Shown: in pieces, positions 1 through 64,000 of the stretch
Position numbering within the stretch: the first letter of the stretch is position 1
How the letters are laid out: every line of letters begins with the position of its first letter
Assembly (NCBI RefSeq): GCF_040938485.1
Contig: NW_027271069.1
Coordinates: forward strand, 4,092,001-4,156,000
DNA length: 64,000 nt
Origin: Diadema antillarum
Lineage: Eukaryota
Reading direction: 5' to 3'
Translations under genes and position numbers: made by a program
Notes under the pieces: generated by a model
What the model was told of the DNA's origin: nothing
What the model saw: only the letters and a program-made list of their open reading frames with translations
Database searches by the model: none

Positions 1-878
1 GCATGAGACTGACACTCAATATTATGATTATAGACTTTCTTTAACAGATCTCCAAAACATTGACAAAAGTCAAACAGAAAACATGGTCAAGATGTTTTAA
101 ATTCCTTCCATTAAAAAGATAGTGAACACCATTGAATTCTTGATATTATGTTGTTTCTCTAAAAACAGAAAAATCAGAGTAGATCAGTCAACATTTCGGG
201 GGATAAAGGGGACAAACCAAAGACTTATGAACTATTCAGTTTTGCCCCCCCCCCAAAAAAAAAAGAGAAAAAAAAGAAAAAAATCACAAAATTTCATTTT
301 CTCAAAAAAAAATTTCGATCCTGTTCTACACTGTACAGCACGAGTAACACACTTCTTCTTGTTCTCCCCGTCTTTACTGTAATCTTCTTGAACTTTTATA
401 AACTTAAATGCAAAAAGCAAGCACATACACATGTGCACTCATACGCACATCCAGCGGTACGTATTCTAACGACTGTCATATGCACCGACGGAACAATCTG
501 AAACAGACAAAGCTGGAGACCATTGAGACCCATGAGAAAATCATGACAGTAAAATGACTGCTGCTTCTCACTACGTCATTGTTGAGCCACATCGTGTGTC
601 CTCGAATGAACACATCATTGCGCTCCCCAGGCTGTTATTGATTTCTGTCACACAGACTTTACACATTCATATTATCTTTTTATAATTTTACTTGACCGTG
701 AGGTTTGTTTGGTATATTGCAATACTCTCACACACGATGCATGATAAAGCGTTTAAATGCTCTGGTACGATAGCTGGGAGTCAAAGAAGTACAAGTCCCT
801 TGACTTTTCTTCTGCTTTCTTTCATAAATATAAACTTGTCACATACCTGAAGTCATGACGAGAGTTTAATCTCTTTAA

Positions 879-1468
879 GGGGAAATCCAGTCCAAATACA
901 AGCTAGTCTGATTAGAAAGAGTAAGATATTACGAATTCAACGGTATAATTTTGATCGAAATTGGCTAAAAAAAAGGAAGATATGACATTTTGAAGATTCG
1001 CTATTCTTTCAAGAAACAGTTCTCGAACAGTCAAATGAATAAGCAAATGGCAAAGTGAGCATGTCATCCCCTTACAACTTACCGTACAGTTTGTACATGT
1101 ACATAATAATTTTGAAATTTCTAATTTTTCATTCACACCAAATTATGCCCGACGCTCAAATCCTCGTATCACATCAGTTATTCATCCAGGATTAAAATCA
1201 TGTTTCAAATTTCCATGACAGAAACATTGAATTTGGTCAATTTTCATTTTTTACACGATCAATGGAAACGTGAGGGTGTGACATGGTTAGCTTACTCATT
1301 TGCATAGCCATATCCACTGTACAAGAACTGTTTTGCAGAAATCAGCAAAACTTCAAAATGTCATAACTTCCTAATTTTTCAAGCAATATAAGTAAAATTT
1401 TTACGGTTGAACTCGTAAGATTGTACTCCTTTTAATCAGACAAACTTACATGTGGACTGGATTTCCCC
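879..1468. mobile_element. Non-autonomous TTAA-target DNA transposon (Kolobok-like MITE), family A
   Basis: TIR ggggaaatccagtcca (879-894) / tggactggatttcccc (1453-1468), imperfectly extending ~50 bp inward. TTAA on both sides (875-878, 1469-1472). The paralogous region near 9515 lacks it. Confidence 0.85.
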
Positions 1469-1776
1469 TTAAATAGTCAAATTCAGTGACTCTTCATTTA
1501 ATAAGACTTTCGACCAGTTGTGAGCGTATGCAGGGACTGTCAAGCCCCTTAAGGCAATGTGTATAATTATAGGCCTACATACTTTGTATCATATTTCCTC
1601 ATTCGACATCTTGGGAGTGTGGACAGACATACCAGCAACCAATAGGTACAAACATGATACCATTGTACCTCTACCGTCGCCTTTAGAGACGGAAACACGA
1701 ATATTAAACGTACTGAGTGCAGTGCATCACAAAAGTCTGTCTATTATCTACATGCTGTTTTCTCTCTGTACCCCGC

Positions 1777-1813
<37 letters not shown>

Positions 1814-1900
1814 AATTTTGATCGTTCTGCTTTTTAGCAATACCACGGTGTAACATTGATTACTTGCGAACACATTCTTGCACACAACTCCACAAGCAAC

Positions 1901-2892
1901 ATGGCGAGTGGTATTGACAAGGCGTTAGAGCAGCTTCTCCAGTGTCCGATATGTCATGGCAAACTTAAAGATCCTAAACATTTATCGGCATGTGGACATA
2001 CTTTCTGCAAAGAATGTCTATCAAGGCTGATCAATCACCATATTGGACAGCGCTGTGCGACCATGGAATGTCCACTGTGCCGAAAGGGAATGAACGTGAG
2101 CAGGATGAGGGTTAATAATCTTGCGACCAACTTCATTGCGAAGGGCATCATGGAAGCACTGGAAACTGCCAAGCGCAACATTGCGCAAAATCCGTGTCCA
2201 AAGCATCCCAAGATCGAGATGGAATTCGTGTGTGAACCTTGTCAGCAGATCATCTGCAGTCACTGCGGCCTCACCGATCACCTCAAACATGGCGACGGTC
2301 CAAAAAGTCTACAAGCAGCAGCAATCGCCAGAGAAAAGATTATGAGCTTTAGGAGTAATGAGGTTCGTCCATGGAGGGAGGAACATGCAAACTTTCAGGG
2401 TTACGTAACATATTTGGGAGGTGTAGGCAGCAGGCGGCTTGATGAAGTGGAAACAGCAGTTAATATGGTCTACGGATCTCATCTCAGTGAACTGCATCAA
2501 ACCAAGAAGAGAATGACTGACTACATAACGGAGCAGCGCCAATCACTAGCAAGAGCAATAGGCGAGGCTCTTGAACCGGACAAGGCTGCTACAGCGCTCA
2601 TATGACACGAACTGTGCAGCACGCTGAAGACCTAAAGGGAAGTGGTCGTTTCGAAGCCATCTTTACATTCTACAATGACTTCATGGAACAGGTAAATAAA
2701 GGTTTGGCATTCAGAACACCTCCAGTGCAGCCAGTAGTAAAAGAAGTGGAGAGCATCATGGCTTTGTGCTTCGAAGAGGGAATCCCGCTAGATACCAACC
2801 TCCTCGGGAGGATCAGACATGATATAGGAAACGGAGACAGCCCAAGTGGGGTGGAGGACGTAACCATGCTATCTGATGATGAAGATCTCTAA
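1901..2892 (+). pseudogene. TRIM-like RING/B-box/coiled-coil gene, copy 1, with a 2-nt frameshift
   Basis: ATG 1901. C3HC4 RING (CPICH..CGHTFC..C..CPLC), B-box (CPKH..CEPC..C.HC..DH..H) and coiled coil. The frame stops at TGA 2603-2605, and homology to copy 2 resumes in the ORF from ATG 2602 (ctc-AT-atg-aca vs ctc-gtg-aca). The repaired length is 329 aa. Conserved acceptor tttag|caat after a CT tract at ~1837. Confidence 0.85.
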
Positions 2893-3120
2893 ACGTGGCT
2901 GTGTTTATCAACACTGGAGGACAGAGTGAAGGAGAATTTGGGGTTAGGAACATTCTGGATGCACATGGATATGTAAGAACCAAATAATGATGGATTGGAT
3001 TCATATTGATTCCAAAGTTATCAAATGCCAAGAAAGTGCCTGAATATGTATCTGACGTAATGATGGGAACCTTACTTCCACTCAAAAGATATTACATCTG
3101 GCAAAATTTAAAAAAAAAAA

Positions 3121-3235
3121 AATCCTGAACGGGAACGAAGTTCATTATTATCATGGCTTCAACTAAAACACTGATCAATTAAGTGCTTATTTACGTCGAT
3201 GTAGGGCAATTTGTCAATCAGTTGCAATAAAAAGT
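3121..3235 (+). mobile_element. 5'-truncated tRNA-derived SINE copy
   Basis: atcatggct..aaaacactgatcaatt.agtg.ttatt.acgtcgatgtagggcaatttgtcaatcagttgcaat is the reverse complement of the SINE bodies at 38358-38775. Confidence 0.7.
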
Positions 3236-4161
3236 CCATATCTGTTAACTGTAGCTCTTGTACTGCTACAATACCATTGTATTTAACAGTTTCTTAATGT
3301 ACAAGATTAGGAGGATAAATTCCCCTAGATCTTCATTTTGTGGCGAAGAGGAAGAAAAATTAGTACATTTATTTTGTGATCGTGAAGTAGTGACGCCAAT
3401 TTGAACGATCTTATTTGTTGAATCAGGGTACACGTACATGTATTATCATTATCATTATTGTTATTATCTGTTATGCAAATGCCGAATAAATGATGATAGT
3501 AGTAATAATAATACATCTTAACGCACACTTTTTACTATTCTGTATTTGAACACTTTTTAATGTAACATATGATTTTCGTGTCTTAACTATTTCTATATTA
3601 AATCTATATTTTCAAATTCAAAAGTAATAACCCTTCCTTTGATGGGCTTAAGTCATAAAATAGAGTGCAAAGGAAAATTAGATTAATATAGATGAATTAT
3701 TCTCTAAGTATTTCTAAATAAATATTTTTTCTTTTTCTTTTTACCAATCAGTTATTAGAAACATTATAATAGTAGTACATGTGTATGATTGGCCTACTGT
3801 TTTAACAAATTTAAAAAAAAATACCATCATTTTGACAAGCTTTTGATTACTAGTAAAAAAAAAATGTGAGCTTTACGAACATCATATGATTTCATTACGT
3901 CGAGACCAATAGTACGATTACTGGCCTTTATTTCTAGCGATACCAAGCATTTTATGCCATCTGTGTGTTGGGATTTGTTTCTTCGTTTGTTCTGTAAGTA
4001 GCTTTAGGTGAACTTTGTGTCTCTAAACCATGCAATATAGTATCAGTGAAACAATTAAAAAAATGTTAATAAAAATTTCATAGTTGCAAATCTTCGTAAA
4101 ACGCTTCTATTGCATTGATGAAATCATTTTATGTGGTAAATTGAGTATGTATGTTACATTA

Positions 4162-5455
4162 GGCTACGGTCACAACTCAGAGCGGCGACCGATCGATTTG
4201 TAGACTGCTCGGTCGCCGCTGAAATTTTGCACCTCCCAGCAGTTTTTGGAGATGTCGAACAGGCTATAAACCCTAGCGATGCCAGAGCGATGCCCTGTCG
4301 ATTTCCCGTCGGTCACAGGTCGGTTTTAGGTCAAAATTTGCCCTAATAATGGGAGCGTCTTCGCGCAGAGACTGAGCAGTCACCGAGCTATGCCCCATTG
4401 GCAATTGAACGATCTCCCACCGGCCACCGGCCGATTTTTACGAAATCGCTCAGCGACCGACATCTACCGGTGTCCCGTAGGCGTACCGGCGCCCGCCCGC
4501 CGGTCTCTGCCGGAAATTTCTCACGAGCTACCTGGGTTTATTCATGTACCTATAATTAAGATAAAACTCAAGGCTAAAGATTTTAGTTAAATTACCAACT
4601 ACCAACCCTCAGATATGTGAAACCACAGATGACTAGAAATTAGAAAATCAGACAAAAGGGAGGAAAATCTAAGTTGGAACAAAGATTAGAATAAATTACG
4701 ATTTTCCAAAATATCTTTCATGTCTTTGCTTACTTCTATATTTAACAGATTTGTCTATTCCTATCTAAATTTATATCTTATTTCCCCATCTCCTCTTATT
4801 CATGACTTCTTTATTCAAAAGGCTTTTTATAAATGATAAGATAACTAAACATACTAAGTCTGCATATCGACACCAACTTTTAGATTTCATCCCTTTTGCC
4901 CCAAAGTGGTTGTCCCTGTCTCCCATGTCCCTCATGTTGGTTGCCGTGGTGTTGAGATGCTGAGATGTTGGTGGGGTTTCCTTGCCTCTATTCCTCCCAT
5001 AGGTTCTTTCACATTGCCATGGCTTCTCTTCCCCATCTAGTCCATGGTTTCCTTCAGTGCTTCTGTCATTTTTTATCTTTATCAGTTTCAGTCCCAAAAT
5101 CGGTCGACGGCGACCGCTCGATCTATTCCTTTGGTTTTCTTCTGTGCTTTTGTCGTTTTTGTCTCTATTAATGCTGTTCCCTAAATCGCTCGGCGGCGAC
5201 CGCTCGATTAGGTCAGTGCCTGGGTGGTTGCCGCTCGGACACCGAGCGTATTTTCGGCGGCGGGTGAAAACTGGTCGGTCACCGCTGAAATTTTAACTCC
5301 GCATTAAAACTTCAGCGGCGACCGACCGATGCCCTAAAAGTCAGTAGTGCCTGGTCGGCTACCGGTCGATCACCGATAGTTGTGCGACCGAAGTTGGCTA
5401 AATACTCGCCGACCGGTCGCCTAGCAGGATGATTTTGGGGGTTGTGACCGTAGCC
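4162..5455. mobile_element. PIF/Harbinger-type non-autonomous element
   Basis: 15-bp perfect TIR ggctacggtcacaac / gttgtgaccgtagcc with TTA TSD (4159-4161, 5456-5458). GC-rich arms carry many cggcgaccg/cggtcgccg motifs around an AT-rich core. No transposase. Confidence 0.85.
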
Positions 5456-6580
5456 TTATATATGCACTTGTGACATTAACGCTCTATAATCTACAGCACA
5501 TTTTTGTGAAATTATTATAATTGTAGATTAAAAAAAAATTGCAATGAATAGAATTTTAGGAAACTTTTTGCTTATAAAGGTTGTTAGGTTACCTACGATA
5601 GCGTTAGTCTTTGATAGGACAAATAACCTGTAAACGCACTTTTATAGAAACCTGACGTACGGCTATTGTTGAGATGAAAACACTAAGTGTAAATACCTTT
5701 GCCCTGAAATAAATTTTCTGCGTTCTGTTCTTTGCATCGCATTGACCAAAAATTCAGCCTTCTGTGTACAACTTCTACATTTTCTATTTACCTTGATGTT
5801 CGTGAATGTTTGTTTGTTGGTTTAATAGATACTCTATTTTCTGCAAATCAATAGATCAATCAGCAAATCAATATACAGTACATTATAATCATGAACATGT
5901 GGGAAATATACAAAGTAAATGCAAAACAGAGTCGTTTTACTTGCATAAGCATCGATGTAAAAGGAAATTAATGATATATTATGCAGTATGCATGTCTATG
6001 CAGCGGGGATTACAACAACAATTGTAGTTAGGAAGCGATTATGCAGAGGGCCGCCATTGTAAGCAGAGCTTGAAAAGATGGTCGGCCCGAGGAGAAGGTA
6101 GGGACGTACTAGGTGCGTAGCAATACAAATTCTGCTGCGAAGATAGCAGGGTAAAAATAAACTCTGATGTGTGATGGTGGCGAATGTGCGTGCAAGTGCT
6201 TGAAAGTGCAAAATGCACGGCATGCTTTGAAATACATGTACATAAAGGCCTATTGTGCTTTCGATGTGTGGTAATAAATTCCACAACCAAAAAGCAAGTG
6301 TAAACAACAGCAATAAACCAAACATCTGAATGCGCTACACTACGCCGTATATAGCGTGTCTGTAATAAATATCAGCGTCATGGTGCCTAGGAGTGTGAGC
6401 GAATCACATGTATTTGTAATCAAAGGACAATGCAATCAGTATGTGATTAAGCAGTTCCTAGAGCGTGTACGCTGTTGGCCTACTGGCAAAAATTATATTT
6501 TGGTTCTGCACTTCCATCGTAATCTCGCCTTTCGCTGTACCACACCCTTAATTGTCATGCGCGGCACGTCCCGTATAGAC

Positions 6581-6760
6581 AGGGAAGTGGGGATTTCCAG
6601 TGGATGCATTCAAAGGTAATAGCGTGACCCTGAAGAACTTATGATAGAGGCTATGCCTCTATAAAGGTAGGCGTATTTTGTTACCACTGAGGAGTTCTAC
6701 AGAGCACTGGGCAAACATTAAACACACACAGTCCATTTTTTTTCTTCTTTTAATGTGCGT
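6581..6760 (+). promoter_or_regulatory. Candidate kB/ETS/TATA promoter with non-coding first exon
   Basis: GGGGATTTCC (6589-6598) is a perfect GGGRNWYYCC match, with an adjacent GGAAGT. TATAAAG lies at 6660 and a possible donor GTGCGT at ~6754. Confidence 0.4.
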
Positions 6761-6764
6761 GCAT

Positions 6765-6768
6765 GTGC

Positions 6769-6808
<40 letters not shown>

Positions 6809-6822
6809 GTGTGTGTGTGTGT
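6765..6822. repeat. (GT)n microsatellite
   Basis: Direct reading. Confidence 0.95.
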
Positions 6823-7254
6823 GGAGGGAGTGGCTCCTCATCCAGCCTTCTCGGTTGTGCGGCGCCCGTTTCGTATGTGCATTTCTATTTTCATGTCAAC
6901 GTTAGCCACTATATGAAGAATGTTTTCTGAAGATAAAAGAAAAGCATGCTCAATAGCAGAGTATTGTGATCGAATACCTGAAGGGGAAAAATAGCGTGTT
7001 AAATGGAAACCAGCGTACCTGTACTATACACATTTCTGACACACACGTAGTACTGGAGATTCTGAATCAAGAGTGCGCTTAATATACGTGTTTGTGTGAT
7101 TATTGATGATGTGTGGGATTATTGGTAACATACATGCCATTGTTGATGATGTGCGTGTGCCTCAATGACTGTGAAACTAATAGGTTTCCCGCATATTTTA
7201 AAAAGTGCTTATCACTAGCTCTTGATACACTTTCGTGTATGATGAAAAGCTTCT

Positions 7255-7760
7255 TCTTTGTCACGTTGCATGCACATATGCTGGTGTGGTCCGCAAGGGA
7301 GTTCTCCACCGAGTGCGGTCGGCTGCTATTCTAGTAGCGCCAACGATGATTGTTCCTGTGCACTTCCTGATGTCGTCGAACCAACTTGCTGGTGGCCGAC
7401 CCCTTCTTCTCTTCCTTTCGACCATCCCTTGAATGATTCTTTTCTCAAGGCACTCTTGTCCTATGGCAGGGCAAAAAAAGAAGAAGGCTAGTTTCCTCAT
7501 TATGATGTCAGAGAGCAGTGTCTTCTCTGACCCAATCTGTTCCAGGGCCCATGTGTTGGTTTTACGCAATGTCCAAGACACTCTCAGCACTCTCCGTTAA
7601 CACCAAAGCTCAAAGGAATCAATGGTTTTCTTGTCGCTTTTCTTCATTGTCCATGACTCGCAGCCATGTTGCAGCAGCAAAAGCTGTTGACTTAAGAAGT
7701 CGAATCTTCAGTGCTGTTCGTACCTTGCTCCTCCAGATTTTTGACATGCTTTGAACCATG
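7255..7760 (-). mobile_element. 3' fragment of an RTE-clade LINE, degenerate
   Basis: KIRLLKSTAFAAAT, LRVSWTLRKTN and LEKRIIQGMVERKRRRGRP..W.D.I..DR..WR match the C-terminus of RTE/BovB-type ORF2. Frameshifted. Confidence 0.8.
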
Positions 7761-8001
7761 AAAAACAAATATTTAAAATGAATTTCGACAAATATTCCTT
7801 TGGAATATGATACATAAGTGAAGAACATTCATTTGATGCATCATTGAGTACTTTGGTTTGGCCAATTGGACTTTGCAATGACAAGACAGGTGGTAATGTT
7901 GAAGGTGTTGGCGCGTAACTTATAATTCACTATTGAAGCAATATCTGTCACAATGATTTACATAATAAATATGCTAAAAGGGTCTCTGTCCTTCCTCTTC
8001 T

Positions 8002-8286
8002 GGGGTGCTGTTCGTTATTCCGAAGCTTCGCTATTCCGAAGGTTCATTATTCCGAAGAGTCGTTAATCCGAAACACGCAAATTCCCTATACCTACAGGTT
8101 CGTTAATCCGAAAATGAAAAAGGGTTCGTTAATCCGAAAATTTGTGGCGTTATTCCGAGGGTTCGTTATTCCGAAGATTGGTTAATCAGAAAATGAAATT
8201 CGGAACAATCAACATTCGGAATAACGAATCTTAGGAATAAAGAGCCTTCGGAATAACGAACCTTCGGAATAACGAGCTGTAACCCC
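8002..8286. mobile_element. Foldback-type MITE built of 15-16 bp gttcgttattccgaag units
   Basis: Direct units in the left arm and inverted units (ttcggaataacgaac) in the right arm. Ends ggggt... / ...acccc. Confidence 0.8.
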
Positions 8287-9029
8287 TTTTCTGATGTGTT
8301 CAGCGTCCATGCCTAAAGTCAATAACCTTTTCTTGAAGGGTTCTGCTGTTTCTTTCTGACATTAAGAACTGTCCAAGTCTTTTTTTACCTGGTGTGTGGA
8401 TTGTTTATATCAAGCAAAAAAGTGTAGCAAATTGTTTTCGACATTAAATTGTCAAATTCAATGTTGTCGGAGATAATCCATATGCAGATAAGTTTGCTCA
8501 ATGCATCATTTGAAAGAACGTTAGTCAATTGTTTTTTTTAACATGACTATTGTGTTTTTGATAATACGCCCCAGTACTTCCGCATATTAAGCTTTTGTTT
8601 TAGGGTTCTGTTTTTTTTTTTTTCAATAGGACACACTGTACAAAACAAAAGGAGAGTTCTCAACACCGAGATCACAGTGTTGCCAATTTGTCTTACTCGA
8701 AACGTTGTAACTTTGTTACTGTATATGATCGATTTTTAATCCCAAATTCACTGATGTACTTTTGCAAGTTTTCTTTCTTAAAAAGCAACACCAACTAAAG
8801 ACAGAATAAGGTAATTCTAAAGGAAAACTTAGAAAATATTATATACCGACAACTTATCGTCTCATTTTCGTGCAAACCTGGTATACTTTGTTTTTTTTTC
8901 TTCTTTTTTACAAAATTGTTTTTTTTAAAATGAAAACAATGTATAATACATCAATTAGATATACCGAGAGAGCTACACATATTGTCACTCCAATCTTATT
9001 TCCCTAAACTTTAAACCTGTAATGTACAA

Positions 9030-10330
9030 CACATGCACAAACATTCTTATTGACTGTCTTGCACCGACGGAACAATCTAGAGCAGACCAGACTCAAACAC
9101 GCTGAGACCACAGATGCAATCATGAGGGTAAATTGACTGCTGCTTCTCACTTCTCATTGTTGAATTACCTCGTGTGTTTTCGAATTAACACGTTTCACTG
9201 CACTCCTTTAGCTGTTATTCTTTCCATGACACAGACTTTACACACTCACAGTATCTCTTTATTATTTTATTTATTCCTTTAACCATAAAATTTGTGTGGT
9301 ATGCTAATTTTGTTTCGAGACCACCATCCTATTGTGTCAATATTCACACACATTGCCGATGATAGAGGTTTGAATGCTCTGGTACGATGACGGGGAGGAT
9401 AAAGTAGTAGCAGTCCCCTGACTGCTCTTCTGCTTTCTTTCTTTCTTTATATATAAATATAATATATTCTTACCACTTATCTGAAGTCACGGCGGAAAAT
9501 GGACATCTCTAGTCAAAGTTCAGTGACCTTTGATCTAATCAGCGTTGCATCCCTTTTATACTTATTGTCATACTCCCTAAAGCATGTTAGGCCTACATAG
9601 GCCTACTTAAAGGATAAGTTCACCTTCATTAACATAAGGATTGAGAGAATGTAGCGATATTAGCAGAACACATCATTGAAAGTTTGAGAAAAATCGGACA
9701 ATCCGTTCAAAAGTTATGAATTTTTGAAGTTTTTGTGCAGTCACCGCTGGATGAGAAGACTACTGCAGTGTATGATGTCACATGCGTACAACAATATAAG
9801 GAAAATATAAAGAGAATTTCACAAAATTTCATCTTTTGAAAAAAATACACATTCTCTGGACTCGTTATTGACATATACGTTATGGGTAATAGTCCCATTA
9901 CCTTTAGAAAGAGGCAAGTCAAGTGCTCTTTTATTATGCGAAAAAAGTGAAAATATGTTGAATTTTCTCTACATTTTCTTCATACTTTTGTACTCATATG
10001 ACATCACGAGCCTTAGTAGTCTCCTCATCCAGCGGTTCCAACACAAAAGTTTTAAAAATTCATAACTTTTGCATCGATTGTCCATTTTTCTTCAAACTTT
10101 CACTGATGTGTTTTACTAATATTGCTGCATTCTCTTAATCCTTATGTTAATGAAGGTGAATTTGTCCTTTAATGTCATACTTCCGTATTCGAGATCTGGG
10201 ACGTGTGGAAAGACATACCAACAACCATCAGATACAAACATGATACCATTGTAACTCTGGCATCCATAGGAGACGGAAGCACGAATAAATACTAGACGAA
10301 CTGAGTGCAGTGAAACGATACATGACACAC
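9030..10330 (+). repeat. Segmental duplicate of the region upstream of TRIM copy 1 (~420-1740)
   Basis: Colinear blocks: gcaccgacggaacaatct, gactgctgcttctcact, cacagactttacaca, aatgctctggtacgat, tacaaacatgataccattgta, actgagtgcagtg. Confidence 0.85.
9611..10168. mobile_element. TTAA-target MITE (Kolobok-like), family B
   Basis: TIR aggataagttcaccttcattaacataagga / tccttatgttaatgaaggtgaatttgtcct with TTAA flanks (9607-9610, 10169-10172). A sister copy lies at 33988-34540. Confidence 0.9.
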
Positions 10331-10523
10331 ACACAAAAAAAAAAAATCTGTCTACTATATACAGGCTGTCCCCCCCCCCCCCCCCCCCCCGTCCGTCTCT
10401 CTATCTCTCTCTCTCCCTCTCTGGCACTCAATTTCGATCTGACTTCTTTAGCAATGGTATTGTCAAACAGTGTTTGTTCGCAGACAATTTCCCGACGTCT
10501 GCTCACTCTTATGCACAAGCAAC

Positions 10524-11543
10524 ATGGCGTGTAGTGTTGACAAGGTGTTAGAACAGCTTCTCCAGTGTCCGATATGTCATGGCAAACTTCAAGATCCTAA
10601 ACTTTTATCCGCATGTGGACATACTTTCTGCAAGGAATGTCTGTCAGGCCTGATCAATCACCACGCTGGGGAGGGCTGTGCAACCATTGAATGTCCACTG
10701 GGCCGAAAGAGAATGAACGTGAGCAGGATGAGGGTTGATAATCTTACGACCAACTTCATTGCGAAGGGCGTCATGGAGGTCCATGATGGCATCGTGGAAG
10801 AACTGGAAAGTGCCAAGCGCAGCAATATTCCGAAAAATCCGTGTCCAAAGCATCCCCAGATCGAGATGAAATTCGCGTGCGAACCTTGTCATCAGATCGT
10901 TTGCTGTGAATGTCTCCTGACGGATCACTTCCAGCATGGCAACGGTCCTGAGACTTTAAAAGAAGCAGCAAGCGCCCGAGAGATAGATATGATCAGTAAG
11001 ATTGATGAAGCAAGTCCGTGGATGGAGGAACACGCCAAATTTCAGAGCTACATTGAGTTTGTAAAAGGTAAAGGCAACGGGCTGCTTGATGACGTGGAAA
11101 CGGCAGTCAATAAAGTCTATAAATCTCGTCTCAACGAACTACAGCATACCAAGAAGAGGATGTCCGACTACATAACGGAGCAGCGAAGATCATTCGCAGC
11201 AGCAGTAGGTGAGGTTCTTGAACCGGACAAGGCGGCTACAGCGCTCGTGACACGAGCTGTGCAGCACGCTGAAGACCTAAAGGGAAGTGGTCGCACGGAA
11301 GACATCTTCACGTTCTACAAGGACTTCATGGAACAGGTAAACAACGGTTTGGTAATCAGAACACCGTCAGTGAAGCCAGCAGAAAAAGAAGTACAGAGCA
11401 TCATGGGTTTGTACTTCATAGAGGGAAACCCACTGGATAACAACGTCCTTGGGAGGTTCAAACGACGTCCAATTCCAATCGAACACGATTCAAAGACCTC
11501 ATCTGTTGCCCCATTATTCAGTGAAAAAAAAATAAATAAGTGA
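10524..11543 (+). CDS. TRIM-like RING/B-box/coiled-coil protein, copy 2 (339 aa), last RING Cys replaced by Gly
   Basis: Open frame from the ATG homologous to copy 1 (caagcaacATGgcg). The RING ends CPLG (ggc at 10701-10703) versus CPLC in copy 1. B-box and coiled coil are intact, and no C-terminal domain is recognised. Confidence 0.85.
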   Translation: MACSVDKVLEQLLQCPICHGKLQDPKLLSACGHTFCKECLSGLINHHAGEGCATIECPLGRKRMNVSRMRVDNLTTNFIAKGVMEVHDGIVEELESAKRSNIPKNPCPKHPQIEMKFACEPCHQIVCCECLLTDHFQHGNGPETLKEAASAREIDMISKIDEASPWMEEHAKFQSYIEFVKGKGNGLLDDVETAVNKVYKSRLNELQHTKKRMSDYITEQRRSFAAAVGEVLEPDKAATALVTRAVQHAEDLKGSGRTEDIFTFYKDFMEQVNNGLVIRTPSVKPAEKEVQSIMGLYFIEGNPLDNNVLGRFKRRPIPIEHDSKTSSVAPLFSEKKINK

Positions 11544-13760
11544 CCAAGTAACGCAATCAGCACCAATCCAGTAACTCCGTATTATTTTACATGAATGTCT
11601 CATTGACTTTTATCCTTCATTCGTGTAGGAAGTAAATCAAGAACTCATGTTGAGTTTTGGAGTATTTCCCCAGAAAATTATTCTACTTATAGTATTAAAA
11701 GTTTGCACAGATTCTCTGAAATTCTATTATAATGTTATCAGTAGAACTTTATATATAAAATGGGCTTGGCACGTTTTTGTTTTGTGACTGCTGTGACGGC
11801 TGGGTTGCAATATCTTGAAATTATTAATTATTGATTTCAGAAGCCTTTCATGGTGACATCTGTCTTAGCAACTGCAGCCAAACAATAAAATATAAAGTGT
11901 ATTTAGTGATATTCAATTCTAAACTTAATACTGCTCATTCTTCCAATTTTCTTCTCATATGATAAGCTCCTGACGGAGGAGAAACTTCTGGGACGGTTAA
12001 TCAACATCTCTCATTACAACAAACAAACAGACAGACAAACAGCAAGAAGAGGCAAAATCCTCAGCGTTATATCAACAGCTGGTGAGATTCCCTTTTATTT
12101 TACTTCCTGTAATGATATCATGTCTTCCACCAGGATTAATTTTTTTTAATGAACTTTAAAATGTTGCTAGAGTCATATTTTTGAGCTGTTAGTATACCAT
12201 GGATGAATGCAGCTGTCTGTGGGTGATCTTTTCTTTTCTGAATAATTCAATTCAAGAGACATGGAACCGCATCGAATTCATACGGTAATGTCAATAGTTA
12301 TTTGTTATTATTTACCTATCTATCTGAACTCCAGTATTCAATAAGAATATATAATATGTAAGCAATTGACCTCTATAATAATGCAATAAGCACGAATCCA
12401 GCAGCTCCTATAATCTTACAGTCACACATTTCTCGTTGGCTTTTATAATTCGTTTGCGTAGGAAGTTAGGCAAGAACTTGAGTTAAGCCTTGATGTACTT
12501 AAGATTAACACGTTCAAAATTCTAATTATAGCATTGATATTACAAGTTTACCAATATTTTATTCTAATCACATTGGTAGAACTTTATACTTAAAATGGGC
12601 ATCGCATTTAATTGTTTTTCTGCTGATGTCGGTAGTGTATATACAAGTCTGTTGAATAATTCAGAAGTAGCATCTCAAAGAAACAATTCATGGACAAATG
12701 CCGACACCACAGATACAGAAAGAAATACTTAGACAATGATGCACATGATACATGGCACATGTACTTCATATACTTCATGATTGTGGTACTTGTGTAAACA
12801 TGTACTTCTGCTGAACTGAATGTTAAAACGTGACATACTTGCATATTTTTGTAGTCTAAAGAGGTTAACTTGCAAGCAAGTCATTATCATCACTTGCAAT
12901 ATCTAGAAATTACTGAATCTTAGACACCCTTTAACGTGGCATTTGTTTAAACGACTACTTTCAAACATGACAAAGTGTATTTAGAAATATTCAATTCCAA
13001 AATTTAATGATGGCCAATTCTTTCACATTTCTTCTCCAATACAATGTAGCTCCTTGCAGAGAATGAGGAAGGCAATGTTTTGGGCAGTGTGATCAATGTC
13101 TGCCACCATAACAGTAGGATTTATCATTATCAATATAATTATTGCTATTATTATTGTTATCATTATTATTGTTGTAATTATTACTATTATCATCATGATC
13201 ACTATCATTATTATCAAAAACTGTTAGAAACACATTTTGAGGATGTTAATATGTGAATCCAAGCGTCCGTCTTTGGGTGAACTCACGAAACCTGAAATTG
13301 TATTAGATTTATATCTTAATTTCATATTATAATTATTCTATTGCCTATAGCTGAACTGTTATTCAAGTAAAATAAATTGTAATTGACGTATTGACGCAAT
13401 AAGCACAAAGTCAGTAGCTGCGTTTATTTTTACAGGAATGTCTCACAGATTTTCACAATTCATTTGTCTAGGAAACTAGGCAAGAATGAAGGTTAGGCTT
13501 TCGACCATTTAAATTGCCCTGATGATTAACACGTTGAATTCTAAGTGCAGTATTAGATGTTTGCTTAATCTTTTGATACTTTATTGTAAAGTAATGAGTA
13601 CAACTATATACTCAATTGCTCAAAATGTTATGGCATGTTCTGTTTTTCATACTCATGCCGCTAGTATACAAGTCAATGAAGTTCATCAAATGAGTCACCA
13701 AGAAACAGTTCATGAACAGATGCCGCCATCAGCGGTACAGACACAAATACTTTGACTTAG
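11495..13760 (+). pseudogene. Three diverged ~0.9-1 kb repeat units with leucine-rich-repeat-like remnants
   Basis: Shared anchors gcaat(a/c)agcac at ~11553, 12383 and 13396. Remnant translations IDLYNNAISTNP, AFDHLNCL, LLNLLILY and LQYLEI fit LxxLxLxxNxIxxxP, but there are many stops. Confidence 0.4.
13120..13215. repeat. (ATT/ATC)n microsatellite
   Basis: Direct reading. Confidence 0.9.
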
Positions 13761-14819
13761 ATGGAACTAATTTCAATTGGTAAAGCTTTGACCTTCTATC
13801 AGCTGGTAAATTGTTTTTACTTGATTCTTTAAAACCTTTTAAAAATATTTTGGAAATTTTAACAAATATTTATCACAGATAAAATGTATGGAGGCAGAAA
13901 TTACACAACTTTAAAACGAAACTACCCGGAACGAAGGGATTTGCTTTTGAGGTTGTGAAATGTAGCAGAACACAGCGTCAAATAAACATAGGAGAGGCAG
14001 AGTTTAGTACTATGAACCTTTCTATAACACATTCAAACCGAATGTTCTCTGAATTTCTTCACCTATAGGACATGAAAGAAGAAGAAAAGTGCAGAAGAGC
14101 TGATGAAGGTTGCAGGCCCCCATCCGGGTCTTCACTTGTCTGGTGCCGTGCTCCTCCAAATCCTGCATCACTTCCAACTGGAACAAAGCAAAAAAAGGCT
14201 GTAAGGGTAAGCATTTGCGTGGGCATCGCTATATCTTTGCCCTTTTTCTTCGGTGCCTGATTTACTTTTCCTATCAAATGGTTGTATGTAAGATATGTCG
14301 AATCACATTTTCTCTCATGGATTATTGCTGAACTTTTCTTCTTTTATTTGAATAACAGGCTTATTTTAGGACACCAAGGCTTACCTTTTCAGAGGCAAGG
14401 CATCTCCCCAGCTCGCTTCGAAGCAGGTCCAGACTGTCCACAAGTCGACAGCTTCAGGATCGTCCGAAACGACACGAACTTCCTCTATCACTGTCAAGCT
14501 TTTTAACCCTTTAAACAGTCAGAGTCTCTGGAAGATAGCAAATGTCCTCATTCATCCGACAGACTGGCCGACAACAGTCCTCAGCTAACTCCTCGTGCAG
14601 CCCCTCACTCCTTGGATTTATCCCCGCCTGCTCAAAACGTCTTTGCACTAAGCCATGATCCAGGACGGTCTGATTCCGTGGGACTCGTCACGAAGAAGAC
14701 GACAGATACGCGCACCATGCCCTCACTAGTACTCCAGTAGCCCTTTAAATCATCATCCTTCTGACAAGCGCTACATTTGATTATCAAAATCGAGTCTTCC
14801 AGAAAGGACTTCCAGAAAG

Positions 14820-15480
14820 AAGACGACATCGGCAAGGCTCTAAATGGATTGGGGAATTTCTCCCAGGATTTCTGGCTGATTCCAAATCTCCGCCGATAAG
14901 CTTTCCATGGGTATGGAGTTTTGTTGAGTAATGTCATAATTGGAAATGCACATACCATTGCCGATAAATTCGATGGAAAAGGACTCAGACTAACCATGGA
15001 ACTACTAGGTCCATGGACTAACAAATGATGACTGGTATGACATCATTGTCAACGCCGCAAGTTGGCTAAAAGTTTCAGCTATAATAAACGACATTGGCAC
15101 TCTTAGCGACTTAGAAGAGGACAACGTTCTGTTGGTCTTGAAGGATGATTGACATGGTGGGAAGTTGATTGACTTTGGAATGTAATCATTTAGGCCTAGA
15201 AGGTTGAACATGAACGAGGAGGCCGCCATTGCTAATGAGCAAGGTGTGAAGTGCAGCCACTACGCACCAGAGTGTGCATTGGAAAATCAGCCGACCTCAC
15301 AGTCCAGCGACCTGTTCTATAGCTGGGCATACTGATCGTCTTCGCCAGGCAAGAAATCAATATCTTACTCGATGAAGAAGACCGGAGTAGAAGATAAGTC
15401 CTGCTCCAGCGACATCAACAAAAGACCGTCTCTATACAGTCCTATCTTGATGAACTTCGTCTTCAGAGGGCTGCAGTGAC
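14820..15480 (+). pseudogene. Intronless Ser/Thr protein kinase pseudogene
   Basis: Kinase motifs in order: IGKA (Gly-loop-like), LTMELLGP (hinge, 14990), SDLEEDNVLL (catalytic loop, 15105), KLIDFG (15162), HYAPE, SDL..SLG and D.NKRPS. In-frame stops at 15026, 15150 and 15183, and at least 2 frameshifts. Confidence 0.8.
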
Positions 15481-15886
15481 AGCTGTGTATAAAATAGATA
15501 ATACTTATATCAAAGGTAAGTTTAGATATCAGCAAACATATATGGTCACAAATGTCAATCACCAAGAAATACGTAAGTTTGCACTTTTGTGGCTGACAAC
15601 CACTCCGAAATATCTTTGATTTGAATGTGGCATAAAATAAACTGTATCTGTTATTCGTATTCCTCTTTCATAATGTTCATATTAAGATAAATATCAAGCC
15701 TATAAAATAGGGTGGGTGGGTGTTACTTAAATCTTGCTCACTTTTTTTTTTTTAGATATTGTTTTTAAGTTATAGTAAATGTTTGTTTTTTGTTTTTCGC
15801 ATTCGATGTTTTCTATTGCATTTATAATTTACTCTATTCCTGGACCCCTCGGTAGAACAGCTGTGTCGTGTAGGCACAGCTGAGTA

Positions 15887-17311
15887 GGGCAATCCAGCCG
15901 TATTTTAAAAATCATTCTGTTGACTGTACGATTACTGTTTTGTTGTTGTTTTTATACGGCAAATGAATAAAAGAAAAAACAAAACAAACCATTTAATGTC
16001 TTTAAAAACACAAGTGGCTCTACATCAATAAATATCTGCAAACAATGACTACTTGAGTTATCAAAGATTATATCAAGCATGTGGAAATGATTCAGTAGGT
16101 CTACATTGAAGCCAATTGCATACTGCCAAAAAACAATGAAGTTATGCAGTTTTAAACAAAGGACAAGGCACTGGTAACTTGTCAGAGAAGAACACAGATA
16201 AAACATCCAAGTGTCAAAGGGGATGGCTAGTAACCGATCAGTGCATGGGAATCAATGGGAATGCTGGGGGATGATTGTTCCAATCTTTGTGGGATTTATT
16301 TAAGAGTACATTATATATCTATTGTTGTGTGAAAATTATTTGCTTCAGAATGGTCTCATATTCAAGTAATGTGCAGTTCAATGTTCTCAGGTTCGCATGC
16401 CTGTCGTTAACGGCCCGTTAACGATCACCAGTAGTCATATGTGCCAAATCTCATATCAAATGCTGAAAAAAAAAACCTGAGGGTGTTTAGGGCAATCCAC
16501 AATATTCTGGTGTAATCTTTATCTCAAAAGCTACCATGGCAACACACTGTTTGACGATGATAAAGGATGAAGTTTTCACAACTTCACATCATACTGGTCA
16601 CAAAGTATATGCCGAATTTCCAGTCAAATGTTCACAAAATGAGTGGGTTAGCTAAATCCAATATGTTTATAATTTTCATATAAAATATAGTTTTATCATG
16701 ACAACAAATTGTTCAACAGTGACGAAAGATAGAGTTTGCACATCTACATACATGTGCAAAATTTCAAGCCAAATGCTAAAAAATGAGGAAATTAGATAAG
16801 TCAAAAATATTTTTGTATGCTTTATACTGAAAAAAAATGTTAAAATCGCAACACTTTGTTTAGCATTGCTGAAAGATATGATTTGCACATGTGAAAATTC
16901 ATTTTGGTCAGATGTGCCAAACATCCCAGTAGAATGCTCAAAAACTGAAGGAGTATGCTTAATCAACTAGCAATTTGCATGATTTTCATCGAAAATTGCT
17001 GTTACCATGGCAACGCATTGCCTGACAATGACCATGATGACAAAATCTGAAGTTTGCACATCTATACATGCTACAGCGATCTCATGGGGTAAATTTCACT
17101 TATTTCAAGTTCTGTTAAAAACAAAAAGAAACTGAAGGCATAAATTCTAGTACTTTTCTATTGTTTTCATTGAAAAATTCTGTTACCATCACAATACATT
17201 CTTCAACAAAGAAAAAAGTGAAAAAGATGAAGTTTGCACATTTAGGTACTATAGCGGTCACATGTGCAAAATTTCAAGTCAAATGTCAGAAAATAATTGA
17301 TTGTATTGCCC
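15887..17311. mobile_element. Degenerate non-autonomous element with internal ~250-bp diverged repeats
   Basis: Ends gggcaatcc (15887, also 16490) / attgccc (17311). Repeated ccatggcaac..aagtttgcacat..catgtgcaaaatttcaag units. No TSD found. Confidence 0.45.
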
Positions 17312-17700
17312 TCATCTTCGACTCGAAATCGAATTCTAGTTCAGACAATGCCTTAATGTTGTATATCCCCCTCAAGGCTGTTCCATATTATACAATCATT
17401 CTTGTCAAATCTTATCCACACGTAGCCTAACACTACCAAAAACAAACAAACAAACAAACGAACAAACAAACAAACAAACAAACTTAGTTTTAGATCGTAT
17501 CTTGCCGAGACGCTTGTTGATAATTAGGCTATTATAGAAAGTAAGTATTACTCCCTAAAGTTGCAAATGATACACCTTATTCCATGATTAATAGGAGTTG
17601 AATTGATTGTCGGTAGACGTTTGAAATCTCTGTTGACTTTAAACATACACTTTGGGTGAGTTAATGATAATGGAGCTCCAATGAATTCTCACGAGCGAGA

Positions 17701-17710
17701 GTGACGTCAC
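17701..17710. promoter_or_regulatory. Palindromic CRE upstream of the GPCR
   Basis: GTGACGTCAC ~330 bp upstream of the GPCR ATG. Confidence 0.4.
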
Positions 17711-18033
17711 AAATGCAAAGTGACGGACGAGTAAGTGGAAATTGACTAGGTTGCTATGATAGCAGAGGCAAATTTACGGTACAATGTATGGCAGCGGCTC
17801 ACGCTGTTATCAATTATTTGTTTTTTATTTGACCTGCTATTATCTCATTACAACCACGGTATACTGCATCCAAATATTAAAGTGATATAGCAAGTGGGTG
17901 TCAAACCCGTCAACACGTTCATACAACCGTGGTTTACATCACTGTTATTTAGGGCTAGCAAAATTTCACAGAGAGGAGCTAAAGCGTTTTGCTCTGTTAT
18001 TCTTTTCTGATTGCTGAGAACATAATTAAAGCC

Positions 18034-19922
18034 ATGGCGTTTCCTCCAGCAATATCCTTTGCAGAGAGTTGGTCTGAATTGGAATATGACAACAATAGTT
18101 CTTTGGAGAATTCCTCCTGCGACCCGTTGGGATTTAACCAAAAACGCCTCTTCACATCTCTACAGATCACCGTTGTTCTCGTTGCTTTCCTCGGGACGGG
18201 CGCAACGCTGCTGTTGATACTCTGCCATAAAAACCTCCGCAAACAGCACAACATATTCGCCTTCAACATAGTCCTCGCCGATTTCGTGTCGTCTCTGTGC
18301 TGGCTCAGTCTTCTCCTGATCCGTGTGACGATATGGAAGGTAACTATGATCGTAGCATCCTAGATTTTTCCTTTGTCAACTAAGCACTCCCCTCATCACT
18401 ATCTATCAAAACTTTAAAAAACGAGAAAATCAGTGAACATTTTATACAGATCATGTTGAAATGAGAACCAAGTACTAGTATCTCCAAATTGCACATATCA
18501 CTGACGTATCCGTAATTTTGCTTTAAAGAAAATTTTTTGATGAATTGTTGATAAAATGTGAAAATTTCTCCCAAAGTATATTGAAGACTTACTAATTTAT
18601 TTTATCTAACTATGAATTGGGCATTTTCCTGACAAAAATAACGTATTCATTATCAAGACTTTGCATACACACGTGTACGAGACGAACCCCTACATCCCTA
18701 ACATGACAATACATATCCTTTTGTTTTCTGTTTTTCGCCAAAATGTCTTTGCCAAAAGATCGAATTTTTCTGACTTTCATGGTACAGATGTTTCTTGAGG
18801 ACAGCACTTTCATTTACCACCAACTTGCATTAGATGATAAAAAAAAAAAAACTGGTATCGAAATGAAACATCTGCTGTAAAACTAGAGTCAACTGAACTC
18901 TAAACCGCTTTAATAAAGAGGTGGGATGGAATTTTGTAAATTCCCGGGATGTGTTGATGTATAATATGTCCAATCTTTCTTCATGATATCCGTCCATGTT
19001 TAAAGTATAAATTACGTAATGACTGAGTCATATTTATCTCATTGGTTAGTGACTGTAAATGTAAAAATAAATGATTTCCAGTACAGTGTACGACCAAATA
19101 CATTTCGTTCGATGTAATTTTACGAGCAGTGTTCAGTTTCAGTAAGTGTTTTTTTTTTCAAGTTTTATTTTTATTCAGCAACTTCAAAAACATTCAACGT
19201 TACGTTAGCTGTAGTATGATAGATATTGGCTGCACACTGTGTAATTGGATAGTATTATTTCATTAACAATTCCTTACGCAATCGTCACATCGTTTTAATT
19301 CATACAGGCTCACTTACACGTGATCAACATGTTGCTTGCATTTGCTTCGATGGGCGTTGTGGTATCAATCATCAGCATTCTGTACGTTGCCATCTATCGA
19401 TACATTACGGTACAGATCGACCCGTTCGGTTCCCGCGGTATCGTCACCACACGCAGATGTATTGCCGCGTGTGTCTTTGCCTGGATCTGTGCGTCCTTTG
19501 CCTATCTCGTAGCGTGGATTGCAACTCGCCAAAATCCCGGCGTGTACTACTCCTTTGGCTTCACCACGCCTTGTATTCTTCTTGCTGCCATCTGTTATGT
19601 ACTCATTTATGTGGGGATCTCAAGAATGTCTGCCTCCAATATGGTCATGAAAGACAGAATACAAGAGAACAAACGCCTAATGTGCACATTTTCTCTTGTC
19701 CTTTTTACTACAATGATTTGCCACATCATGCCAATTTACTCCGCGTTTGGCACATACACATATTGCAATTATTTTGGAGTGATTTACTCGAGTAATTTCA
19801 GTTACTTTTTCAGTCCACTACTCAATCTTTCAATCTATTGGTGGCGTTTGAAAGAGTTTCGGAACATGATTACGGTGTGCCGAAGGCGGAACAGAATTTC
19901 AGACTTAAGTTATACTTTATAA
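18034..19922 (+). CDS. Class A (rhodopsin-like) orphan GPCR, 2 exons, 306 aa
   Basis: Exon 1 18034-18339 (AAG|GTAACT) and exon 2 19308-19922 (TACAG|GCT) join in phase 0. Seven hydrophobic segments with LADF in TM2, YRY at the DRY position, SPLLNLSIY in TM7 and EFR in helix 8. Confidence 0.9.
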
Positions 19923-20379
19923 ACCAACTTTTTAGTGTCATTGTGAAATAAGACTGTTGAGCAAAATGAATTTGTCACGGAATTATGTTAGCGTGTGAGA
20001 AACATGGTAGAATAATCACGGAACGTTTTGTGCAAATTGCAACCATTTAAAGGAATGTCGGGGAAAATCATTGTGGCTAAGAAGACCTAAAGACATCATT
20101 ATGACACTGTGCTTGTAACTAAGTGTTCTTGCTACTCTGATGTCACAGATTATGTCATTAGGGAGCTTTAGATTTTCGCGACGGGGACGTTCTCAGAGAG
20201 AGAGAGAAAAAAAAACATTCTGGGCATGCGCAAAATCGCTTATCAAACTCGATCTATTCATAGCTCACGTCGTTTGAGTTTTCACTACGCGCTCTGGGCT
20301 ATTTTTACGTCTGCACACAAAAGACATTGTCAATTTGTCTGCGTCATCATCACATTTTGTTCTTATCTTCTTTTTTGAA

Positions 20380-20750
20380 TAAATTTTGGCGAGCGAGCGC
20401 AGTGAGCGATCCGAAATTTTTTGTATTTCAGCTTACAAAACATGGAATTCTTGTGTGAACACAATAAACATTGTCATTTTGTCCACGTCATCATCATGTT
20501 TTGTTTTTAACCTTGTTTGATTTGGTTTTATGCCCCCCCCCCCCCCCCTCCCCCTTCTCCCTCTTCCCGTCCGGGCAAGTTTTTTTTTTTTTTCTTCTTC
20601 TTCTTCTTCTTCTTCGTATATTTTCTTAGTTTTTTCCTTCTTCGTTCCCCCTCCCCCCCCCCCCGTTTTTTCGTTTTTGGCGCCCCCAAGGAGTGGCGCC
20701 CGGGGCACGTGCCCCCCTTCCCCCCCCCCCCCCCCCCGATACGCCACTGT
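20380..20750. repeat. GC-rich MITE remnant with poly-C/poly-T tracts
   Basis: gcgagcgagcgcagtgagcga at the start and ggggcacgtgcccc..gatacgccactg at the end. The low complexity explains the spurious Pro/Gly ORFs. Confidence 0.55.
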
Positions 20751-20832
20751 AAAACTCCTTATTATTTCGGAAGACGCGCCTTTTCCACGACTTGGGTTAA
20801 GATCACATGATACGTGTATCACGTCAGACCAG

Positions 20833-21000
20833 GGCCCTGTTTCATAAAACTGTTCGTAAAGTTACGAACAACTTACGAGCGACTGGTGATCAGTTCTGAT
20901 GTGCTATACTAATAAGAATTTCCATAATTTAGCTCAAGAACTAATCACCAGTCGCTCGTAAGTTGTTCGTAACTTTATGAACAGCTTTATGAAACACCCC
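20833..21000. mobile_element. Palindromic hairpin MITE
   Basis: ~60-bp arms tgtttcataaaactgttcgtaaagttacgaacaacttacgagcgactggtgat and its near-perfect reverse complement. Apparent CAG flanks. Confidence 0.8.
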
Positions 21001-21569
21001 CAGGAACTGCTGTGGAGCTGTTTTGGCCCAATGGACAGAATTATTAATCACAGTGTTATTTTTTGTTCCACTGACTGATGAGTTAAAGCTTTGCTTTTAG
21101 TCATTTTGAGTCAATAATAGCGTAATATACAAAATGTAGTTGAACATATGTTTAATTCCCTAGAAATCTATTTTTAAAAGTTCTATAAACGTGACTCTGT
21201 TTTTTGTTTGTTTGTTTGTTTGTTTGTTTGTTTTTACAAAAAAAAAACCTACCGTGTAAGCCGGGTATCCCCCTCCCACACGTACCCTCGCCAAGGATCT
21301 CACACCGTCATATAGGACCTAATAACTGTGCCCTCAAGTTATAATCATAGTCCTTCGCTATGTTTTTTTTTTACTATTTTTAGTTCCATAGAAGTTTGTT
21401 TTTACATGCTCTATAAAAGCGACTTTCATACTCTGTTTTTTTTTTTTTCAACAGTTCCTACCGTGGGAGGAGGTATCCCTCCCCCTCCGAAACCCTCCCC
21501 CCCCCCCCATCGGTCACTTCGCTCCCTCGCCGAAAATCTCACATCGTCACATTAATGTGCCCACGTCGA

Positions 21570-21710
21570 NNNNNNNNNNNNNNNNNNNNNNNNNNNNNNN
21601 NNNNNNNNNNNNNNNNNNNNNNNNNNNNNNNNNNNNNNNNNNNNNNNNNNNNNNNNNNNNNNNNNNNNNNNNNNNNNNNNNNNNNNNNNNNNNNNNNNNN
21701 NNNNNNNNNN
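21570..21710. other. Assembly gap (141 N)
   Basis: Run of N. Confidence 1.
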
Positions 21711-21949
21711 TTTGCCTATTATATACTGTTCCGTACGTTTATCTATTGTCATCTGTGTATTTATCTATTTGTCAAACGAACGAATTTTCACTAAACTTGC
21801 AGGCCAGGCTCCTATGTTCAAGATGTAAGATAGAAAGAATTAGATTTCAGGGACATGAAGTCAAGGGTCATAAGGGCGTAAAGGATATTCAGTTAGGATT
21901 GATCTCCTAGTAGCTGTATAACTCATAGGCTGTAAGACTCGTGAGCTCT

Positions 21950-24216
21950 ATAATAATAATAATAATAATTGCATTTATATGGCGCTTCATACTGACGTTT
22001 CTAAGCGCACTTTGCTACTCATACAAATAGACCAGAAAACACAATAACATTAACAAAATTAACGTTAACAGTAACAAAAGAAGAAGAAAGAAAAGAAAAG
22101 AAAAGAAAAATACATGTGATACAATGGTACAATAATTGATAACTGTGTGCGCCTCCAGAAAAAAAAAATATATATATATATATTACAGCTGATTAAACAG
22201 GTGAGTTTTAAGAAGAATTTTAAATGATTCGACAGATGAGGCATTCTGAATATACAGAGGGAGTTTATTCCAAAGAGTGGGAGCAATGGAAGAGAAAGCT
22301 CGTTCACCATAACGGGTTTTTGTACGTGGGCCATGAAGTAATTGGAGAGAGGAAGATGAACGGAGGGGTCTGGCAGAAGAGGAGGAGCGGAGAGAGACTA
22401 GGTCTTGAAGATATATGGGTGCAAGATTACGTGTGATTTTGTACGTCAGAAGTAGGATCTTGAAAGTAATACGGGAATGTACTGGAAGCCAATGGAGTGA
22501 GCGGAGAACAGGAGATATATGGTCATGTCTCCTACTAAGGGAGACTAATCTAGCGGCTGAATTTTGGATACGTTGGAGAGGGGATATGTGAGAAAGAGGG
22601 AGGCCGGCAAGGAGGGAGTTGCAGTAGTCCAGATAGGAGGAGACGAAGGCATGGACGAGTCGCTCAGCTGATGATTGATCAAGCAGACGCCTGATCTTCC
22701 CTATTTTGAAAATACCCCATGATGCAGACTTACAAATGTTTGTGATATGGTGTTTAAGAGTTAAGTGTTTGTCCAAAGTAAAGCCAAGGTCTCTAACACA
22801 GTCAGAGACCTTAATAATCCCATCCCGAGTAGTTAGATCTGGTAGAGGAACTGTGCTCCTAAACTGTGAAGAGAAATGGATGAGTTCAGACTTGTCTTCG
22901 TTCAGACGGAGTCTGTTGGCAGTGGACCAGGTTTTGATGTCGTTGAGACATTCTCTCAGTGAATTAACAGCAGCAATCCTATCGCCAGGTGACATAGTTA
23001 TGTAAATTTGAGTGTCGTCAGCATACATAGCGTAGTTGACTCCATGATGACAATTGATGATTCTGGTGAGTGGACCTGTATAGAGGAGAAAAAGAAGGGG
23101 GCCGGCAACGGATCCTTGCGGAACTCCGCAGCTGATAGGACTAGGACGTGACCAGGTCCCATTGATTATCACCCTCTGTGTGCGATCTTGAAGATATGAC
23201 TTGATCCATTGGATGGCAGTGCCTGTGATGGAATAGTCATTACTAAGTCGTTGTAGTAGCAACGTGTGGTCGAGCGTGTCAAACGCAGCCGAATAGTCAA
23301 GAAGAAGAAGAGCAGCCTCATTGCCCTTGTCGACAGCAAGAAGGAGATCGTTGAGCACTTTCAACAAGGCAGTTTCTGTTGAGTGGAGGTTGCGGTATGC
23401 TGACTGGTTTGTAGGAAGCAGATGATTACTGTCAACATAAGACATTAACTGTGTAGACACAATCCTTTCAAGAAGCTTACTCACAAATGGCAGATTGGCA
23501 ATTGGTCGGTAATTGCTCAGGACATCGGGATCTAGGTTCGGTTTCTTCAACAGAGGGGAAACAAGAGATGTCTTGAAAGGTATTGGAACTATACCCGATG
23601 ACAATGATGTGTTAATGATATTTTTTAGAACCGGAAGCAGCTCATCAAGGCACTCTTTGAGCAGCCAAGTTGGAAGAGGGTCCAGACTGCAAGATTTTGG
23701 TGGAGATAGCATGATGAGACGTCGAAGCTGTTCATCAGTGACTGGATTAAACTCGCTCAGGTTGCAGTTCAAAGAGTTCTCAGGAGCCTGGACGGATAAC
23801 TCCAAATGGTTCACGTCAAATACAAAGGAAGACACAATATCATCGATTTTCTTCATGAAGAATATACTGAACCTGTGCGCCAGTTCTGAGTCAGATGAGT
23901 GTTCAGGATAAATAGCAGAGTCAGAAGGGGTGGACAGTTTCTTCACGAAGTTGAATAGTCGTTTCGAGTCAGCATTGGCGATCTCTTTTCTCAGGTACTG
24001 GGACTTTGCATCAGTAATCAGACTGTAGTACAGCTCACATTCTTGACGATACAGGTCCATGTCAGTCTGCATGCCGGACTTCAACATGCGACGTTCAGCA
24101 CGACGCCGACGACTCCTGGCCTCCCTAACCTCATCAGAGAACCAAGGGGCATTGGGTCTAATTGTCACAGTCACGGTTTTAACAGGGGCATGCTTGTCCA
24201 ACAGATTACTCAGCAT
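21950..24216 (-). mobile_element. 5'-truncated L2-clade LINE with uninterrupted RT frame (677 aa)
   Basis: NYRPIANL, LDYSAAFD, QGSVAGPLLF, YADD, DYCNSLLAG and LHWLPV. The 3' UTR ends in an L2-type stem (gcgcttagaa..aagcgc) and an (ATT)n tail at 21950-21969. No endonuclease domain. Confidence 0.92.
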
Positions 24217-24838
24217 GACTCATTACTCTATGACTCGTGGGCTGCACGACTCGTGGGTGTCGGTCTCGTGACGTGCACCCTTTAATCGAGCACAAATTCT
24301 GATTTCTCTGTCACACTTCCGGTTTATATAGAAGTCATACCTACGTGTATTTAGGTGATGACATCACAAAAGGTGCCATCAAACCTTGAACCCCCTCCCC
24401 CACCCCCACCCCCCCCCCCACACACACACACACAAATCACAATCCCTTCCTATTCCTTCTGGTTGTTTTGATGGAGTGCCGGTACTCCAGTTATGATGTC
24501 CCAGAGCCCTTTTGAAGGGCTCTGTGAGGTCCCGAGTAATCGCGCCATCTATTGGTCGATGATATGAGAAATTTCTGGTGGGAAACAAAATAATCGATGG
24601 ACACGTAGGCCTAGGCCTATAGTTATACTGAATTCTGCACGTGATCTGCTCGTACGTTCTTAATGATTTTAGATGAAACTGCTGCCAAACTGTTGCATAA
24701 AATTCAAATTGATTAGGATTGTAATCAAATTATAAACGTCCTATGTGAAGGTGGCAATTTATAATCACTGTTATTCTATCTCATGTCACAATCCCATCCT
24801 CTTCTAGATCCCTAACTTGAGTCTAAAACTTTTCTTAA

Positions 24839-25385
24839 TTACCTCCGCGAGGAGGTGAAACCTGCGGTCGGCGGAAGTTATATTTTCGGTTCCGTCTTGT
24901 TTGTCTGTCTGTCTGTTAGTCTGTCTCTCTGTTTGTGTACAAGATAACATGAGAACGGATAAACAAATTTTCACCAAACTTTCAGGGTGTGTTCATAGTA
25001 CGGTAAGAAAGGAACGATTGAATTTTGGGGTCATGAGGTCAAAGGTCAGAGGGTTATAAAGGGCATAAAACAAGATTAATCTCCCAATAACTCAATAACG
25101 GATGACCAGATTTTCTCCAAACTTGCAGGATATGTTCATAATAAAGTAAGAAAGAAACGATTACATTCTGGGTCATGGGGTCAAAGGTCAAAGGTCATGG
25201 GATCATATAAGACATAAAGTAACCTCCATCTCGCAATAACTGAACAATGGGTAATCAGATTTTCACCAAATGTATTGTGTAGATGTCCATATACCTCTAT
25301 GTTTGTATTGTAGGTGCTATTGCCTATAATGGCAATATCTTAGTCACGGCTGTTTGGCGGAGGCCCGTTCTCGAAGTGCTCGTGT
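24839..25385 (+). mobile_element. DINE-1/HINE-like (Helentron-associated) non-autonomous repeat
   Basis: Subterminal inverted repeat tacctccgc / ggcggagg, (GTCT)n tract and repeated ggggtca..ggtcaaaggtca core. Related fragments at ~21715-21900 and ~41105-41325. Confidence 0.55.
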
Positions 25386-26929
25386 CGAATACTGGTAATA
25401 ATTTCTGGAAGGTTAGTTAATTCGAGCAGATTTACTTTGTGTCAACAGCAGGTGCGCGATCAGTAAACCATGCTCTTTGTAGATTAACCCTGCATATTTG
25501 ATTGTTTCAGATAATATAATACATTTATTTTGATCAACAGCGGCTATTCGTTGTAAGCCACCTACACTTTTCCCCTCTTCTCCAAGATCACTCTGTGTAT
25601 TACGCAGCTCGAATGACAGTCTTGCTTAAGAAATACAAATATTGTTAAATGAAGAGATAATTTCACTGTAGAAGAGTGGAGAGGGAAATCTATGTACTGT
25701 TATCATGTAAGATATAGGCCTACCTATTATTTTCAACACAATGTTTGCTTCAATGTGCACCATCAAGCTACCAAGGAGGTAGGCCTTTATGACATTTTAC
25801 CTGCACAGCCCTGTATACTGACACAAAACACGAGACACCATGCGGACCAAACACCTGTGTTTTCTAATGACTATAATTAGTAGCGATGTGGTCTGTAGGA
25901 TACCTTTGAAATGATAGATTTAGATGCAATGTGCACTTTCTCAGCAGAAAACGTTAAACTTCTTGAGAAATATTCCCCATTTTTATATTATGTCTATAGC
26001 GTCTGGGATATTCATATGCTTGTATATAACTACAGGTGCAGAACAGACTCTCGTCGTAAAACTCCCTCGCACATTTTAGAAACTTTGCATGTAAATATCT
26101 TCTTCTTCTTCTTCTTCTTCTTTTTTGGTCTTTACTCCCCATTATGAAATGCATTGAGCCTGTATACCTACATGCACTCATACTATGAAAAGATTGAAAC
26201 ATAGAGGCACACGTACACAAAAACGTATGCACAACCATTATGTGTGATGAGGAAAGTGGCTCACTTCAGTGTAGTCATGTTCTGTTTTCATAGGGATGAG
26301 TGCCCTTCTCTCAGAGGCGGCGTGAGAGGAGTCGACTATTCAACACTACTCAAATTATTTTACTGAGTATTCTGCACATGTATTGTCATAATAAAGGCCT
26401 GTATTTCGTCAAACTTTGTCTTTGTAATACCCACAATACTTTCCAGAATCGAATTACTGAGTATAGTATAGGTTATCGTGGGTCGAAAAATGTTTTACCT
26501 TGATGTTCCTTATACCAGGATGGCTCGTTTGGTTTCACAAGAATTCCTGATTAAGCTCTAATTGGAAGCTTAATCGATCATTGTAAGCTTTGGCGTATAT
26601 TTGGAAGGCTAAATTACCGGTTTTTACGATGATCACCCACTTGACTTTCACTTTCATCTGTCCTTTCACAATTTCTGGACTGTGTACCTCCATAAAACAT
26701 ACACCAACCATCACATCATGTGGATAATTCGACGAAAAAAGAAGCGCTTCAAACAATCTTTAAGCGAGCCGTTTCCATGTCGCGTCCATTCGTGAAGAAA
26801 AGAGGTCTAGAATAGATATCTTTTATTGTACAAAGAAAGAAGAATCGAAGCAGAATTTCTCAAAATTGGGGCTTATGTATTTTTTTTTACAACAGCTGAT
26901 CCTCAAAAGAATCCATAGCTTGTTTGTAG

Positions 26930-26945
26930 TCACGCACACACACAT

Positions 26946-26993
<48 letters not shown>

Positions 26994-27010
26994 GTATATA
27001 TATATTTATA
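26930..27010. repeat. (CA)n/(TA)n microsatellite
   Basis: Direct reading. Confidence 0.95.
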
Positions 27011-29369
27011 TACATTATATATGTAAAATATATTCATACATGCATAGTGTATATGTGTGTGTGTCTACCTCCCCAAATCAAGGACACGTCTACAGAAACG
27101 ACGGTCCAACACTGTGAGATAACCATTAATCTAAAACTCTCTATAAAAATATTACCCCTATTTTGCAGCCAATGTATTTTAACGTGTTTGGGTTTTCATT
27201 AATATGAGTGCATGTTTGTTGACTATGCAGTCATATTTTGTGTAGTGTGTACCGTATACTGTATCATGCCAAGCTAGTCTGGAAGATGTCAATGAAAATA
27301 GATAAACAGAGATTGCCTATGATAAATACAATAAAAGGTAGTTTTATATGTTTTCCTCAAAGATATACAGTGCGTTTCAGATCGCTTTGGCTCGTCCGGC
27401 GAGGTGTTCAAAACGTGTGGTCAGGCATGTTTGACACATTTTTAGGCCCCCTCCCTGTTTTTCTTCATTTTTTTTTTTTTTTTTTGGGGGGGGGGGGTAC
27501 AAATATAGAGAGATATACGCTCAGAGAGCGAGGGAGAGAGAGAGAGAGAGAGAGGGTGGGAGCTAGAGGTACCTACACATGTTAATATATATCATGGAAT
27601 TTTGAAAGTGGACGTCAGAATGTTCAAATAATATTTGGTGTACATGGTGTATACAAGTGCAGTTAAATCGACATATTACGGAAATACCAATGTGAAATAC
27701 TAATCTTTGAATGCGGAAGGGTATTCAACCAATTTTTGTCAACTGGGAATCTAATGTCAGAACACATTTAACGTAGAATAATAGATCATACAAGAGTAAC
27801 GCTTTTGTTTTTTTCTTTTGCATAATAGTAATGATATGTTCGGTAAGCATGGTTACAATAGGCACATAAAATGTGAGAATACCTATAATATTATATACCA
27901 AGACGATGATCGTCCAGATATGGTACAAAACGTATACCGGTCTACCGTTCTTCTTTATAGACCTTGTGTGGGTGAAACATGAATTATATTCGTTTCGTAT
28001 TCGAAGAGAGTTAAATGTAAAATACCAAACTACAAAAATACACATGTAAAGTCTCTTTTTACATTGAGATAATCCTATTGCGATACTCTGATAAATGTCT
28101 TTATCAATATAAATGCTACCAGCCAAAAGGTCTAAATAAAAGTTTGCTTTGATTTCCATCTTTTTCTCTGTCTCTCAATAGTGTTATCGACTGCATGTCT
28201 GTACTGACATACGTTACGAGTATTATAAACTTCATGAAAATTATTCCCCTTTCAGACTGTAGTTTAACATCACGAAAAGAATGTTTTATTAAGTTTAAAA
28301 ATTTAGAAATGATACCGGATGTCAAAGCGAGAAGAGGATACGACGTTTTTACAATATTTGCCGAAACTATTCAGACATGCCATAAGTTAGCTGTGGTGGT
28401 AAACGAATCTGAATGAAGTCTCCTTGCTACGCTCTATTAGCTCAACCAAAAAGTGTATTTGCAGGGAAATAAAACGTATGTACTCTTCAAACATCTATAC
28501 CCCAGAGGTTTATGTTGTGTGTAAATAAAAGTGTGGGTCTGCTTCGAGTGCAGTACTATTGAGCTCCATGTGGGGAAAATGCACGACTCCTTATCTTGTC
28601 GTCTTTTCCCCGGCTTTTCCCCTCCAGTGTTTGTAATTACCAAGAGGGGGCTGGGCAGATATAACAAACTATTGTATTCCGCTTATAGTGTTAGTTTTAA
28701 ATGAGAATTTCCTCTATATTTGTAGTTTACATCAGAAGTGATATATTCTTTCTTTCTTTTTTCTAATTTGATGCCATTCTTACAGGTTTATATCATCGCC
28801 TTAAGAATGTTTCCAAGCTCTGTTATCTACAGTCCCTTCCCCTCTCTCAAAGCCTTTTCTCTTCACAATGTTAATTTCATTTTTCCTTTCTTGTTTTATG
28901 CATTTTAATTTCTTCGTTAATTTCGTCTCCAATATTGCATCCAAATATCATTTAACTTTCGTTGTTTCATTCTCCTTTGAGTGTTACCAGAAGTGGTACC
29001 AATACATATATTTAGTGAAAATGATAATTACTGGTCTCGTATCTCTCTGCATTCATGCGTTAAACCTGAAGTAATTGACAGGAAGTAACTACATTGGTTC
29101 CCTGGAATAGTGCTAGGATATCCTTGTTATTTTTTTTTAACTCGCCGGTCTCTTTATTTACCTTTTCTTTATACTGCGCGTTGCTATTTATTACAAGGCT
29201 GTCATAAAACTGATGTTTACTACACATCATTGTACATGATTGCTTCCACAATCTTCATTAATGGAATATTTATATCCTTGAGTTCCTCTTGTCCATTTAT
29301 TTTTTGCCAGAGTGATTGAGAAACACTAAATGAATTTTGGTCGTTCAAGGGAAAAATACGTCCCCTTAG

Positions 29370-29665
29370 TGGCGTCACTTCCTGTGCATAACCAGTGAAG
29401 CAAAGTTACGTAAGTCAAAATCCCCAAACTGATGTAGACTAGAAAGCAATTCCTTCATCGTGACATCAGCGAAGTATTTTTACATGTTGCTTTAATATGG
29501 CATGAAGCAGGTTTAACATATCTTCCGGGCCTCCATGTCGGTTTCGAAGAGCCTAAATATTTTTAGATATGGTGCTACCAAACTTGATATACGGGATGGA
29601 ATATTTAAGATCCACTCGCCCTGCTTATAAAAAGGACTGCACATCTCAGTACTTCATCAGTCGTC
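29370..29665 (+). promoter_or_regulatory. IL-17 core promoter and proximal motif cluster
   Basis: TATAAAA at 29627 and Inr-like TCAGTC at 29657. ETS CACTTCCTG 29376, TTACGTAA 29406, kB-like CAAAATCCCC 29416 and TGACATCA 29461. Confidence 0.6.
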
Positions 29666-29824
29666 AAGGGTAAAAAAGCAGTCTTGGAAAACACACATCT
29701 TTAACTGAAAAAGCTTTGCAGATCTGGTTTGAGATTTTTTTTTTTTTGCGGTACTGTGGTCATCAACAGAATTTTGCCAATTCGACATTTTGCATCAAAT
29801 CGTGTGGAACCTTTTTTTTAAGTC

Positions 29825-31301
29825 ATGGTAAGTCTTTTAAATTTATGTTTAAGACTTAAGAACTTATGATGCAGTCGTGCTCCTCATTCTTATGAACGAC
29901 AAGCTATACGGCAAGTAAAATCTAGCGATAAACTTTGCGTTAATTTGACTGATTGTAAGATTCCCTGCAGAATATGATTTTTTTTTTTATGATTGGGTGA
30001 CGAAGCCATGTACATCTCAGTTTGGACCAGTTTAACTTTAGTTTGCAGTAGCTTTGTTTTATTTTTTTTTTCATTCCATCGATTTTGTCTCACACCTAAG
30101 CCTGGATAAGAGAAGTAATTCTTGTGCAAGCATAAAACACGCAAAACTTTCACCAATGAAAAGACTTTTCATGTTCATCAGCAGGTGAAACTTTAATATC
30201 GACAGTAGCTAATCCAGTCTCAGCGTTTACAGCTATGGCTATTTTGGCAGTCACAGATCATGGCAAAAATATCGTAAAAGGAAAAAAGTTTAAGTAGAAT
30301 TTTACAATGGCAATGACGCTCTGGAAGATCACATCACATAATGTTATACATATGATATCATAGGTAAGAACAGGTAATCCGTGGAAATTGCTCAAGTTTG
30401 TTTTAAGTCTGCGGCTTCTGTTGTCAGAAAAGAACAACAATGTCAGCTTTGTCTTGTTTGAAAAATTTCAACACCTCTCTTATGGCATCCGTCGGGTAAA
30501 TAACACGCAAGTCTTTAACGACTTAGAGCCTTGTTTCTTAAAACCGACTGCCCTCCTATAACTGTTGTAGGGCCTACAACAAAATAATGTATTCAGCTAT
30601 CTAATGATAGTAAAAGGAAAAACTGCCACAAAATGGGTAGGCCTACATTCCTTGAATTTTTGTCAGTTTTGATAGAATTACAGGACTGTTTTCATTCTCA
30701 TAACATTCAGTTATGCGCTGAATAGTATGACTATATTCTTTCTTTCTTTGTCACGCAGGATTCTATTCGACACCTCTGTATCATCATTGCCTGCGTTGCC
30801 CTTGGCAACGCGAATGTTATCCCGGGTGGACTGCTACAGCATGCACGCCCGCACCTTTTCCAACGACTACATCACAGCGCGGACGTGTCGTCTTCGCTAG
30901 AGGACCTCAACGCCAACCACGCCAACACGTGGCGGAGCACCCTTGCGGAGCTGATTGCGGAAACAAAAACTACCATGAATTGTCCCTGGTCTGCACCCCC
31001 TGCGTATGAAGAACTGCAGAATAGAGTCAGCCTCTGCCCGTGGTCCTACGACGTGCATTACGACGCCAACAGATTCCCTTACAGCATCCGGTATGCGGTC
31101 TGCAAATGCACAGACTGCCCCATGCATATGCTCAACGCCAACTCCAACGACACCGCGCCGGCGTTGGACGCCACTTCGGGTTGTCGAGAGGTCTACGACA
31201 CGCGCACTGTCTTGTACCGCCAGCGCCCGGGAGAAAGAGACAGCCCATACGTGTCCGTCAACATCAAAGTGTCGGTCGGTTGCGTTTGTCAACGTATTTA
31301 A
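29825..31301 (+). CDS. IL17: Interleukin-17 family cytokine, 181 aa
   Basis: Exon 1 codes only ATG (29825-29827|GTAAGT). Exon 2 is 30759-31301 (CGCAG|GAT, phase 0). It has a signal peptide (DSIRHLCIIIACVALGNA) and the IL-17 cystine-knot motifs RVSLCPWSY, DANRFP, AVCKCTDC and VSVGCVC. Confidence 0.93.
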
Positions 31302-32567
31302 ACTATCCTGTTTGGTAACATGTGCCGTGTAGTATTCATATTTCTCATATTCTAATCGCATGATATGCTACTATGAAGCGCTATTCAAGAACCTCCCACG
31401 TGGGATTTGTTAATGTTTTTGTATTTCCGTTATGGAATGCATATGTATTTCACATTGAAAAGCCTTGTTCGTATCATAAGGAAATATTCGATAATTATTC
31501 TTACTTTGTGAATTCGCAATGCGACGATTACCAGTCATCGAATTCATATCAAAAGTTGTTATCAGTATACTACATTTTCTGCCTCGATGAAATGAACGGA
31601 TGTAGTACGTATAGATAGCACAATAGTATATATCCCAGAATTTTGTATCGCGTCTTCAAGACTTTAAGTTAGTATCATCTGTCTCTTCTTGCAGAGCAGC
31701 AAGGTACCAGATAAAAATAAGACTACGATGATAAGTTACCTATTTCATTTCGATAAATGAAGTATTATAGGTTAGGAGATCGACATTGCGAATTTACAAT
31801 GACCGCTCCAATATGGAGCAATAATCGCAAGATCTTGTTTTATTCTTAGGTATATCATTTTGATAATCATTTTTAATTCTGCATTGTCTGATTGTGGTTC
31901 TTCATTGTCTTAACCTAAAACGAATACGATGATATTTCACATGATATTGATATTCGTATTACATGAAATAAAACAAAGACAAATAAACAATCATTGAAAG
32001 TGATTTTGTGTGCAGAATTTTAGACAGAATGAGTAAGAACAGAAGATGGTAATTTTAATAATCATTTCCGTTTTACTGGGATCACTCTTAGTAGTAAACA
32101 CTATACAAATTGAGTAGGCATATATAATACGCTATACCTTCATAAATTTACATTCAGTGGTTTTTAAACTGAAATGCAAAGTTATGTGATATTCGCTTCG
32201 TCTGTTTTTTTTTTTCCTCATCACGTGACTACGCCATTAAGTGCAATGACTTCTATTATTTGGTCAGGGAAACCTCGGAAATACCTCAGTAAGCTAAGCA
32301 TTGCCTTTAATGAACCTGTCTTGAAATTAAATGTACATCCGCAGAGCTCAAAACGTTTACCAAAGAAAAGACAAAAGAATTGAATTGATTCTAATTACAG
32401 TGGTAAACGAAATATTTTATTTATGCACAAATAAAGTGTCAGGGATGGGGAGCTGTTTATAGGTGCAATCAACCAGCCCTCCACAATTATCCACTACCCA
32501 TCTCCCTTTTTAGTCCTTCTTTCGATATCATTAAGTGAATCATTCTTGTGCTACAAGCAGACAAGTA

Positions 32568-32737
32568 CAGTCAACCTCGCTTAAGTCGAATCCAAAGAGA
32601 CCAGAAAAAATCCATCGACTTAAGTGAATCTCGATTTACGCGATTGAATTAACGCATATTGATATCCATGCAGGGTTTTTTTCCCGACCCAGCCAGTTTT
32701 TCGACTTGTACAATTTCGACTTAGGTGAGGTCGACTG
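32568..32737. mobile_element. Tc1/mariner (Tigger/pogo-like) MITE
   Basis: TA|cagtcaacctcgcttaagtcga ... tcgacttaggtgaggtcgactg. The right TA appears mutated. Confidence 0.7.
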
Positions 32738-33987
32738 TTTTACTTATTGTATACCTGTAAAATGCTAAGTTTTCATGAGCATGTTTTGCTTCTTCGTTTC
32801 AAATATTTACAATTCGAGTTCTTAATGGAATGTTATGAAGAAAGCACAAAATTGTCATAATTTGTACTTGTTCGCAGTAACATCGCAATATCCTGAAGAA
32901 TACGAACTCACTGTGTTATTTATAGTGTTTGCATTATTTATCTAAGTGTATTTTGAATTATACGAATAAACTATGCTTTTCGCAATCAAATCAAACAGTT
33001 CGTTCTTTTCCTTGCAGCGAGTAGTTTAAAGACCCAATTATTGTTTCGTGTCAGAGAGCGGTAATTGTTCTAATTGAGTAGATGGAAGCGTCATGGCAAA
33101 ACTTAACCCATTCTGTACCAATGTGCAAAAATATTACACCCAAGCCCGTGATCAGGTAATATAACGTGGCACGCAAAGGGTTACTGATTGCCTAATGAGA
33201 GTCGACACGTGAGAGATATGTGCCATGTCTTATAGAGCACTTCATTAAAAAATCAAAAACAAAAGCAAACACTTTAAATCACAATTTACAATCATTGCGG
33301 TTATCAAAATTACTCGGGAGCATTATTATTCACCCGTGAGTTTTGTTTGTTTTTTGATAGAATTGCAATTTGTCTGTAACAGACGGGGCCATGGTATGAT
33401 TATGTATTATAATCGCTGGTTCTCTCTTTGATATTTCGCATAAGCATGTCCGTACGAAAATAGATTAAGGAATACATTCATGTATACCATATACTCGATA
33501 CTTGAATTATAACAGACACAAGCAGATTTAAACTGAACAAACTTTAGGTCAACATTACAGATTTAATCCTCGTCGCAATTGCTTGAATTTAACATTTTGA
33601 ATTTTTTCAATTCTTACTGCTTCTTCGTGCGTGTGTGTGTGTATGCGTGTTTTGTTTTTCAACAGTGCACCAAGTCCATCTTGCAAGTTGATAAGAAAGA
33701 TCTTGGTCATCTTAATACACAGTTTTCGTTAAAGCTTCACATCTGCACTCGTCAGCTTCACTGAAATCAAATTCTGATTCAAATTACGACTTTGGCCTCA
33801 ATTCATCCGCACACAAGCTCATCTCATTTTGATAGAAGCAGTTTCTGCAAGAACATTGTACATGTATATCATCTCCTATACACATCACTTGCACACCGAA
33901 CTCCTCAAAACATAAGTCTACTTAATCATTTAGAATGCCCAAAGAGATGTGGAGAACATCCACAGCACACTAACCAAAAACAATTAA

Positions 33988-34540
33988 AGGACAAGTCCAC
34001 CTTCATATTCATAGGGATTGAGAGAATGCAGCAATATTAGTAGAACATATCAGTGAAAGTTTGAGGAAAATTAACCAATCCGTTCAAAAGTTACGAATAT
34101 TTTAAGTATCTGCGCAGTCACTGCTGGAAGAGAAGACTACTACAGTGTATGATGTCTCATGCGTATAACTATATAAGAAAAATAGAAAGAATTTCACAAA
34201 ACTTTACTTTTTGAATAAAGTGCACATTTCTTTGACTTGCTACTGACGTATGTTAAGGGTAATATTATTCCCCCTGCCTTCTGAAAGAGAGAAGTCGAGT
34301 GTTCTTTTGTTATGCGAGAAAAATGGAAATATGTTAAATTTTCTTTATTCTTTCTTTATATCGTTGTACTCATGTGACATCACAAGCTATAGTAGTCTTT
34401 TCATCCAGCCGTGACTGAGCAGAAACTTTTTTTTTAACTTTTTAACGGATTGTCCGATTTTGCTCAAACTCTCACTGATGTGTTCTACTAATATTGCTGC
34501 ATTCACTCAACCCACATGTCTATAAAGGTGAACTTGTCCT
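33988..34540. mobile_element. TTAA-target MITE, family B (second copy)
   Basis: TIR aggacaagtccacctt / aaggtgaacttgtcct with TTAA flanks. Colinear with 9611-10168. Confidence 0.9.
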
Positions 34541-35024
34541 TTAAAATCAACAGAGATCTTACAACGATAATCATTTGGTCACTTTGGACCACTCCTTCAA
34601 CCAAATACAACACCATCCTTTCCTACTACACTATCTCATAGCCTAACATGATAAAAAAATACAGAAAGAAAACAACAAAACCATCCTGCAATGATGCACA
34701 CACAAACACTTTACACAAATCAATTCATTAATTTCATTATTTAAAAAAGGAGCTATTTCGGTTTACCATGTTTCAGTCATTACTGTTAAACAACCGACAA
34801 TATGTGTGAGGGAGAAACAGAGGGAAGCCACCTTCGTCAAAATATGATGTAAACGTCACAGGTAATTCCACAGAAGAGTTCTACTGATTTGCTTTTTTCA
34901 GAATAAACTCTTCAGTCGTGTTTGTCTCTATTCATAATTGTCTCTTTGTCTCTCAATCTGTGGTGTCTTTGATATTAATTTCAAGTATAAGCAAATTTCG
35001 AAGACTCGGTTTTTATGAGTACAA

Positions 35025-35341
35025 TCAGCACTTCATCTCAAAGCCAGTCTTGATTAAATCCACTGGAAAACAGTTGGGTCTGTTCTGCCTAGCGTCTTCA
35101 TCAGCAGTAGCTTCCTGCTGCTGATCGTCGCCGTTATCATCATCAGCACATGCCGCGAATCTCTCGATGCCGTGGAAGGCTGGTCCTTGGCTCTTCCGGT
35201 TATCGATGACCACGGGCTGTCCGGAGGTGAATCTCAGTCGTGATTGAGTTGCGTTACCATGGTTACCATTCATCAGAAGCAAGTGGGAATGCAGAAGTTC
35301 CTTGTGCAGGCTGTGGATGAATGCTTGCACGGTCTCGTACC
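35025..35341 (-). CDS. Orphan terminal coding exon (phase-1 acceptor, 104 codons to stop)
   Basis: Acceptor ctgactctgatcttgtctgttcgcatAG|GG TAC GAG. Open reading YETVQAFIHSLHKELL...RPNCFPVDLIKTGFEMKC*. Coding-like composition within AT-rich surroundings. Confidence 0.55.
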
Positions 35342-37078
35342 CTATGCGAACAGACAAGATCAGAGTCAGTATAAATCGTAGCCCTAAACGTGCGAGTTAT
35401 AGAGGATAATTTTATGATGAGACACGAAGTTGATAATGACCATGTACATGGTAGATGAGACATTGAAAGTTCATGAACTCACTTTCAAGCACTATGAGAG
35501 ACACGTGTGCTATAAAAGTAGACATGATTGAGCGACTTGTGCGTTGTGTATTGTTTTGGCCACCAAATTTTCCTGGTGCTCATGGCTTGATGATTAAATG
35601 GCTAAAAAGTAATTTTGCCGATTCTATTTTCAAGAATAAATAAGTTTTTAGGTAGGGGGATATCATTTGTGTGTATTTTTGAATATACAAATTATTTATA
35701 CACTGTACTATAATTTTCAGCAGCTATGTATACCGGACCAAATATTAAAGAACATCTTTATAATAATGAATCTGAAAATGGGCAATCCAACCATTTTGGA
35801 ATCTTTCATGTATGATTTAGTTTTGGTCTGTGTATCTTTCATGTTAAATGGAGAATACATAAACAAAAACAAACACACAAATATTTTTCATAATCATTTT
35901 CTGATATCCGTGATAAATATAACATTGTTGACCAGAGTCCCAAAGAGGCAGAATACACATGTCATTATACTTGCCTATTTAAAAATACGTGCTACATGCT
36001 CTTCAGGAATTAATGGTCTGCATTTTTTGTCTTAGCATATTATACCTATGTGCAGTGTTTCACCATTTCCTTTACCTTTTACTGATATCTTTCGACAAGA
36101 CGAGTTTCTTAACCCATTCCAAATTGAATTCTGAAATTCCCATAGACTTAATGCACATGCGACCAGGCTCCCCTATTGAATGGATTAAATCCCTTAATAT
36201 CCTGTCGATTCTTTTAACGTGGATTACTTGTCTCCTGCCAGACCACCCAAATCTCATCAATATTTCATTCGAAAGCTGACATAATGGCTTAATGTTGTCA
36301 TGTGTAGATCACAACCAAAAGTACTCTGTGGTCACACAAGGAGAAGTGAAAGTCCACCTTAATATCTTTGTAGAAATTTGTTAAACCAAGGCACGATGTT
36401 AGTCACTTCGTAATAGAGAAAAAAACACAAGTAAATCTGCAGGGGATGGTCTCGGTAAAAAGGTAAGAACTTTCAGGCAAAAAGGAAACCGAAGCAAAAA
36501 AAAAAAAAAAAATCGAATAAATGTCAGATGAAATAAATCGTCGCCTCAATGGAAAAAGGGGTTAACGCATCCGAGCTACGCGGGGCTGCGCGAAAAAAGT
36601 TTTCGAGATAATTGACTTTAAAGGTTTTTTGGCTTCAAAATTGGGTTTAATCAAGGTTGATTCCTTCATTTCTTATATATAGTGTAGATTAACGATTAAT
36701 TACTTTACAAGCGTACTTTCAGCGATAATCCTCATTAAATCTTTGAGTAATTACAATTTTTCCATTAGTAACCTTAATACAGCCATATCTTCGCGTGCTT
36801 TTGAATGGCAAAAAGGGGTTAACGCTAAAGCGCGCGTCGATAACCCCTTCTTGCCATTTAACATCGCACGAACTGACGGTGTTGAAAGGGTACTGTCACT
36901 CCATAACATGTGTGCATTAAGTTTGTCTGTACCCAATAGTGATTTTAACGTAACTGCTAGGCTTTATCAGTCGTGTCTTTTATATACTGTAGTGGGGCCT
37001 TATCCCCATTTTATTACTGGAAAATTCTAAATTATAGGATTCAATATATTGTATTTGTGAGAAATGCATTAACCCCAT

Positions 37079-39676
37079 GGGCAATTCCACGGTAACTCGC
37101 GTTACAAATAATGGGTACATTTTTGGGATAATGTGCCAATATCTTTGTAATTGGTAGGATCTACAAGTTACTTTTTTCATCATGGGTTAAGTAGACATAC
37201 ACCAACTAAATGAATCCAAAAAGAAAAATAAAGGACAAACATGTTGGGATTCTTGAATCATTTAATTTCGGTAACTCGCGTTACACAAAAAGGACATGGT
37301 CAATTCTATGAAGACCTCTTTTTGGAAAGTCTCCTCATACTAGACAATCTTGATAAAAGTTTTCCTACCTTGAATTGATAGTGGGTTAGGACTCATAAAT
37401 TAACAATATCAAAGTTGAGTAACAATGACCTGGAAAAATGTAGGGAGCCTTTATGTCGGTAACTCGCGTTACGGTAACTCGGGTTACATTATGTCCACTA
37501 ACACAGGGTGACACAAATTGATGACATACAATTGTTCTGATGGCACTGAATCTTGTGTTGAATAATCTGAGAGATGCTTATTTGTGTAGATAGTAAAACG
37601 AATAAATGTTAAACAAATATTTTACTAATAAACCCAATAGAAGAGTGTGTTTAAGACTAGTAAGAGCTTCACTCCTCATAGAGACCTTGAATATGTTTGA
37701 ATATATACTAGATGATATGGGTGTATTATTACATTGTAAGTTTCAGAGTGTAAAGATGAAAAATGTTGAAAGTCTTTTTAAAACAAAACATAAAAGTATC
37801 AAACCCTATATACAAGTTTACGAAACAGCTTACAATCTTTCAAAAATTCAAATCCTATCTTTGTGAGGAGTGAAAACTAGTACATTTCTTTGCAGCTGAT
37901 TGACAAAAAGACCAGTTCGTAATTCCACTTTGTGCATGAACAAAAAAAGATCATTTGTACGAACAGGCATTTTGGTTTGTAAATTCACTGACATTTAGCA
38001 TCTGTGATGCGATGATTATTCATGCGATCCTTATCTAAATGATGCTTGCCAGCACATCCACCTGACAGCAAGAATGGTATTTTGCAATATAAACGGAAAT
38101 AAGCTGTTACTGCATTCAATACAAAACAATGAAATGGATGCCTGCTAAATTATAAACTGATGGGAGTATTCTGATCCCCTGATCTAAATGCAAGTTCATT
38201 CTTTTTTTGAACTGAAGTTCCATAAATTGTTATGTCATGCAAGCTTATACATTATGCTGCTTTGAAAACAAGTGAAGTGCCGAACCAACTGAGAAAAAAG
38301 AAAGGTCATTTGTACCAATGTGTACATGAGCTACAGTGTATACGAACTGGCTTATTACCCTACATCGACGTAAATAAGCACTGAATTGATCAGTGTTTTA
38401 GTAGTAGCCATGATAAAAAAGTCATGGGCGTACATACTCAAGCAGTATTCAAACTTACGACCTCCTGATCACCGGACCAGGTGTCATCTCCACTAGACCA
38501 CCGTGCTTTCGCCCGACAGCAAGTAGTGCTGGTTCTAATCCTTATAACATGCAGTGGGTACTGCGTAATTATTCAAATTCATGAAATTCTTCCGTTGAGA
38601 TGTTTTCATTGCAACTGATTGACAAATTGCCCTACATCAACGTTAATAAGCTCACTGAATTGATCAGTGTTTTATTAGTAGCCATGATAAAAAATCATGG
38701 GCATACATACTTGAGCAGGATTCGAACCCACAACCTCCTGATCTCCGGACAGGTGTCATCTTCAGTAAACCACCGAACAAGGATTAGAACCAACACTTCC
38801 TGTGCTTTATAGCATTCTGTAATAAAAATTCTGTAATACTGATGCAGGAAATTCAAAAGATAAATCTAATGGTCTCATTCACTGCTGGATAAATGTACAC
38901 ATGCAGTGAAAGCCAGGCTAGACTCTTCAATGTGGCATGTGATCAGTGGCCTTGATGCTAATCACAGTTTATTAGGCTACCCTCCTTTGTTTCAGTCAAG
39001 CATAGTGTGTATAGCACTGCATTTGATTGTTTTCACCACAATCTAGCTCAATTAAGTGCTAAAATTTGCTTATGTTGGGGGAAACTTGTGTTTATAGTTG
39101 GTAACTCGCGTTACATGCCGGTAACTCGCGTTACATGGTAACTCGCGTTACACTTTTCATTGACATTTTTTAATGTGATAACAGTGTTTATTCAAGTCAA
39201 CATCCTGTGTACAGTATCAGGGTGTGATGAATTTAGAAAATTATGATTCCCAACAAATTACCTCCACTGCTTCCTTCAGAATGAAAAATATTTCTTGTTT
39301 CGGTAACTCGCGTTACATGGCTCAAGGGCTGAACTTTCATGTGGTGATTAGAATTTTTTGAAGGTGGCATAAAAATTTCCTCATGGGAGACTGAAGTAGA
39401 ACCAATTTGCTTCTTTAAAATGAATTAATTGAAGTGCTAGCAGAATTTTTCTATTAAAAAAAGTTATATCAAGTTAAGCATGCATTTTAGCAATTTGGAT
39501 GACAGAAAAATTGTCTTCAACATTTGTAGCTGTTTCTCGGGAAATATTTGACCGATTGATATAATTCTTTGAGTTTCTTTAACTTCAATATATGGGTAAT
39601 ACATAATGAGTAATTCTTTTGCAATATGATAAAGTTGAAATTTTAGTGCCATGTCCACATTCCCATGGAATTGCCC
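37079..39676. mobile_element. Nested non-autonomous Sola2-type element
   Basis: TIR gggcaattcca / tggaattgccc with 4-bp TSD CCAT (37075-78, 39677-80) and a GRG terminus. Eight internal copies of ggtaactcgcgttac. Confidence 0.75.
38358..38775 (-). mobile_element. Two tandem tRNA-derived SINE copies
   Basis: The minus strand reads cggtggtctagtggagatgacacc..ggaggtcgtaagtttgaatac and ..ggaggttgtgggttcgaatcc (A/B-box-like), each followed by the same body as 3121-3235. Confidence 0.7.
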
Positions 39677-39683
39677 CCATGCA

Positions 39684-40090
39684 TACCAGACCACATTCCT
39701 AAGAGGACATCAATCGCTTTTTAGTATTAAAATTAGCAACATAAATTTCTTCATTTCTAAGTCAATTCTACGAAAATGTATGCTTTGTGTATACAATATG
39801 GCATAAAAACATTTGGCAATCCTTTCCAATCGAAAAAGTTGCCAATTTGCACCTACAACAGTGTATAGAATTATGTTGCCAATTTAAGGATTTGCAGCTT
39901 ATTTTGCCTTTAGATAATTCCTGCAAGCTATTTCAACATATTTTGCCCGTGACAAAAGGGGATAATATTTTGCAGCATTGGTTATTTCATTTGGTACATA
40001 ATTCATAATTTTTAAAGAAAAAAATAATCAAGAGTTACGCATAGATAATACATGTATATTGTACGAGAAAATTTTGAATGTGGTCTGGTA
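39684..40090. mobile_element. MITE
   Basis: 15-bp inverted ends taccagaccacattc / gaatgtggtctggta. Confidence 0.65.
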
Positions 40091-42704
40091 CTAAGCACAG
40101 AGATAGTTTTGGGAATGAAAAACAGAAAATAAAATAGAACTTGCTCTTTATATCTTAAGACATTCTCGCAAGTGTTTCTAAATAATTTTCACGCTTTGAA
40201 CAAATATTAGACTAACGATTTATTCATAGTTACACCTTGTAAACTATAGCTGATAATGTGCATGTATTCATTCGAATGCCCTCGAGACCATTCTTAAATA
40301 ACTCACATAAATTATTTAGAAATTAATGAAGAAATTTAGAGCAATTACTACTGCTCAATGACTTGGCACAATGATCATGATCAAAATTAATACTACAATT
40401 TTTTGAGAAGTATTTTTCAAAGGTTTTCAGATTTATCAAAGCTATCTTTGTGCTTTAATGGTCTAATGTAGCTGACCAATGAAATACCAACAATGAAATC
40501 AAATCAAACACCATGTATGTTCAAATGAGTTTATTATATATATATATATATATATACAGCCAATTAACATTTAAATTGCGGCATCGGTCTACCTGACATG
40601 ACACTTTTAAGCTATATATTCAAAATTTGAAGTCGATAAGTCACGCGAAATTCAAATAATACACATAAACAATACATGATTGATAGTTCTTGCTCAGACA
40701 ATTGACATGTTTATTTGTTGAAATAATAGGTTTCTGCGTATAATTTGAAAAAAAAACAAATGTTGAACATATTATTCATTATTGTAGAAGATGTTTTGGA
40801 AAATATTGTAATAATATGGTAAAAATAAGGACTTCACACATCATTACATAATTACAAATAGGGACTGTAATACAGACTAATATTTGTTTCGAGGTATGAA
40901 AAAAGGTCGTTTGAAATTTAACGGCATAATGTTTTGCGTGTATACATCAAGATTCCAAACGTGAAAGCTTCAGATTGTCTAAAATTACATTTTAATCAAC
41001 TTACGATGTTGCATAGCTATTCAAGGAACGAACCATCTTTAAGGCAGTTAATACAATTAAATTCATTTTATTTATTTTCTCAAAGTTACCTCATTTTTCC
41101 ACAAAATGACCTCTGTGACCTTTGACCTTTAACCCAATGACCCCAAAATCGAACCAAAGTATTATTCCCCCCCCCCCCCCCCCATATACCCTCATACTAA
41201 GTTTGATGTCAAACCATCACGGTTCTTGAGATATTGAAAAAAACAAAATGGGACGGACATACGCACGGATGGACGACCCGAAAACATAACGCCTGCGGCC
41301 ACTTCGTTGGCGGAGGCATAAAATATGAAACAATGCTAAATATCAAAATATTATTCACTTTCTTGTTCATGCTGTGCAGATATAGTTACGAAAGTGAAAT
41401 CGACAATTAGATTAATACATTTCGAATAATACACAGTGTTGCATCTATGCAGGACTTGTGATGACATTCTGCCAGGTATATACTCGCGTCTCTAACTATG
41501 ATACTTTTTCAAAACTTGTTGACATTTTTTTACTGTTCTTGCCTTTATTTACATTAATATGAATTCATGCTCTCCTTGCTGTCATTGCATCGCAGAATAT
41601 CCAAATGCTAATCACAATTATTAGTTATGTTGTGAAAGTAGTCTAAGAAAGTGAAATCGTGGCATTTCAAATTGCAACTTAGAAATCAATTTTCAAACAA
41701 CACATTTGTAATTTTGCAGGGCATGTCACATTCTTCCAATACTTACATTTCAAAAAATAAAGATAATGGTGTAAATTAAGCATAAATTTTCTTCACTTTG
41801 GGCGAAAAACCCCATATCTCATCAAGTTCATCGGAATATTTTGAAATACAAGAAGACATGTATTCAAATTTCCCAAGGTTTGAGGATTTGCAGATTCGAT
41901 TCAATTCGTTTTGTAATTTATTATGATACAATTGTCACACAAGCACACATTATACCAGGTATTTCTGTAATTATTGTTAGTGTCCTTATTTGCACTTAAT
42001 TTTGAATATTTCGAATTACCAATGGAAAAACAGAATTCCTAGAATACATTTTAATTTATCCAAAAATGTGTACATACTTACTGTATTTTGTAAGTACAGG
42101 CCTACGTGTTCAATCTAAGTAATGTCCAAGTCCAAGTCATTGCATTCTCCCTTCAATGTGGTGCCCTAGTTGGGCAAAACGAAGTAAGCGACAAAAGTGA
42201 TACTCCTTGTAATGACCAAAATGTGTCTCAAATTTGCAAGGGCATCAATGGAATATCACAATGTATAACCTATTATATCTCTGAGCAAGGTGAGTGTTTG
42301 TGCATTAAATTTGACTTGGAAGAAGAGCACATTAGGTGTAATATAAAAACGTCAATTACTCAAATTTGGATGGTATGTCTCTTGATTCCTTTTACCAAAG
42401 TAAGGCAGTATGAAATCTAAAGTTCCATTCCATATGCTAATAGGCTCTAATGCAGACATCAGGTTGGCTCATGTTATATACTGTATGTGTATCTCCGCCT
42501 TAAAGTTAGAAAGTCCTTTTGCAGACTTCCCTAAATACACCAAACACTGTATACAACTAATGATACTAGTATTTGGATCATGTCTGTGAAATGTCAAAGT
42601 CGCAAGATGTGTAGAATTCAAACGATGCACAAGAGTACTACAGCTGTATATGTATTTGTACTGTCGTCTGTGTTCAAGCCACAACAGTAGGCCTACAATA
42701 TGAT

Positions 42705-44468
42705 TCACTGTTCGGATGTTTGATGCATGTGTCCATCATTTTCCTCCTCCTCGGATTCATCACTCTGAGACTGTTGTACCTCTGTCGTGAGGTTTTCATA
42801 GTAGCTGTGATACATCGATGGGATAATGTTGTCCTTGCACAAACTAAGCAAATCTTGCTTCTTTTCCCTTGAGAGGGCGAGATGTTGCTTGTACAACAGA
42901 GGCAGACGCATGTCATTTCTTCGACTTGAGCCCGAGACGCGAACTTCTACGAAGTCTTCGTTGAAATCATACTTTATTTTGATGACAGAGGGGTCTGTCC
43001 TCTGTACGCGGATCTGACGAATTTTCAACCAGTTGACGGGATTGCCAGCCCTGTCCTTCTTCATGTACTTCACACAGGGTGTTGTCAACTGACGCAGATC
43101 AAGGAAGTCCTCTTTCGTCATGTGGGTAACTTCATACCGATTCCTGTTCCTTGCTGTTTGAATAACTGGTATCCACTGGTCGGGGTGATGGATTGTCACT
43201 CCCCTTTTGTTCCTTTCGATGCAGGAATGCATCGCGTCACATTCCATTTGAGTATGTCCGCTGATCAAGAATTTATGGTCAATGATGGCAACATTAGTGT
43301 GCAGAACTGCATATAGCAAAGTGCAAGCTATAATTCTGTTCCGATTTTGGCCTCCACAGCAGTCAGAAAAGAAACTTATGTGTGTGGTATCAGGATCAAG
43401 TGACTGCATGAACTTTAAGAGGCATGAGCCAATCTCACATGCTCCCCGCTTCGCTGTAGTCTCATGCCAGACAAAGCAATTTCCACATGCAGTAGCCTGG
43501 TTGTATACAGTGAAATTATACGTAGACATTTTCCGCTTGTAATAGAACGAAGATGTCTGGCCATAGGGTGTAGTCAAGACCTGTTGAAGATCAAAAGTAA
43601 AGGAGCTAAAGATTGGATCGATCTTTGCTCGTTCCTTGTCTCTTTGTTTCTCTTCTCTTGCACTTTCCTTTTCAGCAATGTGTTTCTTGTAGTTCTGCTC
43701 TTTAACTTCCCTTTCTTCCGGAGTTGAATTATTGAATGAAGCACATGTGTTACATTCATCTTTCTTCGGATGATGAAATCCCAAATTATATTGGGAATTG
43801 AAAATGTTTCTATACACTGCGAAGGAAACTGGTTTCGATACAGACGATTCGTACATTGCGTACATCTTGGAAACGCTTAAAGAAGGGTCCAGATATTTCC
43901 TTTTTGAAGACGCACGACAGTAATGTGATTCAACAACAGGAAATGAATCAATGTGTTCACATACTTTTTTAACATCTTCTTCTGAAGTTTTGTTCACTGA
44001 CGGTAACTTTCCCCTCCTGTCTTCTCGTGCAAACGGGCCTTCATACTTCTTCAATGTATACTCAATAAGCTTGGAACCAATTCCCAAAGTACTGAGAAAG
44101 AAATGTTTGCACACTCGTTCCCTTTGTGATGTGAGCGGGAGATGGTATTTGTACATGTGACGCACTCGCTTCTGACTTTTTCTCTTTTTTCTAGGTATTG
44201 CTTTGGACCGAGAAATATGGTGATGAATAAAATCTCGCTGACGGGTGTAGGAGCCCGTTTTCCAGTAATCCTCAAACAATGTTTTCCTGTCTTCATCAGA
44301 GAACTTAGAGAAGCACTTATGGGGACATTTTGTGTTACACTTCTTTCCTATCTTTCTGGCAGGGATTGTTTTATTACGTACAACATATTCCTCTCCCCGA
44401 TTACGTTTTCTTGACTGCTGTCTTTTCTTCCATTCTTCTGGATTCCGTTTTCTCTTCCTCCCACGTTT
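42705..44468 (-). CDS. Sola-like DDD transposase catalytic exon (587 aa to stop)
   Basis: Uninterrupted frame after the acceptor tatttcAG|AAA. Motifs VCKHFFLSTL, ESHYCR, PKKDECNTC, FDLQQVL (D), SDCCGGQNRN (D) and GHTQMECDAMH (D). The superfamily call comes from motif recall, not a search. Confidence 0.88.
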   Translation of the reverse strand, partial: KRGRKRKRNPEEWKKRQQSRKRNRGEEYVVRNKTIPARKIGKKCNTKCPHKCFSKFSDEDRKTLFEDYWKTGSYTRQRDFIHHHISRSKAIPRKKRKSQKRVRHMYKYHLPLTSQRERVCKHFFLSTLGIGSKLIEYTLKKYEGPFAREDRRGKLPSVNKTSEEDVKKVCEHIDSFPVVESHYCRASSKRKYLDPSLSVSKMYAMYESSVSKPVSFAVYRNIFNSQYNLGFHHPKKDECNTCASFNNSTPEEREVKEQNYKKHIAEKESAREEKQRDKERAKIDPIFSSFTFDLQQVLTTPYGQTSSFYYKRKMSTYNFTVYNQATACGNCFVWHETTAKRGACEIGSCLLKFMQSLDPDTTHISFFSDCCGGQNRNRIIACTLLYAVLHTNVAIIDHKFLISGHTQMECDAMHSCIERNKRGVTIHHPDQWIPVIQTARNRNRYEVTHMTKEDFLDLRQLTTPCVKYMKKDRAGNPVNWLKIRQIRVQRTDPSVIKIKYDFNEDFVEVRVSGSSRRNDMRLPLLYKQHLALSREKKQDLLSLCKDNIIPSMYHSYYENLTTEVQQSQSDESEEEENDGHMHQTSEQ

Positions 44469-46598
44469 CTGAAATAGAAAATAACACATGATTAACTCTT
44501 TCTTTCTCCTTGCTACAAGTAGCACACAGAATGTAAAAAGGAAATTTGTTTCATAAGTTTATTGTAAAAAAGTGGGAATATACTGAAGGTTCAAAAATAA
44601 TCCACAGAAACATGTCAATATGCAAGTGAAAAGTCAATATTAGATATGGGCCATGTTTCGTGAATACAAAGGTACTGTCCTACACTGAACCGTTTAGCGT
44701 CTAAAAACGTATGCGTTTTTCAGCGAGTTTACAGACGTAAATTAGAGGTCGAAAAAACGGCACGAGGCAGTTCTCATATTAGTTTCCCTAAAATTCTGCA
44801 ACAGTAAGTAATAATGATAATAATGATTGATGAGATTTGTAATGCGGCAAATCCACTCTGTAGAATGCTCCACGCGAAAATAGAAGAGTAAGATAGAAAG
44901 TAAATTATTAATACAAGGCATGGGTAATCAAAAGGTAGCATTAAAGAAGTGAGTTTTAAACTACTTTTAAAGGACTCTGATGAAGAGCAAAGTTTATCTA
45001 ACTAAAAGGAGATTATTCCATACAGTGGAACCAGTCTGATCCTTGTGTGCCCCAAGTTGTAGCGAATTTTGGAATTTAGAATTTAGAAACTAAATTTCTG
45101 GCGCGTTTGCAATGGACTTGATTGTAAGCTATTGCAAGTCTGTAATTGAACTACAGTACATAACCCGTGTATGAAGAGCCAATCACACTTTCCGAAATAA
45201 GCAGTTACTAAGTGTAGATAATGATTTGACAGAGATTTTTGTTGTTGAAATACTGCTCATATTATCATAATTCATGACACCTTTTATATCATATAATCAC
45301 CTCAGACTGACTGTCTTGAACCTCGTGCATGTTATCTTCATGTTGGGTATGCTGACCCTCTTGATGCTCGAGGGAGTCACGGTCACCTTGATCTTGCTCC
45401 GTCTCATTTATTTCATCCTTCGAGTGATATATGGAGACAAGAAGCCAACGTAAGAGCATTATCTGAATATCTAACTGGACTCAGTAAAACAAAAAGAAAC
45501 AGAGAATACAAAAAGGGGGTTAAATTTTTAGCAAAGTTTTCATTAGCCTTTCAAAAGCTTTGAAGGTGCCTGTGATGACATGTTAATAGTTTTAACTGAA
45601 AGCCCATGCTGTCTTCAGGGAACTATGTTATAAATTCACAAATCTATGAATTAAGAATAAAAAATATCGCTTTTATTCAAAACACGGGAAGAGGCTGCTA
45701 TCGTTCTGCCTGGCTAAATTTGAAGGAGCTTAGTCAATTGCCGTTATGCCATCAGGAGAAATAAGCAAAATGCTAGTACAAGCACAATTGATATGATTGT
45801 TTTAATAAGTTTGTGATTTAGAGGACTTATTGATAAGGAGAGCCTTAAAGACATTATGTCCCTTTTGCATTGAATTTGTGTATACAATTGGTGTAAAACA
45901 ATAAGGTATATAATGAAGAAGACACTGTTACAAAAACCTTTGTGTAGTTTTTAGACCTGTAGGGTCTTCATTTGTGAAGTACAAACTACCGTTATAATTT
46001 GAATTTATTTTTTCGAACCTCGAAAAAATATATTAGTCTCTGACACAGTCCTTTTTAATTACTTTTTACAAAATATTGAATAATGTCTTCTATAATGTAC
46101 ATTATGTTCATAATGTGTTTTGTAATTTAAATTACACACAGATAACTATTATTTCAAGAAACAAAACTTCCAAGTGTCTGAGCAAGACTATCTCTCATGC
46201 ACTGTTTACGTGCATTATTTGAATTTTACATGATTTAACTATTTCACATTTTGAATATACAACCTGCCCACCATGCTCTAGGGTTTACAGATGTTTGGAT
46301 GGTTTTCTGCTGATCTGCAAAAAGGACGATATGTCTTTAATTGTGTGATTGCTTGTTGTCACACTGATTTATATTTGAAAGAGAAGAAAAAAATCCGTAT
46401 TACCTTCTGCTGTTCAGCATCATCAAGGTTAAGTGAGACCTCCGGGTCTGGCTGCTCACGGTCGCTTCGCTCTCGCTCGAAGTCTGCATGGTTAAGTGAG
46501 ACCTCCGGATCTTGCTGCTCACGGTCGCTTCGCTCTCGCTCGAAGTCTGCATGGTTAAGTGAGACCTCTGGATCTTGCTGCTACAGTCTGTAACATCC

Positions 46599-46635
<37 letters not shown>

Positions 46636-49600
46636 ATCAAACAGAAATTTAATTCTCATAAAGAACTAAACGCAATTTCAATTATCTATAATTAGTACGA
46701 GTCACACACAATGCATCAAAACATATCTGGTTTCAATTCCGACACTATTTCCGTTTACATGTGAACGAAGTGTTGAAGATTTCTTGTTTAGTTCTTATGC
46801 TATCTGCATTAGTTTGTTCGCAAGAAGAAATCAATATTAGAAATATTAGTTCATTTCCATTGACTTAAGTTTTTGTTTGATTTTGATTACAACATAGAAA
46901 CATTAGAAATAATCATATGTTGTGGTACAGTCTCTGAAGAATTAGAATAAATATTGACTGGCAATGTTTATCACATTCAAGTTCATGTATGCATGTGTAT
47001 ATTGAATAACGAGCTCCAAGCTTACTGTAAGTCACCATGACAATATTTTTTATGAGAAGTTCATGAAAATAACAATAGTATGTCAAGGTCTGTCTACTAT
47101 GTCAAGTATGTGAAACCTCACGCGGAATTATTGGTGAACTGTTAGTATTTAGTTTCTTTTTGATATTTTTAAATTAAAGCTTAGACTTAACGTGCTAACT
47201 CTTACCTCCCAAGCTTTGCCATCGTGACAACTGCAAGGATCCTTTGCGACAAAATGTTCATAGCAGATCAGCTTCCAACATGTCATACATTCCTGGTAAA
47301 CTTCACGAGTACATCCTCTATTACAACAGAACATAGGTAGGCCCTGTTGCAGTTCATACAACGACTCAGGAAATGCTTGACTTATATCCAAGAAAGTACC
47401 TAAAATGGAAAACAAGTTAACACTCGTTGCCGAATTCCAATCACTTTAACTTTTCATTTATATTTCCATTCAATTGATCAAATGCCTCTTTTTAGTAAAA
47501 CAACTAATTACTTTGAATGATTCCAAACACATTATCAAATGTCAGTTGCCTTATTGCTCACTTGTGTTTAAAGGGGGCGTGGCTCATTTCCATTTTGGAG
47601 ATGGCTTACTTCAAGTCTTCGACAACAGATTCATTTTCATGTTTTCACACTAATGAAATTATAACCTCTTCGCCCGATATGTTAGAGAGGACTTGTATGT
47701 TGTTTTATCTTACACTTTCAAATCAATATTCCCTTATGACCATGAATTAGGTAATTACGTAGAATGTGACAGCCAACATTGTTTTAACTAACTGTTACCA
47801 ACTCATGGCTTAAGTAATACATAAAATTATATTTCACACAAATAATACCCCACCGTCGTTACCAAGAAAAATGGGGTAGCACTGGAAAATGACATATGCC
47901 ACTTATTCATATTAATTCACTTCCAAAATTTTAATAAGATTTTGTTGTTGATATTATAACCATGTGATATTTATTTAACTGTAAGAACGTATACATGAAT
48001 TCTGTATCGTGTCTGCTTTGCTATCCTGCTCCTTAATTCAGTTTCCGGACTGCATACAATAATAATTTTATTTCACTAGGGTTTGCAGACTTGACATCGA
48101 ATGGATGGTCATAAATGGAATTTAACAAAATTGTAGATGAATTACCCGAACTTGTGTCGATTTTGTTTTCTTTTAAGACACATACTGTCATACAGTCCCA
48201 TTTGTAAATGCAATAATATATAATTTCTATTCAAGCAACCTGACCAGTTAAATTCAAGCCATTTACATTTCTCTAATTCCCATAAACTCTGGCACATGCC
48301 CATAAAACGGCTGTGCGTTCTGCCAATAATAATTTCTTATCATATATATCCACTATTGATCTTTCATTCAGGCTATTCGCAAAGTATATGTTGGTTGACA
48401 ATTCTTAATCTTAATTGAGTACCTTTTGGGGTCAATTCTGGTAGAGATGACTCATCTCCACCATCCTCGTCATTAGTATCTGTTCCCACCGCTTCCTCAA
48501 TAGAGTCTCCAGAAAATTGCATGGGCTCAGTGGCCTGGTAAATGTGGTCCATTCCTTTAAAAAAATGTTACAGAAAACTCTAGCATTTAGTTCATGTTTC
48601 CTTTTCAACAAATTATGATAAAAGCAATTGGATAGGTTTCACGAAGTGCTAGCAATTTGTTATCATACGCACTGCTGCTAATTAAGGGGCTTTCACAATC
48701 GGTCATGTGATCGCTTGCGATTGCTTGCGATCCTGTACAAAGTATACTATCAAGAAATAATGGCAATAGCGATCGCACAACCAATTGTGAAAGCCCCTTT
48801 CCCCAGACAAAAGGGGTAGCCATCGAAAAATTACATGTGCCACTTATTTCCTTTCATTGTCTTTCAAAATGTGAACAATATTTTGTTGGTGATATCATAA
48901 CCATGTGATATTTATTCCAACTGTAAGAACGTATACATGAATTCTTTATCGTGTCTGCTTGGCTATCTTGCTCCTTAATTCAGTTTCCAGACTCCATACA
49001 ATAATCACATTTATATCACTAGGGTTTGCAGATTTGACATCGAATGGATCATCATAAATGGAATCTAACAAAATTGTAGATGAATTACCCGAACTTGTGT
49101 CAATTATATTTTCTTGTCAAGACATATACTGTCATACAGGCCTATTTGTAAATGAAATAGATATATAATTTCTATTCAAGCAGCATGACAAGTTGAATTC
49201 AAGCCATTTACATTTATCTAATTCCCGGAACTCTGGCATATGCTTGTGAAACGGTTGTGCTTCTGTCAATAATAATTTCTGAACATCGTATATCCACTCT
49301 TAATCTCTCATTCAGGCTATTCGCAAGTTATATGTTGGTTAACATTTCTTAATCTTAATTGAGTACCTTTTGGGGTCAATTCTGGTAGAGGTGACTTATC
49401 TCCACCATCCTTGTCATTGGCTGTTCCCACTGATTTCTCAATTGAGTCTTCAGAAAGTTGCATGGGCTCAGTGGCCTGGTTAATGTCATCCATTCCTTAA
49501 AAAAAAAATGTTACAGAAAACTCTAGCATTTAGTTCATGTTTCCTCTTAAGTATATTATAATACAAGCAATTGGATAGGTTTGACCAAGTGCTAGTCATT

Positions 49601-52600
49601 TGTTATCTATTATAATTATGTCACAGGAAGACTTTAGAATACGCAGTAGAATACTATAATGAACCTGTCCCTAAAAGTATTTCAAATAATGCAGATAAAT
49701 TCTCACGCTCATTTAAATTTATGTGTGTGCTAATTTATATTTATATAAACACACTTTGTTCAGTCAATTCTGCCAAGGACAGCTCGTCAGCATTACGGTA
49801 GTTGGTTATGTTCATTTTTATCATATTTCATTGACCAGAATGACTCAAATCCAGACCTGCACTTTGTTGTGATCAACATCCATGGACGAATTAAGCTAGG
49901 CAATTACAAATTGGTATAGTGCAATGTGTTTTAATTTTTATTTGAAATTTTCCTTTCCATACCTGGCTTAATCAATTCTGCTAGGGGCAAGTCGTCGTCG
50001 TCGTCACCACTGTCGTCTTTGTCACTACCATGTTGTCTGGGCTGGGTTATGTGGTTCTTTCCTGAAAGAGTATGCAACAAATCACTCGAAAACAATGGCA
50101 ACTTTTAGAATGTTTTCTTCCAGCAAATCATAATACAAGCAGTTCGATAGGTTTGACCAAGCTCTAGTCTTTTATCATAATTATGCTCAGGAAGACTTTA
50201 GAATACGCAGTAGAATACTATAATGAACCTGTCCCTAAAAGTATTTTAAATAATGCAGATAAATTCTCACGTTCATTTAAATTTATGTGTGTGCTAATTT
50301 ATATTTATATAAACACACTTTGTTCAGTCAATTCTGCCAAGGGCAGCTCGTCAGCATTACGGTAGTTGGTTATGTTCATTTTTATCATATTTCATTGACC
50401 AGAATGACTCAAATCCAGACCTGCACTTTGTTGTGATCAACATCCATGGAAGATTTAAGCTAGGCAATTACAAATTGGTATAGTGCAATGTGTTTTAATT
50501 TTTATTTCAAATTTTCCTTTCCATACCTGGCTTAATCAATTCTGCTAGGGGCAAGTCGTCGTCGTCGTCACCACTGTCGTCTTTGTCACTACCATGTTGT
50601 CTGGGCTGGGTTATGTGGTTCTTTCCTGAAAGAGTATGCAACAAATCACTCGAAAACAATGGCAATTTTTAGAATGTTTTCTTCCAGCAAATCATAATAC
50701 AAGCAGTTCGATAGGTTTGACCAAGCTCTAGTCCTTTATCATAATTATGCTCTGGAAGAACTTCAGAATATGCAGTCAAAATAGTATAATGAACTTGTCC
50801 CTGATGTTAATGGAATTGAATATCTGTCAATGATTTTTTTTTTTTTTTTTAAAGAGGGAAATTACAAGCACGTTACTCTCTACCACTTTACCGTAGCTGG
50901 TTTTTTTTTTCTGTATATACCTGGCTTGATCAATACTGCTAGGGGCAAGTCATCGTTGTCGTCACTGCTGTCGTCTTTGTCACCACGATGAAGCACTGAT
51001 TCATTCTTGGCATCGGTAGTAGAAAGTTCCTTAAGTGGGCCTTCGAAAAGTTGTCTGGGCTGGGCTGTGTGGTTCATTTCTGAAAGAGTATATCAGAAGA
51101 GAAGTGTGTAAATAGATATTGGCAGAGTAGCACAACGTTAACCAAGGTACACAGACCATACGTGTTCTAATTGTTCAGGAAATTATTGCACTCGGTCCTT
51201 ACACATGTTATTGTTTGAACTATACAATTCTGGTTTTAACAATCAACTTTTTTGGATTCTTATTAAATTTCTTGTTCTACCATTTCAAATCTTATCTTTA
51301 CTTAACACTGGCCGATGACTTTTGTTTTGAACATATTAATTGTAATACTCACTTTACTCTCCTTATCAAGCTGTGACAACATCTCAGTCTCAGCTAGTTG
51401 TATTTCAAATTATTACAATCACATCAACACACCGAAGGTGACTGAGATTAGTTCCATTAATATTGAATCCTTTGTTTTCGTTATCCTATCATTTTAAAGA
51501 AATACATTGGTTGATATGGGATGCCCCAATACAATCTCGCACAAATCATTACAAACCTTGTTGGGTTGAATTAGCACGAGGAGACTCCTCTTCTTTTTCG
51601 ATGTAGGAGCTGGTACTTGGGGCTTCATCATCACTGCAGTCATCATCATAAATTTCCTCAGTGTCTATAATTGTCGCCTTCCAGATGTCCTTCCTCCTTT
51701 TACCACATTTCATTGCTATTGTATTCCCTGGTAGAGGAAGTCCGATACATTTCACCTCACTCAGTTTGACGACATTGCGGGATTTATCTCTTTTCCATTC
51801 CACATACATCAAGAGGTCAGTTTCAGGTCCAGGGTGAACACCACTGTCACCACTGACGTCTTTGTCACTACCATGTTGTCTGGGCTGGGTTATGTGGTTC
51901 TTTCCTGAAAGAGTATGCAACAAATCACTCGAAAACAATGGCAACTTTTAGAATGTTTTCTTCCAGCAAATCATAATACAAGCAGTTCGATAGGTTTGAC
52001 CAAGCTCTAGTCTTTTATCATAATTATGCTCAGGAAGACTTTAGAATACGCAGTAGAATACTATAATGAACCTGTCCCTGATAATGTAGAGTTGTAAAAA
52101 TGGAATTGAATATCCGTCAATGATTTTTTTTTTTTTAAAGAGGGAAATTACAAGCACGTTACTCTCTACCACTTTACCGTAGCTGGGTTTTTTTTCTGTA
52201 TATACCTGGCTTGATCAATACTGCTAGGGGCAAGTCATCGTTGTCGTCACTGCTGTCGTCTTTGTCACCACGATGAAGCACTGATTCATTCTTGGCATCG
52301 GTAGTAGAAAGTTCCTTAAGTGGGCCTTCGAAAAGTTGTCTGGGCTGGGCTGTGTGGTTCATTTCTGAAAGAGTATATCAGAAGAGAAGTGTGTAAATAA
52401 ATATTGGCAGAGTAGCACAACGTTAACCAAGGTACACAGACCATACGTGTTCTAATTGTTCAGGAAATTATTGCACTCGGTCCTTACACATGTTATTGTT
52501 CGAACTATACAATTCTGGTTTTAACAATCAACTTTTTTGGATTCTTATTAAATTTCTTGTTCTACCATTTCAAATCTTATTTTTACTTAACACTGGCCGA

Positions 52601-54490
52601 TGACTTTTGTTTTGAACATATTAATTGTAATACTCACTTTACTCTCCTTATCAAGCTGTGACAACATCTCAGTCTCAGCTAGTTGTATTTCAAATTATGA
52701 CAATCACATCAACACACCGAAGGTGACTGAGATTAGTTCCATTAATATTGAATCCTTTGTTTTCGTTATCCTATCATTTTAAAGAAATACATTGGTTGAT
52801 ATGGGATGCCCCAATACAATCTCGCACAAATCATTACAAACCTTGTTGGGTTGAATTAGCACGAGGAGACTCCTCTTCTTTTTCGATGTAGGAGCTGGTA
52901 CTTGGGGCTTCATCATCACTGCAGTCATCATCATAAATTTCCTCAGTGTCTATAATTGTCGCCTTCCAGATGTCCTTCCTCCTTTTACCACATTTCATTT
53001 CTATTGTATTCCCTGGTAGAGGAAGTCCGATACATTTCACCTCACTCAGTTTGACGACATTGCGGGATTTATCTCTTTTCCATTCCACATACATCAAGAG
53101 GTCAGTTTCAGGTCCAGGGTGAACACCACTGTCACCACTGACGTCTTTGTCACTACCATGTTGTCTGGGCTGGGTTATGTGGTTCTTTCCTGAAAGAGTA
53201 TGCAACAAATCACTAAAAACACACAGGCAATTTTTAGAATGTTTTGTTTCAGCAAATTATAATACAAGCAGTTCGACAGGTTTGACCAAGCTCTAGTCCT
53301 TTATTTTAATCATGCTCAGGAAGACTTTAGAATATGCAGTAATAATGGTATAATGAACTTGTCCCTGATAATGTAGATTAAATGAACTTTCAATTTCACG
53401 CTCACTTATCTCTACATAAGTGCTAATTTATGTATATTACACACCCTGTTTAGTAAATTCTACCAAAGGGCAACTCATCAGCATTACGGAAGTTGGCTAT
53501 GTTTATTTATACATTAAATTTTAATTGACGAGATCGACTCCAATCCTGCAATTCGTTGTAATCAACATACCTTGAAGAATTAAGCTAGGTAATTTAAAAA
53601 TGGAATTGCATATCTGTCAATGATTTTTTTTTTTTTTTTTTTAAGAGGGAATTTACAAACACGTTACTCTCTACCACTTTACCGTAGCTGGGGTTTTTTC
53701 TGTATATACCTGGCTTAATCAATACTGCTAGGGGCAAGTCATCGTCGTCGTCACTGCTGTCGTCTTTGTCACCACGATGAAGCACTGATTCATTCTTGGC
53801 ATCGGTAGTACAAGGTTCCCTAAGTGGGCCTTCGAAAAGTTGGCTGGGCTGGGCTGTGTGGTTCATTTCTGAAAGAATATGCAATAAATCACTAAAAACA
53901 CTGGCAATATTTAGAATGTTTTCTCTCAGCAAGTTATAATACAAGCAGTTTGATAGGTTTCACCAAGCTCTAGTCCTTTATTATAATTATGCTCAGGCAG
54001 ACTTGAGAATGTGCAAGTAAAAATAGCGGGATTTATTACTTTTCCATTCAACATACATCAACAAGTCAGTTTCAGGTCCAGGGTGAACTGGATGAGTGAA
54101 ACATACAAGTATTTGAGTACTTTTAGAGTACGGTAATTGGGTTAATAGTTTCTGCCAAACTTCATTTCAGTTATTTGCTCTAAAATTAATAGATATTAAT
54201 CTGCATTCATGCCAAGGAATAAACACATAGATATTCCGTTTAACTTTAAATTACATTTAGCCACTTAGCTGCATACTAAAGTACATCACAAATGTTATAA
54301 ATATTACAAAATTATTACAAATTAAAAGACGGAGCGAATAGCATTCTTATACATCATGACATGGAAATGTCATATAACATTCCCCTCCCCTAACATTTGA
54401 AATTGAATATATCCGGCAACAAACGATGGATCAATTTTAAATGGCATTTTCACCCTTACCATCAGACTTGTTCTCCAGAGGCCCTTCCAT
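42705..54490 (-). CDS. Predicted full multi-exon transposase gene (14 coding exons, ~1304 aa)
   Basis: Exons: 54490-54460, 53868-53710, 53189-52842, 52364-52206, 51904-51557, 51079-50921, 50625-50527, 50061-49963, 49495-49367, 48554-48423, 47399-47206, 46580-46404, 45417-45301 and 44468-42705. All are GT-AG, phases match, and the total is 3915 nt with no internal stop. Confidence 0.65.
44805..45130 (-). mobile_element. Degenerate L2-type LINE 3' fragment in a transposase intron
   Basis: Remnant STVWNNL..FK..KTHFF and an (ATT/ATC)n tail at ~44805-44828. Confidence 0.55.
46420..46580 (-). repeat. 63-bp coding minisatellite (~2.6 units)
   Basis: Unit encodes QQDPEVSLNHADFERERSDRE and lies inside exon 46580-46404. 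Confidence 0.9.
47780..54090 (-). repeat. Complex tandem array of exon+intron units
   Basis: Periods of ~940 bp (D exons), 564 bp (A exons) and 1285 bp (B+C pairs, near-identical). The intron motif aagcagttcgataggtttgaccaagctctagtc is shared across units. Confidence 0.92.
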
Positions 54491-56239
54491 GCTGACGTCT
54501 ATATGATTGTACTGTGAGGCTTCCAGTAACAGTTAAATGGTGTCCTAAAATGATTTAAGAGGATACAGATACAGAAGATTTACATATATTTGATATTTTA
54601 TATGGAATTCACGAGCCCACTGTAAATCTGAAAATGGTATAGATCTAAGGGTTGTCCAAAAGGTCAAGTAAAGAGGGTAGTTTTCAGGGCAGCTGGACAT
54701 GTCATGTACGCAACGTGAATACTGAAAACGGTATGAAATTCAGTCATAATGGCTGTCCAAAAAATTGTATATTTTTGTGCTGTTACGTACTTACGGTCCA
54801 CTCCAGTGTCATTTTTTGTTTTGTTAAATGCAAATGGACAAATGGATGGGTTTACGCAATGCAAATGACGTTTTTTTAGAAAAATAGAATGGTGTTCCAC
54901 GTCTAGATAGAGATCTAGACAAACTCAAACTACAGTATATCTAAAGACTTAGCATATTATTGAGGTAGTGGCTATTCTTGCGACGAGTCATCGCTCGCAC
55001 AGCCACTGACTTAGCCACAGTCGGTATTTTGTGTATCGCGAGATAGCTAGCGATAGACGAGTCTACTTGTCTAGTCTCTAGTAGAGGCATAGATCAATCT
55101 ACTCGTGAAATAGGCCCCATCACTACAAATACATATGATATGGGACCTTACATGCTGATCGATCATAACTCTCTATATCAAATTACTGATCGCGCTCAGA
55201 ACCAACAGATGTGAATTGTACAGACTACAGCTAGGGCCTACAGGATTTATACGGCAGTGGGGCTGGTGAGCACAGTATCATAGATCTACTCGTGTTTACG
55301 ACCCCACCAAACGGCGTTTGCGCGCTGTTACCACATTGGTGGGGCTGATATCCACCGTGCATCTTTTATATAACCCTAAACCTAACCTATCAATATGTCG
55401 CGATTTCCTTAACCCTCGGCCTTGAATCAGTCTCCTACATGTATATCAGGATTTCCCCAACCCTACCTAGGCCGTGAGTCTGCCTCCTTATCGCGATCTT
55501 CCTAACCCTAGGCCGTGAATCTGTCTCTTATATCGCGATGATCGATTCAAGTAATGGGGCCGGAAACACGATTTTGCCTCTCTAACGTTAGAATCTAGAA
55601 ATATTACCTAACGCTAGATCTAGATTTTACACAAAATAATGAATGGGGCTGTGCGAGTGACGTGACAATGTAGGACTTAAGTTCGAAGCCGATATCGACC
55701 CTACCCGTGATCCGATCTCGCTCAAAATTTGGAAGACTGACTTGATGTTTGAGAACATTTCCTGCGAGTGTAACTTATTTAGATCTAGATCTAACCACTA
55801 GTGTTATGTTAGGTCTATCTAGAGTCGAGCCTCTAAATGTTAGGTCTAGAAATTTCGTGAAATTCTACTCGGGAGAACATATATTATGAGCATGGATACG
55901 AAACTAAATTAGCGCCCAAACTAACATCTAGATCTAGGGTCTATACATATCTATACATATCTAGACCTTTTCTATATTCTATAATATTAAAATTATAGAC
56001 CAGATCTAACTTTAGTCTCAGACTAGATTATAGTCTAGGTCTATCTAACTACTTACTAACTTAGATCTAGAGTTTCTAGATCGAGGTCCAGCAAATCTAA
56101 ATTGTAAGTAATCCTATGAGAATCATGCTGCTAATTCTACAAAAAAAACAACCCAACAGCAATTAAAATAGTGTTAACATAAAGTCGTCTAACTTAATTA
56201 GATCGGCATTATCGTGAAATAAGTCCCCAGTCCATTCAC

Positions 56240-56700
56240 TGCCGTTTATTTCGTCAGTGCTGTTGCCCGTTACCCTCTCCCATCGACTTTGTATACGGAG
56301 CGAGCGCACGAGCGAGGTGAGTGGTGGCTGATTTCACGATTTGGCCCTTAGATCGATCTAGATCTACTAAGGTTTATCCTTACCATTTTTCCGATTCGTC
56401 TGAACTCTGACGTTCGTCGTCGATCACGGGTAGATCTACGGAGTATGAGATAGTTGACGTCCTTCAATTCAGCAGTCCAATGCAATTAATGATATCATAT
56501 TGAAGTCAATTTTAATACCGGTAGACTCTGCGTACTAACCGTACCCATTATGCATACTGTACATGTACATGGCATATTGAGCATGCAGCCGATGCGCTAG
56601 CTCATCTCAGGCGGCGCGCGCGCGCGCGTCAGTACAGTTAGAACGACGATAACGCCTTTTCACTTGTCAGGACGCATTGCAAGCGAAATTACGAGAAAGC
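56240..56700 (-). promoter_or_regulatory. CpG-rich candidate promoter and first exon of the element's gene
   Basis: CpG-rich stretch just inside the right end, including ggcgcgcgcgcgcgcg. The exon ends gaaaaATG|GTAAGG (ATG 56386-56384). Confidence 0.45.
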
Positions 56701-57403
56701 GTTATGTGGTTGTGCATGAACGATAACCCCTTTATGCTTCTCGTACCATGCTTTAGGCAAGAGAAGCGAAAGAGCGCATTCACGTTAACCCCTTTTTGCT
56801 ACCACAAAGACGTGCATACGGCACGTTATCGCCTTTTTCTTTTGGGATTTTTTACAAAATTAGATCGAATTTGACATATCTGTTGATATGAAAATGTAGC
56901 TCATGCCATCTGCTTTCGAATGACAAATTTTTATTTTCTTGGAAAATTTGAGCCCGAAGGTGCGCTAACCCCTTTTTCCATTGAGCCGACGCAATATTTC
57001 ATCTGGCAAACTTTTTTGTTTTTCTGTGCTTTACCCTCACTTTAGTTGCAAGTTGGAAAATATATTAAAAAGCGTTGAACAAACTCAATAATAATCTAAA
57101 ATTCAGAGAGCATTTTTTACTTCTCAATACTAAACCACTAAATACATGTAAAAGAATTAACTTTAGAGTTGACTCTATACAATTAAATTTCAGAGCACAA
57201 TTTTGTTAATATACAAGTTGACTGATCGAACAATAAGCCCAATCCTGTTGAAATCATCAGTGTTGACCATGATGAATTTCCGACCGATTTGGCACATTGT
57301 TGCTACCCTCCAATGTAACACGCGAAAACAAAAGCAGTTACCCTCGGGTAAAATGAAGACGGATTAATATACGACGTTCGCATGCTCTTTTATGGTGGTA
57401 TTA

Positions 57404-57792
57404 ATGGTTTATTGCCACTTGGTCTAATATCAGATGGTCTACTTCCCAGTACGTCTAACACCACTACGACTAAACTCATTTGGTCTACTATCAATTTCGT
57501 CTTATGCGCGTTTGGTCTAATCCTCACTTGGTCTGATGTTCAGTTTGGCTGATTATCGTTTCGTCTAATGACCATGTTTATGGTCTAATCGCAATTTTGT
57601 CTCCTTGGATTTTTTCCCAATAAACTGTGGGTAATAGCTAGACGAAATGGGCATAGCCCAACTGGAAGTAGACCAACTGGTAATGAGGCTAAGTGGCAAT
57701 TGGACATGTAGACGAAACAGGATTAGACCGTGTGGGTTGAGACTAACTGGCTATTAGACGATTTGGGAGTAGACCAAGTGATAGAATACCGT
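57404..57792. mobile_element. Foldback MITE of ttggtcta / tagaccaa units
   Basis: Direct units on the left and inverted units on the right. Ends ..cacttggtcta / tagaccaagtg.. Confidence 0.65.
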
Positions 57793-57952
57793 ACTAATAG
57801 TTACAAAACCTTGCTCGTGTAGAGTCGTATTGGTAATACGCAAGAAGGAATAATTTCGTAAAGCTGCAACTACAATGACAAATAACATTGCACTATTTGC
57901 AGCTGGACAACAAGAGAATATACACTCAGATAGCGACTTCCTGCATTCTCAC

Positions 57953-60900
57953 CAGTACTGCTGTGGTCAACGTCGGCTTGGTAAGGACTGCGGCCCACGA
58001 TGTCGAACAAGATTCTTCCAAGAGAGCGCTTTGATAGGTTCTGTTTGATGAAGGATAGACATATAATTCAGAGCAATTAAGGGCTGCTTTCACACGGCTG
58101 CAAAAACGTGGTTGCAATCACAATTACGACTGAATTTCCCGACAATGAGGGCACAATTCTATTTTTAAGAGAAGAAACGGAGAACAATTGGTATTCCCTT
58201 CAATCTTATCAAATGTTTGCAGTCAATTACTATACTGCAGACTAATTAAAATTATACGCCAAAAAACACGGTAACGGTGATTTGTCGCAAATAAACTCAT
58301 AACACAAGTAGCATTTCAAAGATTATGAGTCCCAATATTCTCAAGCGGGTACACACACGAACATACCAACATACACACACATATATACACACATTTATAA
58401 ATTATGTACATATGTATTACGTACATACATAATGACATATATTTGGGATGTATATACACATGGATTTATAGGCATACAAAATAAAAACGGATGTTTCTTG
58501 ATTATTTGTTGAAAAACAAGTAAGCAAGAATTGGATCCAGCAACAAATAGCAATTGTTGCATGATAGGAAATGAAAAAGAAAAAATTGATGGATGAAACT
58601 GCAACTCCTCCCATAATTCATCCAATTATCCTTCGTTGCGAAGTAGCCGTGAGAGTACGTTGTCATTGGCACTTGCCGTCACCCTAATTTAATAGGAATT
58701 CCTTATCCTCCTAATCTGATTTCTCTCCTTTACTTTCTACATTATAATGGCAATCTCACCATTTCTCGAACCCGACCAAGCAGTAGTATGACATCACCCA
58801 ACTCGTCCTCTAGAGACGACAGTCGAAAACGTTCTGACTCTATCGCCTTCACGTCTTCGACAAATCGACCCCGGTCCTCATCTCTTCCACGAATCTCGGC
58901 TGCTAGTTCCGATTGAAGCTGGAAGGTTGTCCAAAATGAGAAAATGTTGCAATTAGAACAGAAAATGCCAGCTATTAAAAATATGGTTCGCCTGTCCTCT
59001 TTGGTGATTTGTTTATTTGATACACAGCGATATAATATCTGTAAATGAAAGTTTTATCCTGCATGTCAGGGACATATGGAAAGGTTGTCTCTTTTAATAC
59101 ACACAGAACACGCGCGCGCGCACCCTGTGTTATAACCTATGGAGACGCACAAGCAAAACCCGACTTACTGTCATTAATGGAAAAATATCATAAAGTAAGT
59201 AATGTCCGTGGACTTGTGGCTAGCGGTTTTCTAGTCTTAGGACATTTTTCTGTAGAATACTAAAATTAGAAGATAAATGGACTTCTAATAACGTCGGACT
59301 GGCTGCTCAAAAACAGCTTTGTGAGTTCACTTCAGAATAACTGCCCCATAGGATTGTACACACTTCCTGAAGTGTTCGCCGTGTGATGCAGTGATACCTC
59401 CCTATTTGAAAGGCTGTATCTCCGCAACCGAATGGCACATGAAGCTGTGGCTTCGACCATATTACGCGCCAAAAAATTCTCTATCATATATGTCAAACTC
59501 ATTGTGATTGGATTGTAGGTCTTGTCGGAATTGGCAAAAAACTGAGAAGGTCCCGTCCTCAATCCAATCACAATCGGCGACTCAGAGAAGCTCATTATCA
59601 TATGAAACATGACGTCACTGTTTATTTGTGGCTGCATTTGGACGAGTTATGATTTCATATACCGTGAGTTATAACGTAAATTGGATATGTATTTCTCATT
59701 TCTAAGTTTCCTGAAGTCAGCGGTGAACCCTTGTATTAACTGACCACCTACTGTACCAGTTATGACTTTATATGTTGCTGAGAAGATATAGAAAACGGGA
59801 ATTTTCTTCTTCGATGATGTTCGATGATCATATCTTTCTCGGCAAGCGCATATACGCAGAGTGCACCATTGTGTAATGGGGGTGAACGTGCCCAGGTAAC
59901 AACGAGTGGAGCATGAAGCACAGTGCAGTGCAGTGCCGGTGGAACTTGCAGTGGTCAACATTCCAACATGATTGTGAATCTACACTACATCAGCTTTCAG
60001 TTTCTATTTGTGCATCTTATAGAGTGTACTTGGGTTTTGCTATTAATTTACTGAAGTTGCTGCACATGACCAGAAAGCGACGTCTGTCAGCAATATAAGA
60101 TTGATACCTCAGTGAGTGTGCGCGTATATGTGTGTGTGTGTGTGTGAGTGTGTGGTCAGTTAAAAAGCAGATAATGTAAACAATTTCATGAAAAGCATGT
60201 AATTCATGTTGTCAATGTAGATTTAACCCATATAATGCTATGTTTATGACTGCCCCTATGTTGTTTCTGCAGCATTTTACCCATATTCGACAATGGACCA
60301 GTCCGTATCACTGCTGTGTGCACGACGTGTGTGGCAGACCGTGTAGGCTCATGAATAATTCAAAGCGTGCACCTTGGCGTTCTGTGTGTGCGGGCAGCGT
60401 GCACTCTCAGCTGTAGAATGATTTTAGTAGACTTTTGGCCAAAAACCTTTCCATATGATGTCTCACCTCCCTGTTCATATTCTTCAATATAAAATCCATG
60501 CGAGATACACCAGTGTTACCTCCAAACACTAGCGGCATTGAAAAAGATGACAATATAGATGATATTGTAATAAAGATAATCTTGATATTAAAAAAAATAA
60601 TTGAAATGATAAGGAGGAACAGGTGGCAAGTAGAAAATAACGCCAACAACCATAACAATCAAAAGGAACATTACATAGATATTTTCGATATTTTCATTTT
60701 AGAATAAAGTGATTGAAAAATACAAAAGATGAATGACCCTTCAACAGCCATCTCCTCAACCCCTCCCCCCCCCCAAAAAAAAAAATAAAAATAAAAAACG
60801 GCCTGAGATTGGCGTAATTCATACTTTCATATTTCGACACAGTGGACAGGATGAGAGGTTCAGCGCTCTAAAATCACTGCCTGGAGTCAATATAGCATTA

Positions 60901-61145
60901 ACACATAGGGTAAACAAGCGGTTATTGTCATTAACTCACGGCTAATTTAGTCGGTACAAAGAACGCATTTCGTGACTCACGTTTTGCTCGCAGGCAACGC
61001 AATTCTCAATCTCTGTCGCTTCTAAATCATTAGACTGTGATCATGGGGAGAGTCGGGAATTATTTTTCGAGGCAGTAATTCCATAGAAGAGACAATGAAC
61101 ACGTAGGCCATATTATTAATATTATTATTATTATCATTATTATTA

Positions 61146-61176
<31 letters not shown>

Positions 61177-63411
61177 CATTATTATTATTATTATTATTAC
61201 TTTATTATTTTATCAATGGTTTAAAAACAACTACCATAGCACCCGACAGGCAGAATTGAGGTAGTTTACAGTGACAAAATATATACGTATACTGCCGATA
61301 TCGATAAATCAAAAGTAGATGGATTTTGTTACATGTATAAGGTAAGTTTGGATTCAAAGTCTTGAATGATGAACAAAAGATGGTGCATGCAGCGGATTAA
61401 GAAAAATTGACTGATTTTACAGCGCGAGAGCTATGCCGATTGGAATATCAGGGGAAATTAGCTTTTGACATAATCACAACAGCTCTCGTCTAGAGGTACA
61501 TAAAGTCTTATGTATACACCCCCGCGAGTGCTATTACTTTGCATGCAAACATAAAATGAATCAGATCGTAACATAGTAAAAACCATGCCGAGTCAAGGAG
61601 TACATTAACCTTGTCTTGCATACTCTGAAGTTTCTAATTTTTTCGTTAAATTTACTCGATTATTGAATATCCACCGATGAATAAGTAGGCCTACTTATAA
61701 AACCGATAGCAAAATCTATCTTGGTAAAATTTGTATAGTTGATAAAGGCTGAATTGGGGTTAGAAAATTATTTAGAACTAAATAATTTTCGTTACAAAAC
61801 CTTGCTGAATAATTATGATAGCGGTTTTCTGTGCATCATATCCGGGGACAGATTTCTTGACATAGTGTAGAAAACGACTAAAATTATTTGTTGAATCATT
61901 TTGTTGCTGTTTGTATTCCAGCAGATGACCAGCCGGGAATAAAGAAGAAATAAACAAAAACAACCGATTGTCATATTATAGACAATTGCTCATCTCGCTC
62001 AATTTCGAGGAACTGCTTTGGGCTCTACAAACTGAGCTCTATTTCTCCCTTTTTGGTATTTACCGGTAGAATAGTATATACCTCTACGTTTATTATGCAT
62101 TGTGATGCAATCTATGTATTCAATTTAAGTACAATATATTATGTTTCTGCTGGAAATGAAAAAAAAAAATGAATGAATGAATGAATGAATGAATGAATGA
62201 ATGAATGAATGAATGAATGAATGAATACCAATGAGTTAGTATACAGGTATAGGAGCTGTCATAGACGGATAAAATAAATGTCCACCTGTTCCATTCTGTG
62301 TGACATCATCTCGTTCTCCTCCTCCAGTTGCTGGAGACTTTGCATCAGCTTCTCTGCCTCCACCTGTGTCATGTTGCCATGGGTGATGTGGGAGGACTCA
62401 TTGGGACCAGCAGCATAGTGTTGCCAATCACCACAATGTACACCTGTACTTCCGATGAATCAGTTAAAGTGACGAACAGCGCTCTCAGAATAAACTTTGC
62501 TTAGTACAAAACAGACCGTTCGCTGCTTTTCACAATAAAGCTGAATTTCAATTTGTCAATGATGATCTCTTTTGCTATTTCCAGATTTACATATCCATTA
62601 CCTTCAAATTTCAAACCTTGACGAATTATATCCACTGAAACATCACGAGCATTGTGCAGCTTTAAAAGTATGTACTGTAATTTCATATAATAAACCATCG
62701 CTTATACACAGAGTAAACAATCCAAAGTATGTCCTTACAATAATGAACTACCTCTTATGCTAGAGGACAGATATCGTCATGTGCATCAGAATTGATTCTT
62801 CTTAATTCTCCTTTGATTTTTTTTTTGGAAATATTCTGCAGTTTATTGCAAATGCATTGCCTAATTAACTCTTCTTATTCATGACGTCAGTCATATTTTT
62901 CTCCTTTAATCTTGATCTGCTTAATCGATGACCACATTATATTTGAGGTAACCATATCTGACACATTAAACTTCCCATTGTTTCAAAGCTCAGTCTTCTT
63001 TTTTGTATGCCTGTTGAGACATGTTATAAGTGCCATTTTAAAAGAAGGCATTATGTCATTGCCTTCCATAGTCACTAAAAACGTACCCATGTGAAATCCT
63101 TTTTGTTCTTTAACGTGCTATACTGTTGTGACACTATTGGCCTACATAAAATATATCATCCTTCTCGCTCACTCGTTATGACGCTGTCATCATCGGATGC
63201 CGATTCGACACTGGTCTCGCTCAACTTGCTCACGTCTGGCGAATTGTTTATGTCGTCTGGGCTTCCATTCATGCCGTCATTCTCTTCCTCGTTCTCGTCT
63301 TCGTCTTCGTCATCTTTGTCGATATAGTCGTAATACATCTCAGGGGTAATTCCCTCTTCCGTGATCACGTCTTGATATTCTGTTTTGACTTCATCAGATG
63401 TAGGGGAAAAC
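57953..63411 (-). CDS. Internal exons of an unidentified acidic/coiled-coil host gene (5' end not found in window)
   Basis: Exons 63411-63173 (phase 2-1), 62443-62286 (1-0), 58918-58760 (0-0) and 58040-57953 (0-1) splice in frame: ..YYDYIDKDDED..SVHCGDWQHY..KLMQSLQQLEEENEMMSHRMEQ|LQSELAAEIR..LEDELGDVILLLGRVREM|NLSKRSLGRILFDIV.. Confidence 0.7.
61120..61205. repeat. (ATT)n microsatellite
   Basis: Direct reading. Confidence 0.95.
62169..62225. repeat. (GAAT)n microsatellite
   Basis: Direct reading. Confidence 0.95.
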
Positions 63412-64000
63412 CTGATGGATAAAGATTAGCGACGGTAAGTTGTGTTTGCTTGTTGTTAGAGTTGTTTTTTTTTTTGAAGCACGTGATGAAATATTCATCG
63501 TTGCTATCTAAAGTATGTAAGCACTAAAAAGGCCATGTTACTTTCATATCATGGTCATGATCATATATCATCCAGGACGACCAGGTATCTTAATATAGCT
63601 ATTCAATATTATAGCTATTCAAGTTTAAGAAGAACGTCTTTCGGTAGCGCATCACAGCAAATGAATCCAGCGCCAAACGTCGACGAGACTTACAATGCTT
63701 TTATGCCTCCATTTGCACTATTTTGGGTAATATTCTCAATGAGGAATAGACAAAATTCTCCTTGAACTGGCGTAGCATTGATATAATGATAGTATTTACA
63801 ACTTTTTTTAACATTCATAAGACAGAAGTTATCGATTTAGACTTGATGAAGTTCATGTGTTCTGGAAGACACTTTTTTTATTTGTAGATTCATATTCATC
63901 TGAATCTAATTAAAAATATCCCTATCCGTAGAGTCGCGGTCATCCACTAGACGTTAATGAATATAATCATGAATGTATAATGGATCGATAGCTGGATATA

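Follow-up and report, generated by a model that had tools for sequence, protein, structure and literature searches.

A very young, multi-copy Sola1 transposon of Diadema antillarum with a predicted 14-exon transposase gene

Two inverted sequences enclose a many-exon minus-strand gene in a 64,000-nt stretch of the Diadema antillarum genome (the window; contig NW_027271069.1, assembly GCF_040938485.1), which raises the question of whether this locus is a mobile element or a transposase gene retained by its host. We find that the window feature belongs to a very young, multi-copy family of cut-and-paste DNA transposons in the Sola1 group. The best explanation for the locus as a whole, a recently active Sola1 insertion with a single minus-strand gene, is one we hold with high confidence.

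The boundaries of the element are defined by its copies elsewhere in the genome. Three full copies (L001-L003) are found on other contigs of the same assembly and align at about 99% to window positions 56991..39675 and 37079..36537-9 only, with all matches confined between the element ends and unrelated flanks. Similarity ends at the same base on both sides at the four loci, and the 4-bp duplication is particular to each locus, perfect in L001-L003 (ACAC, ATAT, GCAT) and imperfect in the window (ATTG/ATTT in gene orientation, three of four positions). Two further loci exist beyond the four aligned copies, giving at least six in all. The first-pass annotation had placed inverted ends at 36525 and 57006; such ends exist, but comparison with the other copies puts the termini at 36539 and 56991. 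A repeat search of the window returns a 48-nt inverted repeat (36522-36569 and 56961-57008) that is 88% complementary. The outer 14-15 nt of the ends reported earlier are flanking DNA because they are absent at the ends of the other copies; positions 36522-36538 and 56992-57008 together form a palindromic target, and the inverted ends therefore looked longer than they are. Nor are the ends diverged, as had been supposed: the 29-nt terminal repeats differ at two positions only, with the same differences in all copies. The 64-kb window contains the 29-nt terminal pattern exactly two times (0 expected), once at each element end. Seven occurrences of the motif AAAAAGGGGTTAACG with at most two mismatches all lie no further than about 315 nt from one end or the other (0.13 expected), and these subterminal copies may represent transposase binding sites. 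The element and its ends comprise:

36539..56991, minus: whole Sola1 element, 20,453 bp (17,858 bp without the nested insertion)
36535..36538: left 4-bp target duplication, AAAT on the plus strand; its partner CAAT at 56992-56995 matches at 3/4 positions
36539..36567, plus: 3' terminal inverted repeat, starts CGTCGC; 27/29 positions match the other end
56963..56991, minus: 5' terminal inverted repeat (gene orientation), starts CGTCGG; identical in all four copies
56992..57008, unstranded: flanking half of the palindromic target site, absent from the ends of the other copies
36810-36824, plus, and 36838-36852, minus: subterminal copies of AAAAAGGGGTTAACG, candidate transposase binding sites
56721..56838, minus: three subterminal copies of AAAAAGGGGTTAACG (56721, 56783, 56824)
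37080..39675: nested non-autonomous element of 2,596 bp with terminal repeats GGCAATTCCAYGG, in the window copy only

The canonical unit is about 17.9 kb long, carries 29-nt terminal inverted repeats that begin with CGTCG and makes 4-bp target duplications. The nested element is flanked by a 6-bp target duplication (CCCATG at 37074-37079 and 39676-39681) and is the single copy-specific insertion, where several nested insertions had been proposed. An inner inverted repeat (40615-40790 and 46086-46259) was considered as the boundary of a 5.6-kb core element and rejected: similarity between its arms is only about 79%, neither arm has a CGTCG terminus, both are internal to every copy, and an element bounded by them would leave out exons 1-12. 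No other notable open reading frames were found in the non-coding parts of the element.

The last exon carries the features that assign the element to Sola1. The Sola superfamily and its Sola1 group reportedly go back to Bao, Jurka, Kapitonov and Jurka in 2009. The signature blocks of Sola1-1_AP are found in order in the exon 14 core (FDL..VLTTP, FYYKRK, YNFTVY, EIG.CLLKF, SD.CGGQNRNR and GHTQ, residues 292-404) together with a DDD triad, bearing out the Sola identity proposed at first. The comparison with Sola1-1_AP, whose sequence was taken from the supplement of Majorek et al., 2014 (PMC3985635), where Sola1 is clade E.10, was made by eye and by pattern without an E-value and gives about 60% identity over roughly 62 aligned residues. 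The triad itself (D293, D369 and D411 of the exon 14 translation) is invariant in 30 homologues from five phyla, in keeping with the intact DDD core described earlier. Exon 14 also contains a match to Pfam DUF7869 above cut-off, a term that was not found in our literature search. The AF2 model of the core (mean pLDDT 84) has the strand and helix order of RNase H with the triad residues placed on strands 1 and 4 and on the helix that follows, and its Foldseek matches are the DDE recombinase cores of TnsB, integrase, MuA and IstA. Sola2 and Sola3 belong to the same superfamily and have 4-bp, often AT-rich, duplications in common with it (PMC3627910); they were set apart by core-block contrast with Sola2-1_HM and Sola3-1_HM only, the blocks DFAENYT...TDGCAGQ (Sola2-1_HM) and DYCQKVL...SDNASSY (Sola3-1_HM) both being absent from the window protein.

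The window element has the DDD triad, 4-bp target duplications and terminal inverted repeats in common with the Sola1 group, but differs in its upper-end size, its 14-exon gene, its Tudor-like and zinc-finger-like N-terminal modules and an amplified array of symmetric exons. A review that itself refers to the founding paper gives Sola elements a DDD triad, 4-bp target duplications and terminal inverted repeats of 11-1124 bp, with most elements 2-9 kb long and some above 15 kb (PMC10741241). Measured against that range, the description of the locus as giant and intron-rich is apt for 20,453 bp and 14 exons, but the size premise behind it was too narrow. The same annotation had taken transposases of ~600-800 aa as usual, and relatives of 900-1056 aa are common.

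The gene can be assembled from 14 exons on the minus strand. Independent rebuilding reproduced the reported frame at exactly 3915 nt with one terminal stop (1304 aa), and the list of open reading frames indeed contains only a 606-aa piece of it (42705-44525, minus). All introns of the chain have AG/GT boundaries and exons 2-10 are symmetric in phase 1. In order of translation, all on the minus strand, the exons and the array are:

54460..54490, minus: exon 1, ATG, 10 codons plus 1 base, donor G|GTAAGG; start shared with the NCBI 242-aa model
53710..53868, minus: exon 2, type C, acidic DDxDDLPLAxLIKPG motif, phase 1-1
52842..53189, minus: exon 3, type A, Tudor-like barrel, phase 1-1
52206..52364, minus: exon 4, type C; the NCBI 242-aa model passes its donor and stops at 52177
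51557..51904, minus: exon 5, type A, second Tudor-like copy, 347/348 nt identical to exon 3
50921..51079, minus: exon 6, type C, identical to exon 4
50527..50625, minus: exon 7, type B, short and acidic
49963..50061, minus: exon 8, type B, missing in L002 (568-nt unit deleted)
49367..49495, minus: exon 9, type D, with the ATG of the NCBI 849-aa model; 1-nt deletion in L001
48423..48554, minus: exon 10, type D, with the ATG of the NCBI 806-aa model
47206..47399, minus: exon 11, Cys-rich, zinc-finger-like; sub-threshold Transp_Tc5_C match, conserved in urchin relatives
46404..46597, minus: exon 12, 21-aa acidic repeats; family acceptor before 46597
45301..45417, minus: exon 13
42705..44468, minus: exon 14, basic stretch, Cys-rich region and Sola1 RNase H-like core
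47859..54100, minus: tandem-duplication array of symmetric exons, units of ~943, 564 and 1285 nt

Array length differs among copies and sequencing runs, and tandem duplication of symmetric phase-1 exons would have inflated the gene to its 14 exons. The long multi-exon gene is probably real as a feature of the family and probably frameshifted in the window copy. A 22-nt deletion between 46583 and 46582 leaves an exon 12 of 194 nt and so shifts the frame. While the open frame of the earlier gene model stands, its exon 12 start at 46580 follows a cryptic AG specific to this copy and not the family acceptor; with the family acceptor, the window copy reaches a stop at codon 687. The intact form of the family, represented by copy L003, comprises 3954 nt and 1317 aa. 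Under the family splice pattern two of the four copies are frameshifted, including the window copy, a slightly decayed member that, besides the exon 12 deletion, has 2.6 kb of foreign DNA inserted in the non-coding 3' part.

The distribution of copies argues for recent transposition. There are at least four independent insertion sites and at least one copy with an intact transposase frame (L003, 1317 aa; L002, 1284 aa), and substitutions among the four aligned copies amount to 0.10-0.39%. These near-identical copies with unrelated flanks and their own target duplications substantiate the recent activity that had been suggested; we infer that the family was recently active and may still be so today. 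Segmental duplications, or haplotype duplicates of a diploid-size assembly, could in principle multiply a locus with no transposition, and haplotype duplication is heavy in the 1.75 Gb assembly (PMC13511894 and bioRxiv draft), with one further place similar to L002. Such an origin is already contradicted by the absence of shared flanks at the four loci, each with its own 4-bp duplication, and is extremely improbable. We give next to no credence to a domesticated transposase gene retained by the host, a reading also raised in the first-pass annotation. The long open frame and the three between-copy differences in exon 14, all synonymous and none non-synonymous, would suit it, but for this family it is already contradicted by near-identical multiple copies, at least four independent insertions bounded by terminal repeats and target duplications, and frameshifts in two of four copies; a domesticated gene would be a single-copy syntenic locus lacking transposon ends, and this one is multi-copy with ends. 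The intact frame had likewise been read as a sign of selection, but intact frames are explained by youth alone because the copies differ by only 0.1-0.4%. Between-copy differences number 6/3815 in exons versus 41/7394 in introns (Fisher p=0.0017). The three in exons 1-13 are all non-synonymous, and the rate of divergence between exons 9 and 10 is close to that of their introns (3 synonymous and 9 non-synonymous codon changes), which indicates that the upstream exons are under weak constraint. The comparison of exon with intron conservation across array units was not used as evidence of selection, since the unit breakpoints confound it.

The upstream exons code for acidic repeats, a zinc-finger-like module and, most likely, Tudor-like barrels, either one or two. 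The type A exon has no Pfam match, and the AF2 model of its barrel reaches pLDDT 84-93 from an alignment of four sequences only. For residues 29-84, which form a barrel of 4-5 strands, the nearest PDB entries are Tudor domains at weak scores (E 0.02-0.3), the closest being Royal-family Tudor domains (ARID4A/RBBP1, ARID4B and the KDM4 hybrid Tudor), and an atlas look-up returned only low-score leads to PWWP, BAH and Tudor. These modules may have a Tudor-like function. An exhaustive search with the Tudor-like exon recovered no more than the query, a single relative of 86 aa and a pair of spurious repeat proteins. Tudor-like and zinc-finger modules are N-terminal in the proteins P0004, P0005 and P0008, and a paralogous family of this genome (45% identical) as well as two other urchin genera show the order Tudor-like domain, acidic motif, zinc finger, Sola1 core; judged by the sequences compared, this architecture is common to Sola1 proteins of other sea urchins. 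Our literature search found no papers linking Sola1 with Tudor-like or zinc-finger modules. The paralogous family was seen as a single copy of 14.86 kb (L004:7374-22231) inside an intron of a Slo/BK-channel gene. Similar to the window family, it possesses a perfect 29-nt CGTCG terminal repeat, a 4-bp target duplication (ATAT) and a multi-exon gene in which small exons are repeated, and its protein P0005 contains the 45%-identical transposase and, at residue 5, a Tudor-like domain; in contrast, its terminal repeat differs after CGTCG, its internal repeats differ and its annotated product has 807 aa.

All 14 exons are probably joined in one mRNA. The alternative is an element with two genes, an 806-849-aa transposase whose start is the ATG in exon 9 or exon 10 and a separate 242-aa Tudor-like protein from exons 1-4(-8) that ends at an A-rich tract after a type C exon. 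NCBI EGAP, which used 12 RNA-seq runs (PMC13511894), gives exactly these two models at several copies, with 242 aa from exons 1-4 and 849 aa from exons 9-14 modelled separately; an in-frame ATG begins each of exons 9 and 10, and no annotated or assembled family protein above 881 aa is on record, a search for longer isoforms with the N-terminal 262 residues of P0002 included. This arrangement is possible but on the whole unlikely, given that P0004, P0005 and P0008 join the Tudor-like domain and the transposase in one polypeptide, exons 2-10 have uniform phase and good splice signals, and the 242-aa model ends by ignoring a good donor site. Exact repeats at 50.5-53.2 kb would moreover defeat unique read mapping, so that an artificial split of the models could follow. 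The sequencing runs showed no spliced transcript: contigs over 44400-50399, from runs of mostly unknown kind, look like DNA because they cross introns unspliced, their sole joint being an array-length variant; a possible RNA run yields two small unspliced contigs only, and neither set bears on splicing. For the window copy the NCBI model covers 44489-42705, only 594 aa. That the upstream exon array is instead captured host-gene cargo (transduplication) with no role in transposition appears improbable: a Tudor-like exon almost without relatives outside urchins, its lack of a Pfam match and a near-neutral divergence pattern are compatible with capture, but the same module order is found in the paralogous family and in two other urchin genera, and any capture must therefore be old and retained.

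A single minus-strand gene, with a last exon encoding the Sola1 DDD RNase H-like catalytic domain, would explain several 'uncharacterized protein' models (594, 806, 849, 881 and 242 aa) as fragments of a single transposon gene. To our knowledge, no Sola element has been shown experimentally to move, and no structure of one has been solved; the present family, whose copies are 99.6-99.9% alike and include at least two with intact long frames, offers a concrete candidate for mobility and structure tests. Its 18-kb size indicates that the enzyme can move large DNA, and its exon array represents a clean natural case of a protein lengthened by symmetric-exon duplication inside a mobile element. Only tentatively, and with some doubt, do we suggest that Tudor-like chromatin-reader modules, multiplied by exon duplication, might steer integration to particular chromatin. 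If true, the varying number of modules between copies would mean that the element is evolving its own targeting domain while it spreads.

The window carries a Sola1 element at 36539-56991, delimited by the limits and ends that four copies share and by duplication of the flanking 4 bp. The sole long open reading frame of the region, the 606-aa frame that the first-pass annotation had listed as its only visible piece (42705-44525, minus strand), matches Pfam DUF7869 at 31.4 bits, above the curated cut-off of 26. The closest proteins in the databases are D. antillarum NCBI models labelled 'uncharacterized', of 806 and 849 aa (100% identity, 97% query coverage), followed by hundreds of matches at 35-50% identity in echinoderms, molluscs, insects, a nemertean, crustaceans and fish. 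These models come from three further contigs (L001-L003) of the assembly (GCA_040938485.1, 1.75 Gb), which has high haplotype duplication (PMC13511894). Each of these contigs aligns to the window at ~99% within 56991..39675 and 37079..36537-9, and no alignable sequence is found outside these limits at any of the three. Single-base comparison shows that all four copies begin with CGTCGGCTCAATGG and finish with CCATTGAGGCGACG, and their flanking DNA is unrelated. Target duplications of 4 bp are perfect at L001-L003 (ACAC, ATAT and GCAT), and the window copy has ATTG/ATTT, a 3/4 match. The ends earlier placed at 36525 and 57006 therefore lie 14-15 nt too far out, an overshoot shared by the 48-nt inverted pair returned by a repeat search of the window. 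These overlong inverted ends arise because the window copy inserted at the center of a palindrome (CAGATGAAATA ... TATTTCATCTG). The arms of this site (36499-36538 and 56992-57035) are perfect over 11 nt, and each side has an A-rich run; the insertion sites of the other three copies are not clearly palindromic. The 29-nt terminal pattern occurs at the two element ends only (0 expected by chance), and all seven occurrences of AAAAAGGGGTTAACG lie within ~315 nt of an end (0.13 expected). The other copies measure 17,304-17,863 bp in the four-way alignment, with pairwise substitution divergence of 0.10-0.39% among the four. With L005 added to the accession lists, the family counts at least six loci. 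The L005 copy carries a 9.3-kb insertion within the TA repeat of intron 11 (L005:878-10216); the NCBI 881-aa model there starts inside the insert, and its splicing runs beyond the element 3' end to reach another Sola-like fragment.

The catalytic core encoded by exon 14 is of Sola1 type. Exon 14 and the Sola1-1_AP core, taken from the RNase H cores of Repbase references (Majorek et al., 2014; PMC3985635), share the same block order (FDL..VLTTP, FYYKRK, YNFTVY, KRG, EIG.CLLKF, SD.CGGQNRNR, GHTQ), whereas the Sola2 and Sola3 cores are unlike them in appearance. D293, D369 and D411 (exon-14 translation numbering) are invariant among 30 diverse homologues, which together with the Sola1-1_AP blocks bears out the earlier reading of a Sola core with an intact DDD. 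The AF2 model (mean pLDDT 84) has an RNase H-like fold and places them on strand 1, strand 4 and the helix that follows; the solved structures closest to this fold are the cores of TnsB, retroviral integrase, MuA and IstA. For Sola elements in general, reviews describe DDD enzymes, 4-bp target duplications and sizes of mostly 2-9 kb, some exceeding 15 kb (PMC10741241, PMC3627910). Judged from sequence and predicted structure, every defining Sola1 feature tested is present: core blocks, DDD, RNase H-like fold, 4-bp duplication and terminal repeats.

Independent chaining reproduces exactly the 14-exon, 3915-nt frame proposed earlier. The NCBI proteins map to six exons (49493 to 42708). Small exons of four types precede them; every one has a pyrimidine tract, AG acceptor and GT donor and is in phase 1 at both ends. 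An ATG exon also lies upstream:

54490-54460, minus strand: exon 1, the ATG exon, donor G|GTAAGG

Joined to nine symmetric exons and the four final ones, the ATG exon yields exactly 3915 nt and 1304 aa. Exons 1-3 and exon 4 with its donor read through correspond exactly to a separate 242-aa NCBI gene (L001, L002), and the mapped proteins correspond to the last six exons, so the annotation, which drew on 12 RNA-seq runs (PMC13511894), supports junctions 1-2-3-4 and 9-...-14. The join of exon 4 to exon 9 is in no NCBI model, and the database search has no protein on record for this family longer than the known models, as two genes would predict; the stretch between these exons consists of repeat units 97-100% identical, in which short reads cannot be mapped uniquely. 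Homology favors one gene rather than two: the domain of the type A exon (exons 3 and 5) starts at residues 2-7 of three single-polypeptide urchin Sola1 proteins (P0005 of D. antillarum, P0008 of S. purpuratus and P0004 of L. variegatus); the same '[IL]PL' motif, acidic and D-rich, comes next in all three, and in P0004 and P0008 the exon 11 Cys-rich module follows it. Contigs of four sequencing runs contain no splice joints over 44400-50399, in which no run of Ns was encountered; those of three runs cross introns uninterrupted and resemble DNA, and the fourth, possibly RNA, has two short unspliced contigs (44400-44536 and 49162-49325).

The frame of the window copy is open as modelled but only through a cryptic splice site. 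Exon 12 of L001-L003 is 216 nt long and begins after TATGTAG. In the window copy 22 nt are missing from a point 15 nt into this exon, and the frame is open solely when a cryptic AG abutting the deletion serves as the exon 12 acceptor; with the family's acceptor, a frameshift leads to a stop at codon 687, upstream of the catalytic domain. The NCBI model for this copy has 594 aa and starts at an ATG within intron 13. Spliced in the family pattern, L003 has an intact frame (3954 nt, 1317 aa), as does L002 without exon 8 (1284 aa), and exon 9 of L001 has lost 1 nt. Intactness had been taken to suggest selection. Between-copy differences are indeed fewer in exons (6/3815) than in introns (41/7394; p=0.0017), and exon 14 has three synonymous and no non-synonymous changes, against none and three in exons 1-13, all small counts; the divergence between exons 9 and 10 is close to that between their introns. 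With copies only 0.1-0.4% apart, a frame can stay open in the absence of selection, and the earlier argument does not hold.

A 2,596-bp insertion (37080-39675) is present in just one of the four aligned copies, that of the window; it has its own 13-nt terminal repeats (GGCAATTCCAYGG) and a 6-bp duplication, CCCATG. It is a non-autonomous element with six subterminal copies of GGTAACTCGCGTTACA. All copies contain an inverted pair of ~175 nt, ~79% alike (40615-40790 and 46086-46259), which brackets exons 13-14, has a (TA)n run near each arm and lacks the CGTCG terminus; it may represent either old insertions of short repeats or an inverted duplication within the element. An inverted repeat of 32 nt with a loop of 52 nt (48684-48799) lies within a 943-nt unit, in the intron that precedes exon 10. 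At 48123-49065 one contig of run X4, labelled as a different organism, steps back 943 nt, which points to a recombinant or an additional copy of this unit; array length would therefore be variable between individuals or species.

Pfam gives no match to the type A exon, which, by database search, also has almost no relatives outside urchins. Its AF2 barrel (residues 29-84) is confident (pLDDT 84-93), though the alignment is shallow (4 sequences), and its nearest PDB neighbors are the Tudor domains of ARID4A/B and KDM4 at weak E-values (0.02-0.3); we treat 'Tudor-like' as a lead from this model, not a finding. Exon 11 scores 23.1 bits against the Cys-rich Tc5 transposase C-terminal domain, below the threshold of 27.4.

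The P0005 gene belongs to a sister Sola1 family and lies in a 14,858-bp element (L004:7374-22231) with perfect 29-nt terminal repeats, a target duplication of ATAT and at least eight exons, repeated small ones among them. Both families share 29-nt terminal repeats starting CGTCG, a 4-bp duplication and an intron-rich gene. As the sister element is also large and multi-exon, both traits belong to this urchin Sola1 lineage. The L004 element is located within an intron of a Slo/BK potassium-channel gene that runs on the opposite strand, and part of its transposase exon is duplicated inside it in inverted orientation at ~L004:15100-15514.

Elsewhere the window contains the following features, of which the reverse transcriptase frame is probably a retrotransposon and the two TRIM-like frames are possibly exons of tandem paralogues.

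1856-2605, plus strand: ORF with RING and B-box zinc fingers (TRIM-like)
10470-11543, plus strand: ORF with RING and B-box zinc fingers (TRIM-like)
19320-19922: rhodopsin-type receptor fragment
22183-24216, minus strand: 677-aa ORF with a reverse transcriptase domain (RVT_1, E 7e-32)

Overall, the first-pass description was largely right, with corrections needed to the ends, the cause of intactness and the state of the window copy. The element belongs to a known transposon group and is an ordinary member of it, though very young and well preserved, notable for its size, its exon array and its appended modules.

Follow-up and report, generated by a model that had tools for sequence, protein, structure and literature searches.

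A large DUF7869 transposon inside the final intron of a putative EFCC1/CCDC48-like gene of Diadema antillarum: splice-compatible geometry that probably follows from the element's own gene layout

Transposase capture can give rise to host-transposase fusion genes, as in KRABINER, SETMAR and PGBD3-CSB (Cosby et al., bioRxiv 10.1101/2020.05.07.082677). For these known fusions, a fusion transcript is documented, purifying selection acts at the locus, and the element is usually immobilised. The locus analyzed here, in a 64,000-nucleotide stretch of Diadema antillarum contig NW_027271069.1 (the window), resembles them in that a DNA transposon occupies a host gene's last intron in the sense direction, with its own splice acceptors upstream of the transposase exons and with an in-frame join possible. 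It differs from them in its intact terminal inverted repeats (TIRs), its at least five sister copies, the frameshift in the local copy, and the lack of a fusion protein among the annotated proteins of 467-1,486 aa. The locus also recalls sense intronic gene-trap transposons, in that strong acceptors and host-frame stops lie inside an intron. The first step of transposase capture, in which a young, mobile, splice-compatible element sits in a host intron, is rarely seen, and this locus offers a concrete place to test it. A first-pass annotation had read the window as a fusion ready to be spliced; its geometry was confirmed, while its interpretation was only partly supported. Based on our analysis, we consider it likely that the locus reflects an ordinary recent event in which a large DUF7869 cut-and-paste transposon entered the final intron of an EFCC1/CCDC48-like gene in sense orientation, with the geometry arising from the element's gene layout.

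The gene that received the insertion appears to be an EFCC1/CCDC48-like coiled-coil gene. One of its exons, encoding 53 aa (58760..58918, minus strand, phase 0 to 0), weakly matches PF15799 (CCD48/EFCC1) at 20.9 bits against a gathering cut-off of 30.4 (E 1.3e-4, model positions 463-509 of 578), the window containing a minor part of the host gene. The C-terminal exons, all on the minus strand, were read directly from the sequence and their phases are mutually consistent. An exon with an acidic region (63173..63411; phase-2 acceptor, phase-1 donor ACGA/GTGAGC) and a coiled-coil-like exon containing EAEKLMQSLQQLEEENEMM (62286..62443; phase 1 to 0) are both open; the PF15799-matching exon follows, and then an 88-nt exon (57953..58040; phase 0 to 1) that ends with the donor ACTG/GTGAGA. 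Since the length of this last exon is 3n+1, it bridges the upstream phase-0 exon to the last coding exon (35025..35341, with coding sequence from 35341 to 35028 and then the stop), which has a phase-1 acceptor and the C-terminus FPVDLIKTGFEMKC. A homologue of the last exon in another species, the 190-aa fragment P0124 (L004), has the identical acceptor phase and stop. P0124 was the sole informative match when the last exon was searched against representative proteins, the 3 others being junk repeat matches, and its contigs, of only about 1 kb, are too short to hold a readable orthologous intron.

Within this intron, the sequence common to other copies begins and ends exactly at 36539 and 56991, delimiting a whole DNA transposon copy of 20,453 bp on the minus strand, including a nested insertion; the other copies are 17.3-17.9 kb long. 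The 5' TIR, CGTCGGCTCAATGGAAAAAGGGGTTAGCGCA (56961..56991), is 31 bp long and pairs, with 2 mismatches, with the 3' arm at 36539..36569. Next to it lies the left target-site duplication (TSD) ATTG (56992..56995), whose partner at 36535-36538 is ATTT, a match at 3 of 4 positions; three other copies have perfect 4-bp TSDs (ATAT, GCAT and ACAC). There are at least five further copies (L001, L002, L003, L006 and L007), with 99.0-99.6% identity, on different contigs and with unrelated flanks. At all five of these loci the transposase exon is intact, as it is in the window, and at none of them does a called gene span the element. In one run, the read depth over the element was about 5x the unique depth, which is a poor measure. 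Taken together with the catalytic core described below, the TIRs, TSDs and multiple near-identical copies argue that the element belongs to an autonomous family of cut-and-paste DDE transposons.

The element carries a gene of its own, which we model with 14 exons: the ATG exon comes first, nine phase 1-1 exons and a zinc-finger exon follow, then two acidic exons, and the last is a transposase exon of 587 codons. The first coding exon (54460..54544, minus strand like the rest, with a possible acceptor at 54544) has its ATG at 54490 (MEGPLENKSD) and a phase-1 donor, GATG/GTAAGG, and NCBI models of 242 aa at L001 and L003 begin at this same exon (L001:5569). The array that follows (48423..53868) consists of nine symmetric phase 1-1 exons (53868-53710, 53189-52842, 52364-52206, 51904-51557, 51079-50921, 50625-50527, 50061-49963, 49495-49367 and 48554-48423), two of which are 348 nt long and Tudor-like, the rest encoding short acidic "LPLAxLIKPG" units; L001 has eight array exons and L002 nine. 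A cysteine-rich zinc-finger exon (47206..47399; phase 1 to 0), with a weak match to PF04236 (Transp_Tc5_C, E 9.8e-5), is shared with the urchin relatives P0003, P0004 and P0008. It is followed by an acidic exon of 63-nt repeats (46404..46597), a short acidic exon (45301..45417; phase 0 to 0) and the transposase exon (42705..44468, 587 codons plus stop), which has a phase-0 acceptor. Since the ATG exon has a phase-1 donor, the phase-1 acceptors downstream of it belong to the element's native design. The Tudor-like and zinc-finger modules are likewise found within the N-terminal part of the related urchin transposases P0004, P0005 and P0008 and are thus native to the transposase family; a capture of the reader and zinc-finger exons from the host gene was rejected for the same reason.

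The transposase scores 31.4 bits against PF25273 (DUF7869), above the cut-off of 26, and has 464 metazoan homologues. DUF7869 proteins number in the hundreds across echinoderms, molluscs, insects and fish, some relatives also having an OTU domain, and their function has been unknown so far; they can now be assigned to a TIR transposon of 17-18 kb that has 4-bp TSDs and occurs in at least six near-identical copies, and this element is the more lasting result of the analysis. The residues D293, D369 and E409 do not vary among 19 sequences, and Foldseek matched the predicted model (pLDDT 81) to TnsB, the HIV, RSV and PFV integrases, Mu and IstA with E values of 3e-4 to 5e-3. These results point to a predicted DDE catalytic core with an integrase-like RNase H fold. 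A Pfam search gave no match of the element's protein to rve or any other named transposase profile, and our literature search returned no paper that names DUF7869 and no description of the family as a transposon; the Repbase and bivalve papers provided no diagnostic for naming the element's superfamily. Compared with other DUF7869 proteins, this one comes from a multi-copy element with TIRs and a 4-bp TSD; the element is unusually large (17-18 kb), with a tandem exon array in a gene of 14 exons. Sola and Ginger are eukaryotic cut-and-paste superfamilies with 4-bp TSDs. As these superfamilies are generally described, the element is like them in its 4-bp TSD, its integrase/RNase H-type DDE core and the OTU domain of some relatives, a likeness that serves only as a lead, and it is unlike them in giving no Pfam match to rve or another named transposase. 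The 348-nt array exons also gave no Pfam match; their predicted model has a core pLDDT of 87-93, and its top Foldseek matches are the Tudor domains of RBBP1, ARID4B and KDM4A, at E values of only 0.02-0.3, from which we describe the module they may encode as Tudor-like.

Of the four copies compared in full, the one in the window seems the most decayed, given its frameshift deletion, nested insertion, private substitutions and imperfect TSD. Downstream of the canonical acceptor 46597, the frame is shifted by a 22-bp deletion that is private to this copy (at about 46583), and a stop results. The same deletion creates an AG at 46582-46581, 17 nt downstream of 46597, and an exon starting at 46580 restores the frame. 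Every long frame in this copy therefore needs this non-canonical AG, and with it the element's own gene model yields an uninterrupted frame of 1,304 aa. A nested non-coding TIR element of 2.6 kb (37080..39674), in the 3' part, is present in the window copy only, L001 having the empty site. Private substitutions number 32 in the window copy versus 8-9 in the others, about four times more. Across the four copies, variable sites are fewer in exons (8/3832) than in the rest of the element (76/13402; Fisher p=0.0035), and the 3 variable sites of the transposase exon are all synonymous. That the transposase exon is intact at unrelated loci without a spanning gene indicates that its open frame stems from a young family under selection at the family level and not from capture by the host. 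Constraint or immobilisation specific to this locus is not what we found: both TIR arms remain intact, and none of the other compared copies has as many private changes.

The geometry itself held up. The host coiled-coil exons and the transposase (ORF 42705-44525) are on the same strand, exon 58040-57953 ends in phase 1, and the acceptor is of phase 1 at the zinc-finger exon (47399-47206) as at each of the nine array exons. The host donor does lie outside the element, about 960 bp from its end at 56991 (about 950 had been given), but the other end is at 36539 and not near 42.7 kb. All 10 phase-1 joins from the host donor are open in silico as far as the transposase stop, yet the transposase is reached only through the non-canonical AG before 46580, and 44468, which had been named among the junctions to check, has a phase-0 acceptor, so that the join is out of frame. 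The "stop-containing exon" said to be bypassed has its stop, a TGA, only in the host frame, a join of the host exon to 54544 meeting a stop after 27 codons in silico; it is actually the element's own ATG exon (54544/54490-54460). Both the GTGAGA donor and the acceptors of the array have the look of competent splice sites. Scanning 57952-53800 for acceptors under strict settings gave zero sites, missing even the known 53868, and was therefore uninformative.

We suggest the following course of events as the most plausible. The original host intron would have been about 2.15 kb long and of phase 1, and the element would have inserted into it in the sense direction. Its first exon could join any phase-1 acceptor, the purpose that the acceptors would serve, and their agreement with the host donor would come solely from the host intron being of phase 1 as well. 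An insertion falls on the same strand in about 1/2 of cases and into a phase-1 intron in about 1/3, given general intron phase distributions, so that about 1 in 6 intronic insertions would match on both counts. The phase match between host and element would thus be no more than chance. The open transposase frame would come from the family's youth and from selection among transposing copies, the window copy being already in decay. Host-to-element splicing would be physically possible, yet none of the observations would need it. The locus warns against over-reading such geometry, in which the phase match comes from the element's gene design and a chance of about 1 in 6, and the open frame from the youth of the family.

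The readings in which the host transcript enters the element have to be weighed against this. A nascent host-transposase fusion, corresponding to steps i-ii of the transposase-capture model, would arise by read-through and by alternative splicing, in which donor 57953 joins any one of the ten phase-1 acceptors beside the normal 57953-to-35341 mRNA, and its product would be a coiled-coil/Tudor-like/zinc-finger isoform, with or without the transposase. The shared strand, the 10 open joins and the competent-looking splice signals speak for it, as does the use of the transposon's own acceptor in known fusions (bioRxiv 10.1101/2020.05.07.082677). At copy L007, moreover, the NCBI model P0127 combines the transposase exon with exons that lie beyond the element; joins of the host-element type are thus at least modelled. 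The first-pass annotation had offered host fusion as the explanation of the intact frame, a role that falls away given the element's own ATG exon and 1,304-aa frame and the five intact sister copies without a spanning gene. Besides this, the canonical acceptor 46597 breaks the frame of the window copy ahead of the transposase, acceptor 54544, if real, puts a TGA in the host frame, the window copy displays decay and not constraint, and strand and phase would agree by chance in about 1 of 6 cases. Among annotated D. antillarum proteins of 467-1,486 aa, a range that anything longer would escape, there was no fusion, only the element-only cluster models P0001/P0002 (594-881 aa), and NCBI models at the element start inside it. 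A search of the sequencing runs turned up none recorded as RNA. Four runs searched over 53000-58999 yielded zero contigs on host exon 58040-57953 and zero host-element joints, and all that came from run X1, which we guess to be RNA, was a set of four unspliced fragments of the element. We therefore regard a nascent fusion as quite unlikely. That the EFCC1-like gene already yields in-frame Tudor-like/acidic/zinc-finger isoforms from 57953, either as terminal fusions or as phase 1-1 cassettes rejoining the last exon, also seems improbable to us. If a fusion were indeed being born here, the element family, by virtue of its symmetric array, would supply in-frame modules with unusual efficiency wherever it inserts into a phase-1 intron.

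The insertion may instead act as a gene trap, the element's acceptors, host-frame stops and own 3' end truncating or lowering the host mRNA with loss of the conserved C-terminus; in that case the allele would be young and mildly deleterious, and possibly polymorphic. The stop 27 codons after the host-to-54544 join and the conservation of the host last exon to the same stop in another species are consistent with this, and so is the youth of the insertion. In other sequencing runs, moreover, the element end (56991) is joined to different flanks, and the window junction occurs in none of them. However, this reading assumes that the host donor splices to 54544 or to another acceptor of the element, and large introns that contain sense transposons are often spliced normally; we find a disruptive allele rather unlikely. 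In-frame exonisation, in which the phase 1-1 array exons would serve as cassettes between 57953 and 35341 and add acidic/Tudor-like modules, draws on the observation that the host exon, array exon 53868-53710 and exon 35341 can be joined with a frame open to the normal host stop; this is a purely in silico join, and we think such exonisation very improbable. The ordinary recent insertion thus remains our preferred reading.

A search for the annotated locus of the window with an IL-17-like ORF retrieved zero proteins at E<=1e-20. Protein P0126 turned out to be another element copy, L006, where a DCDC1-like gene is present past the end of the element.

Reading of the minus strand confirms the splice-ready geometry that the first-pass annotation proposed for a host-transposase fusion. 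The exons of the EFCC1/CCDC48-like host gene, read directly, are phase-consistent throughout: 63411-63173 (phase 2 to 1), 62443-62286 (1 to 0), 58918-58760 (0 to 0, with weak EFCC1/CCDC48 likeness at 20.9 bits, under the cut-off), 58040-57953 (0 to 1, donor ACTG/GTGAGA) and a last exon, 35341-35028, with a phase-1 acceptor followed by a stop. Spliced in silico to 35341, exon 58040-57953 reads on in an open frame that ends …FPVDLIKTGFEMKC, and a homologue of the last exon in another organism (P0124, contig L004) has a polypyrimidine-AG acceptor identical in position and phase and an identical stop. The host donor lies ~960 bp outside the element end at 56991, close to the ~950 bp first given; the other end had been misplaced and lies 6 kb farther, at 36539. 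Scanning identified symmetric phase 1-1 exons, exactly nine in all, between 53868 and 48423, and the zinc-finger exon likewise has a phase-1 acceptor, at 47399; all ten host-to-acceptor joins are open in silico. The transposase, however, is reached in frame only through a weaker AG (exon start 46580), and a direct host join to 44468 is not open, that acceptor being in phase 0. Of additional note, the stretch of host intron that separates the element from the host exon holds a very high-copy repeat (57400-57800; summed contig depth ~27,000 in run X2 versus ~57 for unique sequence) rich in TAGACCA/TAGACGA motifs.

The element itself is a young cut-and-paste DDE transposon of 17.3-17.9 kb. The window shares sequence with five other loci on separate contigs of assembly GCA_040938485.1 (L001, L002, L003, L006 and L007) at 99.0-99.6% identity exactly from 56991 to 36539, the flanks being unrelated, and in another sequencing run the end at 56991 runs on into a different flank. 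Its ends are 31-bp inverted repeats (CGTCGGCTCAATGGAAAAAGGGGTTA…), flanked by 4-bp duplications in three copies (ATAT, GCAT, ACAC) and imperfectly in the window copy (ATTG/ATTT). Depth, a poor measure here, put the element at ~5x unique flank in one run from a related organism. The 606-aa minus-strand ORF at 42705-44525 matches Pfam DUF7869 above threshold, is 100% identical to the D. antillarum NCBI proteins P0001 (806 aa) and P0002 (849 aa, "isoform X1") and has 464 homologues across metazoa; D293, D369 and E409 do not vary among 19 aligned homologues, and the AlphaFold model (pLDDT 81) matches TnsB, Mu, IstA and retroviral integrases at their catalytic cores. The insertion target is itself palindromic (56992-57005 and 36525-36538; CAGATGAAATA … TATTTCATCTG flanking the element), suggesting that the transposon entered an inverted-repeat sequence at its centre.

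The phase-1 acceptors are accounted for by the element's own gene. The exon described as stop-containing does meet a TGA after 27 codons if entered at 54544 in the host frame, but it is the element's own ATG exon: the ATG at 54490 (MEGPLENKSD), which is the annotated start of the NCBI 242-aa models at L001 and L003, is followed by a phase-1 donor (GATG/GTAAGG) at the end of exon 54490-54460. The full chain of ATG exon, nine array exons, zinc-finger exon, 46580-46404, 45417-45301 and 44468-42705 is open in silico for 1,304 aa. Therefore, the acceptors serve the element's own first exon, and their fit to the host donor arises solely from the host intron being in phase 1 too. The Tudor-like and zinc-finger modules are both native to the transposase family. 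The zinc-finger module, with a weak Transp_Tc5_C match, is common to the urchin proteins P0003, P0004 and P0008. Capture of the Tudor-like module at this locus is rejected: it aligns with the N-termini of the related urchin transposases P0005, P0008 and P0004. Its top Foldseek matches are the Tudor domains of RBBP1, ARID4B and KDM4A (E 0.02-0.3), a weakly supported fold. Array exon count varies by copy, with eight in L001 (one 99-nt exon, L001:9435-9533, against the window stretch 49963-50625) and nine in the window and L002; unequal exchange continues to reshape the array.

Host fusion had also been offered as the explanation of the intact transposase frame, and this we reject, as near-identical copies exist elsewhere without a spanning gene and the window copy is decayed. 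An alignment of four full copies shows only synonymous variation in the 1,764-nt transposase exon, at three sites, and variable columns number 8/3,832 in exons versus 76/13,402 in the element's remaining sequence (Fisher p=0.0035). None of the five other loci has a called gene spanning the element; the one further gene called in the vicinity is DCDC1-like and lies past the element end at L006. Therefore, the open frame reflects youth and selection among transposing copies, and host fusion is not needed. Among the four, the window copy shows the most decay, with 32 private substitutions versus 8-9 in each other copy. It alone carries, in its 3' part, a nested 2.6-kb non-coding TIR element (39674-37080; inverted ends GGGCAATTCCAYGG), whose empty site is seen at L001 and whose flanking duplication is probably ATG (3 bp, boundary ambiguous). 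The acidic exon (46404-46597) consists of 63-nt tandem repeats each encoding DFERERSDREQQDPEVSLNHA; there are three in other copies and 2.5 in the window copy, owing to a private 22-bp deletion. Through the canonical acceptor 46597, used by the NCBI models of other copies, the window copy shifts frame and stops at residue 686, ahead of the transposase. The frame is restored only by an AG created 17 nt downstream, at exon start 46580, and every long chimera proposed depends on this weaker site.

Fusion products were sought in reads and proteins. A search of sequencing runs returned none catalogued as RNA. Four runs over 53000-58999 yielded no host-element joint and no contig on exon 58040-57953; one of these four, possibly RNA, gave unspliced element fragments only. 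Among protein candidates of 467-1,486 aa, a filter that a longer chimera would have escaped, only the P0001 and P0002 clusters carry the transposase, and their members (594-881 aa) all start within an element copy or nested insertion. At L007 (878-10216 and 17654-21937), the element copy has a 9.3-kb nested insertion, within which the NCBI model P0127 (XP_071500331.1, 881 aa) begins; from the transposase exon the model runs on into exons lying beyond the element, among them a second DUF7869 fragment. P0127 is a chimeric gene model; such models are possible, or may be annotation artefacts.

The transposase-capture model comprises host-gene insertion, alternative splicing via the transposon's own acceptor, and selection (bioRxiv 10.1101/2020.05.07.082677). 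At the window locus the insertion is present and the splicing is possible, but selection is contradicted because the copy is decayed and its TIRs are intact. An intronic insertion falls on the same strand in ~1/2 of cases and in a phase-1 intron in ~1/3, and we infer that both would match by chance in ~1 in 6 intronic insertions; with six or more genome copies, one matching case is thus unremarkable. The best reading of the locus is that of a young and ordinary insertion into an intron, perhaps a mildly disruptive one. Downstream, no annotated protein of 76-241 aa matched a plus-strand ORF at 30885-31301 that clearly encodes an interleukin-17 cystine-knot domain (PF06083, E 2.5e-13, above cut-off); located 4 kb past the host gene end, this ORF is probably the final exon of an urchin IL-17 gene.

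What the first reader, a model, noticed from the sequence alone, without database searches (positions are those of the whole stretch)
48423..53868. Tandemly amplified array of nine symmetric phase-1 exons
Seen: in transcript order B-C-B-C-B-A-A-D-D, lengths 159/348/159/348/159/99/99/129/132, all multiples of 3 and all phase 1-1. A, B and D share starts (xxNHxxQ / xMDxIxQ), ends (LP..L.(K)P(K)G) and intron sequence, so they descend from one exon+intron unit. The 1285-bp B+C duplication is near-identical and thus very recent. Any subset can be skipped without frameshift, allowing combinatorial isoforms. Ongoing exon-level amplification inside a transposase gene is something I do not recognise as described.
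Basis: partly seen in the sequence, partly recalled or inferred. Interest (0 to 1): 0.85.

Follow-up and report, generated by a model that had tools for sequence, protein, structure and literature searches.

The report
Repeated exon array inside sea-urchin transposon gene
The nine repeated, frame-preserving exon-like pieces are real and sit in the front half of the transposase gene of a large, recently mobile DNA transposon of the sea urchin Diadema antillarum, but whether they are spliced into one long protein or mixed into many isoforms has not been shown.

Summary
Observation confirmed. On the minus strand, nine AG..GT-bounded open pieces run B-C-B-C-B-A-A-D-D (159/348/159/348/159/99/99/129/132 nt), all phase 1-1, with homologous introns.

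They lie inside a 20.5-kb cut-and-paste transposon (window 36539-56991; about 31-bp TIRs, 4-bp TSDs) of Diadema antillarum. Three further insertions at unrelated loci are 99.0-99.6% identical. Two carry the same nine units (one of them has a frameshift in D1) and one has a single A unit. This rules out an assembly artefact.

Exon C encodes the family's conserved N-terminal, Tudor-like domain. A, B and D carry the family's acidic "DDD-LPLA-L" motif.

In the two intact copies, an upstream start exon, the whole array and the annotated 849-aa transposase join into one open 1,317- or 1,284-aa frame. The window's own copy is broken downstream by a 22-bp deletion.

Across copies the array exons vary five times less than their introns (p=0.01).

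A 45%-identical paralogue has its own array of five 69-nt phase 0-0 exons.

Public annotation splits the gene into 242-aa and 849-aa models. The few RNA contigs are unspliced. Full-length splicing and combinatorial isoforms therefore remain unproven.

I rate it a new variant of tandem exon duplication, of moderate interest.

The parts
36539..56991 (-). Whole DNA transposon (20,453 bp here; 17,304-17,863 bp in the other copies)
   Evidence: Homology to L001, L002 and L003 stops exactly at these two ends and their flanks are unrelated. 4-bp TSDs are ATAT, GCAT and ACAC; in the window ATTG/ATTT.
56961..56991 (-). 5' terminal inverted repeat (starts CGTCGGCTCAATGG...)
   Evidence: About 29 of 31 bases are complementary to the 3' end.
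36539..36569 (-). 3' terminal inverted repeat (ends ...CCATTGAGGCGACG)
54460..54490 (-). Start exon: ATG, 10 codons (MEGPLENKSD) plus 1 nt, GTAAG donor, phase 1
   Evidence: It is the first exon of the annotated 242-aa model.
54023..54087 (-). Truncated copy of the start of the Tudor-like exon (91% identical to C), behind its own ...CCAG acceptor. It breaks off into A/B-type intron sequence and is probably the remnant of the original exon 2.
   Evidence: The same junction is seen in runs X3 and X6 and in L005.
53710..53868 (-). Exon B1 (159 nt, phase 1-1)
52842..53189 (-). Exon C1 (348 nt, phase 1-1): A-type 5' end, Tudor-like domain and acidic tail
52206..52364 (-). Exon B2 (159 nt)
51557..51904 (-). 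Exon C2 (348 nt; one difference from C1)
50921..51079 (-). Exon B3 (159 nt; identical to B2)
50527..50625 (-). Exon A1 (99 nt)
49963..50061 (-). Exon A2 (99 nt; identical to A1). This unit is absent from copy L001.
49367..49495 (-). Exon D1 (129 nt). Its internal ATG is the annotated start of the 849-aa product. It has a 1-nt deletion in copy L003.
48423..48554 (-). Exon D2 (132 nt). Its ATG is the annotated start of the 806-aa product.
47206..47399 (-). Cys/His zinc-finger exon (194 nt, phase 1 to 0), conserved in the urchin homologues
46404..46597 (-). Exon made of 63-bp repeats. It is 216 nt in the other copies and 194 nt here because of a 22-bp deletion, which causes a frameshift.
45301..45417 (-). 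117-nt acidic linker exon
42705..44468 (-). Last exon: transposase core (DUF7869, PF25273), intact ORF
37080..39681 (.). Nested 2.6-kb insertion found in this copy only (TIR GGCAATTCCAYGG, no long ORF)

Best explanation
The array is the product of repeated tandem duplication, with occasional loss and probable gene conversion, of exon+intron units. It lies in the 5' half of the single, multi-exon gene of a large autonomous cut-and-paste DNA transposon of Diadema antillarum.

Two ancestral exons were multiplied. One encodes the N-terminal Tudor-like barrel that heads this transposase lineage in sea urchins (now C1, C2 and a truncated remnant). The next encodes an acidic linker ending in the conserved DDD-LPLA-L-KPG motif (now B x3, A x2, D x2). 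Both ancestors were phase 1-1, so every copy keeps the frame.

Shown:
- the units, their homology and the transposon boundaries;
- at least four insertions that carry the array;
- one open 1,317-aa (nine-unit) or 1,284-aa (eight-unit) frame from an upstream ATG exon through the array, the zinc finger and the linker to the DDE transposase in the intact copies;
- lower variability of the exons than of their introns.

Inferred:
- the full chain is spliced and translated;
- the multiplied N-terminal part acts as a multivalent tether that brings the transposase to chromatin or a host partner (two reader-like barrels plus seven acidic motifs).

The window's copy itself is defective, because a 22-bp deletion between the array and the transposase shifts the frame.
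For: Units and splice signals.

Transposon ends, TSDs and separate insertions.

The array is kept in L001 (8 units), L002 (9) and L003 (9).

Independent DNA: tandem D joints in runs X3 and X6; environmental metagenome scaffold L005, 98.3% identical over start exon, remnant, B1 and C1.

Annotated models use the predicted sites. The D1-D2-zinc-finger chain reproduces P0002 exactly. The 242-aa model equals start exon + B1 + C1 + B2 + 32 nt of read-through by coordinates and length.

A single open frame of 1,317 or 1,284 aa has no internal stop.

The C domain aligns to the N-termini of P0005, P0008, P0004 and P0124. Tudor domains top both fold comparisons.

Across the four copies, variable sites number 2/1563 in array exons and 26/3925 in array introns (Fisher p=0.010). 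They number 3/1802 in the transposase ORF, all synonymous.

All length differences among A, B and D exons are multiples of three.

The paralogue in L004 has five 69-nt phase 0-0 exons. These show no indel in any of the 10 pairwise comparisons, whereas their flanking introns are full of gaps.
Against: No exon-exon junction was seen in RNA. The few contigs from putative RNA runs lie in introns or run unspliced across the B2 donor, the C2 donor and the B1 acceptor.

No annotated or database product joins A/B/C to the transposase. The annotation splits the locus into two genes.

Amino-acid differences between paralogous exons are mostly non-synonymous: B1/B2 show 5 residue changes from 6 substitutions and D1/D2 show 10 from 13. 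Only the frame and the end motifs look constrained.

Every B and D exon has its own in-frame ATG, so translation could start late.

The Tudor assignment is weak (pLDDT 72.6, Foldseek E 0.05, Z 6.1).

Copies carry disabling mutations: a D1 frameshift in L003 and the 22-bp deletion in the window.
Confidence: 0.6

Rival explanations
1. The upstream units B-C-B-C-B-A-A are by-products of sloppy duplication and are not part of the working transposase. The functional protein is the annotated 849-aa (or 806-aa) product starting at the ATG inside D1 or D2. The upstream part is untranslated leader, or a separate short 242-aa product, and is drifting.
For: The annotation gives exactly these two models and no longer isoform exists in the database. 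Each B and D exon carries its own ATG. Paralogous exon changes are mostly non-synonymous. RNA contigs are unspliced. A-runs of 13-24 nt lie in the introns after each B exon.
Against: It would leave the family's conserved N-terminal domain (exon C) out of the transposase, although P0005, P0004, P0008 and P0124 all begin with it. The start exon, the array and the 849-aa frame are continuous without a stop. Exons vary five times less than introns among copies. Indels in exons are all multiples of three. The A-runs could equally explain a falsely truncated model through internal oligo-dT priming.
Confidence: 0.3
2. The array is a cassette system: alternative skipping of the symmetric exons yields many transposase isoforms with different numbers of modules.
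For: All nine exons are phase 1-1, so any subset is frame-neutral. The annotation lists isoforms (the name 'isoform X1').
Against: No junction data of any kind are available. The 806- and 849-aa products come from different copies: L003 has a frameshifted D1. They are therefore not shown to be splice isoforms of one locus. Symmetry is inherited from the ancestral exon and needs no selection for skipping.
Confidence: 0.1
3. The array is an assembly artefact, with collapsed or expanded repeats.
For: Near-identical 1.3-kb units are the kind of sequence that assemblers mishandle. No single read spanning the array could be examined.
Against: Four independently placed insertions share the same unit order. 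An environmental scaffold covers the start exon through C1. Tandem D joints appear in two other runs.
Confidence: 0.02

Closest known systems
Tandem exon duplication in animal genes (exon+intron unit arrays, symmetric exons as in exon shuffling; e.g. Dscam exon clusters, collagen and titin/nebulin repeated exons). This comparison rests on established knowledge and was not searched here beyond.
   Same: Adjacent homologous exons have homologous introns, retained AG/GT sites, identical phase at both ends, and units of graded age (100%, 96%, 90% exon identity).
   Different: The array sits inside the transposase gene of a mobile element and is copied to new loci with it. There is no evidence of mutually exclusive or cassette use. 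A full-text search for 'tandem exon duplication' plus 'transposase' found nothing relevant.
Transposase or integrase fusions to chromatin-reader domains (e.g. chromodomain integrases of chromoviruses). This comparison rests on established knowledge.
   Same: A small beta-barrel with best structural matches to Tudor domains sits at the N-terminus of a DDE enzyme, followed by an acidic motif and a zinc finger.
   Different: The domain is duplicated here by exon amplification. The domain was found only in sea-urchin members of the family.
Zator superfamily / prokaryotic ISAzo13 transposases
   Same: Language-model and structure neighbours of the transposase core include ISAzo13-family transposases. 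Zator is the eukaryotic group linked to ISAzo13 (PMC10045372).
   Different: Zator and ISAzo13 make 3-bp TSDs (PMC10045372). This element makes 4-bp TSDs. Pfam reports only DUF7869, not PF07592. The superfamily is left open.
In-exon or mini-exon repeats in the linker of homologous urchin transposases (P0004 Lytechinus 13 x 17 aa; P0008 S. purpuratus 6 x 21 aa plus a partly duplicated barrel; P0005 Diadema five 69-nt exons)
   Same: The same gene region, between the N-terminal barrel and the transposase core, is expanded in each lineage.
   Different: The repeated sequences are unrelated between lineages. Only in the two Diadema elements could the repeats be shown to be separate exons. The Lytechinus and Strongylocentrotus loci were not retrievable.

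Membership tests
Tandem exon duplication array | Adjacent exons homologous to each other | tested here: met
   B1/B2 96%, B2/B3 100%, C1/C2 99.7%, A1/A2 100%, D1/D2 90%. A, B and D can be aligned to each other.
Tandem exon duplication array | Flanking introns duplicated with the exons | tested here: met
   Intron pairs are 85-99% identical and unit periods are 564, 943 and 1285 bp.
Tandem exon duplication array | Splice signals and reading frame kept in every copy | tested here: met
   All nine pieces have AG/GT, lengths divisible by 3 and phase 1-1. A continuous ORF runs through the array in L001 and L002.
Tandem exon duplication array | Exons present in mature transcripts | tested here: inconclusive
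   Annotated models use start-B1-C1-B2 and D1-D2-zinc finger. The only RNA contigs retrievable are unspliced or intronic.
Cut-and-paste DNA transposon | Terminal inverted repeats | tested here: met
   The termini are about 31 bp long with about 29 of 31 bases complementary.
Cut-and-paste DNA transposon | Target-site duplication at independent insertions | tested here: met
   4-bp TSDs are ATAT, GCAT and ACAC. The window has ATTG/ATTT, a 3-of-4 match.
Cut-and-paste DNA transposon | Several copies in unrelated flanks, encoding a transposase | tested here: met
   Four copies are 99.0-99.6% identical. The ORF matches DUF7869 and has 464 homologues at E<=1e-10.
Zator superfamily | 3-bp TSD | tested here: not met
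   The TSD is 4 bp in three clean insertions, against 3 bp stated in PMC10045372.
Zator superfamily | Transposase related to ISAzo13 | tested here: inconclusive
   Atlas neighbours include ISAzo13 clusters, but TM is below 0.5 and the comparison used another protein's model. PF07592 was not hit.
Tudor domain (royal family barrel) | Five-stranded SH3-like barrel fold | tested here: inconclusive
   The AF2 model has pLDDT 72.6 and four strands were called. Top hits are the ARID4A/B and KDM4 Tudor domains, with E 0.05, TM about 0.5 and Z 6.1-4.1. Pfam gives no hit.
Tudor domain (royal family barrel) | Aromatic cage binding methyl-lysine or methyl-arginine | not tested
   The conserved W and other aromatic residues in alignment A1 were not mapped onto a cage.
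Alternatively spliced cassette or mutually exclusive exon cluster | Transcripts with different subsets of the units | not testable with these tools
   The single reads call found no junctions. The 806- and 849-aa products come from different copies.

The most novel reading that the evidence does not exclude
In this sea-urchin transposon family, the region between the N-terminal reader-like domain and the DDE core is a hot spot for amplification of symmetric exon+intron units. Selection keeps the units in frame, so that the number of tethering modules (Tudor-like barrels and acidic LPLA motifs) can be changed quickly, and possibly mixed by exon skipping, as the element adapts its targeting or escapes host control. 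The two independent arrays in paralogous Diadema elements would then be instances of one evolutionary mechanism, not accidents.
Probability: 0.2. Interest if true: 0.75.

Novelty: new variant of a known kind. Interest (0 to 1): 0.55.

Why it matters
Transposase genes are usually thought of as compact and conservative. This one is a 12-kb, 14-exon gene in a 17-kb element that was mobile recently. Its N-terminal, presumably targeting, part has been built up by exon-unit duplication, and a paralogue has done the same with different exons.

If the long product is made, it would show how a mobile element can change the valency of its chromatin- or host-binding modules through ordinary unequal recombination. 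It would also offer natural variants (8 versus 9 units, one versus two barrels) for testing how such modules affect integration.

It is also a practical warning. Annotation pipelines split such genes, and near-identical exon units defeat short-read evidence.

Tried and rejected
- Tandem Repeats Finder found nothing in the array because the periods exceed 500 bp.
- Pfam gave no hit for the B, C or D peptides.
- I first took the 200-bp inverted repeat 40615-40814 / 46063-46259 for the element's TIRs, which would have put the array outside the transposon. I rejected this because the true ends, defined by four insertions, are 36539 and 56991, and the repeat lies inside an annotated intron and downstream of the ORF.
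- phmmer of exon C against 1.84 billion representatives gave only itself and P0124. P0122 and P0123 are low-complexity repeat proteins and spurious.
- A search for longer isoforms using the D1-D2-zinc-finger region found only P0001 and P0002.
- A search with the C1 ORF found only P0121, an unspliced ORF on an environmental metagenome scaffold.
- The loci of P0004 (Lytechinus) and P0008 (S. purpuratus) are not on record, so I could not tell whether their repeats are separate exons.
- Literature searches for DUF7869, for tandem exon duplication in transposases and for Diadema antillarum transposons found nothing relevant.
- I did not use depth ratios in run X3 (65 versus 290-660) as copy numbers, because contig word depth sums collapsed units and copies.
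Full report
**1. The observation**

Reading the minus strand of 47800-54500 and testing each proposed acceptor and donor confirms nine open pieces:

| Exon | Coordinates | Length (nt) |
|---|---|---|
| B1 | 53710-53868 | 159 |
| C1 | 52842-53189 | 348 |
| B2 | 52206-52364 | 159 |
| C2 | 51557-51904 | 348 |
| B3 | 50921-51079 | 159 |
| A1 | 50527-50625 | 99 |
| A2 | 49963-50061 | 99 |
| D1 | 49367-49495 | 129 |
| D2 | 48423-48554 | 132 |

- Each piece is preceded by AG with a pyrimidine tract and followed by GT. Each is open in the frame in which two nucleotides complete a codon at the start and one is left over at the end.
- Direct-repeat and self-BLAST analyses show that the introns are duplicated with the exons, with periods of 564 bp (A units), about 943 bp (D units) and 1285 bp (B+C units).
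- Exon and intron identities of paralogous units fall into age classes:

| Pair | Exon identity | Intron identity |
|---|---|---|
| B2/B3, C1/C2 | 100%, 99.7% | 99.2% |
| A1/A2 | 100% | 95% |
| B1/B2 | 96% | 92% |
| D1/D2 | 90% | 87% |

- A, B and D exons align from end to end apart from in-frame indels of 60, about 30 and 3 nt.
- C is a chimera. Its acceptor, upstream intron and first ~57 nt are A-type (99.6% identical to A2's) and the rest is a different coding body.
- A truncated copy of the beginning of that body, behind its own acceptor, lies at 54023-54087 and breaks off into A/B-type intron sequence. It looks like the stump of the original second exon.

**2. What surrounds it**

The 606-aa ORF at 42705-44525 on the same strand is a DUF7869 protein. 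Its language-model and structural neighbours include ISAzo13-type DDE transposases.

A database search identified the organism and the annotation. Two Diadema antillarum products, P0001 (806 aa) and P0002 (849 aa), are 100% identical to the ORF. Their sequences begin at the ATG inside D2 or D1. They then continue through D2, a Cys/His zinc-finger exon, an exon made of 63-bp repeats and a short acidic exon into the transposase exon.

Fetching the loci that encode them gave three further copies from assembly GCA_040938485.1.
- Homology between these loci, and to the window, stops at exactly the same two points, and the flanks are unrelated.
- The ends are imperfect ~31-bp inverted repeats, flanked by 4-bp duplications ATAT, GCAT and ACAC. 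In the window the duplication is ATTG/ATTT.
- The array is therefore internal to a cut-and-paste transposon of 17.3-17.9 kb. It is 20.45 kb in the window (36539-56991) because of a nested 2.6-kb insertion.
- The copies are 99.0-99.6% identical, so the element moved recently.

**3. The array in the other copies**

- L002 and L003 have the same nine units. L001 has eight, with a single A.
- L003 has a 1-nt deletion in D1, which explains why its annotated product starts in D2.
- An environmental metagenome scaffold (L005) covers the start exon, the stump, B1 and C1 at 98.3% identity.
- Contigs of two other runs contain D-to-D tandem joints and the stump junction.
- The array is therefore not an assembly artefact.
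- The A-unit introns are only 95% alike while the copies differ by under 1%. The single-A state of L001 is thus better explained as a loss by unequal recombination than as the ancestral state.
- The two C-to-B units differ at 5, 2, 6 and 1 positions in the window, L001, L002 and L003. No difference is shared by all four, and the pattern does not fit a single tree. This points to gene conversion between units or recombination between copies.
- The B+C duplication is thus older than the last transposition burst, and its near-identity is not a simple clock.

**4. Is it coding?**

(a) Exon C aligns to the N-termini of the paralogous Diadema product P0005, the Lytechinus and Strongylocentrotus products P0004 and P0008, and an 86-aa protein, P0124. 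Those homologues start with this domain, follow it with an acidic DDD-(I/L)PL-x-x-L motif (the tail of A/B/D here), and then have the same zinc finger, species-specific repeats and the transposase.

(b) An AlphaFold model of the domain (pLDDT 72.6) has Tudor domains of ARID4A/B and KDM4 as its best matches in two comparisons. The scores are modest: E 0.05, TM about 0.5, Z 6.1-4.1. I treat "Tudor-like" as a lead only.

(c) An ATG exon at 54460-54490 with a phase-1 GTAAG donor is the first exon of a second annotated gene of 242 residues. By coordinates and length this gene is start exon + B1 + C1 + B2 + 32 nt of read-through into the next intron.

(d) In L002 and L001, the start exon, all array exons and the exact exon chain of P0002 form one frame of 1,317 and 1,284 codons without an internal stop.

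(e) Variable sites across the four copies:

| Region | Variable sites | Note |
|---|---|---|
| Array exons | 2/1563 | |
| Array introns | 26/3925 | Fisher p=0.010 versus array exons |
| Transposase ORF | 3/1802 | all synonymous |
| Rest of element | 46/9939 | |

(f) All exon length differences are multiples of three.

Against strong protein-level constraint, the substitutions between paralogous exons are mostly non-synonymous. This fits a disordered acidic linker in which frame and end motifs matter more than sequence, but it also fits drift.

**5. RNA**

- The RNA runs gave nine short contigs.
- All lie in introns or run unspliced across the B2 donor, the C2 donor or the B1 acceptor. None shows an exon-exon joint.
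- Depth is low, and the tool warns that DNA can be present in such libraries.
- This neither confirms nor refutes splicing at the predicted sites.
- No product longer than 849 aa containing D1/D2 exists in the protein collection.
- Runs of 13-24 A lie in the introns after each B exon. They could cause internal oligo-dT priming and thereby the truncated 242-aa model. This is inference.

**6. The window's own copy**

- Relative to the three other copies, it lacks 22 bp in the 63-bp-repeat exon, which is 194 nt here instead of 216 nt.
- Read through the exon chain, its frame is open for 619 codons (start exon, array, zinc finger) and then shifts, stopping at codon 687.
- This copy cannot make an array-transposase fusion, although its 606-aa transposase ORF is intact.

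**7. A second, independent array**

- The paralogous Diadema element (P0005, 45% identical transposase) lies in an intron of a BK-channel gene (L004).
- Its annotated chain was reproduced exactly: a 282-nt first exon (barrel plus acidic motif), five 69-nt exons, a 63-nt exon and the transposase exon, all phase 0-0.
- The five mini-exons sit in homologous units of 430-950 bp.
- They are 82.5% identical, with no indel in any of the 10 pairwise comparisons. Their flanking 120-nt introns, at similar substitution identity, carry hundreds of gap columns.
- Amplification of symmetric exon units in this part of the gene is therefore recurrent, and the frame is kept over considerable divergence.
- An unchecked first-stage note in this genome (s1-208823) describes triplicated 20-aa mini-exons in another transposase linker. 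I did not test it.

**8. Interpretation**

Most likely (0.6): the array is a translated, amplified N-terminal module of the transposase, produced by unequal recombination of two phase 1-1 exons and carried along by transposition. Its function would be tethering or targeting through two reader-like barrels and seven acidic motifs. The structure is shown. Splicing of the full chain and the function are inferred.

Main rival (0.3): only the 849-aa product matters and the upstream units are leader sequence or debris.

An assembly artefact is essentially excluded.

**9. Comparison and novelty**

- Tandem exon duplication and the preference for symmetric exons are textbook phenomena, and reader-domain fusions to integrases are also known.
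- What is unusual here is their combination inside a recently mobile DNA transposon, repeated in a paralogue.
- Searches of the paper library found no description of this.
- The superfamily is unresolved. The transposase core has ISAzo13-like neighbours, as Zator does (PMC10045372), but the TSD is 4 bp, not 3.
- I classify the finding as a new variant of a known kind, with moderate interest.

Noticed in passing
window 37080-39681: A 2.6-kb insertion is present only in the window's copy of the transposon. It has terminal inverted repeats GGCAATTCCAYGG, a CCCATG-like duplication at both ends and no ORF of 90 aa or more. It looks like a nested non-autonomous DNA transposon.
   Followed up: partly
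window 40615-40814 and 46063-46259: A 200-bp inverted repeat (77% complementary) lies inside the element. One arm is downstream of the transposase ORF and the other is in the intron after the 63-bp-repeat exon. It is not the element's TIR. It may be two copies of a small element or an internal structural feature.
   Followed up: partly
window 46404-46597: This coding exon is built from a 63-bp minisatellite (2.5 copies here, about 3 in the other copies). The window's copy has a 22-bp deletion at about 46583 that shifts the frame between the array and the transposase.
   Followed up: yes
window 50834-50850, 52125-52137, 53625-53642 (T-runs on + strand): Each intron that follows a B exon carries a run of 13-24 A in the transcript sense. 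These are candidate sites for internal oligo-dT priming or premature polyadenylation. They could explain why the annotated 242-aa model ends by reading through the B2 donor.
   Followed up: no
window 51492-51584, 53369-53463, 53858-53970: A size-fractionated RNA library labelled echinoderm metagenome (X2) gave short adapter-flanked contigs on both strands, mostly in introns of the array. They may be small RNAs against the element.
   Followed up: no
L004:8001-15366: A paralogous Diadema transposon gene (P0005, 807 aa) lies inside an intron of a BK-channel (Slo-like) gene. It has its own array of five 69-nt phase 0-0 exons in units of 430-950 bp.
   Followed up: yes
L005 (TARA metagenome scaffold, 2153 bp): This environmental DNA scaffold is 98.3% identical to window 52549-54722 (start exon, stump, B1, C1). 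It is probably sea-urchin DNA in a marine sample.
   Followed up: partly
L003:9055-9182: Copy L003 has a 1-nt deletion in exon D1, so its annotated product (806 aa) starts in D2. The 806- and 849-aa products are therefore encoded by different copies and are not shown to be splice isoforms.
   Followed up: yes
window 63159-63425 minus strand: A 89-codon open stretch rich in acidic residues lies outside the transposon. It is possibly an exon of a host gene.
   Followed up: no
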